Below the pieces are notes generated by a model that did not search any database, had not been told where the DNA came from, and worked only from the letters and a program-made list of their open reading frames with translations. From an uncultured Dehalococcoidia bacterium (GTDB lineage Bacteria > Chloroflexota > Dehalococcoidia > Bin125), in the NCBI GenBank assembly GCA_964347635.1, contig CAYFZI010000008.1, positions 122 through 64,121 of the forward strand: a stretch of DNA of 64,000 nt, read 5' to 3'. This document shows positions 1 through 64,000 of this stretch, piece by piece (positions within the stretch are counted from its first letter, which is position 1; each line of letters starts with the position of its first letter). The position numbers and the translations under genes were made by a program.

Positions 1-167
1 GCATGTGCGGTTGATTACGCGCCGATGGAAGTTTGGCAGGTTGGGGTTGAGCTTGGATTGTGAGCAGCGGGGCGCATCGATATTGTCGCTTGCAGCGTGA
101 GCGCCGCGCGGGGCCCAGCGCCGCTTGGGCCAGCCCCATCGTAGGCGGCGCCGCCCGCTGGTGCGCG

Positions 168-1319
168 ATGGAGGCAAACTGGATGACGAATCTGCGTATC
201 CCCGGACCAACGCCCTGCCCGCCCGAGGTGCTGGCCGCGGCGGCCGGCGAGATGATCAACCACCGCGGGCCGCAGTTCGCCGAGCTGCTCGAACGCCTAA
301 CCAGCGGGATCCAACCCTTTTTCGGCACCGAACAGGAAATTCTGCTGCTCTCGGCCAGCGGCACCGGCGCGATGGAAGCGGCAATCGCCAACACCCTGTC
401 GCCCGCCGACGCGGTGCTCGCGGTCAGCGTCGGCTCGTTCGGCGATCGCTTCGCCGCGATCGCCGAGAACTACGGAGCCGATGTAACGCGCCTGAACGTC
501 GAGTGGGGCGCCGCGGCGGCGCCTGAGCTGGTCGCGGAAGCGATCAGTGAGCGCGAGTATCAAGCGCTGCTGCTCACCCACAACGAGACATCGACGGGGG
601 TGACCAACCCGATCGCAGAGATCGCCGCAGCCGTCCGCGGGGCCGCCGACCCGCTGATTCTGGTCGATGCAGTGTCGTCGCTGGGATCGATGCCGATGGA
701 GATGGACGCTTGGGGGCTGGACGCGGTCGCAACGGCGTCGCAGAAGGGCTGGCTGTCGCCGCCGGGGATCGCGATGGCGGCCTTGAGCGAGCGCGGCTGG
801 GCGGCCGCCGAGCGATCGACGATGCCCAGCTTCTACTTCGATCTGACTGCACACCACGAATACGCAGCGCGCGGCCAGCCGCCCTGGACGCCGGCACTGC
901 CCGTGCTCTACGCGATGGATGCGGCGCTCCCGCTCATGGCCGCTGAGGGGCCCGAAGCGATCTACGCCAAGCACCGCCGCTTCGCGGCATGGACCCGTGA
1001 GGCGGTGCAGGCGCTGGGCCTCAGGCTGCTCGCCGAGGAGGGTTACGCCTCAGACACTGTGACGGCGGTCTGGGTGCCGGACGGGATCGCCGTCGGCGAC
1101 CTGTCGCGGCTGCTGCGCGAGCAGCACGACGTGGTAATCGCAGCCGGGCAGGGCAAGCTGGCCACTCAGATCTTCCGCATCGGCCATCTGGGCTGGCTGG
1201 AAGAATCGGAAATGGCGGCCTGTTTCGCGGCGCTGCAGTCGGCATTGGTCGAGCTCGGCTTCGAGCCGGCATCGGGGGTGCGCATCCCCGAGCTGCGCGG
1301 CGCGTCGACGGTCGGCTGA
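168..1319 (+). CDS. Class V aminotransferase (serine-glyoxylate / phosphoserine aminotransferase-like)
   Basis: Track ORF 60..1319. The likely start is the internal Met of MEANWMTNLRIPGPTP (position 168). The family N-terminus (PGP...HRGPQFAELL) and overall length fit the AGXT/SerC-like PLP fold. It sits immediately upstream of serA. Confidence 0.8.
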   Translation: MEANWMTNLRIPGPTPCPPEVLAAAAGEMINHRGPQFAELLERLTSGIQPFFGTEQEILLLSASGTGAMEAAIANTLSPADAVLAVSVGSFGDRFAAIAENYGADVTRLNVEWGAAAAPELVAEAISEREYQALLLTHNETSTGVTNPIAEIAAAVRGAADPLILVDAVSSLGSMPMEMDAWGLDAVATASQKGWLSPPGIAMAALSERGWAAAERSTMPSFYFDLTAHHEYAARGQPPWTPALPVLYAMDAALPLMAAEGPEAIYAKHRRFAAWTREAVQALGLRLLAEEGYASDTVTAVWVPDGIAVGDLSRLLREQHDVVIAAGQGKLATQIFRIGHLGWLEESEMAACFAALQSALVELGFEPASGVRIPELRGASTVG

Positions 1320-1325
1320 GCGCGG

Positions 1326-2945
1326 GTGGCCAGCCGCATCAGTCGCACCAACCGCATCCTGATCACCGAGCCGCTGGCGCCGGAGGGCCTCGAGACGCTG
1401 CGCGCGGGTGCGCTGGTGGACGTCCGCCGCGGCCTGACGGCCGCCGAGCTGGCCGCAGCGGTTCCCGATTACGAGGGGCTGATCGTGCGCAGCGGCACGC
1501 GCGTGGATGCGCAGGTGATCGAAGCGGCGCGGCGCTTGCGCGTGATTGGGCGGGCCGGCGCCGGCGTCGACAACATCGACATCGATGCGGCCACGGAGCG
1601 CGGCATCTTGGTCCTTAACGTCCCCGGCGGCAACACCGTCTCGGCCGCGGAGCTGGCTCTCGCGCTGCTGCTGGCGCTCAGCCGCCATCTGGCCGCGGCG
1701 AACGCGAGCCTGCAGGCCGGCGCATGGGATCGAGACCGCTTCGTCGGCTCGGAGCTGCGCGCCAAAACGGCGGGGATCGTGGGGCTCGGGCAGGTTGGCG
1801 CGGCGGTCGCGCGGCGCTTGCAGGCGCTCGAGATGCGCGTGCTGGCGCACGATCCCTTCGTGCCCGCCGAGCGCGCCGCGGCCTTGGACGTCGAGCTGCT
1901 GGAGTTCGATCAGCTGCTGGCCGCCTGCGATGTGCTAACCCTGCACAGCACCCCCACACCCGGCGCCGCCCCCCTGATCGGCGCGCGCGAGCTCGCGCTG
2001 ATGCGGCCCGACGCACTCTTGATCAACACCGCGCGGGGCAGCCTGATCGACGAGGCGGCGCTCTGGGCGGCGCTCGAGGCGGATGCGATCGGCGGCGCGG
2101 CGGTGGACGTCTTCGCCGCTGAGCCCGCGGTCGACAATCCATTGGTCGGCCACCCCAAAGTGCTCGCCACGCCGCACCTGGGGGCGTCGACGCAGGAGGC
2201 GCAAGAGCGCGTCTCGGTCGAGCTGGCGGTGGAAATGCTGCGCGTGCTGGGCGGCAAGCCGGCGCTGAACGCGGTCAACGCCCCCTTCATCGATCCCGAA
2301 ACCCTGGAAGTGGTGGGGCCCTACCTCGAGGTCGCCTCGATGTGCGGGCGGCTCTGCACCCAGCTGGCGCGCGGCCAGTGGCGCGACGTGCGCGTGCGCT
2401 ACAGCGGCGAGATCGCCAACCACGATGTCACGCCGCTCAAGGCCGCCGCCGTCGCCGGGCTGCTCGCCCCAATCTCCGACGAACATGTCAACTTGGTCTC
2501 CGTCAACAACGTGATCGCCCACCGCGGTTGGCGCGTCTCCGAAGAGAAACAGGCCGACGCCGAGCCCTACCAGGCGACGGTCAGCATCGAGCTGACGACC
2601 TCGCTGGGCAGCGTGAGCCTGAGCGGCACGCTCGAGCACGGCCGCGCGGCGGTGGTCGAGATGAACGGCTTCCCGGTCCACATCGCCGGCCCCCGCGGCG
2701 GATCCGGCCGCCTGCATCTGCTCGTGCTGCGCAACGAGGACCGCCCTGGCCGCATCGGCGCTGTGGGCAGCCGGCTGGGCCTGCTCGATGTCAACATCCG
2801 CGCGATGGACGTGGGCTACAACGCCGCGGATCCATCAGCCGATTCACTGATGGCGCTGACAATCGATCGCGCGCTCACTGCTGCCGAGCTGCGCACGATC
2901 GGCGAGATCGACGGAATCGACGACGTGGTGCAAGCCGCGATGTAG
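1326..2945 (+). CDS. serA: D-3-phosphoglycerate dehydrogenase, with C-terminal ACT domain
   Basis: 539 aa. NAD-binding GxGxxG (GIVGLGQVG). The 2-hydroxyacid dehydrogenase catalytic region and the C-terminal regulatory domain are both recognisable. The gene is 7 nt downstream of the aminotransferase. Confidence 0.9.
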   Translation: MASRISRTNRILITEPLAPEGLETLRAGALVDVRRGLTAAELAAAVPDYEGLIVRSGTRVDAQVIEAARRLRVIGRAGAGVDNIDIDAATERGILVLNVPGGNTVSAAELALALLLALSRHLAAANASLQAGAWDRDRFVGSELRAKTAGIVGLGQVGAAVARRLQALEMRVLAHDPFVPAERAAALDVELLEFDQLLAACDVLTLHSTPTPGAAPLIGARELALMRPDALLINTARGSLIDEAALWAALEADAIGGAAVDVFAAEPAVDNPLVGHPKVLATPHLGASTQEAQERVSVELAVEMLRVLGGKPALNAVNAPFIDPETLEVVGPYLEVASMCGRLCTQLARGQWRDVRVRYSGEIANHDVTPLKAAAVAGLLAPISDEHVNLVSVNNVIAHRGWRVSEEKQADAEPYQATVSIELTTSLGSVSLSGTLEHGRAAVVEMNGFPVHIAGPRGGSGRLHLLVLRNEDRPGRIGAVGSRLGLLDVNIRAMDVGYNAADPSADSLMALTIDRALTAAELRTIGEIDGIDDVVQAAM

Positions 2946-3006
2946 CCGCCGCGGCTCCCGCTGGGGCAGGCTCGGCCGAATCTGCACAGGCCAATGTGCA
3001 CGGATC

Positions 3007-4228
3007 CTAGTCGAGCGGGTGGAGAACCAAGCCGGTCGGCAGTTTGGGCACGAAATAGGTGCTCTTTTGCGGCATGAAGCTGCCTGCGTCGGCGGTCTCG
3101 ATCACGTCCTGGAGGGTCGCCGCGGGGAGGATGAAGGCGGCCTGCGCGCGGCCTGCACGGACCGCCTCATCGGCTTCGGAGAGGTAGTGCGTGTAGCTCA
3201 CAGCGCCGCCGGCGGCGAGCTCGGCATCGCCGATGCCGAGCAGCGGTTCGAGGATCGCGTACTGCAGGATCGCCGGCGGCAGCGTTCGCCAGGCTGCGGG
3301 GACGGACGCAGGCATCGCCGCCTGCGCGGCCGCGGCCGGCTCGAGCAGCGATGCGCCCTGCGCCGTGATCAGCCCGAGTTGGAGGCTGCCCGGCTCGAGC
3401 GCCCCGAGCGCGGCGGCGCTGGCATCGGCCGCGCTGAAGCTGCGGGCGAGGCCGTCTGTGAAATCGGACGGTAGATCGGCGTGGATCAGCCGATGCGTCG
3501 CGCCGACGGCCAGGCCGTCGTCGCTGTCGCGGACGATGCCCATCAGCACCCAATGCGAGGCGGGCCGCTGATCGCGCGAGGCGAGCGCGGATTCGTAGCG
3601 GTGATGGCCGTCGGCCATGTAGATACGGCGCTGCGCGAAGGCCGCGCTGAACTGCTGCGCCAGCGCTGGGTCGGAGATCCTGCGCAGCGTGTGGCTGTCG
3701 CCGGCGGCGTCCACCCCCTCGCTCAGCGGCGCGAGCCTGAGCGCGTCATCGATCAAGGCGCCGATCCGATCGTCCGGGTCGGGGGCGAAGGCCATCAGCG
3801 GCGAGATATCGGCGCCTGCAACTGAGCGCAGGGTCGTTCGCGCGGCTTTGGGGCCGGGCATCGTGCGTTCGTGCGCCATTACGCCGCCGGCGCCCCACTC
3901 GGAGAGCTCGACGGCGCCAAAGACAGTGCGGCGCGTGCGCGGCCCGTCCGCGGTCTGGATTCGCTGCTCGTGCAGGTAGAAGGACGCCGTCTCGTCCTGG
4001 ATCAGCACGCCCGACTCGCGCCATTCGCTGAGCCGCCGCGCGGCGGCGGCGATTTCTTCGGCTGTGGAGGCGGTCTCGATGTGCGTGATCTGGTGCGGGT
4101 TGGCCGCCTTTAGCGCGGCCGCCTGCTCGGCGTCGACGATGTCGTAGGGAGGCCCGAGCAGCGCCGCCCAATCGGCGGCGCGGGCAGGGTCGTAGCGGAG
4201 CGCGGCAAATGGTTGCACGTTGGCCATA
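3007..4228 (-). CDS. DUF1015 family protein
   Basis: The long track ORF 3007..4833 contains an internal start MANVQPFAALRYDP, which is the canonical DUF1015 N-terminus. The ATG is at about 4226-4228. About 407 aa. DUF1015 is frequently linked to serine biosynthesis genes. Confidence 0.8.
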
Positions 4229-4374
4229 TGCGTCTTCCGCGGGGAGCATATCAATCGGCTTGCAGTCGGCTGGCAGACGGTTTGCAGTCTATGTGCGATC
4301 GTCTCTGTGCGATCAGTGTGCGGCCAGTGTGCGATCGGTTTGATTGGGGCGGGCGGCGGTGCGACGCTGCGGGC

Positions 4375-5256
4375 ATGGCAGCACAATCGGAGGGCGGCGC
4401 TGACGCGCGGAGCGTGCGCGGCTGCGTCTTCTGCGGGATCGCCGACGGGCGCGAGCCGGCGCTGTTTTTTCAGCGCGAGGGCGGAATGTTCACCGATTCG
4501 CGCCGCGGCGAGCCGGCCCTGCCCTGGAGCAGCGCCGCCCCCGATGTGCTGGTCTTCGAGAACCAGTTCCTCTTCTTCGATCTGACCTCGCTGGTCATCC
4601 CGCGCGAACACCGACCGACAGAGGGGCGCCGCTTCTACTCGCAGCAGGTCGACCTGTGGCGCGACCTGGGCGCGGTGGGGCGGACCGCGCGCGATCACGC
4701 GCTGCGGGCGCTGGAACTGATGGCGGAACAGCGCCCCGACCGCGCGCCGCAGGGCTTTCGCGTGTTCTGCAACTTCGGCGCCTACGGCGAGCAGAGCCAA
4801 CCGCACGCACATCTCCAGGTGCACGCCGCGCAAGAGCTGGACGTGAGCCGTTTCGCGCCGACCGGTGAGCCGTGGCCGGCGGCGGTGCAGCGCGCCGGCG
4901 GGCGGCTGGTCGCCGAGACCGAGTCGACGCTCTTCTACGACGCGCTGCCGGTGCTGAGAGCGGGCCGCGGAGCGATGTGGAAGGTGACGGTCAGCGTCGG
5001 CTTCTCGGCGCCGCAGCGCAGCCTGCCGCCGCTGGCGCTGCTGGCCGTGCCGCGTTCACAGGTCAGCCAGCGGCAGTTGTGGGAAGATGTCGGACAGCTC
5101 GGCGCGGACGTCGTCGAGCTGGGCGAGCGCGAAAGCCCCGGCGGCTTTCGGCTCTTGGCCAACTTCCCCGGCCAGGAGCGCGGGGCGGAGTGGGGCGCGG
5201 CCCACGTGCTGCTGGTCGGCGGCGGCTATCTGGGCTTGTACGCGGACTACTACTAG
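4375..5256 (+). CDS. HIT (histidine triad) family protein with C-terminal extension
   Basis: VFCGIADGREP and the HAHLQVH histidine triad are present. The start was chosen at MAAQSEGG; it is uncertain. About 150 aa of C-terminal extension has no recognisable family. Confidence 0.6.
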   Translation: MAAQSEGGADARSVRGCVFCGIADGREPALFFQREGGMFTDSRRGEPALPWSSAAPDVLVFENQFLFFDLTSLVIPREHRPTEGRRFYSQQVDLWRDLGAVGRTARDHALRALELMAEQRPDRAPQGFRVFCNFGAYGEQSQPHAHLQVHAAQELDVSRFAPTGEPWPAAVQRAGGRLVAETESTLFYDALPVLRAGRGAMWKVTVSVGFSAPQRSLPPLALLAVPRSQVSQRQLWEDVGQLGADVVELGERESPGGFRLLANFPGQERGAEWGAAHVLLVGGGYLGLYADYY

Positions 5257-5271
5257 TACAGGCCGCCTGTA

Positions 5272-5988
5272 CTAGCCGGCGGCGATCGCTTCCTGCTGCA
5301 GCGCGAAAATCTGCTCGAGCGCTGAGCGGCCGGCGCTGAGCATCTGCTCGAGCTGGGCGGACGTGAAGGGCTTGCGCTCGGCCGTGCCCTGAATTTCGAC
5401 GAACGCACCGCCGCTGGCGACCAGATTGAGGTCGACATCGGCTGCCGCATCCTCCTCATAGCACAGGTCCACGAGCGCCTCGCCGTCGAGCAGGCCGACG
5501 CTGACTGCGGCGAGCGCCGCGAGCTGCGGGGCGCGCTCATACGCGCCTTCGCGGCCTAGCTTGCCGAGCGCGCGCTGCAGCGCCACCCAGGCGCCGTTGA
5601 TCGCCGCCGTGCGCGTGCCGCCGTCGGCTTGCAGCACATCGCAGTCGATCGTGAAGAGGCGCTCGCCGAGCGCTTCGAGGTCGGCCGCGGCCCGCAGCGA
5701 GCGGCCGATCAGACGTTGAATTTCGTGCGTGCGGCCGGAGGCGAGCACGCGCTGGCGGTCGCTGCGCGTGTTTGTCGCGGCCGGCAGCATGTTGTATTCG
5801 GCGGTGATCCAGCCCGAGCCGCTGCCGCGCAGAAAGGGCGGCACGCGCTCCCCGATCGTCACCGCGCAGAGCACGCGGGTCTGGCCCAGCGACGCGATCG
5901 CCGAGCCGGCCGCGTGGCGCCGTACATCCAGCTCGAACGAAAGCGGCCGCAGCTGATCGGCCCGCCGGCCGTCGTTGCGGGTACCCAT
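5272..5988 (-). CDS. rph: Ribonuclease PH
   Basis: MGTRNDGRRADQLRP... matches the RNase PH N-terminus. The remainder of the protein is conserved. Start set at the internal Met. Confidence 0.85.
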   Translation of the reverse strand: MGTRNDGRRADQLRPLSFELDVRRHAAGSAIASLGQTRVLCAVTIGERVPPFLRGSGSGWITAEYNMLPAATNTRSDRQRVLASGRTHEIQRLIGRSLRAAADLEALGERLFTIDCDVLQADGGTRTAAINGAWVALQRALGKLGREGAYERAPQLAALAAVSVGLLDGEALVDLCYEEDAAADVDLNLVASGGAFVEIQGTAERKPFTSAQLEQMLSAGRSALEQIFALQQEAIAAG

Positions 5989-6122
5989 GGGGCCTGCCGT
6001 GCGGCCGTCGCTGCGGGCATTCATGCGCGTCATGCTCGGAGTCTAGTGCGCTCCTCTCGGTATGCTGCGCGGCGTGCAGGGGTGCAATCGGGCAAGCGGG
6101 CAGCAAGTAGAAGGGGATTGAA

Positions 6123-7553
6123 ATGGCAATCGAGGGCTACAGCGGCTTCGACGCGGTGGGACTGGCTGAATTGGTCGCTGCGGGGCAGGTGACGGCGGCG
6201 GAGCTGCTGGAGGAGGCGATCGAGCGCACCGAGCGGGTCAACGGCCAGATCAACGCGGTGGTCTACCCCTACTACGACGAGGCGCGCGGGCGGGCGCTCG
6301 CGGGGCTGCCGGCGGGCCCGCTGCAGGGCGTGCCGTTCCTGCTCAAGGACCTCTACCTGCTCTACGCCGGGCAGCCGATGAGCAACGGCTCGCGGATTTT
6401 CGAGGGCTACGTGCCGGACCACGACCACGCGATGACCGAGCGCTACAAGGCCGCCGGGCTGAGCATCTTCGGCCGCTCGACCTCCCCAGAGCTGGGCACC
6501 ACGGCGACGACCGAATCGCTGCTGCACGGCAAGACGCGCAACCCCTGGAGCCTGGAGCACACCGCGGGCGGCTCCTCGGGCGGCGCCGCCGCCGCTGTCG
6601 CTGCGGGCATCCTGCCGGCCGCCAACGCCTCGGACGGCGGCGGCTCGATTCGGATCCCCGCCTCCTGCTGCGGCCTGTTCGGGCTCAAGCCGACCCGCGC
6701 CCGCACGCCCGCCGGCCCCGATGTCGGCGAGGGCTGGGCCGGGATGTCGACAATCCACGCTGTTTCGCGCAGCGTGCGCGATTCCGCCGCGCTGCTCGAT
6801 GCGACGGCCGGGCCCGACCTCGGCGCGCCCTACTTCGCACCCCCGCCCGAGCGGCCCTGGAGCGAAGAGGTCGGCGCGCCGCTCGGGCGGCTGCGCGTCG
6901 GCTTCCTCACCACCGCCTTCAACGGCGTCGACACGCATCCCGACTGCGCGGCGGCCGTCGGGCACGCGGCATCGCTCTGCGAGTCGCTCGGGCTGGCCGT
7001 CGAGCCGGCCGAGCTCGAGATCCCCGCCGAGCACCGCAGCGCGCTGTTCGACGTGATCCGCCCCGCGACGCGCGTGGCCGTCGAAGAACGCGCCGCACAG
7101 CTGGGCCGCGAGGCGAACCCCGAGGACGTCGAGCCGCTGACCTGGCGGATGATCCAAAGCGACGACACGAGCGGCGCCGACTACATCCGCGCGACCCGCG
7201 CCGTACACGCGATCGGCCGCATCGTCGCGGCGTTCTTCGAGGACTACGACCTGCTGCTGACGCCGACGATGGCCGCGCCGCCAATGGAGCTCGGCCGCCT
7301 CGCGCTGGATCGCGGCGACGCGCGCGCACAAGGCGAGGATGTGGCGTACACGGTCGGCTATACCTCCACCTTCAACTCCTCCGGCAACCCAGCCGCCTCG
7401 ATCCCGCTCTGGTGGAATGAGGCCGGGCTGCCGATCGGCGTACAGTTCGCCGCTCCCTACGGAGACGAAGCAACGCTGATCCGCTTGGGATCGGCGCTGG
7501 AGCAGGTCCAGCCGTGGTTCGACCGCCGCGCTCCCGTACACTCCGATCGCTAA
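6123..7553 (+). CDS. Amidase (amidase-signature family)
   Basis: GGSSGGAAAAVAAG...GGSIRIPAS signature. 476 aa. Confidence 0.85.
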   Translation: MAIEGYSGFDAVGLAELVAAGQVTAAELLEEAIERTERVNGQINAVVYPYYDEARGRALAGLPAGPLQGVPFLLKDLYLLYAGQPMSNGSRIFEGYVPDHDHAMTERYKAAGLSIFGRSTSPELGTTATTESLLHGKTRNPWSLEHTAGGSSGGAAAAVAAGILPAANASDGGGSIRIPASCCGLFGLKPTRARTPAGPDVGEGWAGMSTIHAVSRSVRDSAALLDATAGPDLGAPYFAPPPERPWSEEVGAPLGRLRVGFLTTAFNGVDTHPDCAAAVGHAASLCESLGLAVEPAELEIPAEHRSALFDVIRPATRVAVEERAAQLGREANPEDVEPLTWRMIQSDDTSGADYIRATRAVHAIGRIVAAFFEDYDLLLTPTMAAPPMELGRLALDRGDARAQGEDVAYTVGYTSTFNSSGNPAASIPLWWNEAGLPIGVQFAAPYGDEATLIRLGSALEQVQPWFDRRAPVHSDR

Positions 7554-7633
7554 GCGGCAGCCGATGCAACCGCTGCTGCTGATGCTGTTGAACGATTTCG
7601 GCGCGCTGCGCGCCTCTGGAAGGAACTGATCTC

Positions 7634-9280
7634 ATGCGAGTCGCCGCTGCCGTCGCCGAGATGCTCAAGCGGGAGGGCGTGGAGTTCGTCGTTGGCTACC
7701 CAGTCAATCCGATCTTCGAGGCCGCCGCGGAGGCCGATATCCGCACGATCATTGTGCGCCAGGAACGTACGGCGATCCATATGGCCGACGCCTTCGCGCG
7801 GATGAACTCCGGCGACCAGGTCGGCGTCTATCTGACTCAAGCCGGCCCCGGGGCCGAGAACTCGTTCGGCGGCCTCGCACAGGCCTGGAGCGAATCAGCG
7901 CCGCTGGTCGCGATTCCCGGCGGCTACGCGCGGGCCCAGACCAATGTCGCGCCCAACTTCAGCGGGCTGGTCAACTTCCAGCATGTGAGCAAGTGGACCG
8001 AGCAGCTCACCGTCGCGAAGGACCTGCCCAACGCGATCCGGCGCGCGTTCACGCACGCCCGCAACGGGCGGCCGCGGCCGGTCGTGCTGGAGATCCCCGG
8101 CGACATGTGGGGCGAGGAGATTGAGGAGCCGATCGACTACCGCCCGACCTCGTCGGTGCGCTCGGGGCCCGACCCGGCCGACGCGCGCCGCGCCGCGCAG
8201 ACGCTCGTCAACGCCGAACGCCCAGTGATCTACGCCGGCCAGGGCGTGCACTACGCGAAAGCCTGGGACCAGCTCAAGGAGTTGGCCGAGCTGCTCGAAG
8301 CGCCGGTGACGACCAGCCTGCAGGGCAAAAGCGCGTTCCCCGAGACGCATCCGCTTTCGCTCGGCTCGGGCGGGCGGGCTTTCCCCCGCGCGGTGCACGA
8401 GTTTGTGCAGAACGCCGACGTGATCTTCGGAATCGGCTGCTCGTTCGCCGCCACCGGCTTCGGGCTGACGATGCCGAAGGGCCCGCACTACATCCACGCA
8501 ACGCTCGACCCGGAGGACTTCAACAACGCGGTCGAGATTTCCGAGGGCATCGTCGGCGACGCAGCGCTGGTGCTCGACGCGGTGATCGCCGAAGTGCGCG
8601 AGCTGGTCAGCGGCCCGCGCGGCCGCGCCGACGCGGTGGCCGCCGAGATCGCCCGCCTGAACGGTGAATGGCGCGCCGCCTGGGCGCACAAAACCGATTG
8701 CGAAGAATCGCCGCTCAACCCCTACCGCGTGCTGCGCGATCTACACGCCGCGATCGATGAGACGGTCGGGATCGACAACGTGGTGGCGACGCACGACGCC
8801 GGCAGCCCGCGCGACCAGATGTCGCCGTTCTGGAACTCGACCGCGCCGCTGAGCTACATCGGCTGGGGCAAGACGACCCAGCTCGGCTACGGCCTGGGCC
8901 TGGCGATGGGCGCCAAAATCGCCCACCCCGAAAAGCTCTGCCTCAACGTCTGGGGCGATGCCGCGATCGGGATGACGGGGATGGATTTCGAGACAGCGGT
9001 GCGCGAGAACATTCCGATTCTGTCCGTGCTGCTGAACAACTTCTCAATGGCGATCGAGCTGCCGATTATGCAGACCGCAACCGAGAAGTACCGCGCCACC
9101 GACATCTCCGGCCACTACGCCGATATGGCCAAAGCCTTCGGCGGCTACGGCGAGCGGATCACCGAGGCGTCGGAGATCAAAGACGCCGTCAAGCGCGGCA
9201 TCGCAGCAACCGAGGACGGGCAGCCGGCAATGCTGGAGTTCATCACCAGCAAGGAAATCGACTACTCGATCTTCCGCTAA
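7634..9280 (+). CDS. Thiamine pyrophosphate-dependent enzyme (acetolactate synthase / 2-hydroxyacyl-CoA lyase / oxalyl-CoA decarboxylase superfamily)
   Basis: 548 aa. N-terminal Pyr domain, central domain, and C-terminal TPP-binding GDAAIGMTGMDFETAV...NN motif. Confidence 0.85.
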   Translation: MRVAAAVAEMLKREGVEFVVGYPVNPIFEAAAEADIRTIIVRQERTAIHMADAFARMNSGDQVGVYLTQAGPGAENSFGGLAQAWSESAPLVAIPGGYARAQTNVAPNFSGLVNFQHVSKWTEQLTVAKDLPNAIRRAFTHARNGRPRPVVLEIPGDMWGEEIEEPIDYRPTSSVRSGPDPADARRAAQTLVNAERPVIYAGQGVHYAKAWDQLKELAELLEAPVTTSLQGKSAFPETHPLSLGSGGRAFPRAVHEFVQNADVIFGIGCSFAATGFGLTMPKGPHYIHATLDPEDFNNAVEISEGIVGDAALVLDAVIAEVRELVSGPRGRADAVAAEIARLNGEWRAAWAHKTDCEESPLNPYRVLRDLHAAIDETVGIDNVVATHDAGSPRDQMSPFWNSTAPLSYIGWGKTTQLGYGLGLAMGAKIAHPEKLCLNVWGDAAIGMTGMDFETAVRENIPILSVLLNNFSMAIELPIMQTATEKYRATDISGHYADMAKAFGGYGERITEASEIKDAVKRGIAATEDGQPAMLEFITSKEIDYSIFR

Positions 9281-9394
9281 CGGCCGATATCACAGCAGCG
9301 GCAGGCCGACGCCTGCCGTCGGCTCAGAGTGCGGCCCGCCTGTTCGTTGCTGCTGCAGTGGCGGTTGTGTGCCCGTTTGGCCGGCCGGCGGCTG

Positions 9395-10588
9395 CTACGC
9401 CACGATTCCGTCGGACGCCGCGGCCGCCGTCTGCTCGGCGTCCATCCCCAGCCAGTCGCGCAGGACCGCGGCGTTGGATTCGCCGAAGATTTCGGGGCGC
9501 TCGTACTCCGCCGCCGGCGTCTTCGAGAACCGCAGCGCCAGGCGGTCGCCCTTGAGCGGGCCCAGCAGCGGATGCGCGCCGCTGTAATCGAAGAAAAACT
9601 CGTTGCTGCGCAGCTGCGGGTCGCTGCGGGTGAGGTCTTCGCCCGTCTGCACCACGCCCGCGGGGACGCCCGCCGCCTGGCAGCGCTGCATCAGCTCGTA
9701 GGCCTCCTGCCGACTCGTCCAGCCGGCCAGCTGGCCGTCCAGCTCGGCGCGCGCCGACCAGCGGCCCGCGCTGCTCTCGAACTGCGCATTGCGCGCCCAG
9801 CTCGGCGCGCCGAGCAGCGCGCGCAGCGCCGCCCACTGCGCATCGGTCTCGACCGCGATCGCGATCCAGCGATCCTCGCCGCGGCATGGGTAAATGTTGT
9901 GCGGCGCGGCGATTCGCCAGGGCGGGTCGTTGCCGATCGGCTCGGCGGCGGCCGCGTTCGCGAACCAGTCGAGCAGCGCGGGGCCGGAGAAGTTGACGCC
10001 AACCTCGAACTGCGACATGTCGATGCGCTGGCCGCGGCCCGTCCGCCGCCGCGCCTCCAGCGCCGCGAGCAGCGCAACGGCGGCGTGCAGGCCGGCCATG
10101 TGATCGTTGTAGGAAAAGCCGATCCCAATGTCGCTGCGGCCAGGCACACTCGTGAGGTAGGTGAGCCCCGCGAGCGCGTGCACGGTGGGTGCGTAGGTCA
10201 CGTATGAGGCCCACGGCCCCGACTCGCCCATGCCCGACATCGCGATCGAGATCAGGCCGGGATTGGTCTGCGCAACCGAATCCCAATCGAGCCCCCAGCG
10301 CTTGAGCACGCCGACGGAGAAGTTGTCGATGATGATATCCGCCTTCGCCGCCAGATCCCGTGCGATCTGCTGCGCCTCGGGCCGCGCCAGGTTGAGCTGG
10401 AGCAGCCGCTTGTTGCGGTTCCAGAGCGCGTAATAGGGCGATTCAGGGCCGCCGCCGACTGTCGGCCGCGTGTCGGTGCCGACCTTCACGACATCCGCGC
10501 CGAGGTCGCCGAGGATGCGCGTGCAAAACGGACCGGCCAGCACATGGGTGAAATCGAGCACGCGGACGCCGTCGAGCGGGCGCGCCAT
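9395..10588 (-). CDS. CoA-transferase family III (CaiB/BaiF/Frc-like)
   Basis: Internal start MARPLDGVRVLDFTHVLAGPFCTRILGDLGADV is the typical family III N-terminus. The start codon overlaps the stop of the downstream CoA-transferase (TGATG). Confidence 0.85.
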   Translation of the reverse strand: MARPLDGVRVLDFTHVLAGPFCTRILGDLGADVVKVGTDTRPTVGGGPESPYYALWNRNKRLLQLNLARPEAQQIARDLAAKADIIIDNFSVGVLKRWGLDWDSVAQTNPGLISIAMSGMGESGPWASYVTYAPTVHALAGLTYLTSVPGRSDIGIGFSYNDHMAGLHAAVALLAALEARRRTGRGQRIDMSQFEVGVNFSGPALLDWFANAAAAEPIGNDPPWRIAAPHNIYPCRGEDRWIAIAVETDAQWAALRALLGAPSWARNAQFESSAGRWSARAELDGQLAGWTSRQEAYELMQRCQAAGVPAGVVQTGEDLTRSDPQLRSNEFFFDYSGAHPLLGPLKGDRLALRFSKTPAAEYERPEIFGESNAAVLRDWLGMDAEQTAAAASDGIVA

Positions 10589-11748
10589 CAGTCGTCCCAG
10601 CCGATCGCGCTGAGAATCTGCTCGGTCGAGGCCGGCGGCGGCTCGCTGGGGTCGCCGCCGACGCGGGCCGGCGTCTCGGCGAGTTGATAGGGCGCGCCGG
10701 GCCCGGCCGCGGCGCCCCCGCCAAGCGGATAATCGGCCCACCAGCCGCGCGCTTTGAGCTGCGGATTCGCCGCGACCTCAGGGACCGACATCACCCAGCC
10801 GAACGGGTGGTGGCGCCGCTGCGCCTCGTGGAAGAACGGCTCGACTTCCTTCTCGGCGGCCCAGCGGCGCAGCACCTCCATGCTGCGCTCGATCATCAGC
10901 ACGAGATTCTCGGGCTCGGCGTACTTCGGGTCGAGCAGGTCGGCGTGCGCGTCCTCCTCGACGAGCCAGGCAAGCTGTTTCTGGAAGTCGGGCGTGGGCG
11001 TGACCATGATCGAGCCCCCGCGCGCCTGCATCACCTGGTAGGCGCGGCTCCAGTGCAGCGAGCCCTGGCGCGGCAGGAACGCACCCGCGCCGCCCGCGCC
11101 GAAGGGCAGCTGATCGCTGTGCCAGGCCCACATCAGCACGTGTTCGAGCACCGAGGCGATCGCCTCGTGCACGGCCAGCCGCACTACCTGCCCCCGGCCC
11201 GTCCCGCGCGCGCTGCGCAGCGCGGCCAGCGCGCCGATCGCGGCGTAGACGCCGGCGATGAAGGCGTACTGGTCGCCGAACAGCTTGAGCGGCGGCGTAT
11301 CGGCGGCGCCGCAGGTCGCGGCGATCCCGCCCAGCGCCTCGGCGACCAGCGCCGGCGCCTGGTAGTCGGCCCAAGGGCCGTCGGGGCCGAACGAGGAGAC
11401 ATCGACGATGACCAGCGCGGGGTTGGCGCTCAGCAGCTCATCGTGGGCGATTCCGGCCGCCTGCAGGCGCCCGCAGTCGAGCAGGATCTCGGCATGCACA
11501 GCCAGCGCCCGGATGGCCTCAGCGTCGGAGCGGGGGCGCGCGTGCTGCCGGCTGCTGGCGAAGAAGGCGTGCCAGAGCGACTGGCCGTTGTGCGTCGGCC
11601 CGCACCCGCGCAGCGGGTCGCCGCCGCTCGGCTCGAGGCGCAGGACCTGCGCGCCAAGATCGCCGAGCAGCTTGCCGGCGTAGATCGCGCGGTCGTCCGC
11701 GAGGTCCAGCACCCTGACCGCTTCCAGCGCAGCAGGCGTATCGGGCAT
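10588..11748 (-). CDS. CoA-transferase family III (CaiB/BaiF/Frc-like), paralog
   Basis: MPDTPAALEAVRVLDLADDRAIYAGKLLGDLGAQV... About 386 aa. Translationally coupled to the upstream paralog. Confidence 0.85.
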   Translation of the reverse strand: MPDTPAALEAVRVLDLADDRAIYAGKLLGDLGAQVLRLEPSGGDPLRGCGPTHNGQSLWHAFFASSRQHARPRSDAEAIRALAVHAEILLDCGRLQAAGIAHDELLSANPALVIVDVSSFGPDGPWADYQAPALVAEALGGIAATCGAADTPPLKLFGDQYAFIAGVYAAIGALAALRSARGTGRGQVVRLAVHEAIASVLEHVLMWAWHSDQLPFGAGGAGAFLPRQGSLHWSRAYQVMQARGGSIMVTPTPDFQKQLAWLVEEDAHADLLDPKYAEPENLVLMIERSMEVLRRWAAEKEVEPFFHEAQRRHHPFGWVMSVPEVAANPQLKARGWWADYPLGGGAAAGPGAPYQLAETPARVGGDPSEPPPASTEQILSAIGWDD

Positions 11749-11852
11749 AGCGGCCAGTCTAGGCGCGACGGCGCTCTGATACGATCCCGCGCGCATGGCA
11801 GGTGTTCGGCATGCACATGTCCGCATGCAGGTGTTGTGAAGGGGGCGCGCCG

Positions 11853-13040
11853 ATGGAGTTTCGCTTTTCCGATGAGGACGAGGCGTTTCGCGGCGAGGTC
11901 GTGCAGTTTCTCGAGTCCGAGCTGCCGCCCGGCTGGGCCGATCTGTCGGAAGGCCCGGCCGAGGAGGGCGCCGCCAACGAGGAGCGCTGGCGCTTCACAC
12001 GGCAGTTTCAGCGCTCGCTGGCCGAGCGCGGCTGGCTGACGCTGGGCTGGCCTGTCGAGCACGGCGGCGCCGGCGCCGGCCCGGTCCGCCAGGCAATGTT
12101 CAACGAGGCGATGGCGCACCACCGCGCCCCGGCCTACAACCAGGGCGTCGACCGCGTCGGGCCGACAATCATCATGTACGGCTCGGAGGCGCACAAAGAG
12201 TTCTTCCTGCCGGCGATCCGCAACGCCGAGATCAGCTGGTGCCAGGGCTTCAGCGAGCCCGGCTCGGGCTCCGATCTGGCCTCGCTGCAGACCCGCGCGG
12301 TGCGCGACGGCGACGACTTCATCATCAACGGACAGAAAATTTGGACCTCCGGCGCCCAGCACGCCGACTGGATCTTCTGCCTCGCCCGCACCGACCCGGA
12401 CGCGCCGAAGCACCGCGGCATCTCCTTCTTCCTGATCGATATGCGCACGCCGGGGATCACCGTGCGGCCGCTGGTCAACATGGCCAACCGCCACCACTTC
12501 AACGAGGTCTTCTTCGAAGACGTGCGCGTGCCCGCCGCGAACATGGTCGGCGAAGAGAACCGCGGCTGGTACGTCGCCGCGACGACGCTCGATTTTGAGC
12601 GCTCCGGCATCTCGCGCGTCGTCAGCGGCGTGCGCCTGCTCGGCGAGCTGACCGCGCTCGCCGCGCAGCCGGGCCCGGACGGCCGCCGCCCCGACGAGGA
12701 CATCCGTGTGCGCCGTCGGCTCGCCGATCTGCAGATCGAGTTCAACGTCGGCCGCTGGCTCGCCTACCGCGTCGCCTGGATGCAGTCGCAGGGCCTCGTG
12801 CCCAACCAGGAAGCCTCGATGAGCAAGCTGTTCGGCACCGCCGTCAATCAGCGCCTGGCCGGGATGATCAACATGCTCGGCCTGCACGGCCAGCTCGCCG
12901 GCGACGCCGAGCGCGCCCCCCTGCTGGGCCGCATGCCCGATGAGTACCTCAACGCCGTCCCCCTCACGATCGCCGCCGGCACCAGCGAAATCCAGCGCAA
13001 CATCATCGCCACCCGCGGCCTCGGCCTGCCGCGCGGCTAG
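11853..13040 (+). CDS. Acyl-CoA dehydrogenase
   Basis: MEFRFSDEDEAFRGEV... ACAD N-, middle and C-terminal domains are present, with the C-terminal TSEIQRNIIA motif. Confidence 0.85.
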   Translation: MEFRFSDEDEAFRGEVVQFLESELPPGWADLSEGPAEEGAANEERWRFTRQFQRSLAERGWLTLGWPVEHGGAGAGPVRQAMFNEAMAHHRAPAYNQGVDRVGPTIIMYGSEAHKEFFLPAIRNAEISWCQGFSEPGSGSDLASLQTRAVRDGDDFIINGQKIWTSGAQHADWIFCLARTDPDAPKHRGISFFLIDMRTPGITVRPLVNMANRHHFNEVFFEDVRVPAANMVGEENRGWYVAATTLDFERSGISRVVSGVRLLGELTALAAQPGPDGRRPDEDIRVRRRLADLQIEFNVGRWLAYRVAWMQSQGLVPNQEASMSKLFGTAVNQRLAGMINMLGLHGQLAGDAERAPLLGRMPDEYLNAVPLTIAAGTSEIQRNIIATRGLGLPRG

Positions 13041-13202
13041 CGCGGCGCAGCGGCCGAGGAGCTGAGCTGGCCAGCAAGCCGCCCTCACGACACGCACACG
13101 ACATGTAAGCCGCTGAACTGACCACTGGACAAGATATTATTTACAGTGCTATTCTGCGCCTAGCGCTGGGCACAAGGCCCGGCCGCAGACTAGGAGAGCC
13201 GA

Positions 13203-14369
13203 ATGGCCGTCACAGTCCGATCCGTCAACCGCACCCCGGTTCTGCGCGCACATGCAACGCGAATCCGCCAAGGCACGCGCGACGTGTACCACTTCGCCCT
13301 ACGGATGGCTCAGTTCGATGACGCGTTGCCGCTCGACGTCGACGCGCAGGTGATCAGAGACAACCGCCGCTTCATTCCGAGCCATGCGAAGGGGATCGAG
13401 GAGTATCTGGCAGACTCAGCTTCATGGGTCCTCGGGCCTGTCACGCTGAGCATCGATCCGCAGTTCGTCGAGTTCGAGCCTTATCAGGGTCAAGGCAAGG
13501 GCCACCTGCCAGAGATCGGTGAATTGCGGATCGTCGAAGGTGCAAGCGCTTCGCTGCGCATCATCGACGGGCAGCACCGCCGCCGTGCAATTCGAGATTT
13601 TCTCCGCAACGGACGGGAGAGCAATTCGGACCGGTTCAGAGCGTTCGAGCAGTCACAGATGCCAGTCGCTCTCTACACCGAAGCAGATACGCAGGCAATC
13701 CGACAGATGTTCGCGGACATGGCGCGGCAGCGAAACATGGATGCTGTCACACGGGCGCGCTTCGATCAGCGCGATCCCTTCAATCGCGCGGCGTACGATG
13801 TGAAGGAACAGAGCATCTGGCTCAAAGATTTCGTGGAGATGGACCGGTCAACTGTCAGCCGCGGCAGTGGAAAGCTCATCGCCTTCAATCAGCTTGCTGT
13901 CAACCTGAAAACGCTGCTCCATGGATATGGGGGGCGGGTGAGCCGAACTCGGCAGCAGGAGGCCGAACGCAGCTTCGACGAGCTGCTCGAACGCGGACTT
14001 CACTGGGTGGACGATTTTTTGCCCCGCGCCCGGCCCGAGTATCAGGAACTGGTCGACCTAGACCAGGATGACCCGGATTTCGTGCCCAACCAACGGAAGA
14101 AAACGTTCGCGTACAGCGGCACGATGCTTCGCATTCTTGCCGGCGCATACTACGAGTGGGGCAAGATGCACCCCGGAGCCGGAACTGACGCGCTGGAGCA
14201 GTTCGTCGCTGAGCTGAACTTCAAGACCAAGCAGCGCAGCACGCTCCTGTACAGCAGCGGCATGATCGATAATCAGGGGACGACGCTTCGGGGCGGCCGG
14301 CGCGAAATCGGGTTTGCGATCGATCGGATCGTTGAAGGCGCCGGTAAAGAGCTCAGCGACTTGGCCTGA
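13203..14369 (+). CDS. DGQHR-domain protein (DndB-like)
   Basis: IIDGQHRRRAI matches the DGQHR motif of the DndB / DpdB-like family. A strong SD (GGAGAG) sits 6 nt upstream. The gene and its upstream region look AT-richer than surrounding genes. Confidence 0.8.
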   Translation: MAVTVRSVNRTPVLRAHATRIRQGTRDVYHFALRMAQFDDALPLDVDAQVIRDNRRFIPSHAKGIEEYLADSASWVLGPVTLSIDPQFVEFEPYQGQGKGHLPEIGELRIVEGASASLRIIDGQHRRRAIRDFLRNGRESNSDRFRAFEQSQMPVALYTEADTQAIRQMFADMARQRNMDAVTRARFDQRDPFNRAAYDVKEQSIWLKDFVEMDRSTVSRGSGKLIAFNQLAVNLKTLLHGYGGRVSRTRQQEAERSFDELLERGLHWVDDFLPRARPEYQELVDLDQDDPDFVPNQRKKTFAYSGTMLRILAGAYYEWGKMHPGAGTDALEQFVAELNFKTKQRSTLLYSSGMIDNQGTTLRGGRREIGFAIDRIVEGAGKELSDLA

Positions 14370-14447
14370 GTGGCTCCGCAACGGGGCGCCGCAGTGGGCC
14401 GCACGGTCACCGCGGCGGGGTGCGCGAAGCGGCTAGGCGCTGCAGGC

Positions 14448-14690
14448 CTAGCCGCTTTGCGTGCGCACATACGCGTTCCCCAGCGCGCCCCAGCTGGCGA
14501 CTAGGAACGGCACGCAGTAGGTCAGCGGGATCTTCCAGGCCAGATCGCCTGCGATGTCGCCCGCGAACAGCGCGGGGCCCTGGTTGATCAGCGTCAGGAT
14601 GGTGCCCACCACGGCGCTGGTCAGGGCGCCGCGGCGCAGCATCCGGCGGTTGCGCAGCGCGCAGCGCCAGCACTCGAGGCGCGCGCCCAT
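14448..14690 (-). CDS. NrtS-family small membrane protein
   Basis: VVGTILTLINQGPALFAG...KIPLTYCVPFLVASWGALGN matches the NrtS pattern (VVGxLLxxINxG...LTYxVPxLV). The start is uncertain. Confidence 0.5.
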   Translation of the reverse strand: MGARLECWRCALRNRRMLRRGALTSAVVGTILTLINQGPALFAGDIAGDLAWKIPLTYCVPFLVASWGALGNAYVRTQSG

Positions 14691-14848
14691 GCGGAAGCGG
14701 CGGACCGCCTCTGACGCTCTATAGAGATGCGGGCAGATCGCGGCTGCATGCACCATACGCCCCGATTATCGCGGATCGTGCAGCGGGCCGGCGCCGCCCG
14801 CTCAAGCAGCATGGCCGGCGGCATCATGCGTCCTGCGGAGGGGAAGCG

Positions 14849-15163
14849 GTGATACAACCAAACTGGCCGGCTCTCGTGATCGCCCTGACGCTTGCGTCGG
14901 CCTTCTTCGGCGCCGCCGTCGGCGGCTATACACTTGCTCAGGCCGCGACAGCGATCGCGCTCGACATCGGCTCGCCGCTCGAAGCGCTGCGGGTTGGAGA
15001 GGCGGCCAAGACGGGCGCGATCACCGGCATCGTGCTGGGCGTATTCGCCGGCGCAGCCTTCGGCTATACCGCCGGCATCAGCATCGATCGCTGGCTCGCG
15101 CAGGCTGAATCTCAGCAGCCCCCGCCGCGAATCGAGCGCCCCGACGCCGCCGCCGACGAGTAG
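14849..15163 (+). CDS. Hypothetical small membrane protein
   Basis: 104 aa with two predicted TM helices. No family recognised. Confidence 0.35.
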   Translation: MIQPNWPALVIALTLASAFFGAAVGGYTLAQAATAIALDIGSPLEALRVGEAAKTGAITGIVLGVFAGAAFGYTAGISIDRWLAQAESQQPPPRIERPDAAADE

Positions 15164-15208
15164 ATAACGGCAGCCGGCCGTACCGAGGGGCCGTACTGAG
15201 GGGGAGGC

Positions 15209-15619
15209 GTGAAGCGCGGATTGAACATCTTCTTCGATGTCGACGGCTGCCTCGTCTCCTGGAACCTGCACCTGCGGCCCTACGCGCGCGAGGTGCTGGA
15301 GCGGCTGCAGGAGCGCGGCCACCATGTCTTCATGTGGTCCGGCTACGGCGCGCGCCGCGAAGTGGCCGACAAGCACGACCTCTGGCCGCTGCTCGCCGGC
15401 GTGATGGGCAAGCCCATCTTCCAATACCGGGAGCGGCTGCACCTGTTCACCGACACCGAGCCTGATTTCATCGTCGACGATCACCGCGAGATCGTCGAAG
15501 CCCTGGGCGGCGCTGTGATCCGCACGCCGCGTGAACCGCTGGCGGCGGACCGCGAGATGGTGCGCATCTACCGCCGCATCCTGGAGTTCGAGCGCGACTG
15601 GCGGGCGGGCTGGGCGTGA
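15209..15619 (+). CDS. HAD-like hydrolase (small, cap-less)
   Basis: IFFDVDGCLV matches HAD motif I (DxDG). 136 aa. Confidence 0.5.
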   Translation: MKRGLNIFFDVDGCLVSWNLHLRPYAREVLERLQERGHHVFMWSGYGARREVADKHDLWPLLAGVMGKPIFQYRERLHLFTDTEPDFIVDDHREIVEALGGAVIRTPREPLAADREMVRIYRRILEFERDWRAGWA

Positions 15620-15748
15620 GCTCATCCGAGCGCGGCGGGGCTTCCAGCGAAGCCGGCTGAGGAAGCGGGGCGGTTCACCGGCTTCAAGCGCCCGCCGCCT
15701 AGCTCGCAGGCGGCTGAGCGTGCGGCGGCATAGCGGCAGACCGCCGGA

Positions 15749-17641
15749 CTACTCAGATTCTTCCGCCTCCGCAGGCTCGGGCGGCGTGCGCTGCTCGGCC
15801 GGGTAGCCGGAGCTCTCGCTCGTGTCCAACCAGCTGGTCGCCAGATGCTGGGTCGACCAGGCGTAGGCGAGCGCGCGCGGATCGAGGTGCAGCCAGGGCT
15901 GCGAGACGCCCAGCTGCACGCCGTTGGCGAGGTTGTGGATCCAGGCGCTGCTGCTGAGCAGCAGCGCCTGCACCTGACGGCAGAGGTCGCGGCGGGCGTC
16001 GAGGTCGAAGGTGCTCTGCATCTGCTCGAGCAGACTGTCCAGCTGTGGGTCCGCCGGCCCGCCCCAGTTCTGCTCGCCTGCGGAGTGCAGCTGTTCGCGC
16101 CAACGGTCTGTCGGGTCCGGGCCGCTCGGCGTCTCGCCCCAACCGAGGAAGAGGAACCGCTCGCCCTCCTGCAGCTGCGACAGCGCGTCGGCGAACGGCC
16201 GAAACTCGAGCTCCAGCGTCAGCCCCGTCGCCTCCTGGATCTGGTCCCGCACAAATGGGCCGGCGCCGGGGAAGAAGCCTTCGAAGAGGTCGGCGGCGAT
16301 GAATGCCACAGGGGCGATCTGCGCCGCCCCCCCCGCGGCCGCAATCAGCTCGGCCGCCTGCGTGAGGTCGGCGCTGCGATCCGTGCGGTAGCCGGGGTAG
16401 CCGGCGAGCTGGTCGTCGGCCAGCGCCCAGTCCTCCAGATACCACGGCAGCGGCCCCGAGGGGCGGCCCTGGCCGGCGTAGAGCCGCTCGATCAGGCGGC
16501 GGCGGTCGACGGCGATCGAAAGCGCGCTGATCACGCGCGGGTCGCCCAGCGCCGCGCCGGGCTCGCTGTCGAGCGGCGCCAGCAGCTGCACCGGCGCATC
16601 GAGCGGCAGCTCGAAAGGTGTGTGCTCAGGGCGCTCCTCGCGCAGCGCCTCGACGGACTCGTTGGTCAGGGGGAAATCGGCGCGGTCGAGCCGCTCATCG
16701 ATGTAGGCGAAAATCAGGTCGTCGGTCGGCCCGCCGATAAAGCGGATCTCATCCGGCAAGATCTCCGCTTCGCCCCACCAGTTCTGGGAGCGGGCGAGCG
16801 TCAGCTCGAAGGATGGGTCGTACGCCGTCGGAATGTACGGGCCGCTGCCGGAGACCAGCGTGTGGTCGAACGGATCATCGAGCCAGGCAGGCGCGGAGTC
16901 CTCCAGCGCTTCGCTGCTGATGATCCAGGCGAAAGGCGAGGCGGCGACGCTGCCGAGGAACGGCGCGTCGGGCGCGCTGGTACGAAGCGTGAACGCACCG
17001 CCCTCGCCGGCCGAGAACACGGCGCGGTTCCAGGCGCGGCTGCGGAACAGGTACGGATCGGGATTGCCCTCGGCGTCCAGCCCCTGCTGCTGACGCTCGA
17101 TGTTGAGCCGGATGTCGTCGCTGCTCACGGCCCGCCCGTCGGTGGGCGCTTGATCCCAGAACGCGGCGCGCGGATCGAGCGAGAAGACGTAGGTGGCTGG
17201 GTCGGGCGTTTCGGGCAGGCCGCAGAGGTCGGCCCGCAGCTCGCCGGAGTAGGGGTCAGCCGGCTGCAGCAGGCGGCTGTAGACGAGGCTGTGGGCGCTC
17301 TGCGCGTACCGGTAGCGCGAGCGGTGCGGATCCCAGCTGTCGAAGCGCTCGATCGGCAGATAGCTGCGCAGCACCCCGCCGGGCGCCGGGCTGAGCGGCG
17401 CGGGCGGCTCGGCGGGCGCTTCCTGCTCGGGCGCCGGCGCTTCCGCCTCTGCGGCAGCGGGTTCTTCCTGCTGCTGCTGCTGCTCCGGCGGCGCTTCTTG
17501 CTGCTGCTGGGGCTGCTGCTGATCCTCAGCCGGCTCGGGCTGCTCCTCCGAGCTGCAGCCGACCAACGCGAGGGCGCTCGCGCCGACGCCCGCAGCGGCC
17601 GCGGCGTGCAGCAGACGGCGTCGGCTCAGCGTGCGTCGCAT
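15749..17641 (-). CDS. ABC transporter substrate-binding protein, family 5 (peptide/nickel), lipoprotein
   Basis: Tat-like RRRLL plus LALVGCSS lipobox. This is followed by a Q/E/P-rich low-complexity linker, then the family-5 SBP fold. Start chosen at MRRTLSRRRLL. Confidence 0.85.
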   Translation of the reverse strand: MRRTLSRRRLLHAAAAAGVGASALALVGCSSEEQPEPAEDQQQPQQQQEAPPEQQQQQEEPAAAEAEAPAPEQEAPAEPPAPLSPAPGGVLRSYLPIERFDSWDPHRSRYRYAQSAHSLVYSRLLQPADPYSGELRADLCGLPETPDPATYVFSLDPRAAFWDQAPTDGRAVSSDDIRLNIERQQQGLDAEGNPDPYLFRSRAWNRAVFSAGEGGAFTLRTSAPDAPFLGSVAASPFAWIISSEALEDSAPAWLDDPFDHTLVSGSGPYIPTAYDPSFELTLARSQNWWGEAEILPDEIRFIGGPTDDLIFAYIDERLDRADFPLTNESVEALREERPEHTPFELPLDAPVQLLAPLDSEPGAALGDPRVISALSIAVDRRRLIERLYAGQGRPSGPLPWYLEDWALADDQLAGYPGYRTDRSADLTQAAELIAAAGGAAQIAPVAFIAADLFEGFFPGAGPFVRDQIQEATGLTLELEFRPFADALSQLQEGERFLFLGWGETPSGPDPTDRWREQLHSAGEQNWGGPADPQLDSLLEQMQSTFDLDARRDLCRQVQALLLSSSAWIHNLANGVQLGVSQPWLHLDPRALAYAWSTQHLATSWLDTSESSGYPAEQRTPPEPAEAEESE

Positions 17642-17741
17642 GACAGCGAGCCTAATCGCCGCCCCGCCGATGGGGTAGCGCATGGGCAGCGCGGTTGCGA
17701 TACTGGCAGCCGTCAGGCCCGCTCACACAGGGGAGGACGCG

Positions 17742-18074
17742 ATGCCGCCGCTGGTTCCTTCGTTCATGATCCCGCAGTGGTTGAAGGACGCCCCGCCGCT
17801 GATTCAGATGGCGCTGCTCGCGCCGGGCATGGTCATCGGCGGCGTGGTCGGCGTGGTCGTGCACGCGATCCTGATCAACCTCGGCGCCGGCAATCAGCAT
17901 CTCAGCAGCGCCAACGGGGGGTTCGACGCCTGGCTGCTCTGGATCATCATCGCCGCCGGGCTCTTCCTCGGCCTCGCCGCGGGCGGATTCGTCTACATCG
18001 GGGTCGGCCTGGGAGCGGACGAAGAGCTCGAAGGCGAGGATGAGCACGGCGAGACCGGGATGCTGGAGCTGTAG
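17742..18074 (+). CDS. Hypothetical membrane protein
   Basis: MPPLVPSFMIPQWL..., two TM helices and an acidic C-terminus. No family recognised. Confidence 0.35.
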   Translation: MPPLVPSFMIPQWLKDAPPLIQMALLAPGMVIGGVVGVVVHAILINLGAGNQHLSSANGGFDAWLLWIIIAAGLFLGLAAGGFVYIGVGLGADEELEGEDEHGETGMLEL

Positions 18075-18165
18075 AGCCGCAGGCGCGGCCCGACGCGGCT
18101 CCGCAGCCGATTGCACAGCCGGCCCACAGCCAAAGGCGGCCGGAAACGGCACCGGCGAGCAGCGC

Positions 18166-18861
18166 TCAGCTCTGCAGTTCGGCGGCGAAGAACTCGGTCA
18201 AGCGGCTCCAGGCGTCCGCCGCCGCCTCCGCGTGGTAGACGCCCGGGTTGGTGTCGTTGAAGAAGCCGTGCTCGGCGTCCTCGTAGACATGCAGCTCGTG
18301 GCGGACATCGTGCGCTTCGAGCGCTGAGCGGATCGAGCCGACCGCGTCGGCGTTGACCCACTCGTCCTTACCCGCGAAGAAGCCCAAGACCGCAGCGGAA
18401 ATGCCCGCGGCCGCACCCATGCCCTCGCCGGGAATGCCGTAAAACGGCGCGGCGGCCGTCACCGCGGGGTTGTGCATCGCCAACAGCAGCGACATCCCGC
18501 CGCCGAGGCAGAAGCCGGTCACGCCGATCCGATCGGCGCGCACGTCGCTGCGCGCCTGCAGCGCGGCGACCGCGCCGCTCATGTCGAGCAGCGCCTGCGG
18601 CTCCTGCAGCGACATCATGATCTTCTCCGCCTCATCCGGCTCGGCGGTCAGCCGGCCGTGATAGAGGTCAGGCGCGAGCGCGACATAACCCTCAGCCGCG
18701 ATCCGATTGGCGATGTCGCAGATGTTCGGGTTGAGCCCCCACCACTCCTGGATCACCACCACGCCGGGGAAGGGCCCGCCTTCCGCCGGCTTCGCCAGAT
18801 AGCCCCCGGCGCTGCCGCCGTTGGCCGGGAAATCGATGTACTCGTAGGACAGGATCGCCAT
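18166..18861 (-). CDS. Dienelactone hydrolase family protein
   Basis: 231 aa. GFCLGG nucleophile elbow and a conserved His near the C-terminus. Confidence 0.85.
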   Translation of the reverse strand: MAILSYEYIDFPANGGSAGGYLAKPAEGGPFPGVVVIQEWWGLNPNICDIANRIAAEGYVALAPDLYHGRLTAEPDEAEKIMMSLQEPQALLDMSGAVAALQARSDVRADRIGVTGFCLGGGMSLLLAMHNPAVTAAAPFYGIPGEGMGAAAGISAAVLGFFAGKDEWVNADAVGSIRSALEAHDVRHELHVYEDAEHGFFNDTNPGVYHAEAAADAWSRLTEFFAAELQS

Positions 18862-18912
18862 TCGGCCCTCTCTCTGACGCTTGTCAGCTCTTGCTGGCTC
18901 TCTCCCGGCGGC

Positions 18913-19863
18913 CTAGCTCCTGGGCGCTTGGGCGGGCCAGAGGTTCTTCTGGCTGCCGAGGAACGACTGCGGGGCGGCCGCATCGAGCTCGTCCAGCGTC
19001 CACGACGCCCCCGCCGCATAGATCGCCGCCTCGACTTTGGGCAGCGAGTACATGCCAACCTCGTTGCCCCAGACTAAAAAGTCGCGCCCGTTGATGTTAG
19101 CCGCGGCGTCGGTGCAGAGCCAGACAACGAAGGGCGAGACGTTTTCGGGCGCCATCATCGCCTCGCGGTTGGCGCCGAATTCGATGTCGCCCGCGTCGCC
19201 GGCCGCGAGCCCGGCCTCGCGGGCGCGGCGCTGCGCCTCGGCCAGCTCTTCGGTCAGCGTCAGACGCGTGCCCGCGCGCGGACGGATCGAGTTCGCCGTC
19301 ACCCCGTAGCGCCCCAGATCGCGCGCCAGCGTGCGCGTGAGCCCCACGATCCCCTCCTTAGCCGCCGAGTAGTTGGCCTGGCCCATGTTGCCCAGCCCCG
19401 ACTCCGAGGAGGTGGTCACGATCCGCCCCGAGCGCTGCTGGCGGAAGACCTGGGCCGCAAACTTGGTGACCGTGAAATGCCCCTTGAGGTGCACGGCGAC
19501 GACCACATCCCATTCCTCTTCGGTCATATTGAAGACCATGCGGTCGCGCAGGATGCCGGCGTTGTTGACCAGGATGTCGAGCCGCCCGAACTCGTCCAGC
19601 GCTTGCTGCACCATCCGCTCGCCGGCGTCCATATCGGCGACCGAGTCGTAGTTGGCGGCGGCCGATCCGCCGGCCTCGCGGATCGCCGCGGCGACCTCGT
19701 CGGCCGGCCCGGCCTCGCCGTCGAGCTCGCCGCCGGCCCCGCCGCCGTAGTCGTTGACCACCACCGACGCGCCCTCCTCGGCGAGCAGCAGCGCGTGCCC
19801 GCGCCCAATCCCGCGCCCCGCCCCGGTCACGATCGCCACTCGCCCAGCCAGTCGGTCGCCCAT
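18913..19863 (-). CDS. SDR family oxidoreductase
   Basis: VAIVTGAGRGIGRG (TGxxxGIG) and YSAAK catalytic motif. Start at MGDRLAG. Confidence 0.85.
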   Translation of the reverse strand: MGDRLAGRVAIVTGAGRGIGRGHALLLAEEGASVVVNDYGGGAGGELDGEAGPADEVAAAIREAGGSAAANYDSVADMDAGERMVQQALDEFGRLDILVNNAGILRDRMVFNMTEEEWDVVVAVHLKGHFTVTKFAAQVFRQQRSGRIVTTSSESGLGNMGQANYSAAKEGIVGLTRTLARDLGRYGVTANSIRPRAGTRLTLTEELAEAQRRAREAGLAAGDAGDIEFGANREAMMAPENVSPFVVWLCTDAAANINGRDFLVWGNEVGMYSLPKVEAAIYAAGASWTLDELDAAAPQSFLGSQKNLWPAQAPRS

Positions 19864-20033
19864 CGTTGCCCTCCTCAGGCCAGCCATGATCTGTCCACGT
19901 TGCTGTGCGGCAGGATACAGGCAGGAGGCGCGGGCGGGATGTCGAGAGGGCGGCCGGCGGCGCTGCAGGTACTACAATGTGGAGCAGCATGCACCAGGAC
20001 CAGGTTCTCCGCGCTGCGGGAAAGAGGTGGGGC

Positions 20034-20198
20034 ATGGCCGTTGAGCCCCGAGCAGGGAAATCGACCAAGGGCGGCAAGTCGATCGAAAAGCCGCTCAAGA
20101 AAGCGGCGCGCTCGAGCCAACGGCCGTCGCTGCAAGAAGCTGTCGAGTACGTGTTCGCAGTGCACGGCGGCGTGCTGAGGGAGCTCGAAAAGCACTAA
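20034..20198 (+). CDS. Putative antitoxin (Phd-like partner of Doc)
   Basis: 54-aa ORF MAVEPRAGKSTKGG...VLRELEKH. SD AAGAGGTGG sits just upstream. Its stop is 4 nt before the Doc start. Family assignment is by context only. Confidence 0.45.
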   Translation: MAVEPRAGKSTKGGKSIEKPLKKAARSSQRPSLQEAVEYVFAVHGGVLRELEKH

Positions 20199-20201
20199 GC
20201 G

Positions 20202-20777
20202 GTGGCGCGCCTCGCCTACCTGTCAAGCGGCGACACCGATGAACTGATTCATCTGACCGCGGCCGGGTTTCCAGGAACACCAGCGTTTCATCTCCGGGGC
20301 GAGGAAGGCGAACACCTGCTGCTGTCGGCGTTCGCGCAGCCGCGTTGGCCTTATCACCGCACGCTTCAGCGCAAGGCGGCGGCGCTTCACTACCACCTGT
20401 CTCAGAATCATCCATTCATCGACGGCAACAAACGCTTCGCCCTGATGGCGATGGCAGTGTTCCTCAGGCGCAATCACGCTCTGCTCCTCGCGGGCAATGA
20501 CGAGCTGCTCGAATACAGCCTGAACGTTGTGAGCGGCGCCATCAGCCGCGATGCATCGTTTGAGTTCATTGAGCGGCGCACCATACGGCTCCAATGGAGC
20601 AACCGAGCAATCGAGCGCTGGGCGCACCGCCTGTCAGATGCCGACGCTGAAGCGTCGGCGCAAGCGCTCAGGTATGTGCTGCGCTACGTGCGCGGCAGCC
20701 GCCCGGCAACGTTCCACGCTGCTGAGGACGCTCTTGGAGTGCTGCTGCAGCTTCTGCAGACGCGCAGCCGCACTTGA
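20202..20777 (+). CDS. Doc/Fic family toxin (death-on-curing)
   Basis: GTG start. HPFIDGNKR matches the Doc variant of the Fic motif (HxFx[DE]GNKR). 191 aa, with a C-terminal extension. Confidence 0.8.
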   Translation: MARLAYLSSGDTDELIHLTAAGFPGTPAFHLRGEEGEHLLLSAFAQPRWPYHRTLQRKAAALHYHLSQNHPFIDGNKRFALMAMAVFLRRNHALLLAGNDELLEYSLNVVSGAISRDASFEFIERRTIRLQWSNRAIERWAHRLSDADAEASAQALRYVLRYVRGSRPATFHAAEDALGVLLQLLQTRSRT

Positions 20778-20835
20778 CGAAACCGCTGTCTCTGCCCCAC
20801 AGTCGAGGCGGCGGCGGGCCGCGGGGGCGACAGAC

Positions 20836-21192
20836 ATGGTGCAAGCAGTCGGACATTTGGAGGCTCCGCCGCGGACGGGCGCGGGCCGGGCCGAGGGGCG
20901 GGTCAGCGGATCGAGTCCCGATCACGCAGCGCGCTGCGCGATTCTCACGCCCAGCGGTGCGCTGCTGGCGCGCGGGCGGGTCGCCGACCGCTCGCCGCAG
21001 CACGTCGGCGAGGCCTATTCCCTGCAGCTGACCGACGTCGCGCCGCCGGGTGCCCTAGAGGCGCTGTTCCACGCCAACCAGCCCGAAGTCGTGCTGCGCG
21101 CCGGCAAGGACGCCGAACTGGCGCTGCGGATCGATCACATCACCGGCCCGCCGGCCGGCCGCACCTACTGGCTGCAGACGTTGGGGCGCTAG
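20836..21192 (+). CDS. Hypothetical protein
   Basis: Internal start MVQAVGHLEAPP within track ORF 20551..21192. No family recognised. Confidence 0.35.
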   Translation: MVQAVGHLEAPPRTGAGRAEGRVSGSSPDHAARCAILTPSGALLARGRVADRSPQHVGEAYSLQLTDVAPPGALEALFHANQPEVVLRAGKDAELALRIDHITGPPAGRTYWLQTLGR

Positions 21193-21241
21193 CCTGCAGT
21201 GCGCGGCGCCGGCGTCGGCGCTGCAGTGAGCGGAGGCGGAG

Positions 21242-22165
21242 ATGGTCGAGTTTCGCGAGCTGGCCGGCGGGCTGCAGTTCCCCGAGGGCCCGATCTGGAT
21301 GCCCGACGGCACGGTCCTGTTGGTCGAAATCGCGCGCGGCACGCTCTCGCGCGTGCTGCCCGACGGCCGCGTCGAAGTCGCGGCCGAGACCGGCGGCGGG
21401 CCCAACGGCGCAGCGCTGGGGCCCGATAACAGCGTCTGGATTACCAACAACGGCGGCTTCCAATGGCGCAATGTGGGAGGACGGCTGCTGCCCGGCCCGC
21501 AAGCCGACGACTACGCCGGTGGCTCGATCCAGCGCGTCGACCTGGCTACGGGCGCCGTCGAGGATGTCTACCGCGAGGTCGACGGGCGGATGCTGCGCGG
21601 GCCCAACGACCTCGTGATGGACGGCCAGGGCGGCTTCTGGTTCTCGGATTTGGGCAAGAACCGCGAGCGCGACCGCGATCTGGGCGGGCTCTACTACGCG
21701 ACGCTGGACGGCAGCTCGATTCGCGAGGCGGTCTTCCCGATCCCCGGCGGCGCCAACGGCGTCGGCCTCTCACCGGCCGGCGACCGCGTCTACGCCGCCG
21801 AAACGCCGACCGGCCGCCTGTTCGGCTGGGACATCTCTGCGCCCGGCCGGCTGGCCGATGCCGCGCCGGCGGCCGGCTTCGGTTCGTTCATCGCCAACGC
21901 CGGCGGCTACACGCTGTTCGACTCGCTGGCCGTCGAGGCCGGCGGCAATGTCTGCGTGGCCGCGATCGGCCCCGGCGGGGTGACGGTGATCGACCCCGAA
22001 AGCGGTGCGGTGGAGCACACCGCGGTCGGCGACGATCCGCTCACGACCAACATCTGCTTCGGCGGCGCGGACATGCGCACTGCGTATCTGACCCTGTCGA
22101 CCAGCGGGCGGCTGATCAGCTGCGCCTGGCCGCGCCCCGGCCTGCGCCTGCATCACTCCGCCTGA
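21242..22165 (+). CDS. SMP-30/gluconolactonase/LRE family protein
   Basis: GPIWMPDGTVLLVE...GPNGAALGPD... six-bladed propeller signature. Confidence 0.85.
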   Translation: MVEFRELAGGLQFPEGPIWMPDGTVLLVEIARGTLSRVLPDGRVEVAAETGGGPNGAALGPDNSVWITNNGGFQWRNVGGRLLPGPQADDYAGGSIQRVDLATGAVEDVYREVDGRMLRGPNDLVMDGQGGFWFSDLGKNRERDRDLGGLYYATLDGSSIREAVFPIPGGANGVGLSPAGDRVYAAETPTGRLFGWDISAPGRLADAAPAAGFGSFIANAGGYTLFDSLAVEAGGNVCVAAIGPGGVTVIDPESGAVEHTAVGDDPLTTNICFGGADMRTAYLTLSTSGRLISCAWPRPGLRLHHSA

Positions 22166-22277
22166 GCGCCGCGCGCCGCTTGTCCGGCTGGGGCCGCGGG
22201 GATAGCCTGCGCAACGGCCGCAGCGCTGTGCGGCGCGCGGTCTGCGCGTATCTAGTGTGCGCCTGGAAGGTGGACTG

Positions 22278-22826
22278 ATGGAGCGCTTCGCCGGCCTGCT
22301 GCAGCAGCTGCCGCGCTCGAAGGGCGAGCTGCTGCGCGCGCTGCATCTGGCCCAGGAACAGCTCGGCTGGGTGCCCCGCAGCGCGATCCGGCTGATCGGC
22401 CGCCACCTGCGCATGACCGACGCCGAGGTCTACGGCGCGGCCAGCTTCTACGCCGAGTTCCGCCATTCGCCGCCCCCTCGGACGCTCGTTACCTGGTGCT
22501 CCGGGCCTGCCTGCCGAGTCGTCGGCGGCGACCGCGTACGGCGCATTCTGGAGGCCGAGCTGGGCTGCAAGATGGGCCAGAACGACGCGGAGGACGAGTA
22601 CGGCCTCTGGCTGGGGCAATGCAACGGCACCTGCGAGCGCGCGCCGATGGTCTGGGTCAACGGACGCGTCGTGGGCCCGCTGACGATGGTGGACACGGTC
22701 AAGCTGGCGCGCCGCATTCGCGCCGGCGAGGATGTCATCGAGTGGCCTCAGCGCCCGATCAAAATCGCGCCGGCGGTGTTTGTCGACGCTGAGTCGGTCT
22801 ACGGCGAGGGCGAGGCAGGCTCATGA
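22278..22826 (+). CDS. NuoE-like NAD(P)H dehydrogenase 24-kDa subunit (thioredoxin-like [2Fe-2S])
   Basis: The Cys pattern CSGPAC...CNGTC...APMVWVNG is typical of NuoE/HoxE. Start at MERFAGLL. The stop overlaps the nuoF-like start (ATGA). Confidence 0.8.
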   Translation: MERFAGLLQQLPRSKGELLRALHLAQEQLGWVPRSAIRLIGRHLRMTDAEVYGAASFYAEFRHSPPPRTLVTWCSGPACRVVGGDRVRRILEAELGCKMGQNDAEDEYGLWLGQCNGTCERAPMVWVNGRVVGPLTMVDTVKLARRIRAGEDVIEWPQRPIKIAPAVFVDAESVYGEGEAGS

Positions 22827-24769
22827 GCGCGGCCTACGACGCGCTGCGCGAAGCGGCGGAGCTGCAAGCGGCGCCGCGCAGCGCTGCGCAGCGGCCGCTG
22901 CTGCGGGTTGACCTCAGCACATCCTCGATCGCCGCCGGCGCAGACCTGCTCTGGGAGGCGCTGGAGGCGGCGATCGCCGACGGCCGACACGACGTTGAAC
23001 TGATGCGCGTGGGCACGCTCGGCATGTCCTGGCTCGAACCCGTCGTGGAGGTCGAGTGCGGCGGCGCGGCGCTGGTCTACGGACCGGTGCCGGCGGCCGA
23101 TGCCGCGCAGTGGTTGGCGGCGGCGCTCAGCGATGACCCGGTCGAAGCGGCCGGCGGCTGGCTGATCGGGGCGCGCACAGGCTCGGCCGGCGGCGCCCCG
23201 GCGCTGCGCGACGGGCCGTTCTGGGCGCTCCAGGAGCGGCGGCTCATGCAGCGCATGGGCGTGATCGATCCAGAGCGGATCGACGAAGCGATCGCCGCCG
23301 GCGCCTACGCCGCGCTGGACCGCGCGCTGACGATGGAGCCGATCGCGATCTGCAACTTGGTCGAGGCGGCGGGCGTGGGCGGGCGCGGCGGCGGCGGTTT
23401 TCCGGCCGGGCGCAAGTGGAAGTTCCTGCTCGGCGCGCCGGGGCCGACCAAGTACCTCGTCTGCAACGCCGACGAGGGCGATCCGGGCGCATTCGTCAAC
23501 CGCGTGCTGATGGAGTCCGACCCGCATCTGGTCATCGAGGGCATGGCGATCGCCGCCCGCGCGACCGGCGCGTCGCACGGTTTCATCTACATCCGCGATG
23601 AGTATCCGCTCGCGATCGAGCGGATGGAGCTGGCGCTGAGCGAGGCGCGCGCGCGCGGCCTGCTCGGCGCGTCGCTGCTGGACAGCGGGTTCGCCTTCGA
23701 CCTGGAGGTCACGCGCGGGGCCGGCTCCTACGTCTGCGGCGAGGAGACCGGCCTGATCGCCTCGGTCGAAGGGCTGCGCGGGATGCCCAAGATCCGCCCG
23801 CCCTTCCCCGCTCAGCGCGGCGTCTTCGATATGCCCTCCAACGTCAACAACACCGAAACCTACGCCAACGTGCCGCTGATCATCGAGCACGGCGCGGCCT
23901 GGTACCGCGAGTTCGGCACCGAATCGGACCCCGGCACCAAGATGTTCAGCATCTCCGGCTCGCTGCAGCGGCCCGGCATCCTCGAAGTCCCCTTCGGGCT
24001 GCCTATGGATCGGCTGCTGCTCGAGGCCGGCGGCGGCCCCGAGCCGGGCCGCCAGCCGAAGGGCATTCAGCCGGGCGGACCGCTGGGCGGCCTGCTGCCT
24101 GCCTCCGACCTAGGGCTCGCGCTGGAGCGTCCGCCCTTCACCGAGCGCGGCGTGCTGCTCGGCTCGGGCGGGCTGATCCTGTTCGACGAGCGCGCTTCGG
24201 CGGTCGACCTGACGCTCTACTTCTCGGAGTTCTGCGAGGATGAATCGTGCGGGCGCTGCACCACCTGCCACGGCGGCTCCCAGCGCCTGGTCGAACTGCT
24301 GCAGCGGATCATGCAGGGCGGGGGACGGCGCGAGGACCTCGAGCGGATCGGTGCGCTCGACCGCACGCTGCAGAACTCCAACTGCCTGCACGGCCAGTTC
24401 ACCCCCTACGCCGTGCGCGGGCTGGTGAACTACTTCCGCGATGAGCTCGATCTCCACATCGACCAGCGCCGCGACCCGGCCCAAGTCGCGCCGGGCCTGA
24501 TTCGCTACCTGATCACCGACCCAACCGCACCCGAGCTGAGCGAAGCGGCCGAGCTCTGCCCGACCGCGGCGATCGTGCCCCGCGAACGCGCAGCGGATGC
24601 AGACGGTACAGACGATGGTGCAGCCGCGGCCGCCACCCCCGAATCACAGGGCTGGCGGATTGAAGATTCCGCCTGCATCCGCTGCGATGTCTGCCGCGAA
24701 GCCGCGCCCGCCGCGGTGCGCATCGAAGATCGCTTCCTGGCCCTGATCGAGCCCGCCGCGGCGGGCTGA
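22823..24769 (+). CDS. NuoF-like NADH dehydrogenase 51-kDa subunit, with N-terminal extension and C-terminal ferredoxin-like domain
   Basis: GGGGFPAGRKWKF is the FMN/NADH site. ESCGRCTTCHGG is the [4Fe-4S] site. C-terminal CIRCDVC. 648 aa. Confidence 0.85.
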   Translation: MSAAYDALREAAELQAAPRSAAQRPLLRVDLSTSSIAAGADLLWEALEAAIADGRHDVELMRVGTLGMSWLEPVVEVECGGAALVYGPVPAADAAQWLAAALSDDPVEAAGGWLIGARTGSAGGAPALRDGPFWALQERRLMQRMGVIDPERIDEAIAAGAYAALDRALTMEPIAICNLVEAAGVGGRGGGGFPAGRKWKFLLGAPGPTKYLVCNADEGDPGAFVNRVLMESDPHLVIEGMAIAARATGASHGFIYIRDEYPLAIERMELALSEARARGLLGASLLDSGFAFDLEVTRGAGSYVCGEETGLIASVEGLRGMPKIRPPFPAQRGVFDMPSNVNNTETYANVPLIIEHGAAWYREFGTESDPGTKMFSISGSLQRPGILEVPFGLPMDRLLLEAGGGPEPGRQPKGIQPGGPLGGLLPASDLGLALERPPFTERGVLLGSGGLILFDERASAVDLTLYFSEFCEDESCGRCTTCHGGSQRLVELLQRIMQGGGRREDLERIGALDRTLQNSNCLHGQFTPYAVRGLVNYFRDELDLHIDQRRDPAQVAPGLIRYLITDPTAPELSEAAELCPTAAIVPRERAADADGTDDGAAAAATPESQGWRIEDSACIRCDVCREAAPAAVRIEDRFLALIEPAAAG

Positions 24770-24940
24770 GACTGAGACCGGACGGAACGGCTCGACGGAA
24801 GCGCAGCCCGCACGGCGCCGGATATTACGCGTTTGAATTGATAATCTGTCTGTGCACTTAGTACTGCGGATGCCCCATCGTACACGCTAGCGTGTACGAT
24901 GGGGTGGGCAGCGCGGGAAGGATACGGCGTGGCAACGCCG

Positions 24941-27655
24941 ATGCGGCGGCAATATCTCGAGCAGAAGGCTCGCTACCCCGACGCGATCCTGTTCTTCCGC
25001 TTGGGCGATTTCTACGAAACCTTCGACGACGATGCAAAGCTGATCGCCGCGGAGCTGGGCATCACGCTGACCTCGAAGCCGATGGGCGGCGGCCTGCGGG
25101 CGCCGCTGGCCGGCGTCCCGGTGGCGCACGTCGAGTCGCATCTGGCGCGCCTGGTCGCGCGCGGGCACCGCGTCGCGATCTGCGAGCAGCTCGAGGACCC
25201 GCGCGCCGCGCGCGGTCTCGTCCAGCGCGGCGTCGTGCGCGTCGTCTCGCCCGGCACGGCGCTCGAGCCGGCGCTGCTCGAAGCCGGCGAACCCTCGGCC
25301 TGCGCCGCGCTGGCACTGCAGCGCAGCGGGGCCGAGTGGCGGCTCGGGCTGGCCGCGTTGGACCTCAGCACCGGCGCCTGCCACGCGCTCGAGCTGCGCG
25401 CCGCCGAGCCGGCCGCGCTGGCCGCACCGCTCGCGGCTGAGCTGCTGCGCCTGGGCGTCCGCGAGCTGCTGCTCGGGCCAGAGCTCGACGAATCGCGCTG
25501 GAGCGTCATCGGCGCCGAGCTCTCCGAACTGCCGCAGCGGCGCGGACGGCGGGGCTTCGCCCCGGCCGAGGCACAGCGCGCCCTGGCGGCGCGTTGGGGC
25601 GGCGAACTGGGTGTGGGCGGCTCTGCAGACGCGGGCGCGCGCGCCGCGGCGGCGTTGGGGCTGGACGAACGCTCGGCCGCGCTGGCCGCGCTGGGCGGCG
25701 CGCTTGAGTTGGCCAGCGCGGCGCTGCCCGGCGAGGACGATCGGCTGCGCCACCTGGCTCTGCCGCGCCTGCTCGAGCCGGGCGCGCGGCTGCAGTGGGA
25801 TGCAGCGACGCAGCAGGCGCTGGCGATCGCCGCCGAGCAGAACGGCGGCGCACGGGCCGGCTCGGGCCCGCGCACATTACTAGAGGTCGTCGATCGCTGC
25901 CGCAGCGCCGCGGGGCGGCGCTGGCTACGCGCCGCCCTGTTGGCGCCGTTGCTCGATCAAGGACGAATTATGCAGCGGTTGGACCGGATCAGCGCGCTGC
26001 GCGGGCGCGGATCGCTGCGGCGCGCCGTCCACGAGGCGGCCCGCGCCGCGCCCGATGGCGAGCGGCTGCTGGCGCGGCTGGCCGCCGGCCTGGCGCGCCC
26101 CGCCGAGCTGGCCGCGCTCGCCCGCGGGCTGCTGGCCGCGGAGGCGCTGGCCGAACGGCTGCGCGCGGAAGCGCCCGAGGAGCAGCCGCTCCGCAGCCTC
26201 GCCGAGCGTATGAGCCCGGCCCCGCCGGCGGTGCGCGAACTCGCCGAGGCGCTGGCCGAGCAGCCGGAAGCCGATTACGGCGGCGGCGTGCTGCGGCCCG
26301 GCGCGGACGCAGCGGTCGACGCCGCGTCTGCCCGCCGGGCGGCCGGCCGCGAGCGGCTGGCCGAGCTTGAGGCCGCCCTGCGCGCCGAAACCCGCATCGC
26401 CGCGCTGAAGCTCGGCTACCACCGCACCTGGGGTTACTTCATCGAGGTCTCGCGCAGCCAAGCCGGCCTGGCGCCGGCAGATTGGGAGCGGCGGCAGAGT
26501 TTGCGCGGCTCAGAACGCTTCTCCGAGCCGCGCCTGCGCGCCTTGGCCGACGAGATCGAGGCCGCCGAGCGCGACCTCGCAGAGGCGGAGCGCTCCTGTG
26601 TGGAGCGTCTGGCTGCTGCGCTGGCCGCCGAGGCAGGCTGGATCCGCGCCTGCGCCGGCGCGCTGGCGCGGCTCGACGCCGCCGCCGGCCTCGCCGAGCT
26701 GGCCGCCGAGCAAGGCTGGACGCGCCCGCAGCTGAACAGCGGCACGGGACTGCGGATCGAGGCGGGGCGGCATCCGATCGTCGAAGCAGCCTGCGGCCCG
26801 CAGCAATTCGTACCCAACGGCCTCGAGCTCGACAGCTGCGGCGCGGGCGCGCCGCAGCTGCTGCTGCTGACCGGCCCCAACATGTCCGGCAAGAGCACCT
26901 ACCTGCGCCAGGCGGCGCTGATCGTGATCCTCGCCCAGGCCGGCTCCTTCGTGCCCGCCGCTTCGGCTCAGATCGGCCTCGTCGACCGGATCTTCGCGCG
27001 CGTCGGCGCGCACGACGATCTGGCCGCGGGGCGCTCCACGTTCCTGGTCGAGATGCTGGAGACGGCGCGGCTGCTGCACGGCGCGGGCGAGCGCTCGCTG
27101 GTCCTGCTCGACGAGATCGGGCGCGGCACCAGCACCTGGGACGGCCTCGCCATCGCTCAGGCCGTGGCCGAGCAGCTGGCCTCCGGCCGTCGCGGGCCGC
27201 GCACCCTCTTCGCCACTCACTTTCAGGAGCTCACGGCGCTGGCCGGCTCGGTGGAGCGGGTCGCCAACGCGGCCGTCAGCGCCGAAGAGGACGGCCGCGG
27301 CGGGCTGCGCTTCCTGCACCGCGTCCTGCCCGGCGCCGCCGATCGCTCCTGGGGCGTGCAGGTGGCGGCGATGGCCGGCTTGCCGCGCCCCGTGCTGGAG
27401 CGCGCTGCGCAGCTGCTGACCGCGCTGGAGTCGTCGGACAGCGGCGCCGAGGCGCTGATCGAGCTGGCCCCGCCGCTGGCGGCGTCCGCCACAGACGGCT
27501 CAGCGCTGCTCGAGGAGCTGGCCGCGCTCGACATTGACGGCCTCACCCCGCTGGAAGCGATCTCGGCGCTCTACTCGCTGCGCGAGCGGGCGCGTCTGGA
27601 GCTCGGTCCGGCCCCGCTGCAGGCGCAGCTCAGCTGGCTCGCAGCGGGCGGCTAG
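24941..27655 (+). CDS. mutS: DNA mismatch repair protein MutS
   Basis: N-terminal mismatch-binding domain (FYETFDDDA). Walker A GPNMSGKST. Start chosen at MRRQYLEQKARYPD. Confidence 0.9.
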   Translation: MRRQYLEQKARYPDAILFFRLGDFYETFDDDAKLIAAELGITLTSKPMGGGLRAPLAGVPVAHVESHLARLVARGHRVAICEQLEDPRAARGLVQRGVVRVVSPGTALEPALLEAGEPSACAALALQRSGAEWRLGLAALDLSTGACHALELRAAEPAALAAPLAAELLRLGVRELLLGPELDESRWSVIGAELSELPQRRGRRGFAPAEAQRALAARWGGELGVGGSADAGARAAAALGLDERSAALAALGGALELASAALPGEDDRLRHLALPRLLEPGARLQWDAATQQALAIAAEQNGGARAGSGPRTLLEVVDRCRSAAGRRWLRAALLAPLLDQGRIMQRLDRISALRGRGSLRRAVHEAARAAPDGERLLARLAAGLARPAELAALARGLLAAEALAERLRAEAPEEQPLRSLAERMSPAPPAVRELAEALAEQPEADYGGGVLRPGADAAVDAASARRAAGRERLAELEAALRAETRIAALKLGYHRTWGYFIEVSRSQAGLAPADWERRQSLRGSERFSEPRLRALADEIEAAERDLAEAERSCVERLAAALAAEAGWIRACAGALARLDAAAGLAELAAEQGWTRPQLNSGTGLRIEAGRHPIVEAACGPQQFVPNGLELDSCGAGAPQLLLLTGPNMSGKSTYLRQAALIVILAQAGSFVPAASAQIGLVDRIFARVGAHDDLAAGRSTFLVEMLETARLLHGAGERSLVLLDEIGRGTSTWDGLAIAQAVAEQLASGRRGPRTLFATHFQELTALAGSVERVANAAVSAEEDGRGGLRFLHRVLPGAADRSWGVQVAAMAGLPRPVLERAAQLLTALESSDSGAEALIELAPPLAASATDGSALLEELAALDIDGLTPLEAISALYSLRERARLELGPAPLQAQLSWLAAGG

Positions 27656-27658
27656 CGG

Positions 27659-29491
27659 ATGGCGGCGCCGGCTCCGATCCGCGAGCTGCCTGCGGCGGTG
27701 GCGGCGCAGATCGCCGCCGGCGAGGTGGTCGAGCGCCCCGCCGCAGCGTTCAAAGAGCTGCTCGAAAATGCGCTCGACGCCGGGGCCACGCGGATCATCG
27801 CAGAGGCCGAGGGCGCCGGCCTGGAGCGGCTGGCCGTGCACGACGACGGCGCGGGCATTCCCGCCGGGCAGCTGGAGCTCGCTTTTCGCCGCCACGCGAC
27901 CTCCAAGCTGGCGCGCGCCGAGCAGCTCTGGACGCTGGACAGCTACGGCTTTCGCGGCGAAGCGCTGCCCGCGATCGCGGCCGCGGCGGGGCGCCTGGAG
28001 GCCAGCACGCAGACGGACGGCGAGGCTGTCGGCGCTCGAATCGTCTTCGAGCGGGGGCGGCTCACGGAGCTGGAACGCTGCGCGCGCGCGGCCGGTACGA
28101 GCGTCGAACTCGAGCAGCTGTTCGCCGCGCAGCCGGCCCGCCGCGCGTTTCTGCCCGGCCCGCGCTCGGAGCGGGCCGCGCTGGCGCGCACCGCCGGCGA
28201 TGCGGCGCTAGCGCGCCCCGACGTCGGCCTGCGGCTCGAACTCGACGGCCGCGCCGCGCTGCGCCACGAGCCGGCCGGCGGCGGCCCCGAGGCGGCGCTG
28301 CGCGAGGCATGGGCGGCCGTCTTCGGCGCGGAATCGGCCGAGCGCGCGATCTGGTGGACCGAGGCCGATGAATCGGGGCTGGCCGTGGAGGGGCTGGCCG
28401 GTGCACCGCGCGATGCGCGGCGCGGCCGCAGCGGGATGCGGCTGTTCATCAACGCCCGCCCGGTGCGCGACCGCAGCCTCGCCTGGGCGCTGCAGGAGGC
28501 CTACCGCGGCTGGCTGCCCGCCGGACGCTTTCCGCTCGCCGCCGTGCGGCTCTCGATTCCAACCGCAGCGGTCGACGTCAACGTGCACCCCACAAAGGCC
28601 GAAGTGCAGCTGCGCGAGCCGGCGCGCGCCTTCAGCCTCGTGCAGCGCTCGCTGCGCGCGGCGCTGACGGTGCAGCCGGCAAGCTCGACGCTGCGCCTGC
28701 GCCGCCCCGACGCCGATCTCGAGTGGGCGCCGCGCTCGGGCGCCGCGGGCGCGGTGTCGGACGACGCCGGCGCGGTGCAGGGGCGAATCGACGAATCAGG
28801 AAGCACGCCGCGGCGCGCCGTCCCGGCGGCGGACGGCGCGGCGGCAGGCGGGCAGGCTGCGACGGACAGCGCGGCCGGCGGGCAAGCGGCGCCGGCGCGG
28901 CGCGGGCTGCCGCCGCTGCGGATGGTCGGCCAGCTGCACCGCACTTTCATCATTGCCGAGGGCGAGCAGGGGCTAGTGCTGGTCGATCAGCACGCGGCGC
29001 ACGAGCGGGTCGTCTATGAGCGGCTGCTGGCGGCCAAGGGCGCAGGACAGCAAGCGCGCCAGCCGCTGCTCGACCCGCCCGTGCTCGAGCTGGCCGCGGC
29101 TGAGTGGGCGGTCTGGCACGAATCAGGACAGGAGCTCGCCGCGCTGGGCTTCGAGCTCGATGAGTGGGGCGAAGGCGCGCTGCGGCTGCGCGCTGTGCCG
29201 GCCTGCAGCGGGCCGGACGGGCTCACCACCGCCGACGCCGAGCGCTGGCTGCGCGACGTGCTGAGCGAGCTGGGCGGCCCCGAGCGCAGTGAACAACCCT
29301 TCGACCGCGTCGCCGCTTCCGTTGCCTGCCACGGCAGCGTGCGGCGCGGGCTGGTGCTCGACGCGCCGGCGATGACGGCGCTGCTGCGCGATCTGGAGCG
29401 CTGCGCCGACCCCCACTCCTGCCCGCACGGGCGCCCCACGCTGGTCGAGATCGCCGCCACCGACCTGCTCCGCGAGTTCGGCCGCAGCTAG
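27659..29491 (+). CDS. mutL: DNA mismatch repair protein MutL
   Basis: GHKL ATPase N-terminus (AAGEVVERPAAAFKELLENALDAGAT). The gene starts 4 nt after the mutS stop. Confidence 0.9.
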   Translation: MAAPAPIRELPAAVAAQIAAGEVVERPAAAFKELLENALDAGATRIIAEAEGAGLERLAVHDDGAGIPAGQLELAFRRHATSKLARAEQLWTLDSYGFRGEALPAIAAAAGRLEASTQTDGEAVGARIVFERGRLTELERCARAAGTSVELEQLFAAQPARRAFLPGPRSERAALARTAGDAALARPDVGLRLELDGRAALRHEPAGGGPEAALREAWAAVFGAESAERAIWWTEADESGLAVEGLAGAPRDARRGRSGMRLFINARPVRDRSLAWALQEAYRGWLPAGRFPLAAVRLSIPTAAVDVNVHPTKAEVQLREPARAFSLVQRSLRAALTVQPASSTLRLRRPDADLEWAPRSGAAGAVSDDAGAVQGRIDESGSTPRRAVPAADGAAAGGQAATDSAAGGQAAPARRGLPPLRMVGQLHRTFIIAEGEQGLVLVDQHAAHERVVYERLLAAKGAGQQARQPLLDPPVLELAAAEWAVWHESGQELAALGFELDEWGEGALRLRAVPACSGPDGLTTADAERWLRDVLSELGGPERSEQPFDRVAASVACHGSVRRGLVLDAPAMTALLRDLERCADPHSCPHGRPTLVEIAATDLLREFGRS

Positions 29492-29523
29492 CTGGCCGCA
29501 GTCAGTACAGAACAGACCCGGTG

Positions 29524-30894
29524 CTACTGCGTGCCGCGCAGGCGCGGGTCGAGAATGTCGCGCAGCGCGTCGCCCATCATGTTGAAGCCGAAGACGGCGA
29601 TCATGATCATCAGGCCGGGGAAGAAGGCCAGCCACCAGGCCTCGGTCGCGTAGACCAGGGCAATCTGGCCGGTGTCGCGGCCCCAGGTGGGGAACGGCGG
29701 CGGGATACCGAAGCCGAGGAAGGAGATGGCGGCTTCGATCAGCACTGCGGCGCCGAGGTTGAGCGAGGCCAGCACGATGATCGTGGCCATGATGTTGGGC
29801 ATGATGTGGGCGACCATGATCCGCACGTTGGTGGCGCCCAGCGAACGCGCGGCTTCGACGTAGGCCGCAGCGCGGGTGGCCAGCACGGCGCCGCGCACGA
29901 TCCGCGAGTTGCCGGCCGCCAGGACCAGCGCCACGGTCAGGATCACGGTTGTGGTGCGGGGGAAAACCTGCCAGAACCACTCATCGCCGATCTGCGCCTG
30001 CGGGCCGATGTCGGGGCCGAAGCCGAGCCCGAAGAAGCCGTCGCCGCCGGTGCCCAGCACGGCCAGCACAGCGAGGATGAGGAAGATCGCGGGAAAAGCG
30101 TTCCAAACGTCGACGATGCGCTGAATGACGAGGTCAATATCGGGCAGTGCGCCGCTGCGCGACGGCCAGCGGCCAAAGAGCGCGTCGCCGAAGTCGCTGA
30201 TCCGCTCGGAAAAGAGGTTCAGCGTGAGGATGTCGAGCAGCGCCAGCAGGAGCTGGCCGGCGAGCACGAGCAGCGCGAAGGGGAGCGAGAGCAGCCACCA
30301 GAGCGGCAGCGGCCCGCTGCGCAGATTGATGATCGGCGGCGGCGCGCGCATCGACCAGGACATGCCGGTGCCGGCGAAATAGCCGGAGACCAGCCCAATC
30401 AGGGTGGCAAGGATCGCGGTGGCGATCACGGATCCGAAGCCGACAAGGACGGTGATCTCAGTGCCGTAAATCATGCGGGTGACGATGTCGCGGCCCTGGT
30501 TGTCGGTGCCCATCACGTGGTCGGCGTTGGGCGGAGTGAAACGCTCCGTGAAATTCGCCTTGGTGTACGGAGCGACTTGGACTGCTGCGGGGTCCTGCTC
30601 AACGGTCTGGATCAGCGGGGCGACCGCGGCCACCAGCACGCTGGCCAGCAGGATGAGCGCGCCGAAGGCGCCGAGGTACTTCTTGCGCCGGAACATCCAC
30701 CAAGGCATCGCCAGCACCGCCACGAGGAAGCCGATCGAGCCGGCGAAGAGCAGCGTGGCCAGCGCGATAAGGAAACCGATCGGGCTGGAGATCGAGCGGT
30801 CGATCAGCTGCTGCAGCTGCTCGCGCAGCCAGCTGCCGATATCGGCGCGCTCTTCAACCTGCAATGCGTCGGCGGCGGCGCTGCGCTCTGTCAT
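29524..30894 (-). CDS. ABC transporter permease (DppC/OppC-like)
   Basis: Multiple TM helices. EAA-like loop (AARSLGATNVRIMVAHIMPN). Confidence 0.85.
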   Translation of the reverse strand: MTERSAAADALQVEERADIGSWLREQLQQLIDRSISSPIGFLIALATLLFAGSIGFLVAVLAMPWWMFRRKKYLGAFGALILLASVLVAAVAPLIQTVEQDPAAVQVAPYTKANFTERFTPPNADHVMGTDNQGRDIVTRMIYGTEITVLVGFGSVIATAILATLIGLVSGYFAGTGMSWSMRAPPPIINLRSGPLPLWWLLSLPFALLVLAGQLLLALLDILTLNLFSERISDFGDALFGRWPSRSGALPDIDLVIQRIVDVWNAFPAIFLILAVLAVLGTGGDGFFGLGFGPDIGPQAQIGDEWFWQVFPRTTTVILTVALVLAAGNSRIVRGAVLATRAAAYVEAARSLGATNVRIMVAHIMPNIMATIIVLASLNLGAAVLIEAAISFLGFGIPPPFPTWGRDTGQIALVYATEAWWLAFFPGLMIMIAVFGFNMMGDALRDILDPRLRGTQ

Positions 30895-30921
30895 CAGCTG
30901 CTGCTTCCCCCTCGTCGGCGC

Positions 30922-31887
30922 TTAGTTGTAACGGATCCGCGGGTCGACCAGCGAGTAGGCGATATCGATGATCAGATTGGCGACGATCACGACCAGCGCG
31001 ATGATCACCATGATGCCCATGACAACCGGAATGTCGCGGGTGCCGAGCGCGTCGATCATCCGCAGCCCCATCCCCGGCAGGGTGAAGATGAACTCCATGA
31101 TCACCGAACCGCCGACCAGGATGGAAGCGGACAGCCCGATCAGGGTGAGCACGGGGATCAGGGCGTTGCGCATGGCGTGGCGGACGATCACGGCCTGCTC
31201 GCGCAGGCCCTTGGCGCGGGCGGTGCGGACATAGTCCTGGCGCAGCACCTCGAGCATCTCGCCGCGGGTCAGACGCATCACCGGCCCGGCCAGTCCGATC
31301 CCCAACACGATCGCCGGTACGTACATCTGGCGCAGATTCTCAGCCAAGTTCTCGGTGGGGTCTTGATAGATCAGAGGCAGCGAAGGCAATCCAAGCTGAG
31401 GGAAGATCACGCGGATCACCAGTACTGCGAGCCAGAAACCGGGCACCGAGAGAGCCAGAATCGCGACTCCGCGGAAAACGTAATCAGCCCAAGAGTCCTG
31501 CCGCACGGCGGAGATGATCCCGACCGGCAGGGCGATCACGACGCCGACAATCAGAGCGAGCACGCCCAGCTCGAGGGTCACGGGAATCCGGGTGCTGAGC
31601 TCTCCGACGACGGTGTCGAAGCTGCCGATCAGCGAGGTGCCGAGGTCGCCGCGCAGGGCGTCCCAGAGCCAGTTGCCGTACTGGACAATCCAAGGATCGT
31701 TCCAGCCCAGCTCCTCTTCCCATTTGGCGCGGATCTGCTCCACATCCTCGCCCTGGCCGACATGGTCGGCCAGCATCACGTCGATGAAGTCGCCGGGCAG
31801 CAGCTGGGTCAGCAGCGAGACCAGCATCGTGACGCCGATCATCGTGGGGATGATCAATAGGATGCGGCGAAGGATGTACTGGCGCAC
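30922..31887 (-). CDS. ABC transporter permease (DppB/OppB-like)
   Basis: MRQYILRRILLIIPTMIGVT... is the typical DppB N-terminus. Confidence 0.85.
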   Translation of the reverse strand: MRQYILRRILLIIPTMIGVTMLVSLLTQLLPGDFIDVMLADHVGQGEDVEQIRAKWEEELGWNDPWIVQYGNWLWDALRGDLGTSLIGSFDTVVGELSTRIPVTLELGVLALIVGVVIALPVGIISAVRQDSWADYVFRGVAILALSVPGFWLAVLVIRVIFPQLGLPSLPLIYQDPTENLAENLRQMYVPAIVLGIGLAGPVMRLTRGEMLEVLRQDYVRTARAKGLREQAVIVRHAMRNALIPVLTLIGLSASILVGGSVIMEFIFTLPGMGLRMIDALGTRDIPVVMGIMVIIALVVIVANLIIDIAYSLVDPRIRYN

Positions 31888-31983
31888 GGCGATCTACTTC
31901 TTGATGTTCCGGCGGTGGACGGTGTTCCGTACGGGAGAGAGGGGGGCTTGCCGCCCCCCTCTCTCCTCGGTTGGCCGCGGACC

Positions 31984-34092
31984 TTAGGTGTACTGGTCCT
32001 TGATGCTCTGGTCGAGCATGAAGGTCGGCTCGCCGGCCGTGCCCCAGGCGTAGGTGGCCTTGGGCCACATGCGCTGGTTGGCGTTCTCGATCACGCCGCC
32101 GGTGTTGACGTCGACCTGCTTCATCCAGGGGTTGAAGGCGTAGACGCCGGGCGCGCCGGGGTAGGGCACCAGGTACATCTTGGTCGCCATGTAGCGCTGG
32201 ATGTCGTTGATGTACTCGATCCGCTCCTCGAGGTCGAGGAGGCCCTTCTGGATGTCGAACATATCGTGCAGGCGCTCGTCGGTCTCGGGCCCGCCGCCGC
32301 TGACGGCACTCGGGTGGTGCCACTTATCAGCGTTGCCGCCGGTGTCGAGGCCGGCGACCGAGTCTGCGGCGACGCGTCCGGCGGAGCCCCAGTTGTGGCG
32401 GCCGGAAGTGCGGGCGTAGCAGGCGGCGAAGAGGTCCTCGGGGTCCGTCGCGCCGCCGTAGAGCGGGCCGATCGCCAGGTGGCTCGACTCGCCGTCCCAG
32501 CCGTCGGGGAAGTTGCCGCGGAAGATCGAGGCGATGTAGGCCGCGTACTCCTTGAAGAAGAACTCGAACTGGAAGCCGGCCTCGGCGGCGGAGGAGGCGC
32601 AGGCCTCATAGAAGTTGACGACGGTCGCGCCGTAGTCGGCGGTGCCGTGCAGCGTCGCCTGGATCCCGTCCGGGTAGCCGGCCGCGTCCATCAGCTGGCG
32701 GGCCTTGGCGATGTCGCGGTGGAAGAGGATCCCCGAGTCCTCGCCCTCGAAGTTCTCGCCGAACTTATCGAGGTCCTTGGGGTCCATCCAGTAGGGCGGC
32801 AGCTGCGAGATGCCGCTGTGCCACTTGCCGCGCCCGGTGTCGTCGGTCGCGACCAGGATGCCGTCGCGGTCCATCGAGAGCGAGAGCGCCTGGCGCATCC
32901 GCACGTCGTTCCAAGGCGGGATCGAGAAGTTGAAGTAGAACCCGCCGGGCACGGTGTTGAGCGTGTAGACGAGGCCGTCGTCGTCGATCTGCGGCGCCGC
33001 CTCGCGGGCCTGCTTGTAGATCGCGGGCGAGAGCTGCGAGAAGTCCAGCGCGCCGTCGCCGAGCGAGGGGATCAGGACGTTGGTGTCGCCGTTCATCGTG
33101 GCGACGATCCCGTCCATCAAGGGCAGGTTTTGGGAGAGGTTGACGTAGTCGTTGTTGCGGTGCCAGTGGTCGCGGTTGTGGCGCCACTGCAGCGCCACGC
33201 CGGGCTCGAAGCTCTCGAAGATCCAGGGCCCGGAGCCGACCGGCCGCTCGGCGACGGTGCCGTCGTCGACGATCTCGTGCGGGATCAGCCACATGTGCTG
33301 CGAGGAGCCGGCCAGGGTCAGGAAAGGCGCGTGCGGCCGGTGCAGCTTGAAGGTGATCGAGCGGTCCTCGCCGATCGCGAAGCTGTCCACCACGGCGTCC
33401 CAGCCGGCCGAGTTGGCGGAGATCTCCTTGAAGCGGTCGTGCGTCAGCTGGATGTCGTCCATCGTCATCGCGCGGCCGTTGAGGGGGTCGACATCGTGCC
33501 AGTGGATGTCGTCGCGGATGGTGAAGACGTAGGTCGTGTCGTCGGGGATCTCGGGCAGCGAGGCGGCGGCGTCGGGCTCGTACTCGGCGGTGTTGATCGG
33601 GTTGACGCCGTCAGCGCCGGTGATCGCCTGGAGCAGCTTCGAGTAGTGGAAGCCGGCCGGGATCTGGGCGCGGTAGGTGAGGTTCTCGTAGGGGTCGAGG
33701 GTCGGCGGGTCGCCCGAGTAGGGGCCCACGAAGGGCGCCGTGCGCACGCCCCCGATGACCAGATCCGAGGGGGCGGCCGAAACAGTCTGCCCGTCATCCT
33801 GCGGATCGTCCTGCATGGCCTGCGGGTCGTCCTGCATCGCCTGCTGCTCGTCCTGCATGGCCTGCTGCTCGGCCTGCATCGCCTGCTGCTGCATGGACTG
33901 CTGCTGCATCGCCTGCTGCTGCGCCTGCTGAACCTGGGCGGCGGCCTGCTGGCCGCCGTCGTCATCGTCGTCGCCGCAGCCGACCAGGGCGAGGCCGGCC
34001 GCGCCGACGCCGGCGCGCGCTGAGGCTCCGAGCAGGGTGCGCCGCGAGAGGCGCCGCCGCCGCATTCGGCTCCAGTAGTTTCGCTCTTGCAT
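31984..34092 (-). CDS. ABC transporter substrate-binding protein, family 5, Tat/lipoprotein
   Basis: Start MQERNYWSRMRRRRLSRRTLL, with AGGAGG 8 nt upstream. It carries a QQAMQ-repeat low-complexity linker followed by the family-5 SBP fold. Confidence 0.85.
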   Translation of the reverse strand: MQERNYWSRMRRRRLSRRTLLGASARAGVGAAGLALVGCGDDDDDGGQQAAAQVQQAQQQAMQQQSMQQQAMQAEQQAMQDEQQAMQDDPQAMQDDPQDDGQTVSAAPSDLVIGGVRTAPFVGPYSGDPPTLDPYENLTYRAQIPAGFHYSKLLQAITGADGVNPINTAEYEPDAAASLPEIPDDTTYVFTIRDDIHWHDVDPLNGRAMTMDDIQLTHDRFKEISANSAGWDAVVDSFAIGEDRSITFKLHRPHAPFLTLAGSSQHMWLIPHEIVDDGTVAERPVGSGPWIFESFEPGVALQWRHNRDHWHRNNDYVNLSQNLPLMDGIVATMNGDTNVLIPSLGDGALDFSQLSPAIYKQAREAAPQIDDDGLVYTLNTVPGGFYFNFSIPPWNDVRMRQALSLSMDRDGILVATDDTGRGKWHSGISQLPPYWMDPKDLDKFGENFEGEDSGILFHRDIAKARQLMDAAGYPDGIQATLHGTADYGATVVNFYEACASSAAEAGFQFEFFFKEYAAYIASIFRGNFPDGWDGESSHLAIGPLYGGATDPEDLFAACYARTSGRHNWGSAGRVAADSVAGLDTGGNADKWHHPSAVSGGGPETDERLHDMFDIQKGLLDLEERIEYINDIQRYMATKMYLVPYPGAPGVYAFNPWMKQVDVNTGGVIENANQRMWPKATYAWGTAGEPTFMLDQSIKDQYT
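33770..33960 (-). repeat. In-frame tandem coding repeat (QQAMQ linker)
   Basis: Repeated ctgctgcatggcctgctgctc-type units. They translate (minus strand) to the low-complexity linker of the SBP. Confidence 0.6.
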
Positions 34093-34377
34093 GGGTCTGG
34101 TCCTCCTGTCGGGCGTTCGCCCGCTTGTGCGTGCCGCAGCCGCCACGGATCACGCGGCTACGATCGATTGAGGGATCGTACCCCAAGTGTGTCGCTAGAG
34201 TCATTCGCGCGTCGGCGAATATTTCAGCTGTTCGTAGCAGTGTTTTGGCGGCTGCCTCGGCCGGGTGCCGGCGGTGAGCAAGCCGAAGCGGTGCAGCTCT
34301 GAGGTCAGGTCGGAGTAGATCAGGCGTCGGGCGCGCAGAGGCGCCCTGCAGTTCCCGCCGTCTGCGGCGGAGTGCGC

Positions 34378-34734
34378 TGGTGGAGACGGGGGAGAATCGA
34401 ACTCCCCGTCCAGACGGTCACTCCCTGCAGCCTCTACGCGCGTAGCCGCCGCTTGCAGTGTCCCCGTCCGCCGGCGCGTCGGCCTACCGTTACGGCCAGG
34501 TAATTCGGGATGGTCTTTTCGGCGCGGTCCCGTCATCCCGCGCCGAGCAGCCGAACTGTCGGCGCCGCATTCCCTCCGGTCGGCGGCGGATGGGAGGCGG
34601 CGTCGCCGCGGTTAGGCGGCGAGGGCGAGTTCCTTGGGTTCGCCAGTTAAGGAAGGTGGGCGCAGATTAGCGAGGAGCGCCACCTCGGCGCGCAGCCGCA
34701 GATCAGTCGGCCGCTGTCGATCCCTTTCGTCCCC
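34378..34734 (-). ncRNA. ssrA: tmRNA (transfer-messenger RNA)
   Basis: - Minus-strand RNA begins GGGGACGAAAGGGAUCGAC and ends ...GGGGAGUUCGAUUCUCCCCCGUCUCCACCA.
- T-arm: GGGGAG / UUCGAUU / CUCCCC.
- Acceptor stem: GGGGACG pairs with CGUCUCC, including the G3:U pair, followed by discriminator A and CCA.
- Internal tag ORF: ...GGC GAA CCC AAG GAA CUC GCC CUC GCC GCC UAA, reading GEPKELALAA followed by a stop. Confidence 0.85.
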
Positions 34735-34823
34735 CTATGCGCACCGACGTGCGTCGGCCTGGCTTCACAATACTATGCAGCGCCGATAGCTGCTGCGGCA
34801 GTTGACGCGCAGGCTGCAGAGGC

Positions 34824-36392
34824 GTGATCCTGCCGGCCGTGCCCGAGCTGTACCGCAGCGCCTTCGAGATCGATGCACCGCTCCCGCAGGTCAGCGAGAC
34901 GGTGCGCGCGTGGGCCGCAGATCTGTTCGACGGCCCCGAGCCGAAGGGGCTGGACGAGCCGAGCGGCAGCTGGAGGCACGGGGAGCACTCACTCGAAATT
35001 TGGAGCAGCGCGGACGCCGATGCGGCGGTGTTCAATCTGCAGCAGGCGCTGCCCGCCCCGAACGGCGACGGCCGTTGGTGGATTGAGCTCAAGCTCGCGG
35101 CCGAAGGCGGGCCGCTGTTCGCCGAGGCCGCGGTGCGGCACGAGCCCGCCTCCGCTGCAGTCCAGCCAAACGGCCGGGCGAAGGGCTTCGTGAAGTTGAG
35201 ACTGGTGCGCCGGCTAATCGACGCTTATGCCTGCTCCAGCGGCGGACTGCGCTTATCCAACCGCGCGGCGCTGATTGAAGCCGGCCAAGTCGAGCGCTTT
35301 CTTCAGCAAGTGCTGCTCAATCCTGCGCGGCGCCTGCCGGTCGCCGCGGCGTCTCGGCACCGCAGCGGCCAGACCGCGCTCGATGCCGATGCGCTGCAGC
35401 GGGACCTCGCCGGCGCGGCTGTCGTTGCGGTCTGGGACGGCGAGGCGTCGAGGCGGATCAGCGGCGAGCTGGGCCGCCAGTTCGCTTGCTACGACGGGGC
35501 GGTGCGGGTCTATCGGCCGGGGCTGTCGGCGGGCGATTCGCCGGGGCGGCACCGCTTCACGTTGTGGTCGGCGGCGCGCAATCGGAACTTCGCCGAGCCG
35601 CTGCGCACCGCCGCCGCGCGGATCGCGGCCGAATCTGCACCGCCGAGCCGCTGCGATCCGATCGCCGAGCGGATTCGCGGCGCGGAGCATGCACGCCTCG
35701 CTGCGCAGGTCGGCGAGCTGACGCAGGCGTTGGAGTTCCGCGCTGCCGCGGGCGCCCAGCAGCAGCTGGACGTGGACGCAGCACGGGCGGCGATCGCATC
35801 GCAGCAGCTGCAGCTCCAGGACCAGCAGGCGCAGCTGGCCCGGATCGAGGCTGAGAACGAACGGCTCAAAGACAGAAACGCGCTGCTCGAACAGGCGCTC
35901 GACCGCGCTGCTGAGTATCAGGCGGGGCAAGGAGGAGACGCGCAGGAGGTGGACGCTCCAGAGACGGTCGCGGAGGCGGTAGCGCTGGCCGAGGCGCGCT
36001 GCCGCCACCTGGAGCTGTTCGACAACGCTGCGCAGGCTGCGGGCGGTTCGCACTATCAACAGCCGGGTGCAGTCTTCGAGCAGCTGCAGCTGCTGGATCA
36101 GCTGGCGGCGGAGCTCGCGGGCGGATCGGTCAGCGAAACGCAGATCGTGGGCTGGCTGCGGACGCGCGGCGCCGATGTTTCCGGCGAGAGCCAGGACACG
36201 ATGCACCGCTACGGCGACGAGCGGCAATTCCGCAGCCCCGGCGGACACTTAGTGGAGATGCAGCTGCACATCAAGCTGGGCGGCGGACGCGGGCGGGACG
36301 CCAACTGCCGAATCCACTTCGCCTGGAGCGCCGAGCTGGGCAAGCTGCAGGTGGGCCATGTCGGCCGCCACCTGCAGACGAGCCGCAGCTAG
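34824..36392 (+). CDS. Hypothetical 522-aa protein with central coiled coil
   Basis: The track ORF is the only long ORF here. It has an N-terminal globular region, a Q/A/E-rich coiled-coil at about aa 290-370, and a C-terminal region carrying a His-rich motif (HIKLGGGRGRDANCRIHFAW...GHVGRH). No family recognised. Confidence 0.55.
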   Translation: MILPAVPELYRSAFEIDAPLPQVSETVRAWAADLFDGPEPKGLDEPSGSWRHGEHSLEIWSSADADAAVFNLQQALPAPNGDGRWWIELKLAAEGGPLFAEAAVRHEPASAAVQPNGRAKGFVKLRLVRRLIDAYACSSGGLRLSNRAALIEAGQVERFLQQVLLNPARRLPVAAASRHRSGQTALDADALQRDLAGAAVVAVWDGEASRRISGELGRQFACYDGAVRVYRPGLSAGDSPGRHRFTLWSAARNRNFAEPLRTAAARIAAESAPPSRCDPIAERIRGAEHARLAAQVGELTQALEFRAAAGAQQQLDVDAARAAIASQQLQLQDQQAQLARIEAENERLKDRNALLEQALDRAAEYQAGQGGDAQEVDAPETVAEAVALAEARCRHLELFDNAAQAAGGSHYQQPGAVFEQLQLLDQLAAELAGGSVSETQIVGWLRTRGADVSGESQDTMHRYGDERQFRSPGGHLVEMQLHIKLGGGRGRDANCRIHFAWSAELGKLQVGHVGRHLQTSRS

Positions 36393-36652
36393 GGCCTGCT
36401 CAGGTTCAGCGGCGCGGATCACTGCAGTGCCGGCGCTGTGCGAATCGGTGCAAACGCTCCCGCCTCCCAACTTGTGAGGGGAGAGGGGAGTGAGGCGGCA
36501 TCTCCTCCACTCCATTAGCGAGGGAGAGGGGAACGTGTGCAGGTGCGGCGCCCATGCCCGGCGCCGGTTTGGCGGGATGCTGTTCGCGAGCGCGACGGAG
36601 CGGGCGGCGGCCGTTCCCGCGCCGAGTGCGCCTTACGTGACGCGCACAGGGG

Positions 36653-38053
36653 CTAGCGCGGCAGCCACTCTGGTTGATGCGCGCCCGGTTTGACGGTGCG
36701 GCTCCAGGCCGGCTTGGTGTGCGAGAAGTTGATCGGGAACTTGAGCCGCGTGAGCGTGCCGTAGTCCGACTCGACGTCTTCGGAGAACTGCTCGGCCAGC
36801 CGGTAGCCCGCTTCGGGATCCGCCTCGGCCATATCGTGCACGGCGCCCATGCGCAGGAACCAGGCGGCGGTCTGGCCGAGCGAGACCGTCACGTGCCAGG
36901 AGCTGCCCTCCAGGGCGCGGCGCTTGAGCGCTTCGAGCACTCCGTAGGCGCCCCAATAGCCGGTGCAATAGTCGTTCATCGCCATCGCCGGCCCGGCGCC
37001 GATCAGCTGGCCGGGCGGCTGCTGGAGCGCGTGGATGCCGCTCGCGGCCTGTACGTTGCCGTCGAAGCCGCGCTTTTCGCGCCACGGGCCGCGCTGGCCG
37101 TAGGCGTTCTCGGAGACATAAATGATGCCCGGGCGCCGCGCCGCGAGGGCCGCCGGGCCCAACCCGCGCCGCGCCAGACTCTCTGCGCGGTACGACTGCG
37201 AAAATACGTCCGCCTCCTCGATCAGCGTCCACACCGCTGCCGCGCCCTCAGCTGTCTCCAGATCGGCGAAGGCGCGCCGCTTGCCGTGGCCCGTGTCGGC
37301 CTGCGCGGCCTGGATGTCGGGCAGGTGCGGCGAGCCGATATGGAGCACATCGGCGCCCAGCGCCGCGAGCGTGCGGGAGATCGTTGGGCCGGCGAGCACG
37401 CGCGTGGCATCGAGCACGCGCAGGCCGCCGAGCGGCTGCGCGCCGGCGCTCTGCGGCAAGGGGGTCGGCGGCGCATCGCCGATCCGTTCGATCGCGACCG
37501 CCGGCGCGTCGGCGAGCAGCCGGCCCTGCGGATGGCGCCGCCATTCATCCGCCCCGCGGACCACGACGCCGGTCAGCTGCGCATCGACCAGCGCCGCCTC
37601 CAGCTCGGCCGAGCCGCGCGCGGCGATGTGCTCCGCGAGCCGCTCGGGGTCCTCGCAGCCGAGCGCCTGCAGCGTCCGTTCGGCGATATGCGCGAAGCCG
37701 CTCAGCAGGTACAGGTAGCGGCCGTCGCGCGTGGGGAAGATGCCTTGGCCGGGCGCCAGATCGTCCATCAGCACGTCGGTCGCCAGCGCGCCGTTGACCC
37801 GCAGCACCCACATGCTGCTAATCGAGACCAGCGCGTGGCCGACGTCGATCTGCGCCGTCTGGTTCGTCCCGTCCGCGGCGGCGGTGATTTCGTTAACCGC
37901 GCCGGCTACGTTGGCCAGCACCGTCGCGGTGCCGTGGCCAAGCCGCAGCGGCGAGGGGTAGGTCGGGTCATCCGGCCCGCTGAACTCGATCGGGATGCTT
38001 GCCGGCGGTACGCCGGCGGCTGCGGAGACGGCTTCAAGATCGGCGCGCTGCAT
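36653..38053 (-). CDS. CoA-transferase family III (CaiB/BaiF-like), third paralog
   Basis: GGLRVLDATRVLAGPTISRTLAALGADVLHIGSP core. 466 aa, including an N-terminal extension. Confidence 0.8.
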   Translation of the reverse strand: MQRADLEAVSAAAGVPPASIPIEFSGPDDPTYPSPLRLGHGTATVLANVAGAVNEITAAADGTNQTAQIDVGHALVSISSMWVLRVNGALATDVLMDDLAPGQGIFPTRDGRYLYLLSGFAHIAERTLQALGCEDPERLAEHIAARGSAELEAALVDAQLTGVVVRGADEWRRHPQGRLLADAPAVAIERIGDAPPTPLPQSAGAQPLGGLRVLDATRVLAGPTISRTLAALGADVLHIGSPHLPDIQAAQADTGHGKRRAFADLETAEGAAAVWTLIEEADVFSQSYRAESLARRGLGPAALAARRPGIIYVSENAYGQRGPWREKRGFDGNVQAASGIHALQQPPGQLIGAGPAMAMNDYCTGYWGAYGVLEALKRRALEGSSWHVTVSLGQTAAWFLRMGAVHDMAEADPEAGYRLAEQFSEDVESDYGTLTRLKFPINFSHTKPAWSRTVKPGAHQPEWLPR

Positions 38054-38116
38054 GGTCGAAATCCTCAGCTGCTGAGGGCGCTGCTGCAGCGCTGAGGCTA
38101 GCGTTCGGGGCGCCGC

Positions 38117-38641
38117 TCAGGCGTTGCTGCGGCGCAGCGCGCGGGCGATTTCGCGGTTCGTCTCGCGCTCGCGGATGCGGTCGCGCTTTTCGTGCTCGCG
38201 CTTGCCGCGGCCGATCCCGAGCTCCAGCTTGGCCAGCCCGCCCTTGAGGTAGAGCTGCAGCGGCACGAGCGTCAGGCGGCGCTGCTCGAACGCGGCCTCG
38301 AGCTGGTTGATCTCGCGCCGGTGCAGCAGCAGGCGGCGGTCGCGCGTCGGCTCGTGATTGGCCTCGCCGGCGGGCTCGTAGCGCGCGATATGAGCGCCGA
38401 TCAACCACAGCTGGCGGTTGCGCGGGCGGCAGTAGGCCTCCGCGATTGAGCCGCGGCCCAGCCGCAGCGACTTGATCTCGCTGCCGCGCAGCTCGATCCC
38501 GGCCTCGAAGCGCTGCAGGATCTCATACTGCCAGTGCGCGCGCCGGTTGCGGGCGAGGACGCGGTTGTTCTGCCGATCGGGATCGGGCTGGGCCGCGGTC
38601 TCGGCGGCGCGGCGCTGTTTGGAACGCGATCGTGCGGCCAC
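38117..38641 (-). CDS. smpB: SsrA-binding protein SmpB
   Basis: RRAHWQYEILQRFEAGIELRGSEIKSLR...LLLHRREI matches the SmpB core. Confidence 0.85.
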   Translation of the reverse strand: MAARSRSKQRRAAETAAQPDPDRQNNRVLARNRRAHWQYEILQRFEAGIELRGSEIKSLRLGRGSIAEAYCRPRNRQLWLIGAHIARYEPAGEANHEPTRDRRLLLHRREINQLEAAFEQRRLTLVPLQLYLKGGLAKLELGIGRGKREHEKRDRIRERETNREIARALRRSNA

Positions 38642-38703
38642 GCGTCGAGTTTACGGCGGTGCAGCGAAGGCGGCACAGCCGCAGCGGGCCGCCGCGTGCA
38701 GCC

Positions 38704-39690
38704 TTACTCGGTATCCGCCAGCGCCGCGTCGACCTTGCCCGCCGTTTCCTCGGACAGGTAGGCCGACCACACGGCGCGGCGGTTGCGCAGGTACCAGAGG
38801 GCGGCGTTCGCGGCGCTTTCGCCCTGCTCCGCCATCCACACTTCGGCCGCAATCTGGCTCTCCTCGTCGAACTCCCAGCGCTCGAGGAACTCCAGCACCT
38901 CTGGGGCGCGTTCGGCCAGGGTCTGGTGCACCGCGATCCTGACCTCGGTCTCCGGGTAGGCGCAGCCTTTGCCGGCCGCCCAGCAGGCGTCGCTGTAGGC
39001 GGGCTCCTCGAGCAGATACAGCTCCAGCGCAGCAGCGGTCGGCGTGGGGCCCCACATGTAGCCGAGCCAGGCATCGCCGCGCTCATAGGCGCGCTCGAGG
39101 CCCTCGAAGAGCGCCGCCGCGCTGTCCGGCGCGGCGAGTTCGACGTGCTCTGTCAGCCCATAGGCGGCGATCTTCGCCGCGTTGTCCTGGGCGCAGAACC
39201 AGCCTTCGACGCAGTCGACCAGACGGGCGCGGCCGCTCGAATCCGGCGCAGCGAAGAGCGCCGCGTAGTCGGGCAGATCGGTCACCGCAACGAGGCCGGG
39301 ATGCTCGTCTTTGACGTACTGCGGAATCACAAAGCCTTGCCAGATCGGCTGCAGGCTCGTGCCGGCGTCAACGATTACCCCCTCCGCCAGCGCCGACTCC
39401 CACACCTCCTGCTGATTGGGCAGCCAGACTTCCAGGGCGACATCGGTCTCGTTGTCGAGCAGCCGCTGCCAAAGCGGCTCGGTGCTGCCGGCGATCGATT
39501 CGGTGGGATAGCCGTAGCCGTGTTCGACGATGAAGCGCACGATCCGTGTCTGGATTTCGGCCGAGGGCCAGTTGAGCTCTGAGAACACGATCGGCTCGCG
39601 CTCGCTGCTGCAGGCCGCGGCCGCGCAGGCCAGCAGCAGTGCGGCGAGCAGCGCCGCGAGCAGCTTGGGCAGTTTGACCACTACCTGATT
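38704..39690 (-). CDS. Glycine betaine/proline-type ABC substrate-binding protein (ProX/OpuAC-like), lipoprotein
   Basis: LLACAAAACSS lipobox. OpuAC-like fold. The start is approximate. Confidence 0.75.
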   Translation of the reverse strand, partial: NQVVVKLPKLLAALLAALLLACAAAACSSEREPIVFSELNWPSAEIQTRIVRFIVEHGYGYPTESIAGSTEPLWQRLLDNETDVALEVWLPNQQEVWESALAEGVIVDAGTSLQPIWQGFVIPQYVKDEHPGLVAVTDLPDYAALFAAPDSSGRARLVDCVEGWFCAQDNAAKIAAYGLTEHVELAAPDSAAALFEGLERAYERGDAWLGYMWGPTPTAAALELYLLEEPAYSDACWAAGKGCAYPETEVRIAVHQTLAERAPEVLEFLERWEFDEESQIAAEVWMAEQGESAANAALWYLRNRRAVWSAYLSEETAGKVDAALADTE

Positions 39691-39846
39691 GAGCACGTTT
39701 TTGCTCCTCTTCCGTGCTCTCCGCGCTGTCCTGGCCCGCACTGCCCTAGATGGCGGCCTGCGTGCGGCGGCGCTTGCGCCAGTCGGTCGGCGCGCCCTGC
39801 GGGATGCAGCGGCTGCGGAGCTCGCGCCGCGGCCGGGCGGCCCCGC

Positions 39847-40092
39847 TTGAGGAGAGCAGTTCGTACACTAGCTGCAATGCGGCGTGCATCGGCGTTCGAG
39901 CGGTGGCGGAGCGGCCTGCTGGCGGGGCTCACAGCGGCGGCCGGCCTGGGCCTGGCCGGCGTGCTGGCGGCGGCTGCGGCGGTGCTGGTTGATCCCGGCC
40001 TGTTCGCCGCGCTGCGGCCCTGGTGGAGCCTGCTCGGCGCTGCCGGGCTGCTCTCGGTGCTGTGGCTGGGCTGGGTGCTCTGGTGGCGCTGA
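39847..40092 (+). CDS. Hypothetical small membrane protein
   Basis: 81 aa with two hydrophobic helices. Its stop overlaps the GTG start of the downstream lipoprotein. Confidence 0.3.
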   Translation: MRRAVRTLAAMRRASAFERWRSGLLAGLTAAAGLGLAGVLAAAAAVLVDPGLFAALRPWWSLLGAAGLLSVLWLGWVLWWR

Positions 40093-40493
40093 GGCTCGCG
40101 CTGGCGGCGCTGCCGCTGCTCGCCGCCGCCCTGATCGGCTGCGCGACCTGGGGCGCCGGGCACCGCGCGGAAGCGGCGCTCGAACTCGACCTGGAAGACC
40201 CCGACCGCGCCGTGCTCGCGCCGCTCGAGCGCAAGCTCGGCGCCGCCGAACCGTTCTGGGTGCGGCTCGACCTCGGCGCGCCGACCGAGGCGGACCACGT
40301 GATCGTGCGCTTCGAGCTGGATGTCGGCGGGCGCTCTTATTTCGAGGTCGAGGATTACCGCTTCGACGATCTCACGCCGCCCTGGGATGTGGCGGCGATC
40401 CCGCTCAGCATTTCGCAGCCGGGCGATTGGAACATCGCCTTCATCGTCAACTCGCGCAAGGTGACAGACGTGAAGGTGTCGGTGGAGCGCTGA
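40083..40493 (+). CDS. Hypothetical lipoprotein
   Basis: GTG start. VALRLALAALPLLAAALIGCATW is a lipoprotein signal. No family recognised. Confidence 0.45.
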   Translation: MALRLALAALPLLAAALIGCATWGAGHRAEAALELDLEDPDRAVLAPLERKLGAAEPFWVRLDLGAPTEADHVIVRFELDVGGRSYFEVEDYRFDDLTPPWDVAAIPLSISQPGDWNIAFIVNSRKVTDVKVSVER

Positions 40494-40496
40494 GGG

Positions 40497-40528
40497 TGGG
40501 CTAGATAAGTGTGGGCTAGATTAAGCGG
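40497..40528 (+). promoter_or_regulatory. AT-richer direct repeat (GTGGGCTAGATWA, two copies) upstream of fhs
   Basis: gtgggctagataa...gtgggctagattaa lies 35-65 nt upstream of the fhs start. It is a candidate operator. Confidence 0.3.
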
Positions 40529-40561
40529 CGCACATTGAGGCTGCCGGCAGAGGGGTGCGGA

Positions 40562-42175
40562 ATGCGGCGGATCGTGGACGTGGCAGCGGAGCTGGGCCTA
40601 GACGAAAGCGATCTGGAGCTGTACGGACAATCGAAAGCGAAGCTGACCGGCGATGCCCTCGCGGCCCTGGCCGAGGCGCCCCATGGCAAGCTGGTGCTGG
40701 TCACGGGGATGACTCCGACGAGCGCCGGCGAAGGCAAAACGACCACCGCGATCGGCCTCACGCAGGCGCTGCGGGCCGGCGGCGCGCGGGCAACCGCGGC
40801 GCTGCGCGAACCATCGATGGGGCCTGTCTTCGGGATCAAGGGCGGCGGCACCGGCGGCGGGCGTTCGATCGTCGAGCCGTCGGACGATATCAATCTGCAT
40901 TTCACCGGCGATCTGCACGCCGTGACCGCCGCGAACAACCTGCTCGCCGCCGCGATCGACAACTCGATCTTTCACGGCAACCCGCACCAGATCGATCCGC
41001 GGCGGATCGCCTGGCGCCGCTGCATCGATATGAACGATCGCGCCCTGCGCGGCGCGGTGATCGGGATGGGCGGCACCACCGACGGCGTCCCCCGCGAGGA
41101 ATCGTTCGATATCACGCCGGCTTCGGAAGTGATGGCGATCCTGTCCGTCGCTTCCGATCTCGAAGACCTGCACCGCCGCCTGGGCGCGGTGATCGTCGGT
41201 TACACGCGCGAGATCCAGCCGGTGCACTGCCGCGACCTGGAAGTCGACGGCGCGATGGCGGTCCTGCTCGAGCAGGCGATCCGCCCGAACCTGGTGCAGA
41301 CGCTGGACGGCGGCCCGGCCTTCGTGCACGGCGGGCCCTTCGCCAACATCGCGCTCGGCTGCAACAGCATCGCCGCCACCCGCGCGGCCCTGGCAACCAG
41401 CGAGATCACCGTCACCGAAGCCGGCTTCGGCTCCGACCTCGGCGCCGAAAAGTTCTTCAACGTCGTCGCCCGCGTCGGCGGCTTCGCGCCGCAGGCGGCG
41501 GTGATCGTGGCCACCGCGCGCGCGCTCAAGCGGCACGGCGGCCGCGCCGCCGACGATCTCGAGCGCGAGGATCCCGCGGCGCTGGAGGCCGGCCTGGCCA
41601 ATCTCGACGCGCATATCGACAACGTCCGAGGCCACGGCGTCGCGCCGGTCGTCGCTGTGAACCGTTTTCCCAGCGACACGGCGGCGGAGCTGGAAGCGGT
41701 GCTGGCGCATTGCCGCGCGCGCGGCGTGCACGCCGCCGCGGCCGACCCGTTCGGGGGCGGCGCGCCGGCCTGCGCGGAGCTGGCCGAAGCCGTGCGCGCC
41801 GCGCTCGACGGCGGCGGCTCGCAGCTGCGCCCGCTCTATGAACCCGAACAGCCGCTGCGCGAGAAGATCGAGGCCGTCGCCCGTGAGGTCTACGGCGCCG
41901 GCTCGGTCGCTTATCTGCGCCGCGCCGAGCTGACCCTGCGCCGCGCCCGCCGCCTCGGCATGGAGTCCTGGCCGGTCTGCATCGCCAAGACGCAGTACTC
42001 GCTCTCCGACGACCCGGCGCTGCTCGGCCGCCCGCGCGGCCACGAGTTCACCGTGCGCGAGGTGCGCCCGGCGGCCGGGGCCGGCTTCGTGGTGATCATC
42101 TCGGGCGAGATCATGACCATGCCCGGCCTGCCCCGCTCGCCGGCGGCCGCGCAATTTGCGCTTGGCGGGGGCTAG
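40562..42175 (+). CDS. fhs: Formate--tetrahydrofolate ligase
   Basis: MRRIVDVAAELGL... and TPTSAGEGKTTTAIGL (P-loop) are diagnostic. Full length. Confidence 0.9.
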   Translation: MRRIVDVAAELGLDESDLELYGQSKAKLTGDALAALAEAPHGKLVLVTGMTPTSAGEGKTTTAIGLTQALRAGGARATAALREPSMGPVFGIKGGGTGGGRSIVEPSDDINLHFTGDLHAVTAANNLLAAAIDNSIFHGNPHQIDPRRIAWRRCIDMNDRALRGAVIGMGGTTDGVPREESFDITPASEVMAILSVASDLEDLHRRLGAVIVGYTREIQPVHCRDLEVDGAMAVLLEQAIRPNLVQTLDGGPAFVHGGPFANIALGCNSIAATRAALATSEITVTEAGFGSDLGAEKFFNVVARVGGFAPQAAVIVATARALKRHGGRAADDLEREDPAALEAGLANLDAHIDNVRGHGVAPVVAVNRFPSDTAAELEAVLAHCRARGVHAAAADPFGGGAPACAELAEAVRAALDGGGSQLRPLYEPEQPLREKIEAVAREVYGAGSVAYLRRAELTLRRARRLGMESWPVCIAKTQYSLSDDPALLGRPRGHEFTVREVRPAAGAGFVVIISGEIMTMPGLPRSPAAAQFALGGG

Positions 42176-42179
42176 CGCG

Positions 42180-43130
42180 ATGCCCGAGCACCGCAACACC
42201 TTTGCCGGCAATCCGCTCGATCGGGTCGCGGCTGAGCGCCGCGACGAGCGCTGGATCCGCGCGCGCCTGGCCGACGCTTCGTCGCGGCTGCTGCCGCTGC
42301 ACCGCCTCTCGGTGCCGTTCGTCGAGCGCGGCGGCGTTCTGCGGCTCGCCTGGGCGCCCGTCAGCGACCTGGAAGACGCGGACCCGGAGAGCTTTCCCGT
42401 GCTGCTGGGCGTGGACCAAGGCGCGGCGCGCTTCGCGATCAACGTCTCGGCCGCCGCCGACCCTTTGGCCGTGCTCGAGCTGCCCAGCGGCGCGCGCTTT
42501 GCCGACCTGCGCGAGGCCTCGGCGAGGCTGGACGGCGGCGATGCGGGCATCGCGGCGCAGGCCCGCTCGCTGATCGACTGGCATGCGCGGCACCGCCACT
42601 GCGCCGTCTGTGGGGAGCGCACCATGCCGGTCCAGGGCGGCATCTTCCGCAAGTGCATCGTCTGCCCGGCCGAGCATTTTCCGCGCACCGATCCGGTCGT
42701 GATCACGGTGGTCAACGACGGCGAGCGTTGCCTGCTGGGGCGCCAGGCCAGCTGGCCGGCGGGGATGTTCTCGGCGCTGGCCGGCTTCATCGACCAGGGC
42801 GAATCGATCGAGGATGCGGTGCGCCGCGAGGTGCGCGAGGAAGCGGGGATCGAGGTGCGCGCGATCCGCTACCACTCGTCGCAGCCCTGGCCCTTCCCGG
42901 CTTCGTTGATGATCGGCTGCCACGCCGACGCCGAGACATCCGCGATCCAGATGGACGAGTTCGAGATGGATGATGTGCGCTGGTTCAGCCGCGCCGAGGT
43001 GCTCGAAGCGCTGGACGGGCCGGCGGCCAGCATCGTCGGCGCGCCGGCCCGCGGCGGCGCGCTGTCGCTGCCCGGCCCAACCGCGATCGCCCATACGCTG
43101 GTGCGCGCCTGGGCTGAAGGCATCGACTGA
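42180..43130 (+). CDS. nudC: NAD+ diphosphatase (NudC-like Nudix hydrolase)
   Basis: Zinc ribbon CAVCG...CIVCPAEHF. Nudix box GESIEDAVRREVREEAGIEV. Confidence 0.8.
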   Translation: MPEHRNTFAGNPLDRVAAERRDERWIRARLADASSRLLPLHRLSVPFVERGGVLRLAWAPVSDLEDADPESFPVLLGVDQGAARFAINVSAAADPLAVLELPSGARFADLREASARLDGGDAGIAAQARSLIDWHARHRHCAVCGERTMPVQGGIFRKCIVCPAEHFPRTDPVVITVVNDGERCLLGRQASWPAGMFSALAGFIDQGESIEDAVRREVREEAGIEVRAIRYHSSQPWPFPASLMIGCHADAETSAIQMDEFEMDDVRWFSRAEVLEALDGPAASIVGAPARGGALSLPGPTAIAHTLVRAWAEGID

Positions 43131-43183
43131 AGGATCCGCGCAGCAGCAACCGCTGCAACGACTCCGCGGTACGCTGGGGACTT

Positions 43184-44599
43184 ATGAGAACTGTTGCCGC
43201 CGGGATCATCAGCGCGTTGACACTGACACTGGCGGCATTCGCGCCCGCCGCCTGCGGATCGGAGCCGCAGGACGCCGCCGAGCCGCCCGCAGCCGCGGCG
43301 GAACGCGGGCAAGTGCAGCAGCAGGCCGTCCAACAGTCGGCCCGGCAGAGCGCAGCCCAGGACGGCGCGGCGCAGCAGACAGCGCCGGCGCGGGAGAGCG
43401 CCGAAGACGCAGCCGACCGACCCAACAGCGCTGAGGCCCAGAACAGCAGCGGGCAGCAGGCGGCGCCCGCGGCCCAGGAGCAACAGCAAGCAGCGCCGAC
43501 GCTCAGTGCCGCAGCGCAAGAGGCGGCCGGCTGGAGCGAGGAGGAGCTGCAGCGGCGGGCTGAGGCAATCGCCGCTGCAGGCTCGGTCAGCGATCTCGTT
43601 GGGATCAACGCCTGGCTCAACGGCGCCGAGACCACGATCGCGCGCGAGCTGGCCAAAGGCAACATCGTGCTGATCGACTTCTGGACCTACACCTGCGTGA
43701 ACTGCATCCGCACCCTGCCCTTTCTGACCGAATGGCACGCCAAATACGGCGGCCGCGGGCTCACGATCATCGGCGTCCACACGCCCGAATTCGAGTTCGA
43801 GAAGGACCGGGCCAACGTCAGCGAGGCGATCGAGCAATACGGGATCGAGTACCTCGTCGCACAGGACAACGACTTCCGCACCTGGCGCGCCTTCAACAAC
43901 CGCTTCTGGCCGGCCAAGTACCTGATCGGCCCGGTGATGGGCATCCGCTATCAGCACTTCGGCGAAGGCGACTACCTCGAGACCGAGCAGGCGATTCGGC
44001 GCGCGCTGGCCGACGCCGGCTGGGACCTGAGCGGCGTCGCGGAAGGCTCAACAGCGGCGGCGCCGCAGCGCGATCCGGTCGCCCGCGGCCAGACCCGCGA
44101 GCTCTACGGCGGCACGCACCGCAACTACGGCTCGGTCCAGTACGCCGCCCAGCCCGAGTACTACCTCCAGGCCGGCGCGGCGCAGCTCTACACAGATATC
44201 GAGGCCGGGCAGCGGCAGCCCCATAAGTGGTACCTGCAGGGGCTCTGGCGCAACGATCCCGAGGCGATCGTGCACGCCCGCAGGACGGAGAACCTGGAGG
44301 ACTACCTGGCCTTCGCCTTCACCGCGCGGACGGTCAACGTGGTCCTCACGGTGGCCGCGGATGAAGCGCCGTTCAACGTCTACCTCGAGCTGGACGGCCG
44401 CTGGCTGCGGCCGGACGAGGCGGGCGCGGATGTCCTCTTCGACGGCGAGGAGCGCTCGTTCGTGCGGGTCACGCGCAACGACCTCTATCGGCTGGTCGAG
44501 CTGCCGGTCTGGAGTACGCACGAACTGAAGCTGCGCTCAAACTCGGATCAGCTGGCGATCTTCGCCTTCACATTCGGCTCCTATCTGGGCGGTGAATGA
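43184..44599 (+). CDS. Thioredoxin-like (redoxin/DipZ C-terminal-like) lipoprotein
   Basis: LAAFAPAACGS lipobox. A low-complexity linker follows. FWTYTCVNCIRTLP is a CxxC thioredoxin-fold motif. Confidence 0.75.
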   Translation: MRTVAAGIISALTLTLAAFAPAACGSEPQDAAEPPAAAAERGQVQQQAVQQSARQSAAQDGAAQQTAPARESAEDAADRPNSAEAQNSSGQQAAPAAQEQQQAAPTLSAAAQEAAGWSEEELQRRAEAIAAAGSVSDLVGINAWLNGAETTIARELAKGNIVLIDFWTYTCVNCIRTLPFLTEWHAKYGGRGLTIIGVHTPEFEFEKDRANVSEAIEQYGIEYLVAQDNDFRTWRAFNNRFWPAKYLIGPVMGIRYQHFGEGDYLETEQAIRRALADAGWDLSGVAEGSTAAAPQRDPVARGQTRELYGGTHRNYGSVQYAAQPEYYLQAGAAQLYTDIEAGQRQPHKWYLQGLWRNDPEAIVHARRTENLEDYLAFAFTARTVNVVLTVAADEAPFNVYLELDGRWLRPDEAGADVLFDGEERSFVRVTRNDLYRLVELPVWSTHELKLRSNSDQLAIFAFTFGSYLGGE

Positions 44600-44609
44600 T
44601 GGGCGGTGC

Positions 44610-45746
44610 ATGATGCTCCCGACGCCCTTGGCCGGCCTTGCCCTGCTCGCGGGTCTGTTTGCGGGCCTGCTCGCCGCGGCCTGCGGCGGCGGCGCTGAGC
44701 AGCAAGCAGCGCGCCCCGAACCCGACCAGCCGCCCGCAGCGCAGCAAACAGTGCAGCAAACCGCCGCCGAGCAGGCTCCAGCCGATCAAGCCGCCGATCA
44801 ATCCGAGCAACCAGCCCAGGCGCAGCAGCAAGAACAGCAGCAAGAAGAGCCCGCCGATGCTCCCGCCGCCGCCGACCTGCTGCGCCCCGCCGCCGTCGAT
44901 GAGCTCAGCCCGCGGCTGGCGCTGCTGACCGACGGCGGCTACCCGGTCTACGTCAGCGAGGCCGGCTTCACCGTGGCGCTTGGCACGCCCGACCTCGGCA
45001 TCGGCGATCAGCGCCTCAGCATCGTGGTCGAGAGCGCGGAGGGGCTCGTCGAGTTTCCCGCTCTCGCGCTGCGCTACTGGCCCGCCGACGGCGGCCCGGC
45101 CAACGTCGCCGAAGCGCTCGCCGCCTTCACTCTCTTCCCCGACGGCGTGCGCGGCTTTCACGTCGCACAGCTGACCTTCGAGCAGGCCGGCGATTGGGTG
45201 CTCAGCGTGCGCACGCCGACCGTCGACGGCTTCGTCGATCTGCCGCTTGCGATCGAAGTGCGGGCCGACCCGCGCGCGCCCGCCGTCGGCGAGCAGCCGC
45301 CGGCCTCGATCAACCGCACCCTGCGCGACGTCTCAGGTGCGGAACAGCTCTCCACCGGCGCGGAGCCCGACGCCACGCTCTACGAACTCACGATCGCCGA
45401 GGCGCTCGAGCGCGGCGAGCCGTTCATCATCGTGTTCGCCAGCCCCGGCTTCTGCACGAACGCGTTTTGCGGCCCGCAGGTCGAGGTGCTCAGCGAGCTG
45501 CGCCGGCTGCATCCGGCCAAGGCCGGCTACATCCACGTTGATCTCTACGAGAACCCGCTCGAAGTGCGCCGCGGCGAGCCGCCCCAGGAGACGCCGCTGC
45601 TCGAAGAGTGGGGCCTCGAAACCGATGAGTGGACGTTCGTGATCGGCGCCGACGGCAAAGTCGCCGCCCGCTTCGAAGCCTTCGCGCCGCTCGAAGAGGT
45701 CGAGGCCGCCCTCTTGCTCTCCTGGAACGCGGCGCAGGGCCAATAA
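44610..45746 (+). CDS. Lipoprotein with C-terminal thioredoxin-like/SCO-like region
   Basis: LAAACGGG lipobox and a Q/A-rich linker. FIIVFASPGFCTNAFCGPQ follows. It overlaps the upstream gene by 8 nt at the ORF level. Confidence 0.55.
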   Translation: MMLPTPLAGLALLAGLFAGLLAAACGGGAEQQAARPEPDQPPAAQQTVQQTAAEQAPADQAADQSEQPAQAQQQEQQQEEPADAPAAADLLRPAAVDELSPRLALLTDGGYPVYVSEAGFTVALGTPDLGIGDQRLSIVVESAEGLVEFPALALRYWPADGGPANVAEALAAFTLFPDGVRGFHVAQLTFEQAGDWVLSVRTPTVDGFVDLPLAIEVRADPRAPAVGEQPPASINRTLRDVSGAEQLSTGAEPDATLYELTIAEALERGEPFIIVFASPGFCTNAFCGPQVEVLSELRRLHPAKAGYIHVDLYENPLEVRRGEPPQETPLLEEWGLETDEWTFVIGADGKVAARFEAFAPLEEVEAALLLSWNAAQGQ

Positions 45747-45782
45747 CGGCCAGCCGGCAGCCGCGCCGCCGACGCTCAGCCT

Positions 45783-46158
45783 TCAGTCTCAATCGGGTGC
45801 TCGAGCGCGTAGCCGTACTCGTGCCAGGACGCGTCGTAGTTCGCCGCCTGATCCCAGCCCAGCAGCCGCAGCAGGAAGAATCCGTGCGCCGCACGGATGC
45901 CGCCCGGTCAATAGGTGGTCACGCGCTTGTCGGGCGTGATTCCGATATCGGCCAGCATTGCGCGCAGCTGCGCGGGCGGCTTGAGCGTGCGTAGCGGGGA
46001 CTCCAGCGTCTGCAGCCACTCGAGATGCTATGCAGCCGCTGATAGGCCGGCAGCAGATCGCAATCGAGCAGCACCAGATCTTCGTCGTCAATGTGCTCGG
46101 CGAGCCAATCGGTGCTGCAAAGCAGCTCTGGGCGGGCCCAGCCCTCGTCAGTGGTCAT
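45783..46158 (-). pseudogene. Rhodanese/sulfurtransferase remnant (frameshift, internal deletion, TGA at catalytic Cys)
   Basis: - Frame A: MTTDEGWARPELLCSTDWLAEHIDDEDLVLLDC..., the domain-1 N-terminus.
- A shifted frame: ...LRTLKPPAQLRAMLADIGITPDKRVTTY-TGA-PGGIRAAHGFFLLRLLGWDQAANYDASWHEYG, the domain-2 C-terminus.
- About 150 aa are missing between the two parts.
- TGA sits where the active-site Cys is expected. Confidence 0.5.
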
Positions 46159-46167
46159 CTCGGCCGC

Positions 46168-47562
46168 TCATTCCTGTTCTTCTGCGTCGTCTTCGGGCGC
46201 TGCTGCTTGATCGGCGCCGGCGCTTTCGCTCGGCGCCTCCGCTCCGCCGCTGCCGGCGGGCCGCCACTCGCCGCGCAGGTAGTCGATCGCCGTCATCAGC
46301 TGCACGTCGAGGCCCGCCTCGAAGCCTGTCTCGGGCTGCACCACCTCGATATCCGGAATCACCCCGACGCCCTCGATGATCGTGCCGTTCGGGGAAACCC
46401 AGCGCGCCGTGCTGACATAGAGCACGCTGCCGTCGGAGAGCCGCCGCGGCACATTGACCGTTCCCTTGCCGGCCGTCACTTCGCCGATCAGCACGGCGCG
46501 GCCGTGGTCGCGCAGGGCCGCCGCCATCACCTCCGAGCCGGAGGCCGAGGTGCTGTCGATCAGCATCACGATCTCGACATCCAGCCCCTGCCCGCCGGCG
46601 CCGTCGCGGAAGATTTCCTCGCTGCCGTCGCGGTGAATCTCGCGCAGAATCACATCCTCGTCCACGAACTCCCCCGTCGTATCGACGGTCGCGCGCAGCA
46701 GGCCGCCGGGATTGCCGCGCACGTCGATGATCAGCCTGGTCACATTCGCGTTCGCCGCCGCTTCGAGCAGCTCAATGAGATCGCTGCGCGTGTTCTCGGT
46801 GAACTGCTCGATTCGAATAAAGCCGATATCGGCGACCGGATTGCCGGCGCGGTCCGTGATCGGCAGGGAGCGCACGCTCGGCACGACGATCCGATCGCGC
46901 ACGATCGGCAGCAGCTCCTCGACGCCGTCGCTGTGCCGCACCAGCAGCTCGACCGTGGTGCCGGCGGGGCCGCGGATCCGCTGCACCGCCAACTGCAGAT
47001 TCCAATCCTCGATCGACTCGCCGTCGACCGCCAGAATCACGTCGCCGGCGCGCACCCCGGCCTGCTCGGCCGGCGAACCGCGGAACACCGTGACGATCGT
47101 GATCGCGCCGTCGAACTCGTTGACGGTGCAGCCGATCCCCTCAAACGAGCCGCCGATGTCCTCGGAGTTCAGGCGAAAGTCCTCGGCATCGATGTAGGTC
47201 GTGTGCGGGTCCTCCAGCGCATCGATGATCCCGTCGATCGCGGCCCGCCGCACATCGATCGACTCGAACTTCTGGGGGTCCACGAAGTCGCGGTCGAGCA
47301 CGTCGTTGATCTCGTCCAGAATCGCGAAGCGCGATCCGCGGGCGCTCTCCGAGCGCTGCTGCGCCTCGCCGCTCTGCGCGGCCGCCGGGGCGATCGCGCC
47401 GCCGCCGCGCGCGCTGCGCAGGAACGTGCCGCGGCCGCCCGGATCATCGACAATCCGAATCACGCCGACCCCAAGCGCGAACGCGGCCGCGAGCATCAGC
47501 AGCAGCAACAGCGCTGCGAAGCTGCGGCGCGGGCCGACAGGCTGGCGGGGAAGCTCGGACAT
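46168..47562 (-). CDS. Carboxyl-terminal processing protease (S41 family)
   Basis: N-terminal TM region. PDZ domain. Catalytic region GNPGG...S...K. Confidence 0.85.
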   Translation of the reverse strand: MSELPRQPVGPRRSFAALLLLLMLAAAFALGVGVIRIVDDPGGRGTFLRSARGGGAIAPAAAQSGEAQQRSESARGSRFAILDEINDVLDRDFVDPQKFESIDVRRAAIDGIIDALEDPHTTYIDAEDFRLNSEDIGGSFEGIGCTVNEFDGAITIVTVFRGSPAEQAGVRAGDVILAVDGESIEDWNLQLAVQRIRGPAGTTVELLVRHSDGVEELLPIVRDRIVVPSVRSLPITDRAGNPVADIGFIRIEQFTENTRSDLIELLEAAANANVTRLIIDVRGNPGGLLRATVDTTGEFVDEDVILREIHRDGSEEIFRDGAGGQGLDVEIVMLIDSTSASGSEVMAAALRDHGRAVLIGEVTAGKGTVNVPRRLSDGSVLYVSTARWVSPNGTIIEGVGVIPDIEVVQPETGFEAGLDVQLMTAIDYLRGEWRPAGSGGAEAPSESAGADQAAAPEDDAEEQE

Positions 47563-47704
47563 CGTGCATCCAGACTATGTGCGCCCAGACTATCAACCGC
47601 CGCCCGGCTTCGGCATCGGCGCTCCGCCAAGTCCGCCAAAGCAGTATGCAAGGCGGTATGATTTGCCCGCACGCCCGCACCGATGGGCGCCGAGGAGGTT
47701 CGAG

Positions 47705-48112
47705 ATGGCAGCCGTCGCTGGCTACAGTCACGTAGCGATCTGTGTGTCCGATGTGGAACGCTCGCGCCATTTCTACGGCGAACAGCTGGGGTTGGAGACC
47801 GTCAACCGGCCCGACTTCGGCTTCCCCGGCGAGTGGTACGTCGTCGGCAATCTGCAGCTGCACCTGATGCAGCGCGAGATGGACGGCGGCGCGAGCGAAG
47901 GCATCGGGCCCCATTTCGCCCTCTACATCCCCACCGACGAGTTCCACGCTGAGGTCGAGCGGCTGCGCAGCGCCGGCGTCGAGGTCATGGTCGAGCCGCG
48001 CCACCGCGACGTCGACGACATCTGGGCCGCCTTCTGCAAAGACCCCGACGGCAACATCATCGAGCTCACCGATATGGGCCCGCAGTACCTCAGCGGGGCG
48101 GCGGGCGGCTAG
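47705..48112 (+). CDS. VOC/glyoxalase family protein
   Basis: MAAVAGYSHVAICVSDVERSRHFY... is the typical VOC N-terminus. 135 aa. Confidence 0.8.
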   Translation: MAAVAGYSHVAICVSDVERSRHFYGEQLGLETVNRPDFGFPGEWYVVGNLQLHLMQREMDGGASEGIGPHFALYIPTDEFHAEVERLRSAGVEVMVEPRHRDVDDIWAAFCKDPDGNIIELTDMGPQYLSGAAGG

Positions 48113-48139
48113 CCGGGCGGCGCCCGCGGCTGGGGCGAT

Positions 48140-49036
48140 ATGGCCGCTGCCGCACTGATCTGCCCCGGCCAGGGCGCCCAGCGCGCCGGCGGGCTGCGGG
48201 ACTTGCCGGCCTCCGCGCAAGCGCTGTTCGAGATCGCCTCGGCCGTCGTCGGCGTCGATCTATGGGCTTTGGGCCTCGAGCAGGGCCCGGAGGCCGAGCT
48301 CGAACTGCGCCGCCCCTCGCGCCTGCAGCCCTACCTGATCTGCTGGGCTGCCGCCGAGTGGCAAGCGGCCGAGATCACAGGGCGGCCCGACTACGTCACG
48401 GGCCACTCCTCGGGCTTGAACTCGGCGCTCGTGCTCAGCGGCGCCGTGCCGCTCGAGGCCGGGCTGCGCTTTGCCCACGCCTGCGGCCGGGAGATGGACC
48501 GCGCCTGCGCAGCCGGCGCGGGCGGCCTGACGGCCCTGGTCGGAACCAACCGCGCGCAGGCCGAAGCGCTCGCAGCGCGCAGCGGCGCGGTGCTCGCCAA
48601 CCACAACGCCAGCGATCAAACCGTGCTGGGCGGACCACAGCAGGCCCTCCGAGCAGTGCAGCGCGCAGACGCGCAGGCCGTCGAGCTGCGCGTCGCCGGC
48701 GCGTTCCACACCGACGCCTTCGCCGCCTCCGACCGGCGCAGCGAGCGCTGGATCGCAGCGCTTCCGGTCGCCGAGCGCTTCACCCCCATGATCGGCAACC
48801 GCTGCGGTCAGCTGATTGAAACCCCCGCCGCGCTGGCCGCTGAGCTGCGCGGCCAGTATTCGCGGCCGGTCGAGTGGCTGCGCGTCCTCGAGACGCTCGA
48901 TCGGCTCGGCGTCGAGCGCTACTTCACGCTCGGCCCCGGCAACGCGATGGCCGGCCTGGTGCGGCGCTATGGTCGAACCCGTCAAGGCCGGGTGCGCCTC
49001 GTACGCGTCGCTCAGAGCCGCAACAGCTCCACATAA
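48140..49036 (+). CDS. ACP S-malonyltransferase-like acyltransferase (FabD family)
   Basis: CPGQGAQ, GHSSGLNSAL (GHSxG) and AGAFHT motifs. Confidence 0.75.
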   Translation: MAAAALICPGQGAQRAGGLRDLPASAQALFEIASAVVGVDLWALGLEQGPEAELELRRPSRLQPYLICWAAAEWQAAEITGRPDYVTGHSSGLNSALVLSGAVPLEAGLRFAHACGREMDRACAAGAGGLTALVGTNRAQAEALAARSGAVLANHNASDQTVLGGPQQALRAVQRADAQAVELRVAGAFHTDAFAASDRRSERWIAALPVAERFTPMIGNRCGQLIETPAALAAELRGQYSRPVEWLRVLETLDRLGVERYFTLGPGNAMAGLVRRYGRTRQGRVRLVRVAQSRNSST

Positions 49037-49081
49037 CCTGCCGCAAGCAGGAGCCAGGGCAACAGGATAAGGAGTTGGAGC

Positions 49082-49732
49082 ATGGACGCCGATCACGTAC
49101 TGCGAACGACCCGCTCGGTGCGGCTGCGGTTGGATTTCGACCGCCCGATCGACCCCGCGGTGATCGAGGAATGCCTCGAGATCGCGCTGCAAGCTCCGAC
49201 AGCATCGAACAGCCAGCAGTGGCAGTGGGTCGTCGTCACCGAGCCCGAGAAGATCGCCGCCGTGGCCGAGGTCTACCGCAAGTCGTTCGCGGTGCTGGCG
49301 GCGCGGCCGCCCGAGGAGCGGCCCGACTACGGCCCCGCCGACAGCCGCACGCTGCAGTCCGAGAAGGTGACCCGCTCGGCGACCTACCTCGCCGCCGAGA
49401 TGCACCGCTGCCCGGCGATGCTGCTCGGCTGCATCAACGGACGAATCGAGGAGCTGCCGTCCGAGGCCCATGCGGGCGTCTACGGCTCGATCCTACCCGG
49501 CGCCTGGTCGTTCATGCTCGCCGCCCGCGCGCGCGGGATCGGCATGGCCTGGACCACGCTGCACCTCCGCCACGAGGCCGAAGTCGCGGAGCTGCTCGGC
49601 ATCCCGGCCCACGTCACCCAGACGGTGCTCTTCCCGATGGCCTACTTCAGCGGCGGCGACTTCAAGCCCGCACCGCGCGTCCCGCTCTCCGAGGTCGTGC
49701 ACTGGAACAGCTGGGGCCGGCGCACGCCTTAG
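49082..49732 (+). CDS. Nitroreductase family protein
   Basis: 216 aa. The nitroreductase fold is recognisable (QAPTASNSQQWQWVVV). Confidence 0.8.
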   Translation: MDADHVLRTTRSVRLRLDFDRPIDPAVIEECLEIALQAPTASNSQQWQWVVVTEPEKIAAVAEVYRKSFAVLAARPPEERPDYGPADSRTLQSEKVTRSATYLAAEMHRCPAMLLGCINGRIEELPSEAHAGVYGSILPGAWSFMLAARARGIGMAWTTLHLRHEAEVAELLGIPAHVTQTVLFPMAYFSGGDFKPAPRVPLSEVVHWNSWGRRTP

Positions 49733-49956
49733 AGCCGACTGCAGCATCGAATCGCGGCCAACACTGCCGCTCGATTCCCCTCCCTCTCGCCGCGCAAGCG
49801 GAGGGAGGAGCGGGAGGGGCGGCGGTGCGGCGCCCCCGCAAGCGCGGCAGAGCGGAGAGGCGGCGAGCGGGCGCCCGCAGCCCACCTCCCGCAGCGCCGC
49901 CTGCCGCTTGGGCGGCTTGATGAAATCTGAACGAGCCTGAGAGTGCCTGAGTGCGA

Positions 49957-50367
49957 TCAGCGCTCCGCGCCGACGTCGAACCAGGCGTGATCGGCGCCCA
50001 GGTCGTAGCCGTCCTTCCAGCCGCCCTCCCAAGCCTCCTGCTGGAGCGCCTCCAGCCCCTCAATCAGATCGTTCCGCCCCGCCAGCGCGCCGGCGATCAG
50101 CCCGGAGGGGTTGGGCAGGTAATCGAGCAGCGGGGCGGCGTCGCCACTCAGCAGGCCGCGTTGGTAGCCCTCTGCCTCGCGCCGATCGGCCTCCAGCTGC
50201 ATCCGCTGGTTGGTCGCCTCGGCCGCCGCTGCGTAGCCCGCCTCGCGGCTGGCGGTCAGGTCAGCCTGGGTCGGGCCGCGCTCGAATAGGCCGCTCAGGC
50301 CGCCCGCCAGCGCCATCCCCACAGCTCCGACGATGAATGCAGCGGCCAACGCGGCGAAGCGGTTCAC
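49957..50367 (-). CDS. Membrane-anchored protein, paralog A
   Basis: The GTG start overlaps the stop of paralog B (GTGA). One TM helix followed by GLFERGPTQADL. About 136 aa. Confidence 0.45.
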   Translation of the reverse strand: MNRFAALAAAFIVGAVGMALAGGLSGLFERGPTQADLTASREAGYAAAAEATNQRMQLEADRREAEGYQRGLLSGDAAPLLDYLPNPSGLIAGALAGRNDLIEGLEALQQEAWEGGWKDGYDLGADHAWFDVGAER

Positions 50368-50879
50368 GGCCGCATCGGTATTTCGCCGCTCGGCGGTGCG
50401 CCGCGAATCGTCTGCCAGGCGGCGCGGTAGCCGGCGCGCCAGCCGTCGTCCCACGATTCGCGCAGCCGCTGCTCCGCCAGCTGCTGCACCTGGTCGTAGG
50501 CGGCCTCATAGGTAAATCCGTGCCGGAAGCTGTCCACGTCCTCCTCGCTCAGGGTCGAGGCCGCGCCGCGCCCGCGCGCGAAGCCGACGCGCCCGCGCCG
50601 CTCGAGCTCCTGCCGCCACTCCGCCTCGGTTGCCGCTTCGCCGCGCGCCGCGCCGCGCTGAAAGGCGCGCTCGAGATCGGCCTGCGTCGGGCCGCTCTGG
50701 AACAGCCCAGTACCGAAGCCGAGCGCGAGCACCAGCGCAATCCCGGCCAGGCATGCGGCGAACAGCCCGCGCCGGTCCAGCGGCTCGCGCTCCTCTGCAC
50801 GCTCGAGATCACGCAGCTCATTGCGGCCGCGGCCGGGGCGGCTGCCAAACTCCGATCGGGGCTGGGGCGGGCGGTCCAC
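50364..50879 (-). CDS. Membrane-anchored protein, paralog B
   Basis: Basic N-terminus, one TM helix, then GLFQSGPTQADL...SWDDGWRAGY, similar to paralog A (GLFERGPTQADL...AWEGGWKDGY). Confidence 0.45.
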   Translation of the reverse strand: MDRPPQPRSEFGSRPGRGRNELRDLERAEEREPLDRRGLFAACLAGIALVLALGFGTGLFQSGPTQADLERAFQRGAARGEAATEAEWRQELERRGRVGFARGRGAASTLSEEDVDSFRHGFTYEAAYDQVQQLAEQRLRESWDDGWRAGYRAAWQTIRGAPPSGEIPMRP

Positions 50880-50887
50880 GACACCAC

Positions 50888-52249
50888 TCAGGCGCCGGCC
50901 GCGGCCAGCGCCGGGTGCGGGCGCGTCCAGCCCATCGCCCGCCCCAGCAGCAGCATCACCAAGGCAAACGTCGAAAACACCGCCGCCGCCCAGAACACCG
51001 TTTCGACAGAAAGCAGCTGGCCGACAACGGCCAGCACCGCCGCCACAAAGCCGCCGATATCCCAGGCCAGCTGGAATGTCGCCGTCGCCCCGCCGCGCTG
51101 CGTCGGCGCGACCCGATCGACCGCCAAGGCCAGCAGCCCCGTATGCGCTGCTCCCATCCCGATCCCGGTCAACGCCCCGGCCGGGACCAGCATCAGCGCT
51201 GTCTCCGCCTGCGTCAGCACGACCAGCCCGGCGACCGTCGCGATCAAGCCGGGGACGATCACCGGCACCCGCCCGACTATGTCGGAGGCGCGCCCGGCCA
51301 GCGGGCGCGTGATCATCGCGCCCGCTCCGCTGAACAGGAAGAAGAGCCCGATCCCCTCCACGCCGCCGAAGTTTCTGTCGGGGTCGGCGTCTTCGAGCGA
51401 GGGGAGAAACGCGGCTGCGGTGCTGAAGGTCAGCGTGATGCTGAGAAACACGAACATCGGAAACACCGCCGGCGGGGGCACGAGCGCGCGCAGGCTGAGC
51501 GGCGGCGGCGGCTGGCCGGAGTGCTGCGGCTCGCGCTTGAAGAAGGTCAGCGCGAACGACGCCAGCGCCGTGATCAAGGCCGCCGCCAGCACCGCGTCGA
51601 AGCCGCCCAGATAGGCGAAGAAGAGGCCGCCGAGCATCGGGCTCACGGTCTGCGCCGCGGAGGTCGAGAGGCCGAAGAAGCCGAGCCCTTCGCCGCGCCG
51701 CGGCGTCGGCACGATCTCCGCGACGAACGAGCCCGCCGCCGTCGGGTAGGCGGCCATGCTCAGCCCGTGTACGCAGCGCAGCGCGAACAAGATCCAGATG
51801 TCGTTGGCGAAGATCATCAGCGCGAACGAGGCGGCGAATGAAAGCAGGCCGATCCGCATCAGCCGGATGCGGCGCCCGGCATCGCTCCAGCGGCCCACGA
51901 AGGGGCGCAGGAAGATCGGGATCAGGCTGTAGCCGCTGGTGATCAGGCCGATCTCCAGCACGCTCGCCCCGCGCTCGACCAGTTCGCCGGGCAGCGTCGC
52001 GGTGAGATAGAAGAAGCAGGCGAAGAAGGAGAACGTTCCCATCAGCGCCAGGAGGTACTGGCCCGACCAGAGCGGCGGCCGCTGGCCCAGCCGCACGGCG
52101 GCGGCGGCGGCCGAAACGGCAAGACGCTGCGGGGCCGCGCGTGCCGTCCAGCCGGCGTGCGTGAGGGGCGCGCGCGCGGAAACGGTCAGAACTCCGGCGG
52201 ACCGATGCCGCTCAGCGAGCCCTCGCCGTGGCCGTTCGTCTGCGGACAC
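50888..52249 (-). CDS. MFS transporter
   Basis: 12-TM pattern with MFS-type loops (RPFVGRWSD). The true start is probably internal, because the ORF overlaps the upstream DUF3090 gene by 64 nt. Confidence 0.7.
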   Translation of the reverse strand: MSADERPRRGLAERHRSAGVLTVSARAPLTHAGWTARAAPQRLAVSAAAAAVRLGQRPPLWSGQYLLALMGTFSFFACFFYLTATLPGELVERGASVLEIGLITSGYSLIPIFLRPFVGRWSDAGRRIRLMRIGLLSFAASFALMIFANDIWILFALRCVHGLSMAAYPTAAGSFVAEIVPTPRRGEGLGFFGLSTSAAQTVSPMLGGLFFAYLGGFDAVLAAALITALASFALTFFKREPQHSGQPPPPLSLRALVPPPAVFPMFVFLSITLTFSTAAAFLPSLEDADPDRNFGGVEGIGLFFLFSGAGAMITRPLAGRASDIVGRVPVIVPGLIATVAGLVVLTQAETALMLVPAGALTGIGMGAAHTGLLALAVDRVAPTQRGGATATFQLAWDIGGFVAAVLAVVGQLLSVETVFWAAAVFSTFALVMLLLGRAMGWTRPHPALAAAGA

Positions 52250-52725
52250 AGGTGCTCATCGCCTTCAAGCGGTTGTTTGCATAACGGGCAGGCCGGCCGG
52301 CCGCCGGCGACCGCCAGCTCGGCCTGCACGGTGAAGCCGCGGGCGATCTCGCGGGTAAAGTCGACGCGCAGCGTGGGGCGATCGTTCTGCGCCTCGATGT
52401 CGGTCGCAAACAAGCTCAGCGTGCGCGCGTCCTCGTCGTAGCCGAGCGCGATCCGCCCGGCGAGAAACTCGTGCGTGGGGCGCTCGGGGAACGCGATCAG
52501 CGGCGGCGCGCTGGGGCGGCGGCGCTCCTCCCCGCGCCGGTGGCGGGCCAGCACCTGCTGCACCGCCGTCGCCAGCGAGTTGACCTGCTCTTTCTCGCAC
52601 CAGATCGATGCGGTCACCTGTCCGGCCGTCACGCGCAGGCGGAAGCGCCGCCGGCCCGGCTCTCCGATCGCTTCAGCCTCGAGGGCGGTTGCCGATCCCA
52701 AATCCCACTCGGCGGAGGAAGTCAT
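52186..52725 (-). CDS. DUF3090 family protein
   Basis: Start MTSSAEWDLG. The C-terminal CPLCKQPLEGDEHLCPQTNGH matches the DUF3090 zinc-ribbon-like end. Confidence 0.7.
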   Translation of the reverse strand: MTSSAEWDLGSATALEAEAIGEPGRRRFRLRVTAGQVTASIWCEKEQVNSLATAVQQVLARHRRGEERRRPSAPPLIAFPERPTHEFLAGRIALGYDEDARTLSLFATDIEAQNDRPTLRVDFTREIARGFTVQAELAVAGGRPACPLCKQPLEGDEHLCPQTNGHGEGSLSGIGPPEF

Positions 52726-52831
52726 GGCTGCGAGTCTATATCCAGCGCCGATCGGCGCAGGCAGGGCAGCGTAGGATGCGCAGCGCAGGGTGCTGCGGCG
52801 GCCGGCGCCGCAGCGCGGAAGGGAGCGGCTG

Positions 52832-53299
52832 ATGACAGTCGAAGTGGGGCAGCAGGCGCCGGATTTCACGCTGATGGACGGCGATCGACGCGAACATCAG
52901 CTCAGCGAATACCGCGGCCGGCCGGTCGTCGTGGCCTGGTACGTGCTCGCCTTCACCGGCGGTTGAACAAACGAGCTGAGCCGCTTCCAGGAGCTCCATG
53001 AGGAGTTCGAGGCGGCTGGCGCCCAGGTGCTGGGCATCAGCGTCGATTCACCGTTTGCCGCCGGCGCCTACGCGCGCGAGCTCGGCCTGAGCTTCCCGCT
53101 CCTGGGCGACTTTCCTTACGGGAAGACGGGCAAGGTCTGGGGCATCCTCAACGAGCAGCGGGGCGTGACCGCGCGGATGACATATGTGCTCGACGCCGAA
53201 GGTGCCGTGCGCCATATCGTCGACGCGCCGCGCGATTTTGCGCTGCACGCTGAGCAGTCGCTGGCTCAGGTGCAAGCACTGGCGCAGGGCGATTCTTAG
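52832..53299 (+). CDS. Peroxiredoxin (AhpC/TSA family) with in-frame TGA at the peroxidatic Cys; candidate selenoprotein
   Basis: - ATG at 52832, reading MTVEVGQQAPDFTLMDGDRREHQLSEYRGRPVVVAWYVLAFTGG-TGA-TNELSRFQELHEEFEAAGAQVLGISVDSPF...
- The track ORFs 53027..53299 (+) and 52736..52999 (-) confirm this frame.
- TGA (about 52964-52966) occupies the Cys of the Prx T-x-x-C motif.
- 155 codons in total. Confidence 0.6.
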
Positions 53300-53750
53300 C
53301 GCTGTGTAAAATCGGCTTGCGTTTGCCGCTCGGCCGTTCGACGATAACCCGCGTCAGCAGCCGTTCTGCCCATCGGCCGGGCGCGCTGCTGAGACGCTCC
53401 TTGGTGGCGGGGCGCCCGGAGTCGCTCCCATGGTCACCAAGATTTCCGCAGATCGCTGCGTCCACAGCTGGGTGCTCGCTTCACCGAACGGCTCGACCAG
53501 CCCCGGCCAGTGCATCAAGTGCGGCGCGCGGCGGCGCTTCGCCAATTCCTTCCCCGACCTCGAGCGGACCAACAACTCGGACCTGTTCGGCGATCGGAGC
53601 CGCCGCTCTCGGCGCGGCGCCGAGGCCTACTCCGAGAGCAGCGAGGGCGATATCGAGCAGGCGCTGAGCTCCATGCGCGGCCGCGGCGGCCGCCCGCGCT
53701 GACGCGGGCGCCGGCACAGGCTCGAGCGGCCGCAGGGCTAGACTGTTCGC

Positions 53751-54047
53751 GTGAGCACAGCGCAGGGCGGCAGCCCCGACTTGGCCAGCTACAAGGTCCA
53801 TACGCTCCCCTTTGAGGAGTGGCTCGACGTCGATACGCTGCTGCACCGCAGCTCGGTCACCAGCGGCGAGTTCGACTACGTGCTGCGGCCGCTCTGCCCG
53901 GAGTGCGGCGAGGAGTGCGAGCTCGAGTACGACATCGTCGCCGAGGCCGACGGCAGCGAAGTCATCTCGGCGCTTGTCTGCCACGCTTGCCAGGAACTCT
54001 GGGAGGCCGAAGCGCCGCCTGATGAGGCCGGCGCGGAGAGGCGCTAG
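53751..54047 (+). CDS. Hypothetical small zinc-ribbon protein
   Basis: Two CxxC pairs: CPECG...CHAC. Confidence 0.4.
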   Translation: MSTAQGGSPDLASYKVHTLPFEEWLDVDTLLHRSSVTSGEFDYVLRPLCPECGEECELEYDIVAEADGSEVISALVCHACQELWEAEAPPDEAGAERR

Positions 54048-54091
54048 GCTCGTGCCGACGCCCGCGCCAGCATGAATCGAGTTCGGCATCG

Positions 54092-54376
54092 ATGAGCGTT
54101 GTTGTACGAATCCCCACCCCGCTGCGCGGCCTCACCGGCGGCCGGGATGCCGTCGACGGCAGCGGCGGCTCGGTCGGCGAGATTGTCGCCGACCTCGAAC
54201 GCCAATACCCCGGCATGGCCGAGCGCCTGATCGACGAGGGCGGCGAGCTGCGCCGCTTCGTCAACGTCTTCGTCAACGGCGAGGATGTGCGCTTCCTCGA
54301 AGGGATGGCGACGGCGATCGGCGCGGGCGACGAGGTCAGCATCGTGCCCGCCGTCGCCGGCGGCAGCCGCAGCTAA
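54092..54376 (+). CDS. MoaD/ThiS/CysO-family sulfur-carrier protein
   Basis: Near colinear with CysO-type carriers (PTPLRGLTGG...RFVNVFVNGEDVRFLEGMATAIGAGDEVSIVPAVAGG). A 3-residue tail (SRS) follows the Gly-Gly. Confidence 0.7.
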   Translation: MSVVVRIPTPLRGLTGGRDAVDGSGGSVGEIVADLERQYPGMAERLIDEGGELRRFVNVFVNGEDVRFLEGMATAIGAGDEVSIVPAVAGGSRS

Positions 54377-55080
54377 CCAGCCGCCGCCAGCGCCGCCGCC
54401 GCCCACTCCGTCAGAATCTCCCAGAGCCGGCCGCGCTGCTGCCGCAGGGAGTGCGTTGCCTGCGGCAAGATCCGCAGCGCCTTCGGCTCCGCCGCCTGCG
54501 CGTAGACCCACTCCGACAAGCGCGGCGGCAGCCGCCAATCGGCCGCTCCGTGCACCAGCAGCAGCGGCCGCGGCGGCAGCCGCTCGAGGTCGGCCGGCTC
54601 GATCCCTGCCGTCTGCGTCGAGAGCGCCGCAACCGCCGCTGCGTGCGCCGATCGGGCCGCGGCCCGAACCACGATCGCGCCGCCGTACGAATGCCCAATC
54701 AGCGCAACCGGCGCCGCCCCGCGCGCGCCCAGCCACTCCAGCCCGGCCAGCACATCGGCAGTCCCCGCCTCAATCGGCCCCGGCGACGCCTTGATTCGAA
54801 AGTCCAAGCGCAGCACCCCAACGCCGAGCGCAGGCAGATGCTCCGCCAAATCGCCGTAGATCCCCTCCGCCGGGCCGTCGAACCCGCCGTCGAACCCGCC
54901 CACGCAGAGCACCGACCCGCGCGCCGCCGCCTGCGGCGCAGGGGCCGCGCGTAGCGGATGCCACAGCGCGTCAATTGGGCCGGCAGACGAAGGAATGACA
55001 ATCGCGGCGGGCATGGTCGCGCCGCGCAGCCTACCCGCGATCGTTACCGTGCGGTCAGCCCGCATACTCGCGGCCTGCAT
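54373..55080 (-). CDS. Alpha/beta hydrolase
   Basis: Internal start MQAASMRADRTV. GHSYGG nucleophile elbow. About 236 aa. The upstream part of the track ORF is antisense to an amidase. Confidence 0.7.
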   Translation of the reverse strand: MQAASMRADRTVTIAGRLRGATMPAAIVIPSSAGPIDALWHPLRAAPAPQAAARGSVLCVGGFDGGFDGPAEGIYGDLAEHLPALGVGVLRLDFRIKASPGPIEAGTADVLAGLEWLGARGAAPVALIGHSYGGAIVVRAAARSAHAAAVAALSTQTAGIEPADLERLPPRPLLLVHGAADWRLPPRLSEWVYAQAAEPKALRILPQATHSLRQQRGRLWEILTEWAAAALAAAG

Positions 55081-55128
55081 TCCCGCGGACCGCACTGCTG
55101 ACTGCAATGCCGAGAAGGGAGCGGCAGC

Positions 55129-56520
55129 ATGGACGAACTGATCTACTCGCCGCTGGCCGCGATCGTCGGCGCGATCCGCGCCCGAGAAGTCTCCGCCCGC
55201 GAAGTGCTCGAGGCTCACCTCGCCCGCATCGAACAAGTCAACGGCGGCCTCAACGCGGTTGTCCAGCTTTGCGCGGAGCGGGCCCGCGCGGAGGCCGAGG
55301 CCGCCGACGCCGCCGTGCGCCGCGGCGGCGAGCTCGGACCGCTGCACGGTGTGCCAATCACGCTCAAGGACTCGCATGACACTGCGGGCGTTGTCAGCAG
55401 CGGCGGCACGCTCGGGCGGCGCAACTTTGTGCCCGAGCACGACTCGACAGTGACCGCGCGGCTGCGCGCCGCCGGCGCAATCCTGATCGGCAAGACGAAC
55501 ACCCCCGAGCTGACCCTCTCCGGCGAAACCGACAATCTCGTCTACGGGCGCAGCAACAATCCGTTCGACCCGGCGCGCACGCCCGGCGGCTCGAGCGGCG
55601 GCGCGGCTGCGATCATCTGCGCCGGCGGCTCGCCGCTCGATCTAGGCAGCGACACCGGCGGCAGCATCCGCCTGCCCGCGCACTTCTGCGGTATCGCCGG
55701 GATCAAGCCCAGCGCGGGACGCGTGCCGCGCAGCGGCCACATCGTGCCCTGGGGCATGGGCGCGCTCGACGCCTGGACCACGATCGGCCCGATGGCCCGG
55801 CGCGTCGAAGACCTGGCCCTCACGCTGCCGATTATCTGCGGCCCTGACGGCGTCGACCCCGCCGTCGCCCCGATGCCGCTGGGCGATCCCGCTGACGTCG
55901 AGATCGGCGCCCTGCGGATCGCCTGGTACGCGGAAGTCGACGGCTACCAACGCCCCAGCGACGACACCAAAGCCGTCCTCGCCGCGGCCGTCGGCGCCCT
56001 GGCCGAGCGCGTCCGTTCGGTTGCGGAGGATCAACCGCCGGCGCTGAGCCGCAGCGTCGATCTCTGGCCGCGCATCGGCGGCGGCGACGGCCGCGCCTGG
56101 GTCGACCGCATGCTTAAGCGTTGGGGCACCACAGAGATCTCGCCCTTGCTCGAAAAAGGCTTCGCGCGGATCGAGCCGAGCACCGCCGCCGAGTACACCG
56201 AAGCGCTGGAGGCCCAGGACCGCTTTCGCAGCGAGATGCTCGGCTTCATCCAGCGCTACGACGCGATTGTCGCGCCAGTCGCTTCCCAGCCGGCGCCCCT
56301 GCACGGCGGCACCTATGAAGGCGGCAACCGCACCATGTTCTACACCGGCCCCTACAACATCTGCGGCTGGCCGGGCGCCGTCGTACGCTGCGGCAGCTCT
56401 GCGGAGGGACTGCCGATCGGCGTCCAGATCATCGCCCGCCCTTGGCGCGACGATGTCGCGCTCGCGCTCGCCGCCGCGCTCGAGTCTGCCCTGGGCGGCT
56501 GGCAGCGTCCGCCGCTGTGA
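55129..56520 (+). CDS. Amidase (amidase-signature family), tandem copy 1
   Basis: GGSSGGAAAIICAGGSPLDLGSDTGGSIRLPA signature. 463 aa. Confidence 0.85.
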   Translation: MDELIYSPLAAIVGAIRAREVSAREVLEAHLARIEQVNGGLNAVVQLCAERARAEAEAADAAVRRGGELGPLHGVPITLKDSHDTAGVVSSGGTLGRRNFVPEHDSTVTARLRAAGAILIGKTNTPELTLSGETDNLVYGRSNNPFDPARTPGGSSGGAAAIICAGGSPLDLGSDTGGSIRLPAHFCGIAGIKPSAGRVPRSGHIVPWGMGALDAWTTIGPMARRVEDLALTLPIICGPDGVDPAVAPMPLGDPADVEIGALRIAWYAEVDGYQRPSDDTKAVLAAAVGALAERVRSVAEDQPPALSRSVDLWPRIGGGDGRAWVDRMLKRWGTTEISPLLEKGFARIEPSTAAEYTEALEAQDRFRSEMLGFIQRYDAIVAPVASQPAPLHGGTYEGGNRTMFYTGPYNICGWPGAVVRCGSSAEGLPIGVQIIARPWRDDVALALAAALESALGGWQRPPL

Positions 56521-57920
56521 GCGCCGCCGACGATCGGCTGATCTTCGCCTCGGCAGCCTCGATCGCGCGCCGCATTCGCGCCAAAGACGTGCCCGCCGTT
56601 GAAGTCCTGGAAGCGCACCTCGCCCGCATCGAACAAGTCAACGGCGGCCTCAACGCGGTTGTCCAGCTTTGCGCGGAGCGGGCCCGCGCGGAGGCCGAGG
56701 CCGCCGACGCCGCCGTGCGCCGCGGCGGCGAGCTCGGACCGCTGCACGGTGTGCCAATCACGCTCAAGGACTCGCACGACACCGCAGGCGTCGTCAGCAG
56801 CGGCGGCACGCTCGGGCGGCGCAACTTTGTGCCCGAACGCGACTCGACAGTGACCGCGCGGCTGTGCGCCGCCGGCGCAATCCTGATCGGCAAGACGAAC
56901 ACCCCCGAGCTAACTATGTGCGGGGAGACCGACAATCTCGTCTACGGGCGCAGCAACAACCCGTTCGACCCGGCGCGCACGCCCGGCGGCTCGAGCGGCG
57001 GCGCGGCTGCGATGATCGCCGCCGGCGGCTCGCCACTCGACATCGGCAGCGACACCGGCGGCAGCATCCGCTCCCCCGCGCACTGCTGCGGCATCGCCGC
57101 GCTCAAGCCCACCTCAGGCCGCGTCCCGCGCAGCGGCCACATCATCCCCTGGGGCATGGGCGCCGCCGACTACGCCACTGTGCTCGGGCCTATGGCGCGG
57201 TTCGTCGAAGACCTCGTTCTCACACTCCCGATCATCTGCGGCCCCGACGGCGTCGACCCGGCGATCGCGCCGATGCCGCTCAACGACCCTGCCGATGTCA
57301 ACCTCGAGCGCCTGCGGATCGCCTGGTACACCGACGTCGACGGCTACGACCCGCCTGACGACGACACGCGGCGCACGGTCGCCGCAGCGGTCGCGGCGCT
57401 CAGCGGCCGCACGGCCTCTGTTCGCGAGGACCACCCCGCCGCGCTGAGCCGCATCCCCGAGCTGCGCAACCGCATCGACGGCCCCGACGGCTGGGCCTGG
57501 GTTGACCGAATGCTGGCCCGCTGGGGCACCGAAGCACGCTCGCCGCAGCTTGCCGCGGTGTTCCCTGAACTTGAGCCGATCAGCTCGTCCGACTTCATGC
57601 AGGCGCTCGAAGAGCAGGACCGCATTCGGAGCGAGATGCTCGGCTGGCTGCAGGGCTGCGACGCCGTCATCGCCCCCGTCGCCGCGATGCCCGCACCCGA
57701 GCACGGCAGCACGCTGCAGCGCGCAAACCGCACCCGGTTCTACACCGCGCCCTACAACATCAGCGGCTGGCCTGCTGCCGTCGTGCGCTGCGGCAGCTCC
57801 GCCGAGGGCCTCCCGATCGGCCTGCAGATCATCGCCCATCCCTGGCGCGAAGACGTTGCGCTGGCGCTCGCCGCCGCGCTCGAGCTGGATCTCGGCGGCT
57901 GGCAGCCTCCGCCGCTCTGA
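56517..57920 (+). CDS. Amidase (amidase-signature family), tandem copy 2
   Basis: The GTG start overlaps the copy-1 stop (GTGA). The N-terminal third is nearly identical to copy 1. Confidence 0.8.
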   Translation: MSAADDRLIFASAASIARRIRAKDVPAVEVLEAHLARIEQVNGGLNAVVQLCAERARAEAEAADAAVRRGGELGPLHGVPITLKDSHDTAGVVSSGGTLGRRNFVPERDSTVTARLCAAGAILIGKTNTPELTMCGETDNLVYGRSNNPFDPARTPGGSSGGAAAMIAAGGSPLDIGSDTGGSIRSPAHCCGIAALKPTSGRVPRSGHIIPWGMGAADYATVLGPMARFVEDLVLTLPIICGPDGVDPAIAPMPLNDPADVNLERLRIAWYTDVDGYDPPDDDTRRTVAAAVAALSGRTASVREDHPAALSRIPELRNRIDGPDGWAWVDRMLARWGTEARSPQLAAVFPELEPISSSDFMQALEEQDRIRSEMLGWLQGCDAVIAPVAAMPAPEHGSTLQRANRTRFYTAPYNISGWPAAVVRCGSSAEGLPIGLQIIAHPWREDVALALAAALELDLGGWQPPPL

Positions 57921-57987
57921 GCAGCGCGAACTGCTTGGTACGCTGTCGCCGCAGCAAGCAGCGACGAGCAGTGAAAGGCGCACCGTC

Positions 57988-59478
57988 TTGCACGACACGG
58001 CAGCCCGCGACACGCCAGCCAGCGGAACGGCAGCCCGCGGACAAGACGCTCAGCAGGACGCCCAGCAGGCTCTCGGCGTGGCCTTCGCCCCGCGCTCGGT
58101 GGCGATCGCGGGGGTCTCCGCCTCCAACAGCGGCTGGGGCGGCGGGCAGTCCTTCCTCCGCAGCATCCGCAACCTCGGCCGGCTCGAGCAGGTCTACTGC
58201 ATCAACCCCAAGGGCGGGCGGCTAGCGGACGGCACGCCGATCTACCGCTCGCTCGCAGAGACGCCCGGCGACGTCGACTACCTGATCTCAGCCGTTCCCG
58301 CCTCGGCAATTCTGAGCCTCGTGGACGACGCCGTCGGCAAAGGCGTGCGCGTCATCCACATGTTCACCGCCGGCTTCTCCGAAACGGGCGATGCAGAACG
58401 CACCGATCTCGAGCGCGAGGTGCTCACACGGCTCCGCGCCGGCGGCATGCGCCTGATCGGGCCCAACTGCATGGGCATTCACTCGACGCGCGGCGGCGTC
58501 TCCTTCAGCGAGTCGGCCTCGCGCACGCCGGGCCGCGTCGGGATGCTCTCGCAGAGCGGGATGAACGCCAGCGAAGTGCTCAGCCGCGGCGCGCGGCGCG
58601 GGATTCACTTCTCCAACGTCGCCTCCTTCGGCAACGCCAGCGACCTCAACGAGGCCGACTACCTCCAGTTTCTCGCCAACGACCCCGACACCGACATCGT
58701 GCTTGCCTACCTCGAAGGGCTCCGCGACGGCCGCCGCTTTCTGCGCGCCGCCCGCTCGATGGCCGGCCGCCGCCCGCTGGCCGTGCTCAAAGGCGGCCTG
58801 ACCGAAGCCGGCTCGCGCGCCGCCAGCTCCCACACCGGCTCGCTGGCCGGCTCCGCCCAAATCTGGAACGCGGTTCAGCGGCAGGCCGGCTTCATGCGCG
58901 CCGACAGCGTCGATGAACTGCTCGACCTCGCCGTCACCAGCCAGCGGCTGTCGAGCATCGCAGGCCCGCGCGCCGCGGTGCTCGGCGGCGGCGGCGGCGT
59001 CTCCGTGCTCGCCGCCGACATCTGCGATCGCGCCGGCATTCCCGTGCCCTGGTTCAGCGCCGAGACCCAGCAGCGGCTGAGCCAGTTCACTCCCGTCGCC
59101 GGCACCTCGGTCCGCAACCCGCTCGACGCCGGCTTCATGTTCGCGGGCGATCACGTTGAGGCGGCCCTGAGCGCCGTCGCCGAGGATGAATCGATCGACT
59201 GGATCATGGTGCACACCGGCACGGACATCAGCTTCCGCAGCGACCGCAGCGGCTTCGAGGAGCGCTTCGCTGCGCGCCTCGGCGAGCTGGCGCCCAGGCT
59301 TGGCCGCCCGCTCGCCGTTGTGATCCGCCCGCCCAACAGCATGGACGGCTTCGAGAAGGGGCTGCAGCTCCAGCGCCGCCTCAACGAAGCAGCAATCGCC
59401 TGCTACCAGTCGCTCGAATCCTGCGCGACCGCCGTACGGCGCTACCTGGACTGGAAGTCGCAGCCAACCGGCTCGTGA
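57988..59478 (+). CDS. CoA-binding domain protein (NDP-forming acyl-CoA synthetase alpha-like)
   Basis: SVAIAGVS...CINPKGG...GPNCMGI... CoA-binding / succinyl-CoA synthetase-like flavodoxin domains. The start is uncertain: a TTG in frame at 57988 is the candidate, with no ATG after the amidase stop. Confidence 0.65.
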   Translation: MHDTAARDTPASGTAARGQDAQQDAQQALGVAFAPRSVAIAGVSASNSGWGGGQSFLRSIRNLGRLEQVYCINPKGGRLADGTPIYRSLAETPGDVDYLISAVPASAILSLVDDAVGKGVRVIHMFTAGFSETGDAERTDLEREVLTRLRAGGMRLIGPNCMGIHSTRGGVSFSESASRTPGRVGMLSQSGMNASEVLSRGARRGIHFSNVASFGNASDLNEADYLQFLANDPDTDIVLAYLEGLRDGRRFLRAARSMAGRRPLAVLKGGLTEAGSRAASSHTGSLAGSAQIWNAVQRQAGFMRADSVDELLDLAVTSQRLSSIAGPRAAVLGGGGGVSVLAADICDRAGIPVPWFSAETQQRLSQFTPVAGTSVRNPLDAGFMFAGDHVEAALSAVAEDESIDWIMVHTGTDISFRSDRSGFEERFAARLGELAPRLGRPLAVVIRPPNSMDGFEKGLQLQRRLNEAAIACYQSLESCATAVRRYLDWKSQPTGS

Positions 59479-59496
59479 CCGTGACAATGTGACAGC

Positions 59497-59862
59497 ATGC
59501 CTCTCCTGCAGCTGCGGCCCAAGAATCTGTTCACCGCCCCGCAAGTGCGCGTGCTGAGCGCCGCTCGGCACGATGCCCAACACGATGCTCAAGACGCCGC
59601 CCAACAGACTGCTCAGCAGGCCGCCCAACACGAAGTGCGGCTCGCCGTCGACGGCCTCGTCTGCAGCGTCTGCGCGGCACGCGTGCAGTCTGCCCTGGAG
59701 CGGCTGCCCGGCGTGCGATCGGCCGAATGTTCGCTCGCAACGGGCCAGGCGCACGTACAGCTCGAGCTAGATGCGCCGGCCGCCGACTGGAGCGCCGCCG
59801 TCGAGGGCGTGGTGATTCTGCCGCGCTTGCGCCGCTGGCTGTCGCGGGTGTCCCGTGCCTAA
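59497..59862 (+). CDS. Heavy-metal-associated (HMA) domain protein
   Basis: LAVDGLVCSVCAARVQSALERLPGV matches the HMA MxCxxC-type fold. Confidence 0.5.
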   Translation: MPLLQLRPKNLFTAPQVRVLSAARHDAQHDAQDAAQQTAQQAAQHEVRLAVDGLVCSVCAARVQSALERLPGVRSAECSLATGQAHVQLELDAPAADWSAAVEGVVILPRLRRWLSRVSRA

Positions 59863-60745
59863 GCGGCGCGGCCGCCGCCCCGCCGTCGGCGCGCACGTCT
59901 CCGCCGCCGGCGGCCTCCACCGCGCGGTCGAGCGCGCCCAACAGATCGGCGCGGAGGCGATCCAGATCTTCGGCGCGGCGCCCCAGCAATGGCGCCGCAA
60001 GGAGCACGGCGAAGCGGCCGCCGCGCGCTTCCGCGCCGCGGCTGCGGAGGCCGATCTGGGCCCCGCCTTCATCCACGCCATCTACCTGATCAACCTCGCC
60101 AGCCCCGACGACGCACTGCTCGCCAAGAGCGTCGACGCGCTGACCGCCGAGCTCCGCCTCGGCTCCGCACTCGGCTGCGAGGGCGTGATCGTGCACGTCG
60201 GCAGCCATATGGGCGCCGGCTTCGAGCCGCAGCTGCCGCGCATCACGGCCGCGATCCAGAGAACGCTCGACGACTCCCCGGACGACATTCAACTCTGCCT
60301 CGAAAACACCGCTGGGGCGGGCCGCAGCGTCGGCGCCAGCTTCGAGGAGCTGGCCGCGATGGCGGCGGGCGTGGGCAGCGATCGGCTGCGCCTCTGCCTT
60401 GATACTTGCCACCTGCACGCCGCCGGCTACGACGTTTCCAGCGAACGCGGCCTGCGCGCGGCGGTCCAGGCCTACCGCGCCGAATTCAGCGACGACCAGC
60501 TCGCCGCCGTCCACGCCAACGACTCTAAAACCGCGCTCGGCTCCGGCAAGGACCGCCACGAGAACATCGGCCAGGGCACGATCGGCATGGCCGCCTTCCG
60601 CCGCATGATCCGCAACCGCTTGCTGCGCAAGGCCGCCTGGCTGCTGGAAGTGCCGGGCTACGCCAGCAACGGCCCCGGCGGCGCCGACATCGAGATTCTG
60701 CGCGCGCTGCGCGACGACCCCAAGCTGCCCGCGGCGCCGATCTGA
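59855..60745 (+). CDS. nfo: Endonuclease IV (deoxyribonuclease IV)
   Basis: VGAHVSAAGGL...IHAIYLINLAS...LENTAG...DTCHLHAAGYD... TIM-barrel AP-endonuclease motifs. Confidence 0.85.
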   Translation: MPKRRGRRPAVGAHVSAAGGLHRAVERAQQIGAEAIQIFGAAPQQWRRKEHGEAAAARFRAAAAEADLGPAFIHAIYLINLASPDDALLAKSVDALTAELRLGSALGCEGVIVHVGSHMGAGFEPQLPRITAAIQRTLDDSPDDIQLCLENTAGAGRSVGASFEELAAMAAGVGSDRLRLCLDTCHLHAAGYDVSSERGLRAAVQAYRAEFSDDQLAAVHANDSKTALGSGKDRHENIGQGTIGMAAFRRMIRNRLLRKAAWLLEVPGYASNGPGGADIEILRALRDDPKLPAAPI

Positions 60746-60909
60746 ACGGGAAAGGCCGAAACAGGAAAGGCGCCGCACGGCCCTCCTCCGCTTGCGGGAG
60801 TGCCGTGCCGCCCCTCCCCGCTTGCGAAGCGAAATGCCAAGCGTTGCCCCCCCCCACACACAAGTGGGGACAGGGGGATGGAGGGGGCTCGGTCGAATGC
60901 GGGCCGGCC

Positions 60910-61854
60910 CTAGCCGCGGGCTGCCCCGTAACGGCTTTTGACCAAATCGAGGAACGCCAGCGCGGCGTTGGAGAGGGTGCGGCTGCGGCGGTAGATCACG
61001 GCGATGCTGCGGCTGATCGGCGCCGCGCCGGCGATCTCGATCGGCGTCAGCTCCCCCGCAGCCAGCTCCCGCTCGACCGCGACTCGGGGCAGAAACGCTA
61101 GGCCCAGGCCGCGCAGGACCAGGTGCTTGGCCATCTCCAGGCTGTCCACATCCAGCGCGTGGCGCGGCGCAATCTCCGATTCCCGAAACACCGCGTGGCT
61201 GAGCGCGTGGTAGGACGAGCCGGTATCGAAAAACACGATCGATTCGCGCGCGATATCGCGCACCGGCGCGCGGCGGCGCTGCGCCAGCGGATGCCGCGGG
61301 CTGGCCATCAGCATGATGTCGTCCTCGTAGAGCGTGATCGCATCGATCTCCGGGTGCGCCAACCGCCGCTCAAACCCAATCTGCACCACATCATCCAGGA
61401 TCATCTGCGACACCTCCTCCGAGCGCCCCGTGCGGATCGTGATCTCCACTCCGGGGTGCGCCGCGTCAAAACGCTGCAGCAGATCGGGCAGCACATAGGT
61501 GCCGATCGTGGGCGCGGTGCCGATCAGGATCGTCCCTCCGCCCCCCTCCTGCAGGGCTTGCACCGCTTCGCTCGCATCCCGCGCCGCGTGCAGCGTCCGC
61601 TGTGCGTGCGGGAGCAGCGCCCGGCCGGCGTCGGTCAGGCGGATATCGCGGCCGAGCCGCTCAAACAGCGGCGCGCCGAGATCGCGCTCGAGCGCCGCGA
61701 TCCGCGCGCTCACCGTCGGCTGGGTCAGGCTGATCAACTGCGCCGCGCGGGTAAAGGAACGCTCGCTGGCGACCGCGATAAACGCCTCCAGACGCGGAAT
61801 GCCGATATCGTGCGGCGCCGCGTCGTCCGCGCGGCGGGGGCGGCGCGGCGGCAC
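60910..61854 (-). CDS. LysR family transcriptional regulator
   Basis: N-terminal HTH (LEAFIAVASERSFTRAAQLISLTQPTVSARIAALE). C-terminal substrate-binding domain. Confidence 0.85.
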   Translation of the reverse strand: MPPRRPRRADDAAPHDIGIPRLEAFIAVASERSFTRAAQLISLTQPTVSARIAALERDLGAPLFERLGRDIRLTDAGRALLPHAQRTLHAARDASEAVQALQEGGGGTILIGTAPTIGTYVLPDLLQRFDAAHPGVEITIRTGRSEEVSQMILDDVVQIGFERRLAHPEIDAITLYEDDIMLMASPRHPLAQRRRAPVRDIARESIVFFDTGSSYHALSHAVFRESEIAPRHALDVDSLEMAKHLVLRGLGLAFLPRVAVERELAAGELTPIEIAGAAPISRSIAVIYRRSRTLSNAALAFLDLVKSRYGAARG

Positions 61855-61857
61855 CGC

Positions 61858-62187
61858 TCAGGCCTGCCGCACGCCGGTCTTGCGCACCGTCAGATCGCCG
61901 TAAACGCCCAGCTGGCAGGCCAGCCGCACGGGCTGCTCGAGCGCGGCGCGCCCGCGCTGATTGAGCAGCGCCTCGCGCTCCGCCCGGCCGATCGCCGAGA
62001 CATGCTCGGCACCCTCCAGAATCAACACGAAACAGCCCGCGCAGCGGCACTGCATGTCGCACTGATTGGGCCACCAGAGCCCGGCTGCGCGCGCCGACTG
62101 CATCAGATTTTCCCCGTTCGGCACCGACACCTGCAGGCCGGAGGGTTGGACTGTCACTGAGTGCACGGTGCGGCGAACGGCGGCCAT
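61858..62187 (-). CDS. (2Fe-2S)-binding protein
   Basis: CDMQCRCAGCFVLILEG matches the small 2Fe-2S domain of HcnA / sarcosine-oxidase-alpha N-terminal type. It starts 4 nt after the LysR stop. Confidence 0.5.
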   Translation of the reverse strand: MAAVRRTVHSVTVQPSGLQVSVPNGENLMQSARAAGLWWPNQCDMQCRCAGCFVLILEGAEHVSAIGRAEREALLNQRGRAALEQPVRLACQLGVYGDLTVRKTGVRQA

Positions 62188-62221
62188 GCGTCTTCGCGTC
62201 TTCAATACCGCTCAACGCGCC

Positions 62222-62569
62222 TCAGGCGCTGCGCGTGATGCCGGCAAAGCCGAGGAAATCGTCCTCCCACGAAAGCACCCGCTCGACGAACCCGGCCGGC
62301 ACGGGCCGAATCTGCGCGGTGTCGAGCCCGTCCGTCGAGAGCGTCTCCGGCGGCGGGCCGACCATCACGTTCTCCTCCCGCATCCGGGCGATGATCGTCT
62401 GCACCAGCGCGGCCCGATCGTCGGGCGGCGCACCCGCTTCAATCGCGTCCCACTCCATCGACAAGACGAGATCGACAAAGCCGCCCGTCACGATCAGCCC
62501 TTCTTCGGAGAGCTGTTCGGCGATCCATTCACCGGCTTCGTTGATCAAGGCTTCCGAGGGGCGCGGCAT
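62222..62569 (-). CDS. Hypothetical protein
   Basis: Internal start MPRPSEALINEAGEW. No family recognised. Confidence 0.35.
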   Translation of the reverse strand: MPRPSEALINEAGEWIAEQLSEEGLIVTGGFVDLVLSMEWDAIEAGAPPDDRAALVQTIIARMREENVMVGPPPETLSTDGLDTAQIRPVPAGFVERVLSWEDDFLGFAGITRSA

Positions 62570-62892
62570 AGGCTGCAACTCCGAGTGCTGCTCACTCGCC
62601 CACAATCTCGGGGCGGTTGCTGTCGGTGATCGTCTCATCGCTGTCGACGCCGAGGCCGCTCTGGATCAGGATGATCATCAGCAGCACGAAGAAGATGCTC
62701 CCGACAGTGATCAGCAGCACGCGGCGCAGTCGCATGCGAGCAGCTTACCGTGCACGCCCGGCGCGCTTGAATCGGCGCGGCCCGCAGGGAGGCAGCGGGG
62801 CGGCGATTGACCCGCCGCCCTGCGGGCGGAACAATAGGCGGGCGGATGCGCTGGCCGGCAGCGCCGAACGATGAAATTGCGGGAGTGGCGGC

Positions 62893-64000
62893 GATGGATC
62901 GACCGATGCTGCATACCGACCTCTGCGATCTGCTCGATATCGAATACCCAATTGTGCTGGCCGGGATGGGGCCCACGGTCGGCGGCGGGCAGGGCGGCGT
63001 GGCCGGCCCCGAACTGGTCGCGGCCGTCTCCAACGCCGGCGGACTCGGCGTGCTCGGCGCTGCCGGCTTCCCGCCAGACCGCCTCGAAGAGCAGATCCGC
63101 CGCATCCAGGACCTCACCGACCGACCCTTCGGCGTCGACATCCTCGTCCCTGCCAACGTCGCCCGCCGCCCCAGCGGCCGCGAGCGGCCCGCAGACCCGC
63201 GCGACCTGCTGCCCGACGCGCACCGCGCCGTGATCAACGACATCCGCGAGCGGCTCGAACTGCCCGACGCCCAGGCGCCACGCGCCGATGTGCGCGCGCC
63301 CCGCTTCACGCCCCAGGATCAGGTCGACGCGATCACCGGCATGCAGGTGCCCGTGCTCGCCACCGGGCTCGGCAACCCCGCGCCGTTCGTCGACCAAGTG
63401 CACGAGGCCAACGGCAAGGTGATCTCGCTTGTCGGCAATGTCAAAAATGCGCTGCGCGTGGCCGAAGGCGGTGCCGACATCGTGGTCGCGCAGGGCCACG
63501 AGGCCGGCGGCCATACCGGACGGATCGGCACGATGGCACTGCTGCCGCAGGTGCTCGACGCCGTATCGCCGACGCCGGTGGTCGCCGCCGGCGGGATCGG
63601 CGACGGGCGCGGCCTCGCCGCCGCGCTCGCCATGGGCTGCGTCGGCGTCTGGTGCGGCACCATCTTCATCCCCACCGAGGAAGCCAATCTGGACGAATTC
63701 CGCAAGCGCCGGATCCTCGCCGCGCGCGACGAAGACACCCGCGTCACCCGCCTCTACAGCGGCAAAACGATGCGCAACATCACCAACGAGCTGATCGAAG
63801 CGTGGGAAGCATCGGGCGAGCAGGCGCTGCCGATGGGCCTGCAGGGGCTGCTGATCGCGGATATCGCGGAGGCTGCGAAGCAGGGCGAGCGGGAAGACCT
63901 GCTGATGAACGCAGCGGGCCAGATCTCGGGCCTGCTGCACGAGATTCGGCCGGCCGCCGAGGTGCTGGAGGAGATGGTGCGGGAAGCGGTCGAAGTCTTC
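62893..64000 (+). CDS. Nitronate monooxygenase (NMO / FabK-like FMN oxidoreductase), 3' truncated by the window end
   Basis: MDRPMLHTDLCDLLDIEYPIVLAGMG...GGLGVLGAAG...VVAQGHEAGGHTG... is diagnostic of the NMO family. It runs off the window end. Confidence 0.8.

Follow-up and report, generated by a model that had tools for sequence, protein, structure and literature searches.

To our knowledge, what is understood about DGQHR proteins concerns only their accessory role in the Dnd and Dpd DNA-modification systems. DpdB forms a homodimer with a DNA-sized tunnel, lacks an EHxxP motif and hydrolyses ATP in a DNA-stimulated manner (PMC10164549), DndB has been described as an ATP-dependent autorepressor (PMC4507180; PMC10853773), and a DndB-like protein binds both ATP and GTP (bioRxiv 10.1101/2025.10.10.680097). 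The counterparts of the DGQHRR motif are DGQQR, an NTPase motif, in DpdB and SspE, and GxxRxxA in ParB (PMC10164549, PMC4619093), and an architecture of ParB-like and HEPN domains has been assigned to DndB (Makarova et al. 2013). Here we describe a DGQHR gene that stands alone in a 64-kb stretch of Dehalococcoidia DNA (the window), and place it among its relatives.

A standalone gene of the DGQHR family

The 388-aa ORF at 13203-14369 had been classed as DndB-like in a first-pass annotation because of an IIDGQHRRRAI motif. The motif is present, at residues 120-130, and HMM searches bear out the class: the ORF scores above cut-off with both Pfam PF14072 (DndB; E=8.6e-42, 143.8 bits against a cut-off of 29.1, residues 18-343) and TIGR03187 (DGQHR; 111.1 bits, cut-off 58.85). 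Subclassification, which the same annotation had proposed, puts the protein outside both curated equivalogs, with 70.2 bits against a cut-off of 328 for DndB (TIGR03233) and 31.5 bits against a cut-off of 300 for DpdB (NF041060), the latter aligning residues 14-133 only. By these models the protein is neither DndB nor DpdB. It also falls below the cut-off of PF03235 (DUF262; 15.1 vs 33.2 bits). An identity with the Dazbog proteins was considered and rejected, with DzbA matching only at E=0.0011 (16 bits) and DzbB matching nothing in the window. A phage origin was likewise set aside: a search of 2.9 million viral contigs gave a single distant match (28%), and GenBank phages gave three weak ones.

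We assign the gene product to the DndB/DpdB (DGQHR) branch of the ParB/Srx superfamily, of which it is a standalone member. We collected 326 homologues; the family is small but widespread, with only 161 matches at E<=1e-30 among 1.84 billion cluster representatives. In the family tree the solo DGQHR genes, mostly from Dehalococcoidia MAGs, are monophyletic (the solo clade) and are not nested within DndB or DpdB.

As modelled, the protein consists of two domains, a ParB/Srx-fold N-domain and a helical C-domain without nuclease motifs (Table 1). Forty columns are invariant in an alignment of 42 family members, and the N-domain holds Q23, R26, R55, H61, D122-G-Q-H-R-R127, E160, D172, R190 and N194 among its invariant residues, the DGQHRR motif being unchanged in all 42. 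Conservation in the C-domain centres on W268-x-D-x-F-L-P...E279-Y. A motif scan of the C-domain retrieved neither the HEPN Rx4-6H motif nor EHxxP/HNH motifs; matches to Rx4-6H are confined to the N-domain (residues 10, 55 and 119), and the 42-sequence alignment has no conserved histidine after residue 125. A family profile search found no sequence relatives in the PDB, a Foldseek search of the protein model against the PDB returned nothing significant, and no specific structural relative of the C-domain was retrieved.

The composition of the gene had been called atypical by eye, and the GC statistics agree. Its GC content is 0.605 (GC3 0.73) against 0.704 for the window, the lowest among the window's long ORFs, and relative to 15 neighbouring ORFs of at least 150 aa it deviates by z = -4.0 for GC and z = -2.3 for GC3. 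Nearly all other long ORFs have GC3 values of 0.82-0.96, the exceptions being a Fic ORF at 20202 (0.72) and two overlapping calls. This deficit is seen in every host across the solo clade, whose DGQHR genes average 8.8 GC points under their neighbours.

Upstream of the gene, the first-pass annotation had pointed to TTTACA (13140-13145) as a −35 box; this hexamer has no correctly spaced −10, and the conserved promoter lies instead at a predicted sigma70-type site composed of TGGACA (13126-13131), an 18-nt AT-rich spacer and an extended −10, TGcTATTCT (13147-13155). The consensus scan found one such site where 0.4 were expected. The same architecture appears upstream of orthologues at both the ACAD (acyl-CoA dehydrogenase) locus and the TatD/polyprenyl-synthase locus, and the upstream homology between orthologues stops ~80-110 nt before the ATG. 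The strong Shine-Dalgarno sequence noted earlier is indeed there, and orthologues carry aligned GGAG-type sites. The DGQHR gene is expressed from its own conserved, predicted sigma70 promoter. No shared operator palindrome was evident in the aligned orthologue promoters; by eye, those of L078 and L079 (the labels denote loci of relatives) carry a private 9+2+9 palindrome. Downstream, a hairpin follows the DGQHR stop and reaches into the convergent NrtS-like gene, covering the stop codon of the latter. It has neither a T-run nor a GTTRRRY-type core, and it was not called by the terminator scan; it is possibly a bidirectional terminator.

Table 1. Features of the DGQHR locus, in window coordinates.
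Feature	Position	Strand	Description	Basis
Acyl-CoA dehydrogenase (ACAD)	11802..13040	+	upstream neighbour; host gene marking the slot	Pfam, synteny
Low-GC patch	~13100..14300		GC 0.59-0.61 vs ~0.70 around; corresponds to promoter and gene	composition profile
Predicted sigma70-type promoter	13126..13155	+		consensus scan and orthologue alignment
Shine-Dalgarno AGGAGAG	13192..13198	+	4 nt upstream of ATG	sequence reading
DGQHR/DndB-family gene	13203..14369	+	388 aa; stop codon included	ORF list and HMMs
N-terminal ParB/Srx-fold (ParB-CTPase-fold) domain	13236..13877	+	~residues 12-225	
DGQHRR motif	13566..13583	+	residues 122-127	direct sequence reading
C-terminal all-alpha domain	13884..14366	+	~residues 228-388	model secondary structure, conservation/motif scan
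Hairpin	14423..14461		16-nt arms, 94% complementary, 7-nt loop	inverted-repeat search
NrtS-like small membrane protein	14448..14756	-	downstream, convergent with the DGQHR gene	NCBIfam NF038050

Neighbourhood, slot and mobility

The flanks of the gene include two CoA-transferase III genes, the acyl-CoA dehydrogenase and the NrtS-like protein (NF038050, 33.2 bits, cut-off 25), as well as a 104-aa ORF without a family match, a weakly HAD-like 136-aa protein and an SBP_bac_5 protein. The reported lack of dnd, ssp, dpt or dpd partners was confirmed: none of DndC/D/E, SspB/C/D, DptF/G/H or DpdA/C was detected among the 52 proteins of the window (E<=1e-5), the sole modification-type match being a generic, weak one of the DndA/SspA type. 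PADLOC found no DpdA or DpdC in the window or among the neighbours of the solo clade, and placed the 388-aa protein in no system. Across about 15 solo-clade contexts of 12-21 kb there were no dnd, ssp or dpd genes.

Comparison of homologue neighbourhoods, another check proposed at the outset, revealed no conserved partner gene in any solo-clade locus examined. Close relatives (71-72% identical) reside in a TatD/polyprenyl-synthase/RecO neighbourhood unrelated to that of the window, and other clade members adjoin, among others, a P450 gene, rpoC or a seryl-tRNA synthetase gene. Several have neighbours of defence type, including GmrSD (L162), an AAA_15/21 ATPase with IS elements (L163), BrnA (L164) and PIN with FRG (L165); matches to HEC-01A/B and PDC-S11 among clade neighbours reach E values of 1e-93 to 1e-148, and in L006 a methyltransferase adjoins the DGQHR gene. 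In the sister clades, DGQHR genes form tandem pairs or are linked with a UvrD helicase, with a GHKL-like ATPase, or with a DNA methyltransferase accompanied by an 805-aa unknown protein. These pairs and triads are in no defence catalogue. Two apparent associations did not hold up. The small zinc-ribbon ORF that follows the DGQHR gene in L003, L006 and L008 is missing from the window and all other loci, and the 136-aa gene only seemed to be duplicated around the L008 cassette because single-linkage clustering had chained it through an antisense ORF.

The DGQHR gene sits in a slot whose content varies, within a metabolic region that is otherwise syntenic. The slot beside ACAD holds a DGQHR gene also in L003, L006, L008, L078 and L079 (in L008 the NrtS-like host gene lies on the opposite side of it), and other cargo in L081 and L112; in the latter ACAD is 87% identical, yet a different gene fills the slot. 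Within conserved neighbourhoods of relatives the position of the cassette shifts. A sister strain of ~97% nucleotide identity carries the DGQHR gene at the same site, with 97.9% identity against 97-99% for the neighbouring genes. Since the gene is at the same site and as similar as its neighbours, its acquisition must be old, and it is a stably inherited resident here rather than a recent arrival. The horizontal acquisition suggested earlier from composition therefore stands as movement over longer timescales; as a recent event it does not, given that the low GC is family-wide and the sister strain equally conserved.

Traces of such movement are seen in relatives, where cassettes are bracketed by duplications of host-gene ends: 319 bp (98.7% identical) in L002, 295 bp of the ACAD 3' end (91.9%) in L003, 111 bp (97.3%) in L080, and 355 bp (90%) around a cassette in L051 composed of a DGQHR pair plus UvrD. 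These four account for 4 of the 6 dispersed direct repeats of at least 90% identity in 1.36 Mb, with chance probabilities of bracketing of 0.01-0.26 each. In all four it is the complete host gene that adjoins the cassette, with the partial copy on the distal side, and the bracketed cassettes of L002, L003 and L080 contain no recombinase. The differences between the L003 copies, by codon position 7/6/15, do not separate in-place duplication from donor import; the distal copy is substituted at invariant residues and is therefore a decaying fragment.

The window copy carries no insertion footprint. Flanking repeats, ACAD fragments and terminal inverted repeats around it did not exceed chance or shuffled expectation, and the ACAD 3' end is single here, unlike in L003. 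A transposon, IS, integron cassette or integrase island was rejected, there being no transposase or integrase in or beside the cassette and no terminal repeats. The only known RNA family in the window is a tmRNA (34378-34734), and tRNA genes are absent; with that tmRNA 20 kb distant, a tRNA/tmRNA-targeted island was rejected as well. Homology between cassettes breaks off at differing distances, and the stretch separating repeat from core is unrelated from one locus to another. The cassette, consisting of the promoter and the gene (~1.25 kb), may move among related genomes by recombination.

A possible role in conflict with foreign DNA

By analogy with DpdB, DndB, SspE and ParB, the 388-aa protein is most likely an NTP-gated DNA clamp. 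ATP or GTP would be bound in the DGQHRR pocket; nucleotide binding would close a homodimer of N-domains, so that the helical C-domains clamp DNA, and hydrolysis would reset the switch. The relatives from which NTP binding, dimerisation and clamping are transferred are at most ~28% identical to it. Because the C-domain has neither HNH/EHxxP nor HEPN motifs, the protein probably binds or remodels DNA and does not use this domain to cut it.

The genomic contexts suggest that the protein would take part in conflict with foreign DNA, either directly in defence or exclusion or by regulating a factor that does so, and that it would have no role in phosphorothioation or 7-deazaguanine modification. 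Such a role is suggested because each sister clade is firmly tied to a partner (a UvrD-type helicase; a GHKL-like ATPase; a DNA methyltransferase with a large unknown protein; or a second DGQHR paralogue), and because solo-clade members often lie beside defence, toxin-antitoxin or IS genes; the immediate neighbours of the window gene itself are metabolic and membrane genes. Rather than the leftover of a DNA-modification system, the gene is probably a functional accessory gene for use in DNA conflict. As a complete explanation, a standalone DGQHR protein serving as an NTP-gated DNA clamp in foreign-DNA conflict is, in our judgement, evenly poised between right and wrong.

Of the two possibilities raised by the first-pass annotation, a relic or part of an uncharacterised DNA-directed function, the second is plausible and the first is not. 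A decaying remnant of a former dnd or dpd cluster would account for a solitary gene whose best-known relatives sit in such clusters. ORFs are intact in all members of the solo clade, however, and dN/dS is 0.06-0.22 (~0.1 against the closest orthologues), so that, judging from these ratios, the gene is under purifying selection. Because the solo state characterises a whole monophyletic clade outside DndB and DpdB, with intact ORFs, such low dN/dS and a conserved promoter of its own, and with 40 columns invariant across the 42 sequences in a family that is small but widespread, we find decay scarcely credible. A better case, though still an unlikely one, can be made for an orphan regulator or helper of DndB/DpdB type that acts in trans on a phosphorothioation, 7-deazaguanine or other modification system elsewhere in the genome, of which 64 kb are visible. 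DndB is a transcriptional regulator of dndCDE (PMC4507180), DpdB forms no stable complex with DpdA, making action from a distance conceivable (PMC10164549), and dndA is often unlinked from the remaining dnd genes (PMC3632139). Against this, the protein scores far under the equivalog models (70 vs 328 and 31 vs 300), the ~15 solo-clade contexts hold no modification genes, the gene has its own predicted promoter and moves as a single-gene unit, and the sister clades pair with helicase, ATPase and methyltransferase genes instead of Dnd/Dpd enzymes. To a similarly small degree probable is a single-gene effector whose ParB/Srx N-domain, in the manner of Osa, is itself a nuclease or nucleotide-degrading weapon against invading DNA or nucleotide pools. 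ParB/Srx proteins of conflict systems can act as DNases and NTPases (Maindola et al. 2014, cited in PMC10853773). Moreover, DGQHR proteins are encoded singly on ~280 conjugative plasmids of enterobacteria, next to antirestriction and ssb genes, and a plasmid defence island in Hoyosella holds a lone gene annotated DndB. We identified no nuclease motif, although sequence alone does not separate an effector from a clamp or switch; DndB and DpdB, as characterised DGQHR/DGQQR proteins that lack a nuclease domain, are no nucleases, and a constitutive, sigma70-driven nuclease without an immunity partner would put the cell at risk.

Explanations in terms of the locus rather than of the DNA-modification relatives fare worse. 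Control of the adjacent CoA-transferase/acyl-CoA dehydrogenase genes, or of the downstream membrane and transport genes, would fit the adjacency to ACAD, which is kept in the window, L003, L006, L078, L079 and L166 despite inversion of the downstream block; it is very improbable, given that relatives 71-72% identical live in the TatD/polyprenyl-synthase/RecO neighbourhood and others by P450, rpoC and seryl-tRNA synthetase genes, that in L112 another gene fills the slot beside a closely similar ACAD, and that the gene has its own predicted promoter and a foreign composition. We give equally little credence to a selfish gene that resembles a free-standing homing endonuclease gene, its protein promoting insertion of the cassette and making long duplications on the way. 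A single gene with a predicted promoter of its own, consistently foreign GC, differing positions inside conserved neighbourhoods and direct duplications of host-gene ends (111-355 bp) that specifically bracket cassettes with no recombinase inside are all what such a gene would leave. The cassettes have no defined ends, though, since homology stops variably and the repeat-to-core DNA is unrelated between loci; terminal repeats are absent, the gene is stable in the sister strain, and there is usually one copy per locus. The order of intact gene proximal and partial copy distal in 4/4 cases is explained by homology-anchored recombination with related donor DNA, which needs no element-encoded enzyme. 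It is for us a similarly far-fetched idea that DGQHR cassettes (solo, tandem pair, pair plus UvrD) form a new kind of minimal mobile element, in which the ParB/Srx-fold protein itself drives insertion beside gene ends with target duplications of 100-350 bp, leaving the host gene intact and using no transposase or integrase.

More broadly, we can tentatively imagine, while thinking it rather doubtful, that the whole family represents uncatalogued NTP-gated ParB-fold defence systems, with the solo gene of the window as the minimal, single-gene form. The window alone is a modest finding, one well-supported gene. The solo clade, mostly from Chloroflexota, adds a DGQHR protein that is conserved, selected and, from its predicted promoter, expressed on its own. 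If the solo protein does act alone on DNA, it would offer a minimal model for reuse of the ParB-type NTP switch outside chromosome segregation, and this little-studied phylum would gain a candidate for a defence or exclusion factor made of one gene. The duplicated host-gene ends, in turn, record how Dehalococcoidia chromosomes take up accessory genes with no dedicated recombinase.

Comparison with known systems

Osa and other standalone ParB/Srx proteins, as far as they are covered by the works cited in PMC10853773, act alone in conflict between elements. The analogy with the 388-aa protein is functional only, and Osa has no DndB-type C-terminal domain. The DUF262 N-domains of SspE, DndI, BrxU and GmrSD, which belong to modification-sensing NTPase-nucleases, share a D-G-Q-x-R nucleotide motif with it and resemble it in the defence context of its relatives, with GmrSD itself adjoining the clade member in L162; the 388-aa protein differs in having no fused DUF1524/HNH domain and no conserved C-terminal histidine.

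Solitary DGQHR proteins also occur on plasmids, such as WP_197389298.1 of IncL/M plasmids and the 'DndB' WP_013798159.1 of Hoyosella pAS9A-2. Their genes likewise have no dnd or dpd neighbours, and solitary DGQHR genes are therefore a recurring arrangement. The regions around them are rich in antirestriction, ssb, R-M, Pycsar, toxin-antitoxin and IS genes. These proteins, which are likewise uncharacterised, are 26-27% identical to ours over part of its length, have ~427 aa and are plasmid-borne in Proteobacteria and Actinomycetota.

DpdB of Salmonella Montevideo (NF041060), the ATPase of the Dpd 7-deazaguanine system, has the same plan of a ParB-like NTPase N-domain with DGQ(Q/H)R and a helical C-domain without EHxxP. 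Only the first ~130 residues of the 388-aa protein align with it, however, and there is no dpdA or dpdC nearby; DpdB works with DpdA, a dependence on a partner that has no parallel here.

A further described relative is DndB of Salmonella enterica Cerro 87 (TIGR03233), the regulator of the dndBCDE phosphorothioation operon. The two proteins share PF14072, with an alignment that takes in both domains (residues 18-343 of 388), the invariant DGQHR motif and a similar size. They differ in that the 388-aa protein is only 21-28% identical to annotated dndB genes, and that the solo clade is separate and monophyletic, has a promoter of its own and shows no linkage to dndCDE in the window or the clade contexts examined. 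DndB, as a reported ATP-modulated, DNA-binding autorepressor, is nevertheless the likeliest biochemical template for the 388-aa protein.

Family assignment and composition of the DGQHR gene

The DGQHR gene of the window is an orphan of foreign composition, and it is neither a relic nor newly arrived. Its membership in the DGQHR family, proposed in the first-pass annotation, was borne out by matches to the Pfam DndB model (PF14072; E=8.6e-42, 143.8 bits, residues 18-343) and to the TIGR03187 DGQHR-domain model (111.1 bits), both well over the curated cut-offs. The protein did not satisfy the DndB equivalog TIGR03233 (70 bits vs 328 required) or the DpdB equivalog NF041060 (31.5 bits vs 300 required), and the PADLOC models ranked in the same way, with an extra marginal match to DzbA (E=1e-3). 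The ATG start has the support of a Shine-Dalgarno sequence, AGGAGAG, that lies 4 nt before it, and of the N-terminal alignment of orthologues. By these models the protein is neither DndB nor DpdB, and the gene is best filed as a standalone clade within the DndB/DpdB family.

On its 5' side lie genes for a ThDP enzyme, two family-III CoA-transferases and an acyl-CoA dehydrogenase (ACAD), and on its 3' side a convergent NrtS-like gene (NF038050 match over cut-off), followed by a 104-aa ORF, a weakly HAD-like 136-aa gene and a family-5 solute-binding protein (SBP). The first-pass annotation had described these flanks correctly, and its statement that no dnd, ssp, dpt or dpd genes are nearby agrees with a PADLOC scan of the 52 window proteins, which found no DndC/D/E, SspB/C/D, DptF/G/H or DpdA/C. 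Elsewhere in the window, two candidate defence families of PADLOC, HEC-07 (E=1.3e-39, over almost the full length) and NsnC (E=1e-18), matched a 522-aa protein whose gene directly adjoins the tmRNA gene, a classic site of island integration.

The suspected AT-richer patch was confirmed: GC content is 0.605 (GC3 0.73) in the DGQHR gene as compared to 0.704 in the window. This is the lowest value among the window's long ORFs, nearly all others of which have a GC3 of 0.82-0.96. Relative to 15 neighbouring ORFs the gene has z = -4.0 for GC and -2.3 for GC3, with GC reduced at all three codon positions, and the low-GC patch has the extent of promoter plus gene. The deficit is common to all members of the window protein's monophyletic group (the "solo" clade; mean 8.8 points under neighbours) and recurs, more weakly, in the sister clades. 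Low GC characterizes the gene family and provides no clock for the window insertion. A Fic/DOC-family ORF (Pfam E=1e-11) ranks second-lowest in GC among the window's long ORFs (GC 0.63, GC3 0.72).

Coordinates of features in the window and in loci of other genomes
Locus	Feature	Position	Strand	Remarks
Window	Point equivalent to DUF4276 + ATPase module	9281-9394		gap
Window	Low-GC patch	13100-14300		
Window	Predicted sigma70-type promoter	13126-13131; 13147-13155	+	TGGACA, 18-nt AT-rich spacer, TGcTATTCT; conserved in orthologues
Window	DGQHR/DndB-family ORF	13203-14369	+	388 aa; IIDGQHRRRAI in product
Window	104-aa ORF	14849-15163	+	
Window	Fic/DOC-family ORF	20202-20777	+	
Window	tmRNA gene	34378-34734	-	
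Window	HEC-07-like gene	34824-36392	+	522 aa
L002	Direct repeat, 319 bp, 98.7%	9436-9754 / 11443-11761		5' end of polyprenyl synthase gene
L003	Direct repeat, 295 bp, 91.9%	9288-9582 / 11477-11771		ACAD 3' end, terminating exactly at stop codon
L080	Direct repeat, 111 bp, 97.3%	9609-9719 / 11183-11293		TatD 3' end
L051	Direct repeat, 355 bp, 90%	7157-7511 / 12663-13017		host gene end, around UvrD-plus-pair cassette
L112	ORF in ACAD slot	661-1554		297 aa
L081	ORF in ACAD slot	1500-2648		382 aa
L078	Palindrome	~6105-6125		same in L079
L003; L006; L008	~50-aa ORF	11225-11380; 11216-11362; 11267-11416		
L003; L079	DUF4276 + ATPase module	4098-5946; 4294-6124		
L162	Two short ORFs	9220-9916		DndB matches
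L019; L048	Tandem DGQHR pair	9962-12321; 9962-12342		

Inheritance, selection and mobility

A DGQHR gene occupies the same ACAD-adjacent slot in L003, L006, L008, L078, L079 and L166. In the sister strain L166 (~97% identity over 11 kb) it is 97.9% identical to the window gene, and since this is as similar as the neighbours (97-99%), the gene is stably and vertically inherited in the window lineage and was not acquired recently. Among more distant relatives its divergence far outpaces that of the neighbours, with amino acid identities of 63%, 53% and 48% for the DGQHR protein and mostly 64-89% for the flanking enzymes (52-69% for the SBP), and its closest relatives, 71-73% identical, include genes from a non-syntenic locus. 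Of the horizontal acquisition proposed earlier, movement of the cassette among relatives stands and a recent arrival does not. The further suggestion of a possible relic is contradicted by ORFs that are intact in all clade members, pairwise dN/dS values of 0.06-0.22 within the clade, and 40 invariant columns in an alignment of 42 diverse sequences; the gene appears to be functional.

Upstream alignment of the orthologues is limited to the final 80-110 nt ahead of the ATG, where the conserved promoter elements (Table) differ from the hexamers first put forward, which were not supported. The same promoter is kept at ACAD-side loci (window, L078/L079, L003) and in a TatD/polyprenyl-synthase/RecO neighbourhood (L002, L080) that is unrelated to that of ACAD, and the sequence 3' of the gene shows no conservation among orthologues. 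A promoter conserved at unrelated loci, with unconserved sequence downstream, marks the travelling unit as the single gene plus its promoter (~1.25 kb). Between the -35 and -10 elements of L078 and L079 sits a perfect 9+2+9 palindrome, CAAAATAAC GT GTTATTTTG, created by a 12-nt insertion; read by eye from the promoter alignment and not shared there with other orthologues, it is a possible operator.

Gene order is ACAD > DGQHR > < NrtS in the window and ACAD > < NrtS DGQHR > in L008. L002 and L080 have a common neighbourhood and DGQHR proteins that are 87% identical, with the gene lying directly upstream of the polyprenyl synthase gene in the former and between TatD and DUF4268 in the latter. 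In L112 and L081 (ACAD 87% and 71% identical to the window's, respectively) the slot downstream of ACAD holds no DGQHR gene; it is occupied by a secreted-type or membrane-anchored-looking ORF in L112 and by a multi-pass membrane protein in L081, and is therefore able to carry other cargo.

As a control, dispersed direct repeats of at least 90% identity were counted over all loci (1.36 Mb). Only six were found. Four of them, which duplicate the end of the adjacent host gene (Table), bracket DGQHR cassettes (chance of bracketing 0.01-0.26 per repeat); the other two are a pair of IS copies and a repeat inside a protein. In all four bracketed cassettes it is the complete host gene that adjoins the cassette, and the truncated copy lies at the far end; the distal ACAD copy of L003 is decaying, because substitutions hit otherwise invariant residues. 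The inserts encode no recombinase, have no terminal repeats and hold no common sequence beyond promoter and gene. As the simplest reading we infer that related genomes would trade cassettes through recombination that uses the conserved flanking gene as its anchor and forms an illegitimate joint on the opposite side, or alternatively through Campbell-type integration; later recombination between the repeats could excise the cassette cleanly. In keeping with its age, the window copy shows no flanking-repeat footprint.

Further differences were seen among these loci. The 104-aa ORF of the window, called a small membrane protein in the first-pass annotation, had no family match; present also in L166 and missing from syntenic L003, it is another small presence/absence difference within the same variable region. 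Only in L003, L006 and L008 is the DGQHR gene accompanied, directly 3', by a conserved ~50-aa ORF with a strong Shine-Dalgarno sequence and a zinc-ribbon-like CxxC...CxxC pattern (GRYCC..C..LPPCGxCGKGQRTTYRRC; no family match), which the window lacks. The block from the NrtS-like to the Fic gene is inverted in L078/L079, placing Fic directly 3' of DGQHR, so that two low-GC accessory genes mark the ends of the inversion. Between the ThDP enzyme and CoA-transferase genes, L003 and L079 carry a two-gene DUF4276 plus AAA_15/AAA_21 ATPase module that is missing in the window; its site, some 4 kb away from the DGQHR gene's own slot, would make another variable slot.

Relatives and conflict-type neighbours

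A word-indexed search retrieved 326 homologues of ~390 aa, and a profile search run exhaustively over 1.84 billion cluster representatives returned 1,252 at E<=1e-3 and only 161 at E<=1e-30; the family is small. We called ORFs, clustered neighbours and built a tree for 73 reference-genome loci, mostly from Dehalococcoidia/Chloroflexota MAGs, with a minority from Dadabacteria, Thermodesulfobacteriota, Latescibacterota, Nitrospinota, Binatia and Caldilineaceae. The window protein falls within a monophyletic clade (identity at least 48%) with L002, L003, L004, L006, L007 and L008, to which L078-L080 and L162-L166 were added later. Neighbour clustering revealed no partner gene kept throughout this clade, the majority of members being solitary; in L163 an AAA_15/21 ATPase lies directly 3' of the gene. 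In L162, where GmrSD is directly upstream, the short ORFs following the intact gene look like a degraded second paralogue, a tandem pair in transition to solo.

The sister clades are organised differently. Tandem DGQHR paralogues (~385 + ~390 aa) occur at ~28 loci (L015-L053), with the pair members forming two co-diverging clades, pair1 and pair2, and a UvrD-type helicase (~760 aa) added in L027, L033, L044 and L051; the pair, with or without UvrD, may be a system of two or three genes that has escaped cataloguing. Elsewhere the DGQHR gene precedes one for a 760-aa protein that matches GHKL ATPases weakly (HATPase_c, E=0.002; L009-L011, L050), or one for an 805-aa protein lacking any match in Pfam, NCBIfam or PADLOC, together with an N6/N4 DNA methyltransferase (L056, L057, L059, L060). 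No PADLOC system corresponds to any sister-clade arrangement.

Neighbours within the solo clade include GmrSD (L162), the ATPase and IS elements (L163), a BrnA antitoxin (L164), PIN and FRG proteins (L165) and an adjoining DNA methyltransferase (L006). PADLOC on the pooled clade-neighbour proteins gave matches to HEC-01A/B and PDC-S11 (E 1e-93 to 1e-148), and the HEC-01A/B matches, scored on this pool, are probably the DUF4276 plus ATPase module of L003/L079. Viral contigs and phage genomes contain next to no members of the family. Distant solitary DGQHR genes (~26% identity) are frequently carried by conjugative enterobacterial plasmids, next to antirestriction and ssb genes, and the defence island of a Hoyosella plasmid has a solitary gene annotated DndB, so that the solitary state is a recurring arrangement. 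The window gene is probably part of DNA-level conflict biology.

Possible modes of action

Residues ~228-388 are predicted to be all-helical. No specific structural relative was found for this C-domain, and a motif scan detected neither Rx4-6H (HEPN) nor EHxxP/HNH motifs in it; the only invariant histidines, H61 and H125, are in the N-domain. We suggest, by analogy with DpdB and DndB, that the protein is likely an NTP-gated homodimeric DNA clamp or switch, of which the tandem pairs of the sister clades would be a heterodimeric version. The main alternatives are that it acts in trans as a helper for a modification system encoded far off in the genome, beyond the 64 kb; that it is an Osa-like single-gene effector; that it is a local regulator; or that it is a self-mobilising selfish gene, against which speak the inserts, with no terminal repeats and nothing in common beyond promoter and gene.

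The NTP-gated clamp or switch is suggested by the following likenesses. DpdB forms homodimers; its N-domain, which carries DGQQR, is an ATPase stimulated by DNA and analogous to the CTPase domain of ParB, and its helical C-domains, which lack the SspE nuclease motif, surround a DNA-sized basic tunnel (PMC10164549). DndB has been reported to be an ATP-modulated autorepressor (PMC4507180; PMC10853773), and a DndB-like protein bound both ATP and GTP in vitro (bioRxiv 10.1101/2025.10.10.680097). The window protein has the same plan as that described for DpdB, a helical C-domain without an SspE-type nuclease motif.

What the first reader, a model, noticed from the sequence alone, without database searches (positions are those of the whole stretch)
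34824..36392. Uncharacterised 522-aa coiled-coil protein immediately adjacent to ssrA
- The large ORF has no recognisable catalytic or NTPase motifs. It has an N-terminal globular region, a Q/A/E-rich coiled coil, and a C-terminal region with a His-rich motif (HIKLGGGRGRDANCRIHFAW...GHVGRH).
- tmRNA loci are classic insertion hot-spots for islands and defence genes.
- Its neighbours (SBP, CoA-transferase, smpB) are unrelated housekeeping genes, so this gene is not explained by context.
- It may be a novel defence or stress protein.
Basis: inference. Interest (0 to 1): 0.6.

Follow-up and report, generated by a model that had tools for sequence, protein, structure and literature searches.

The report
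RelE-domain antiphage protein beside tmRNA
The 'uncharacterised coiled-coil protein' is a divergent member of HEC-07, a known single-protein phage-defence family with an RNA-cutting RelE-like tail, and it sits between the two ribosome-rescue genes ssrA and smpB as an old, vertically kept insertion, not a tmRNA-targeted island.

Summary
**Verdict:** the ORF is real. Its true start is probably GTG 34839, which gives 517 aa.

**Family.**
- It matches PADLOC's HEC-07 models (E=1.3e-39, aa 127-520).
- Its family profile matches the tested P. aeruginosa HEC-07 protein (hhalign probability 99.4%).
- HEC-07 is a one-gene antiphage system described in a 2024 preprint.

**Structure.**
- AlphaFold2 (pLDDT 92.7) gives an N-terminal beta-sheet domain, an alpha/beta middle domain, one 89-residue helix and a C-terminal domain.
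- The best PDB matches of the C-terminal domain are nearly all RelE/HigB/ParE toxins. Each match is weak on its own (best E=1.4e-2).
- Some relatives replace this domain with a HEPN RNase, which fits a sensor-plus-effector design.

**Location.**
- The gene lies on the 5' side of ssrA, not at the 3' integration site. There is no att repeat and no composition shift.
- Four other Dehalococcoidia genomes share the ssrA-gene-smpB order.
- The protein evolves much faster than its neighbours (42-48% against 56-80% identity).
- Other homologs sit elsewhere, one of them in a clear defence island.

**Rating:** a new member of a known kind, of modest interest.

**Open idea:** a functional tie between a RelE-type nuclease and tmRNA/SmpB.

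The parts
34839..36392 (+). HEC-07-family gene with the most likely start (GTG 34839; 517 aa plus stop). The longest ORF begins at 34824.
   Evidence: - ORF listing.
- The start codon aligns with the ATG of L001, L009 and L010.
- PADLOC HEC-07 E=1.3e-39.
- 1848 homologous representatives.
34839..35183 (+). N-terminal beta-sheet-plus-helix domain (aa 6-120). It is the most variable part and the putative sensor or specificity module.
   Evidence: - AF2 elements E8-16, H20-34 and five strands to aa 107.
- Only 18-42% identity to homologs.
- Weak Foldseek matches to START/Bet v 1-like folds, E about 1e-2.
- Aligned to the N-terminal domain of the tested HEC-07 by hhalign.
35184..35648 (+). Alpha/beta middle domain (aa 121-275). 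It carries the family's most conserved motifs: R169-x-x-P172 and G225-A-x-R228-x-Y230-x-P232, with H243 less conserved (87%). It has no CxxC.
   Evidence: - AF2 model.
- Conservation across 107 sequences.
- 41% identity over 74 aa to the tested P. aeruginosa HEC-07, E=7e-11.
- hhalign probability 99.4%.
35649..35948 (+). Single long helix (aa 277-365) plus a disordered linker (aa 361-375). It is a coiled-coil stalk of variable length.
   Evidence: - AF2 H277-365, with pLDDT below 50 at aa 361-375.
- Length varies among homologs: 10 to 37 residues shorter, or about 300 aa longer in the 830-860 aa variants.
- Only coiled-coil noise in Pfam and PDB.
35949..36389 (+). C-terminal RelE/ParE-like (BECR-fold) putative RNase effector domain (aa 376-522).
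   Evidence: - Domain model pLDDT 95.9, pTM 0.91.
- Foldseek top PDB hits are the PfiAT complex, Mtb RelE1, HigB2, E. coli RelE and ribosome-bound RelE.
- PADLOC NsnC effector match E=1e-18 at aa 377-520.
- It is the most conserved domain, at 32-62% identity.
36267..36269 (+). Codon for H482. It is invariant in 107 of 107 family members and is the putative catalytic His in strand beta-2 (HIKL).
36369..36371 (+). Codon for H516, conserved in 95% of the family. It is the putative counterpart of HEC-07 H543, and both lie six residues from the C-terminus.
   Evidence: H543 is from the preprint. The 549-aa length of the tested protein is from Table S2.
34378..34734 (-). ssrA (tmRNA), transcribed divergently from the gene.
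   Evidence: ARAGORN; Rfam RF00023, 111.8 bits.
34735..34838 (.). Short divergent intergenic region. It must hold both the ssrA promoter and the HEC-07-like gene's promoter. A -10-like element upstream of ssrA is conserved in all five syntenic loci.
   Evidence: Alignment A4. The sigma-70 consensus scan found nothing.
36653..38053 (-). Family III CoA-transferase. It is a lineage-specific extra gene in the same smpB-ssrA gap and is not part of the system.
   Evidence: Pfam PF02515. It is absent from L001, L009, L010 and L012.
38117..38641 (-). smpB, the partner of tmRNA. It lies on the same strand as ssrA and upstream of it. The ancestral smpB-ssrA tandem is split by the insertion.
   Evidence: Pfam PF01668. 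A tight smpB-ssrA tandem without the gene occurs in L026, L028, L029 and L042.

Best explanation
**What it is.** The gene encodes a HEC-07-family protein: a self-contained, single-polypeptide antiphage (abortive-infection type) RNase.

**Proposed mechanism.**
1. The variable N-terminal domain and the highly conserved alpha/beta middle domain act as the sensor and regulatory part.
2. A long helix acts as a stalk or dimerisation element.
3. The C-terminal RelE-like domain is the effector.
4. On a phage cue the effector is released from autoinhibition.
5. Like RelE, HigB, YafQ and the CARF-RelE effector Cami1, it cleaves mRNA in the ribosomal A site, with H482 and H516 as general acid and base. 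This stops translation in the infected cell.

**History in this lineage.** In this Dehalococcoidia lineage the gene was inserted, on the opposite strand, into the ancestral smpB-ssrA tandem. It has since been inherited vertically while diverging fast.

**Shown here:**
- family membership;
- domain architecture;
- residue conservation;
- synteny;
- the effector swap in relatives.

**Taken from the literature:** antiphage activity of a Pseudomonas homolog, and RelE chemistry.

**Inferred:** ribosome dependence, the trigger, autoinhibition, and activity in this organism.
For: **Family membership**
- PADLOC HEC-07 model PDLC04161 matches at E=1.3e-39, aa 127-520 against profile positions 146-551 of 553. 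Three further HEC-07 models also match.
- The 107-sequence family profile matches the tested HEC-07 (WP_033943166.1, first 399 aa) by hhalign at probability 99.4%, E=1e-21, across the N-terminal and middle domains.
- Direct BLASTP gives 41% identity over 74 aa, E=7e-11.

**Published description of HEC-07**
- The preprint describes an N-terminal domain, a thioredoxin-like domain without CxxC, and a C-terminal RelE-like domain with a conserved His.
- It lists HEC-07 among the seven of nine candidates that reduced plaquing.

**Structure**
- The AF2 model has the same four-part layout.
- Eleven of the 12 best Foldseek PDB hits for the C-terminal domain are chains of RelE/HigB/ParE toxin-antitoxin structures.
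- The domain's topology is beta-alpha-alpha-(insert)-beta-beta-beta.

**Other support**
- The C-terminal domain also matches Menshen NsnC effector models. Published analysis classifies most NsnC C-terminal domains as BECR/RelE-type nucleases.
- H482 is invariant and H516 is 95% conserved.
- L015 and L018 carry the same scaffold fused to a Swt1-like HEPN RNase instead, E=7e-22.
- Domain identity to homologs: N-terminal 18-42%, C-terminal 32-62%.
- No partner gene is conserved across contexts.
- One homolog lies among type I R-M, PIN, HicAB, ThsB-TIR and transposase genes.
- Precedent for a sensor-RelE fusion in defence: Cami1.
Against: - No sequence-level link to canonical RelE, HigB or ParE was found.
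  - Pfam found nothing.
  - PDB sequence searches found nothing.
  - hhalign against single RelE and HigB sequences found nothing.
- Apart from the two histidines, RelE-type basic residues (K484, R496, R515) are conserved only in the close subfamily.
- The antiphage evidence comes from one preprint. It rests on a Pseudomonas protein of about 25-30% identity tested in E. coli, and no catalytic mutant of HEC-07 is reported in the text I read.
- In this genome the gene is not in a defence island. It is syntenic across a clade, which is unusual for an accessory defence gene.
- The preprint calls the N-terminal domain AdoMetDC-like, whereas Foldseek here gives weak START-like hits.
Confidence: 0.7

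Rival explanations
1. The gene is functionally coupled to trans-translation. In this clade a RelE-type A-site nuclease was recruited next to ssrA and smpB because its cleavage products (non-stop ribosome complexes) are tmRNA-SmpB substrates. The locus would then work as a stress or quality-control module, or as a nuclease with its reset system, not primarily as phage defence.
For: - The gene sits exactly between smpB and ssrA in five loci from at least four genomes whose housekeeping proteins have diverged to 56-80% identity.
- It shares a 90-200 bp divergent control region with ssrA.
- RelE cuts mRNA at the A site, and A-site cleavage has been linked to trans-translation (review PMC3985003).
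Against: - The linkage is confined to one clade and is consistent with a single insertion event.
- At least 12 other lineages carry family members away from ssrA and smpB.
- Lineages with a tight smpB-ssrA tandem lack the gene.
- The gene is the fastest-evolving one in the block.
- In a rough NJ tree the ssrA-linked copies are not cleanly monophyletic.
- The tested homolog acts against phages.
Confidence: 0.1
2. It is cargo of a tmRNA-targeted genomic island or integrative element.
For: - tmRNA genes are known integration sites (established knowledge; K. P. Williams, 'Traffic at the tmRNA gene', recalled from memory).
- The gene is an insertion relative to the tight smpB-ssrA tandems seen elsewhere.
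- The same gap gained a CoA-transferase in this genome.
Against: - The gene lies at the 5' end of ssrA, while integrases target the 3' end.
- No second copy of the ssrA 3' end exists in the 64 kb window.
- GC is 0.68-0.73, the same as the surroundings.
- The flanking genes tested are transporters, SmpB, OpuAC and FTHFS, with no integrase among them.
- The arrangement is conserved in four diverged genomes.
Confidence: 0.04
3. The C-terminal domain is not an A-site mRNase. It could be a ParE-like non-nucleolytic toxin (for example a gyrase poison), a ribosome-independent RNase of the wider BECR fold, or merely a binding module. In that case the protein kills or arrests cells by another route.
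For: - The best Foldseek hits are chains of the PfiAT complex, not RelE itself.
- All the matches are weak.
- RelE's lysine and arginine constellation is not conserved family-wide.
- A protein of about 517 aa with a long stalk may have restricted access to the A site.
Against: - Two near-invariant histidines sit on the beta-sheet face (H482 in beta-2, H516 just after the last strand). They resemble the His-dependent RelE subfamilies (YafQ, YoeB, HP0892). This comparison is from my own knowledge and from the preprint's statement.
- The replacement by a HEPN RNase in relatives points to RNA cleavage as the output.
- Cami1 shows that a fused RelE domain can still reach the A site.
Confidence: 0.12

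Closest known systems
HEC-07 (Hma-embedded candidate 07; PADLOC models PDLC04158-04161; tested protein P. aeruginosa NCTC13717 WP_033943166.1; preprint 10.1101/2024.01.29.577857)
   Same: - Full-length architecture: N-terminal beta-rich domain, alpha/beta middle domain without CxxC, helical linker, and C-terminal RelE-like domain with a conserved His six residues from the end.
- It is a single-gene system.
- HMM E=1.3e-39; hhalign probability 99.4%.
   Different: - Only about 25-30% identity overall, with a local maximum of 41% in the middle domain.
- It comes from a high-GC Dehalococcoidia MAG, not a proteobacterium.
- It is not embedded in an Hma, BREX or R-M system. It lies between ssrA and smpB and is syntenic across a clade.
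- The PADLOC match does not cover the N-terminal 126 aa, although the profile comparison does.
- Its activity is untested.
Type II toxin-antitoxin RelE/HigB/YafQ/YoeB/ParE superfamily toxins (e.g. PDB 4FXE, 4V7K, 5JA8, 9G12, 9W3A, 4LTT)
   Same: - The predicted core topology is beta-alpha-alpha-beta-beta-beta.
- These are the top structural neighbours.
- Local motif resemblance by eye, from my recollection of E. coli RelE: HIKL against KIKL, CRIHF against YRLVY, VGRH against VGKR.
- The His near the C-terminus is in the position of the general acid/base in YoeB, YafQ and HP0892.
   Different: - No detectable sequence-profile homology.
- There is no antitoxin gene.
- The domain is fused to about 375 aa of upstream domains.
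- It has extra helices: one before beta-1 and a 30-residue insert between alpha-2 and beta-2.
- The structural scores are marginal.
Menshen NsnC effectors (NsnABC; PMC12065111)
   Same: The C-terminal 145 aa match NsnC HMMs at E=1e-18. The same BECR/RelE-type nuclease module is used as the toxic output of a defence system.
   Different: - The match is limited to the C-terminal module.
- The match does not cover the NsnC N-terminal part, where the inactive-PIN domain lies.
- No NsnA (ParB-DUF262) or NsnB (ABC ATPase) genes are nearby.
Cami1 (CARF-RelE) type III CRISPR ancillary effector
   Same: It works alike in principle. [quoted passage not shown]
   Different: - The sensor is not a CARF domain.
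- There is no CRISPR or cyclic-oligoadenylate context.
- No homology was shown beyond the fold class.

Membership tests
HEC-07 defence family | Significant match to the family's HMMs over most of the protein | tested here: met
   PDLC04161 matches at E=1.3e-39 (aa 127-520 against 146-551 of 553). PDLC04159, 04160 and 04158 also match.
HEC-07 defence family | Homology to the experimentally tested protein, including the N-terminal and middle domains | tested here: met
   - hhalign of the family profile against WP_033943166.1 (first 399 aa) gives probability 99.4%, E=1e-21, columns 28-305 against 20-298.
- BLASTP E=7e-11.
- The C-terminal 150 aa of the tested protein were not available, because the table text is truncated.
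HEC-07 defence family | Architecture: N-terminal domain, thioredoxin-like domain lacking CxxC, and C-terminal RelE-like domain | tested here: met
   - The AF2 model shows the four modules.
- The sequence has no CxxC motif anywhere (translation).
- The C-terminal domain's nearest PDB folds are RelE/HigB/ParE toxins.
- The fold identity of the N-terminal and middle domains (AdoMetDC-like, thioredoxin-like) was not confirmed here. Only weak START-like hits were found.
HEC-07 defence family | Conserved C-terminal histidine (H543 in the tested protein) | tested here: met
   H516 is conserved in 102 of 107 sequences, and H482 in 107 of 107. Equivalence of H516 and H543 is inferred, because both lie six residues from the C-terminus.
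HEC-07 defence family | Stand-alone gene with no obligatory partner | tested here: met
   The neighbours differ in every context examined.
HEC-07 defence family | Protects against phage | not testable with these tools
   The only evidence is the preprint's plaque assays on the Pseudomonas homolog in E. coli.
RelE/ParE toxin superfamily (type II TA toxins) | RelE/ParE fold of the domain | tested here: inconclusive
   - Eleven of the 12 best Foldseek PDB hits are RelE/HigB/ParE-system chains.
- The scores are weak: E is 1.4e-2 to about 1, and TM normalised to the target is 0.38-0.51.
RelE/ParE toxin superfamily (type II TA toxins) | Sequence-profile membership (Pfam RelE, HigB, YoeB, ParE or Gp49 families) | tested here: not met
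   There is no Pfam hit for the protein or for 46 C-terminal domains. hhalign against RelE and HigB gives probability below 1%.
RelE/ParE toxin superfamily (type II TA toxins) | Adjacent cognate antitoxin gene | tested here: not met
   No small partner ORF is conserved. The gene is flanked by ssrA and by CoA-transferase or smpB.
Menshen NsnC | NsnC-type C-terminal nuclease module | tested here: met
   PDLC03912 matches at E=1e-18, aa 377-520 against 180-313 of 316.
Menshen NsnC | N-terminal inactive-PIN domain, and nsnA and nsnB genes alongside | tested here: not met
   The match covers only the C-terminal part of the NsnC models. The neighbours are transporters, CoA-transferase and SmpB.
ssrA-integrated genomic island | Located at the 3' end of ssrA and bounded by a direct repeat of that end | tested here: not met
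   The gene is on the 5' side. The 33-nt ssrA 3' end occurs once in the window, even allowing 3 mismatches.
ssrA-integrated genomic island | Integrase or mobility genes, atypical composition, patchy presence among close relatives | tested here: not met
   - The eight flanking proteins are housekeeping.
- GC matches the surroundings.
- The gene is present at the same place in L001, L009, L010 and L012.
- Close relatives that lack the gene could not be sampled.

The most novel reading that the evidence does not exclude
The conserved placement of a RelE-type A-site nuclease gene between smpB and ssrA, sharing a short divergent control region with ssrA, may be functional. In that case tmRNA-SmpB would serve as the built-in reset or antidote, or as a co-regulated partner, of an antitoxin-less immune nuclease. 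That would link phage defence and ribosome rescue in one locus.
Probability: 0.1. Interest if true: 0.6.

Novelty: new member of a known kind. Interest (0 to 1): 0.3.

Why it matters
- It assigns a hypothetical protein, for which the source record gave no name, to HEC-07, a defence family with one experimentally tested member. It also identifies the likely active-site histidines.
- It extends HEC-07 from Proteobacteria into high-GC Dehalococcoidia, a phylum with almost no studied phage defence.
- The HEC-07 scaffold carries interchangeable RNase effectors (RelE-like or HEPN). This supports a modular sensor-effector design.
- It corrects an attractive but wrong inference, that a gene next to tmRNA must be island cargo.
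- The smpB-gene-ssrA arrangement gives a cheap, testable hypothesis about interplay between A-site nucleases and trans-translation.

Tried and rejected
**Sequence searches that found nothing useful**
- Pfam, NCBIfam and PDB sequence searches of the full protein gave only coiled-coil noise.
- Pfam and PDB profile searches of the C-terminal domain alone gave nothing meaningful.

**Structure searches**
- Foldseek with the full-length model gave only weak START/Bet v 1-like hits from the N-terminal domain, and nothing for the middle domain.
- BFVD viral structures gave no meaningful hit.

**Context searches**
- The word-indexed homolog search, even with a profile, found only 6-7 relatives. The exhaustive search was needed.
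- The metagenome scan with SmpB was meant to find close relatives lacking the gene. It returned only SmpB at 39-55% identity. That was useful for the ancestral smpB-ssrA tandem but not for a fine presence/absence profile.
- A bulk scan of neighbour ORFs hit AbiLi, PDC-M38A, an AriA-like ATPase and pAgo. Three follow-up scans missed them. Only the HEC-09-like gene was placed, in L018.

**Other**
- The sigma-70 promoter and terminator scan of the locus found nothing.
Full report
**1. Observation**

The ORF at 34824-36392 (+, 522 aa, GTG start) exists as described. The tmRNA gene lies at 34378-34734 on the minus strand. ARAGORN finds it with tag GEPKELALAA, and Rfam RF00023 scores 111.8 bits. The two genes are divergent and about 90-105 bp apart.

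Pfam confirms the neighbours:
- two ABC permeases and an SBP_bac_5 binding protein to the left;
- a family III CoA-transferase, SmpB, an OpuAC binding protein and formate-tetrahydrofolate ligase (FTHFS) to the right.

Pfam, NCBIfam and PDB sequence searches of the protein return only coiled-coil noise.

The gene is real. An exhaustive HMMER search finds 1848 representative homologs at E<=1e-3, of which 44 are at E<=1e-30. AlphaFold2 with a 107-sequence alignment gives mean pLDDT 92.7.

One correction concerns the start. Homologs begin at the residue equivalent to codon 6. The GTG at 34839 aligns exactly with the ATG of three syntenic orthologs. The protein is therefore most likely 517 aa.

**2. 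Identity**

PADLOC's defence-protein library gives a strong, nearly full-length hit to HEC-07: PDLC04161 at E=1.3e-39, aa 127-520 against profile positions 146-551 of 553. Three more HEC-07 models also match. Menshen NsnC effector models match the C-terminus at E=1e-18, aa 377-520.

- It is a single protein.
- Its N-terminal domain is AdoMetDC-like.
- Its second domain is thioredoxin-like without CxxC.
- Its C-terminal domain resembles the H. pylori RelE-family toxin HP0892 and carries a conserved histidine, H543.
- Seven of the nine candidates, all except HEC-01 and HEC-09, reduced plaquing in E. coli.

Table S2 of the preprint names the tested protein as P. aeruginosa NCTC13717 WP_033943166.1. 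It is 549 aa, but the stored text is cut at 399 aa. Two comparisons link the window protein to it:
- the family profile matches it by hhalign at probability 99.4%, E=1e-21, across both the N-terminal and middle domains;
- direct BLASTP gives 41% identity over 74 aa, E=7e-11.

Membership of the HEC-07 family is therefore well supported.

**3. Anatomy**

The full-length model shows these parts:
- a beta-alpha-beta5 N-terminal domain, aa 8-107;
- an alpha/beta middle domain, aa 126-270;
- a disordered linker, aa 361-375;
- a C-terminal alpha+beta domain, aa 382-514.

The C-terminal domain modelled alone has pLDDT 95.9 and pTM 0.91. Foldseek against the PDB returns, as 11 of its 12 best hits, chains from RelE/ParE-superfamily toxin-antitoxin structures:
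- the PfiAT complex (E=1.4e-2, probability 0.77);
- M. tuberculosis RelE1;
- V. cholerae-type HigB2;
- E. coli RelE (TM 0.51 normalised to the target);
- E. coli HigB.

Ribosome-bound RelE and T. thermophilus RelE appear further down the list.

Conservation across 107 family members:
- H482, P172 and G514 are invariant;
- H516 is 95% conserved;
- R169, G225, R228, Y230 and P232 in the middle domain are at least 95% conserved.

H516 lies six residues from the C-terminus, as H543 does in the 549-aa tested protein. That equivalence is inferred.

By eye, and from my recollection of the E. coli RelE sequence, HIKL, CRIHF and VGRH line up with RelE's KIKL (K52, K54), YRLVY (R61) and VGKR (R81). This is a lead, not a test.

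**4. Modularity**

Per-domain identity of the window protein to its homologs:

| Domain | Identity |
|---|---|
| N-terminal | 18-42% |
| Middle | 30-50% |
| Helix | 14-44% |
| C-terminal | 32-62% |

This is the pattern expected for a variable sensor joined to a conserved effector.

Two Dehalococcoidia relatives, L015 (611 aa) and L018 (585 aa), keep the HEC-07 scaffold (PDLC04161 positions 141-400). In place of the RelE-like domain they carry a Swt1-like HEPN RNase domain (PF18731, E=7e-22, 78 bits against a cutoff of 27.5).

Other relatives of 830-860 aa keep the RelE/NsnC-like end but have a coiled coil about 300 aa longer.

Swapping one RNase for another on the same scaffold is independent support that RNA cleavage is the output.

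**5. Genomic context**

The close subfamily is confined to Dehalococcoidia/Chloroflexota MAGs.

Five loci share the same gene order: the window, L001, L009, L010 and L012. L001 and L010 carry identical proteins. The order is ABC permeases, SBP, ssrA(-), gene(+), smpB(-), a hypothetical gene and FTHFS.

| Protein | Identity to the window |
|---|---|
| FTHFS | 77-80% |
| SmpB | 64-69% |
| ABC permeases | 64-72% |
| SBP | 56-61% |
| HEC-07-like protein | 42-48% |

The HEC-07-like gene is therefore the fastest-evolving gene in the block.

In four more distant lineages (SmpB about 50% identical), ssrA follows smpB within about 50 bp and the gene is absent. The gene is thus an insertion, on the opposite strand, that split an ancestral smpB-ssrA tandem. 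In the window the same gap also gained a CoA-transferase that the other four loci lack.

Evidence against a tmRNA-targeted island:
- the gene is on the 5' side of ssrA;
- the ssrA 3' end is not repeated anywhere in the window;
- GC content matches the surroundings;
- none of the eight flanking genes tested is a mobility gene.

Other homologs of 35-46% identity occupy unrelated sites:
- L003 lies among type I R-M genes, a PIN protein, HicAB, a ThsB-TIR gene and several transposases, which is a clear defence island;
- L004 and L007 lie between acetyl-CoA synthetase and an HTH_17 gene;
- L006, L014 and L021 lie among metabolic genes.

A bulk PADLOC scan of 78 neighbour ORFs from seven further loci hit AbiLi, PDC-M38A, HEC-09, an AriA/GajA-like ATPase and pAgo. 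Only the HEC-09-like gene could be placed, in L018 about 6 kb from the HEPN variant.

In a rough NJ tree the ssrA-linked copies are not cleanly monophyletic, because L012 groups with L021. The defence-island copy is as close to the window protein as the syntenic copies are. Some replacement or transfer among lineages cannot be excluded.

**6. Mechanism**

The best-supported model has five steps.
1. The protein is a self-contained abortive-infection type effector.
2. The N-terminal and middle domains sense a phage cue.
3. The long helix serves as a stalk or dimerisation element.
4. The RelE-like domain is held inactive without any antitoxin, possibly by its extra helices or by the upstream domains.
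5. On activation it cleaves mRNA, most likely in the ribosomal A site, with H482 and H516 as acid and base. This arrests translation.

What is shown: family membership, architecture, conservation, the effector swap and the context. What comes from the literature: phage protection by a homolog, RelE's A-site cleavage, and a working precedent for a sensor-RelE fusion in immunity, Cami1. What is inferred: ribosome dependence, the trigger, autoinhibition, and activity in this organism.

**7. Rivals**

- **A functional tie to trans-translation.** The position between smpB and ssrA is striking, because A-site cleavage creates tmRNA substrates. However, the linkage is limited to one clade and fits a single insertion event. 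I give it about 0.1.
- **Island cargo at ssrA.** This is essentially refuted.
- **A non-RelE activity of the C-terminal domain**, either ParE-like or ribosome-independent. This is not excluded, given the weak structural scores. I give it about 0.12.

**8. Verdict**

It is partly wrong: the protein is not novel, the gene is not an ssrA island, and the fold is not HNH or PD-(D/E)xK.

This is a new and rather divergent member of a known kind. Interest is modest. What remains interesting is the first look at HEC-07 in Chloroflexota, the HEPN/RelE effector polymorphism, and the testable idea of coupling between the nuclease and tmRNA-SmpB.

Noticed in passing
L015:9881-11713 and L018:9590-11344: HEC-07-like scaffold (N-terminal, middle and helix regions) fused to a Swt1-like HEPN domain (PF18731, E about 7e-22) in place of the RelE-like domain. 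This effector-swapped variant is not mentioned in the parts of the HEC-07 preprint I read.
   Followed up: partly
L016:9890-12469; proteins P0034, P0038, P0095: Variants of 830-860 aa keep the RelE/NsnC-like C-terminus but have a coiled coil about 300 aa longer. The long coiled coil gives weak LmuB/JetC/SMC-like matches.
   Followed up: partly
window 36653-38053 (-): A family III CoA-transferase lies between the HEC-07-like gene and smpB only in this genome. The four syntenic loci have smpB ending 19-50 bp after the gene. The smpB-ssrA gap therefore gained a second single gene.
   Followed up: partly
window 38704-39741 (-): The OpuAC glycine-betaine-binding gene next to smpB is present in the window and in L012, but absent from L001, L009 and L010. 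This is another single-gene presence/absence difference in the block.
   Followed up: no
window ~33800-33970 (-), within SBP gene 31984-34146: The SBP_bac_5 protein carries a Q-rich, quasi-repetitive linker near its N-terminus (QQAMQQQSMQQQAMQAEQQAMQDEQQAMQDDPQAMQDD...). The SBP gene is duplicated in tandem in L010 and L012 but is single here.
   Followed up: no
window ~34760-34780 (intergenic, ssrA upstream): An A/T-rich element is conserved in all five syntenic loci about 30-45 nt upstream of the ssrA 5' end (CACAATACTA here, CAATATAGC in the others). It reads as a -10-like box on the ssrA strand. The consensus promoter scan did not call it.
   Followed up: partly
L003:1-21506: The homolog P0003 lies in a dense defence and mobile region. 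It contains HicAB, type I R-M (HsdR, HsdS) with a PIN_4 protein, ThsB-TIR with an 8xMP gene, several IS transposases and a P63C-domain gene.
   Followed up: no
L018:17362-18054: A HEC-09-like NYN-domain gene lies about 6 kb from the HEPN-variant HEC-07-like gene (tblastn 32% identity, E=1.5e-24). The bulk neighbour scan also hit AbiLi, PDC-M38A, an AriA/GajA-like ATPase and pAgo, but I could not place those hits in specific loci.
   Followed up: partly
L004:11470-11688 and L007:5516-5734: In the acetyl-CoA-synthetase context, the homolog is followed on the opposite strand by a small HTH_17 (excisionase/MerR-like) gene. This could be a remnant of a mobile element or a regulator.
   Followed up: no

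Follow-up and report, generated by a model that had tools for sequence, protein, structure and literature searches.

The gene at positions 52,832 to 53,299 of the window (the window being the whole 64,000-nucleotide stretch of DNA that was analysed) very probably encodes a cytoplasmic "1-Sec" peroxiredoxin that belongs to the AhpE-like branch of the AhpC/TSA family, in which the UGA at codon 45 would be decoded as selenocysteine (Sec). The Sec reading rested on the homology of the UGA position to a catalytic cysteine, the conservation of the TGA and of its flanks, a conserved stable hairpin downstream of it, and the co-occurrence of another Sec gene in the genomes that carry this one (Table 1).

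Read directly, the frame ran from the start ATG (52832-52834) to the terminal TAG (53297-53299) with 155 sense codons and the TGA as the sole interruption. The coordinates that the earlier note had given for the TGA, with the worry that its own reading was one base off, were exact. The mechanical list of open reading frames held the two halves as separate entries in the same frame, and public gene calls split the gene into a 44-aa piece and a 90-aa "AhpC-TSA" piece (contig L083). L083 comes from an assembly of this organism that is independent of the window's (99.95% identity over 14.3 kb), and differed from the window at none of the 468 nt of the gene, TGA included. In a database of 5.8 billion proteins, the 23 nearest entries (56-99% identity) were all C-terminal fragments of 86-112 aa that started just past the TGA, and one of them carried the NCBI name "redoxin domain-containing protein [Chloroflexi bacterium]"; full-length Cys peroxiredoxins in the same database reached at most 48% identity to the window protein. 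The truncation by standard annotation that had been anticipated was therefore found, both in the calls and in the database fragments. Gene order was kept in over 20 genomes (rhodanese, S41 peptidase, acyltransferase, nitroreductase, MFS, DUF3090, and divergently the peroxiredoxin gene, two small Cys-rich ORFs and ThiS), and in these genomes it gave no pointer to a redox partner for the peroxiredoxin.

Table 1. Positions in the window of the peroxiredoxin and rhodanese genes and of their sequence and predicted structural features.
Feature	Positions	Strand	Basis or observation
Shine-Dalgarno-like GGAAGGGAG, 6 nt 5' of the ATG	52817..52825	+	Sequence reading
Peroxiredoxin gene, AhpE-like 1-Sec, 155 residues (M1...U45...S155) plus TAG	52832..53299	+	Translation, homology
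Codon 38, Val in place of the Pro of PxxxTxxC	52943..52945	+	Family alignment
Codon 42, active-site Thr of T-x-x-U	52955..52957	+	29/29 Sec forms; aligned with AhpE Thr42
Codon 44, Gly	52961..52963	+	GGT in 23/23, against free variation at Gly codons 29 and 43
In-frame UGA, codon 45, predicted Sec45 at the peroxidatic position	52964..52966	+	TGA in 23/23 orthologues and six distant homologues
SECIS-like extended hairpin	52975..53020	+	MFE -29.8 kcal/mol, z -3.75; 0/200 dinucleotide shuffles as stable
Lower stem of hairpin, about 9-12 bp	52975-52987 with 53009-53020	+	Predicted fold
3-nt CAG bulge of hairpin	52988-52990	+	Predicted fold
Upper stem-loop of hairpin, GGAGCUC-C AUGA G-GAGUUC	52991..53008	+	Strictest conservation in hairpin; alone -10.8 kcal/mol, z -3.99
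Codon 115, conserved catalytic Arg	53174..53176	+	Invariant in family alignments; aligned with the Arg of AhpE GIANRGTF
Rhodanese sulfurtransferase, second selenoprotein gene, disrupted here	45779..46158	-	Pieces in different frames; intact in relatives
In-frame UGA at rhodanese catalytic Cys (VTTY-U-PGGIRAAH)	45908..45910	-	TGA in window and 19 relatives
Canonical bacterial SECIS AUCCGUGC-GGC-GCACGGAU, from 9 nt after the rhodanese UGA	45880..45898	-	20 genomes

The read-through product matched Pfam AhpC-TSA (PF00578) from residue 5 to residue 129 over the full profile (positions 1-124 of 124; E 8.5e-35; 119.8 bits, cut-off 26), and also matched the Redoxin profile. The frame from ATG 52832 was thus a complete AhpC/TSA peroxiredoxin of 155 codons, as the earlier note had it, and homology continued across the TGA, with flanks conserved in the 22 orthologues described below. 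The top PDB matches were all AhpE, with M. tuberculosis AhpE (Rv2238c; E ~8e-23, 84 bits; next subfamily 72 bits) as the best solved relative. At 41% identity over 125 aligned residues, assignment to the AhpE type is tentative. The alignment LAFTGG-U-TNEL with LAFTGI-C-QGEL placed the TGA on the peroxidatic Cys45 of M. tuberculosis AhpE, so that codon 45 occupied the active-site Cys of T-x-x-C, again as proposed. The window protein contained no Cys residue at all, which would make it a 1-Sec enzyme comparable to the 1-Cys AhpE.

Sec and Cys forms differed at three positions of the family alignment, numbered from the peroxidatic residue (Cp). At -7, Sec forms had Val (28) or Phe (1; n = 29), whereas Cys forms had Pro (53/53); one further Cys homologue, the database protein P0024 (...HIFSFTGGC...), also lacked Pro and had Ile there. 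At -1, Gly was found in all 29 Sec forms, against Val, Ile, Thr or Ala in Cys forms (n = 53). At +5, the position of the resolving Cys of BCP/PrxQ, Cys was present in 48/53 Cys forms and in 0/29 Sec forms, which had Ser, Lys, Ala or Ile instead (Ser50 in the window protein).

The orthologue scan took one genome per species and returned 22 orthologous and 58 more distant loci. The orthologues came from Dehalococcoidia/Chloroflexota MAGs at 74-89% aa identity, and a good many of these were closed chromosomes (2.4-3.7 Mb), with OZ250140.1, OZ253504.1, OZ241849.1, OY820591.1, OZ241375.1 and OZ220495.1 among the closed ones. Codon 45 was TGA in 22/22 orthologues from other species, and never TAA, TAG or TGC; further in-frame stops or frameshifts were found in none of the 22. 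The earlier note had named TGC in close relatives, together with additional disabling mutations at the locus, as evidence that would speak against Sec; neither was seen among these orthologues. Over codons 1-44 the amino acid was kept in 20-23 of the 23 sequences with 2-4 synonymous codons each, and the downstream flank behaved likewise, which indicated purifying selection at the protein level in one frame on both sides of the TGA. The GGT of codon 44 (Table 1) places a U directly 5' of the UGA, possibly a context effect.

Among the 58 distant loci, the aligned codon was TGC or TGT in 52 and TGA in six. TGA at this codon in L083, in the 22 orthologues and in these six lay far outside what chance would give. 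The six distant TGA homologues had an F-T-G-G-U context and came from MAGs labelled Clostridia, Acidobacteriota/Pyrinomonadaceae and unclassified bacteria. Their N-termini were signal-peptide-like. In a neighbour-joining tree of the scan sample the 29 Sec forms made up a single clade with zero Cys forms inside. TGA terminated 16 of the 38 confidently coding ORFs of the window as ordinary genes, so the codon has not been reassigned genome-wide.

Folding of the 60 nt from the UGA returned a single long hairpin (Table 1) in place of the one in the earlier note. That hairpin, GAGCUG...AGGAGCUC, could be drawn (GAGCU at n10-14 with AGCUC at n29-33) and was rejected: it was not the MFE fold, and its pairing was broken in most orthologues (GAACU/AACUC). 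A fold similar to the long hairpin was obtained in 23/23 orthologues. The upper stem of the window sequence had 7 bp of the GGAGCUC/GAGUUCC type and a 4-nt apical loop, and its pairs (alignment columns 40-44/53-57) were kept in 23/23, the sole changes being G-C to G-U and A-U to G-U. The lower stem occurred in two registers among the orthologues, tracking E-A-A or Q-E-A-G in the protein; in the commoner register (B), 90% of cells were paired, against 28-59% in controls slid by 1-3 columns. The RNAalifold consensus held the upper stem, a helix enclosing the UGA (columns 7-13/28-34) and a downstream helix (columns 70-75/79-84), and lacked the lower stem because of the two registers.

Compensatory (two-sided) covariation was absent from the hairpin in pair counts over the 23 orthologues in both registers, and in column-shuffle controls the hairpin was not separable from plain conservation at 91% nucleotide identity. 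It was therefore labelled a conserved stable hairpin, with no claim of covariation support. Two controls spoke for a function of the hairpin. Compared with shuffles, the 66 nt after the codon folded with a mean z of -2.0 in Sec forms and -0.23 in the 52 Cys forms (Mann-Whitney p 1.3e-8), and the difference from Cys forms was also found with the six distant Sec forms alone (p 0.008). Against synonymous-codon shuffles, mean z was -1.3 at the hairpin and between -0.55 and +1.17 in six control segments, an effect that was non-significant in many individual genomes and moderate because much of the pairing already follows from the amino acid sequence (RFQELHxEF). The apical loop consisted of the His codon and a variable codon, was 4-8 nt long with no fixed G (ACUC in L003), and lay about 32-36 nt past the UGA. 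In the bSECISearch model, the canonical bacterial SECIS carries a conserved G in a small apical loop, some 16-37 nt past the UGA; a variable loop without a fixed G at about 32-36 nt is at or beyond the edge of that model. The window hairpin was also longer than the model, with its apical loop farther from the UGA, and looks like a non-canonical SECIS-type element.

The second gene was a rhodanese sulfurtransferase on the minus strand, 7 kb upstream of the peroxiredoxin gene. In relatives it was intact (about 281 codons; two Pfam Rhodanese domains, E 2.8e-32) with a catalytic stretch VTTY-U-QGGIRAAH. In the window about 463 nt were absent between the two domains and the frame was shifted, which left an N-terminal piece (46158-46030) and a C-terminal piece (46027-45779) in unlike frames; the gap may be a true deletion or a collapse of the two homologous domains during assembly. 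The SECIS next to its UGA was the same in 19/20 genomes, and the single base change in the remaining one (L006) gave a G-U and kept the pairing. This UGA with its textbook SECIS makes it very likely that Sec is decoded in the lineage. Rhodanese-related sulfurtransferases are a published selenoprotein family (PMC1088965), and the BSepDB paper (PMC13326102) counts two Dehalococcoidia MAGs, each having 46-49 selenoprotein genes, among the ten most selenoprotein-rich bacteria.

Screening the window for genes with internal UGA gave 47 mostly spurious candidates with GC3 only and five with stricter codon-position criteria: the peroxiredoxin, the rhodanese, an aminotransferase/SerA junction and two antisense-like frames. 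The aminotransferase/SerA junction was rejected as a selenoprotein gene since it was two ordinary genes, as was a SmpB/CoA-transferase junction (two separate genes), and the two remaining candidates were set aside as apparent antisense frames. Peroxiredoxin and rhodanese held the only credible internal UGAs in the window. A tblastn search with E. coli SelA, SelB and SelD found no selA, selB or selD in the 64-kb window and 80 related loci, its only returns being two weak GTPase-domain matches in unrelated genomes. ARAGORN found no tRNA-Sec in the window and 22 loci, and an Rfam search returned tmRNA only.

Protein-level selection on both halves of the gene cannot be squared with a pseudogene, a sequencing error or termination at codon 45. 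A nonsense change from TGC to TGA at the catalytic Cys codon, leaving the gene dead or dying, would agree with the two pieces given by gene callers and with the disrupted look of the neighbouring rhodanese in the window genome, but is extremely improbable with TGA kept at the same codon in 22/22 orthologues and six distant homologues without other stops or frameshifts, with amino acids conserved and synonymous sites turning over on either side, and with TGC in no close relative (nearest Cys forms at most 48% identical). Contamination, or copying of one and the same sequence, as the source of the orthologues was excluded by their 74-89% identities and their differing flanking genes. It is extremely improbable that an error of sequencing or assembly in a low-coverage metagenome bin created the TGA: one assembly of the organism had only about 5x coverage, going by the contig name, but the independent contig L083 was identical across the whole gene, and the same codon was present in 28 other genomes, many of them closed chromosomes. 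Real termination at the UGA, with a separate 44-residue peptide and a C-terminal fragment made from an internal start, can hardly be credited either. Callers placed starts shortly past the UGA (MSRFQEL... in relatives, MLGISV... in the window), but their choices differed and the internal "start" was unconserved (CTG in the window, TTG or others in relatives); moreover, the break was spanned by a single thioredoxin-fold domain, and the C-terminal piece would be without Thr42 and the catalytic residue.

Decoding of the UGA as something other than Sec is very improbable. It would take the form of Cys or Trp inserted via a near-cognate or suppressor tRNA, or of Cys inserted via the Sec machinery at low selenium, and the product would then act as an ordinary thiol peroxiredoxin for some or all of the time. 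The failure to find Sec machinery in the window and 80 related loci and the non-canonical hairpin without covariation support would fit such decoding, but a UGA at a catalytic Cys with an adjacent downstream hairpin is the standard signature of a bacterial selenoprotein, the same genomes have another gene of this type with a textbook SECIS, 16 of 38 genes end normally in TGA, and the class is selenoprotein-rich (PMC13326102). Sec at the peroxidatic position, as proposed in the earlier note, was favoured by the TGA in 28 other genomes, the conserved hairpin and the second Sec gene.

Knowledge of Sec peroxiredoxins (PF00578, TxxU) goes back to 2001 and PrxU of Eubacterium acidaminophilum, and they are common in metagenomes; in the Sargasso Sea data they ranked second in abundance among known selenoprotein families, with 43 COG1225-type genes, and at least five independent Cys-to-Sec conversions had been inferred for peroxiredoxins by 2006 (PMC13188914, PMC1088965, PMC1794560). 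The window gene and its clade had in common with this family the AhpC/TSA fold, a UGA at the peroxidatic Cys in T-x-x-U, a SECIS-type hairpin inside the coding region right after the UGA, and widespread Cys-containing homologues. They departed from the family motif PxxxTxxU, as given in a review, in that Val, rarely Phe, replaced Pro in 29/29. The description "PrxU-like" held for function in principle, Sec standing in place of the peroxidatic cysteine in both, but not for family membership: the window protein scored 76.5 bits against the cut-off of 270 of NCBIfam NF040737 (peroxi_PrxU) and hence fell outside the PrxU family, the PrxU profile having 233 positions and the window protein 155 residues of the AhpE/BCP-like part of the superfamily.

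AhpE and the window protein were alike in length class (153 aa in AhpE), in the LAFTG-x-C/U-x-x-EL stretch and in catalytic position 45, and differed in that AhpE has Cys45 and Pro38 where the window protein has a predicted Sec and Val38. Recycling of AhpE goes through the mycothiol/mycoredoxin system, which Chloroflexota are not known to have. Among the nearest Cys homologues (38-47% identity), many were of the BCP/PrxQ type (GAFTGVCTKEMC), whose resolving Cys (CxxxxC) was absent from all 29 Sec forms; a window protein without a resolving Cys is as expected of a 1-Cys type such as AhpE. A literature search found no paper on an AhpE-type selenoprotein, and the clade may already be catalogued in BSepDB.

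By analogy with the established bacterial Sec pathway, a ribosome would arrive at the UGA of codon 45, and the downstream hairpin would draw in SelB-GTP with Sec-tRNA(Sec) while the UGA is in the A site, so that Sec would go in and chain termination by release factor 2 would be avoided. Peroxiredoxin chemistry suggests that the Sec45 selenolate, held by Thr42 and Arg115, would attack a peroxide and be converted to a selenenic acid; H2O2, an organic or lipid hydroperoxide and peroxynitrite are candidate substrates. With no other Cys in the protein there is no resolving cysteine, and an external thiol reductant would be required: recycling may be by a thioredoxin- or glutaredoxin-type protein or by a low-molecular-weight thiol, as with the 1-Cys AhpE.

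A wider proposal is rather doubtful at present: the V-x-x-x-T-G-G-U proteins might be an undescribed and distinct Sec-only peroxiredoxin subfamily of Chloroflexota, Clostridia and Acidobacteriota, in which the gain of Sec was coupled with the loss of the active-site Pro and of the resolving Cys, and in which the Dehalococcoidia UGA is recoded by an extended non-canonical SECIS through the same SelB that also reads the textbook rhodanese SECIS. If true, nature would have supplied a paired comparison for testing the requirements of bacterial SelB, and also the effect of Sec on peroxiredoxin active-site requirements.

Sec peroxiredoxins and selenoprotein-rich Dehalococcoidia are already documented, and the general picture is unchanged; with the enzyme type already known, the case is correct and unsurprising. 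It widens the range of known Sec peroxiredoxins by an AhpE-like 1-Sec form, and leaves two small testable oddities, the Val for the canonical Pro and a SECIS unlike the canonical one of the neighbouring gene. Public records carry the gene, and at least 23 database clusters of its orthologues, in pieces of 44 aa and 86-112 aa or under the name of a truncated "redoxin domain-containing protein", so that the antioxidant capacity and the selenium dependence of these soil Dehalococcoidia are under-counted.

A TGA at the catalytic Cys codon together with a canonical SECIS hairpin, as present in the rhodanese/sulfurtransferase gene of the window, was kept in 19 related genomes. The window copy lacked about 463 nt between its two rhodanese domains, and its frame shifted near ...AYQRLH/HLEWL..., between the two repeated IPGA motifs; the loss is either a real deletion, making the gene a pseudogene, or an assembly collapse. 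Adjoining this gene, an adjacency kept in relatives, was a 384-aa protein with no Pfam match. Its N-terminus resembled a signal peptide or that of a lipoprotein, its linker was of low complexity and rich in Q, A and E, and FCTNAFCGP formed a C-terminal motif.

Features of the window and of two comparison loci
Feature	Position	Strand	Remark
384-aa protein	44592-45746	+	
Rhodanese/sulfurtransferase gene	45779-46158	-	in-frame TGA at catalytic Cys
Rhodanese in-frame TGA	45908-45910	-	catalytic Cys codon
Rhodanese SECIS hairpin	45880-45898	-	canonical, GGC triloop
Predicted alternative helix	52958-52985		7 bp; RNAalifold, A2 columns 7-13 with 28-34
Two small ORFs, ThiS/MoaD-family protein	53430-54376	+	3' of peroxiredoxin gene
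DUF3090 protein	52189-52725	-	divergent from peroxiredoxin gene
MFS transporter	50888-52249	-	divergent from peroxiredoxin gene
Distant Sec peroxiredoxin, L023	10001-10381		
Distant Sec peroxiredoxin, L024	9062-9445		
Tandem amidase paralogues (PF01425)	55102-56520 and 56319-57920	+	
tmRNA gene	34378-34734	-	tag GEPKELALAA
smpB-like gene	38117-38650	-	about 3.4 kb from tmRNA

In the peroxiredoxin gene, a conserved alternative helix (GGCGGUU/AGCCGCU) was predicted from A2, the alignment of its UGA region, with the UGA divided between stem (U) and loop (GA). Every substitution in this predicted helix was wobble-compatible, and it would compete with the lower stem of the SECIS-like hairpin.

The six more distant Sec peroxiredoxins (comparison loci L023, L024, L035, L048, L057 and L061) shared the motif Y-V-x-A-F-T-G-G-U and had signal-peptide-like N-terminal extensions; their source MAGs were labelled Clostridia, Acidobacteriota or unclassified. 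In L023, L024, L048 and L061 the hairpin was shorter; its loop, GGA or GGC, lay about 27 nt 3' of the UGA and coincided with the CAGG[AC] from which the bulge of the Dehalococcoidia hairpin is formed. L035 and L057 folded differently.

Of the two small conserved ORFs downstream of the peroxiredoxin gene, one encoded 90 aa and the other 98 aa, the latter with the pattern CxxC...CxxC; neither had a Pfam match. The ThiS/MoaD-family protein after them ended in ...AGG-SRS, three residues past GG. This order was kept in all 22 relatives, and the pairing with the divergent DUF3090 and MFS genes in 21 of them; we know of no functional link between the latter genes and the peroxiredoxin.

Elsewhere in the window, the amidase paralogues were about 82% identical in nucleotide sequence. 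The smpB-like ORF stopped at a TGA followed in frame by a family III CoA transferase-like gene; a selenoprotein spanning both was rejected, these being two separate genes.

The codon 5' of the UGA was GGT in the peroxiredoxin gene (52961-52966, both codons) of all 23 orthologues, with other Gly codons varying, and TAT in all rhodanese orthologues (45908-45913, minus strand). A U therefore always directly preceded the Sec UGA, and this constancy in both genes may represent a recoding context effect.
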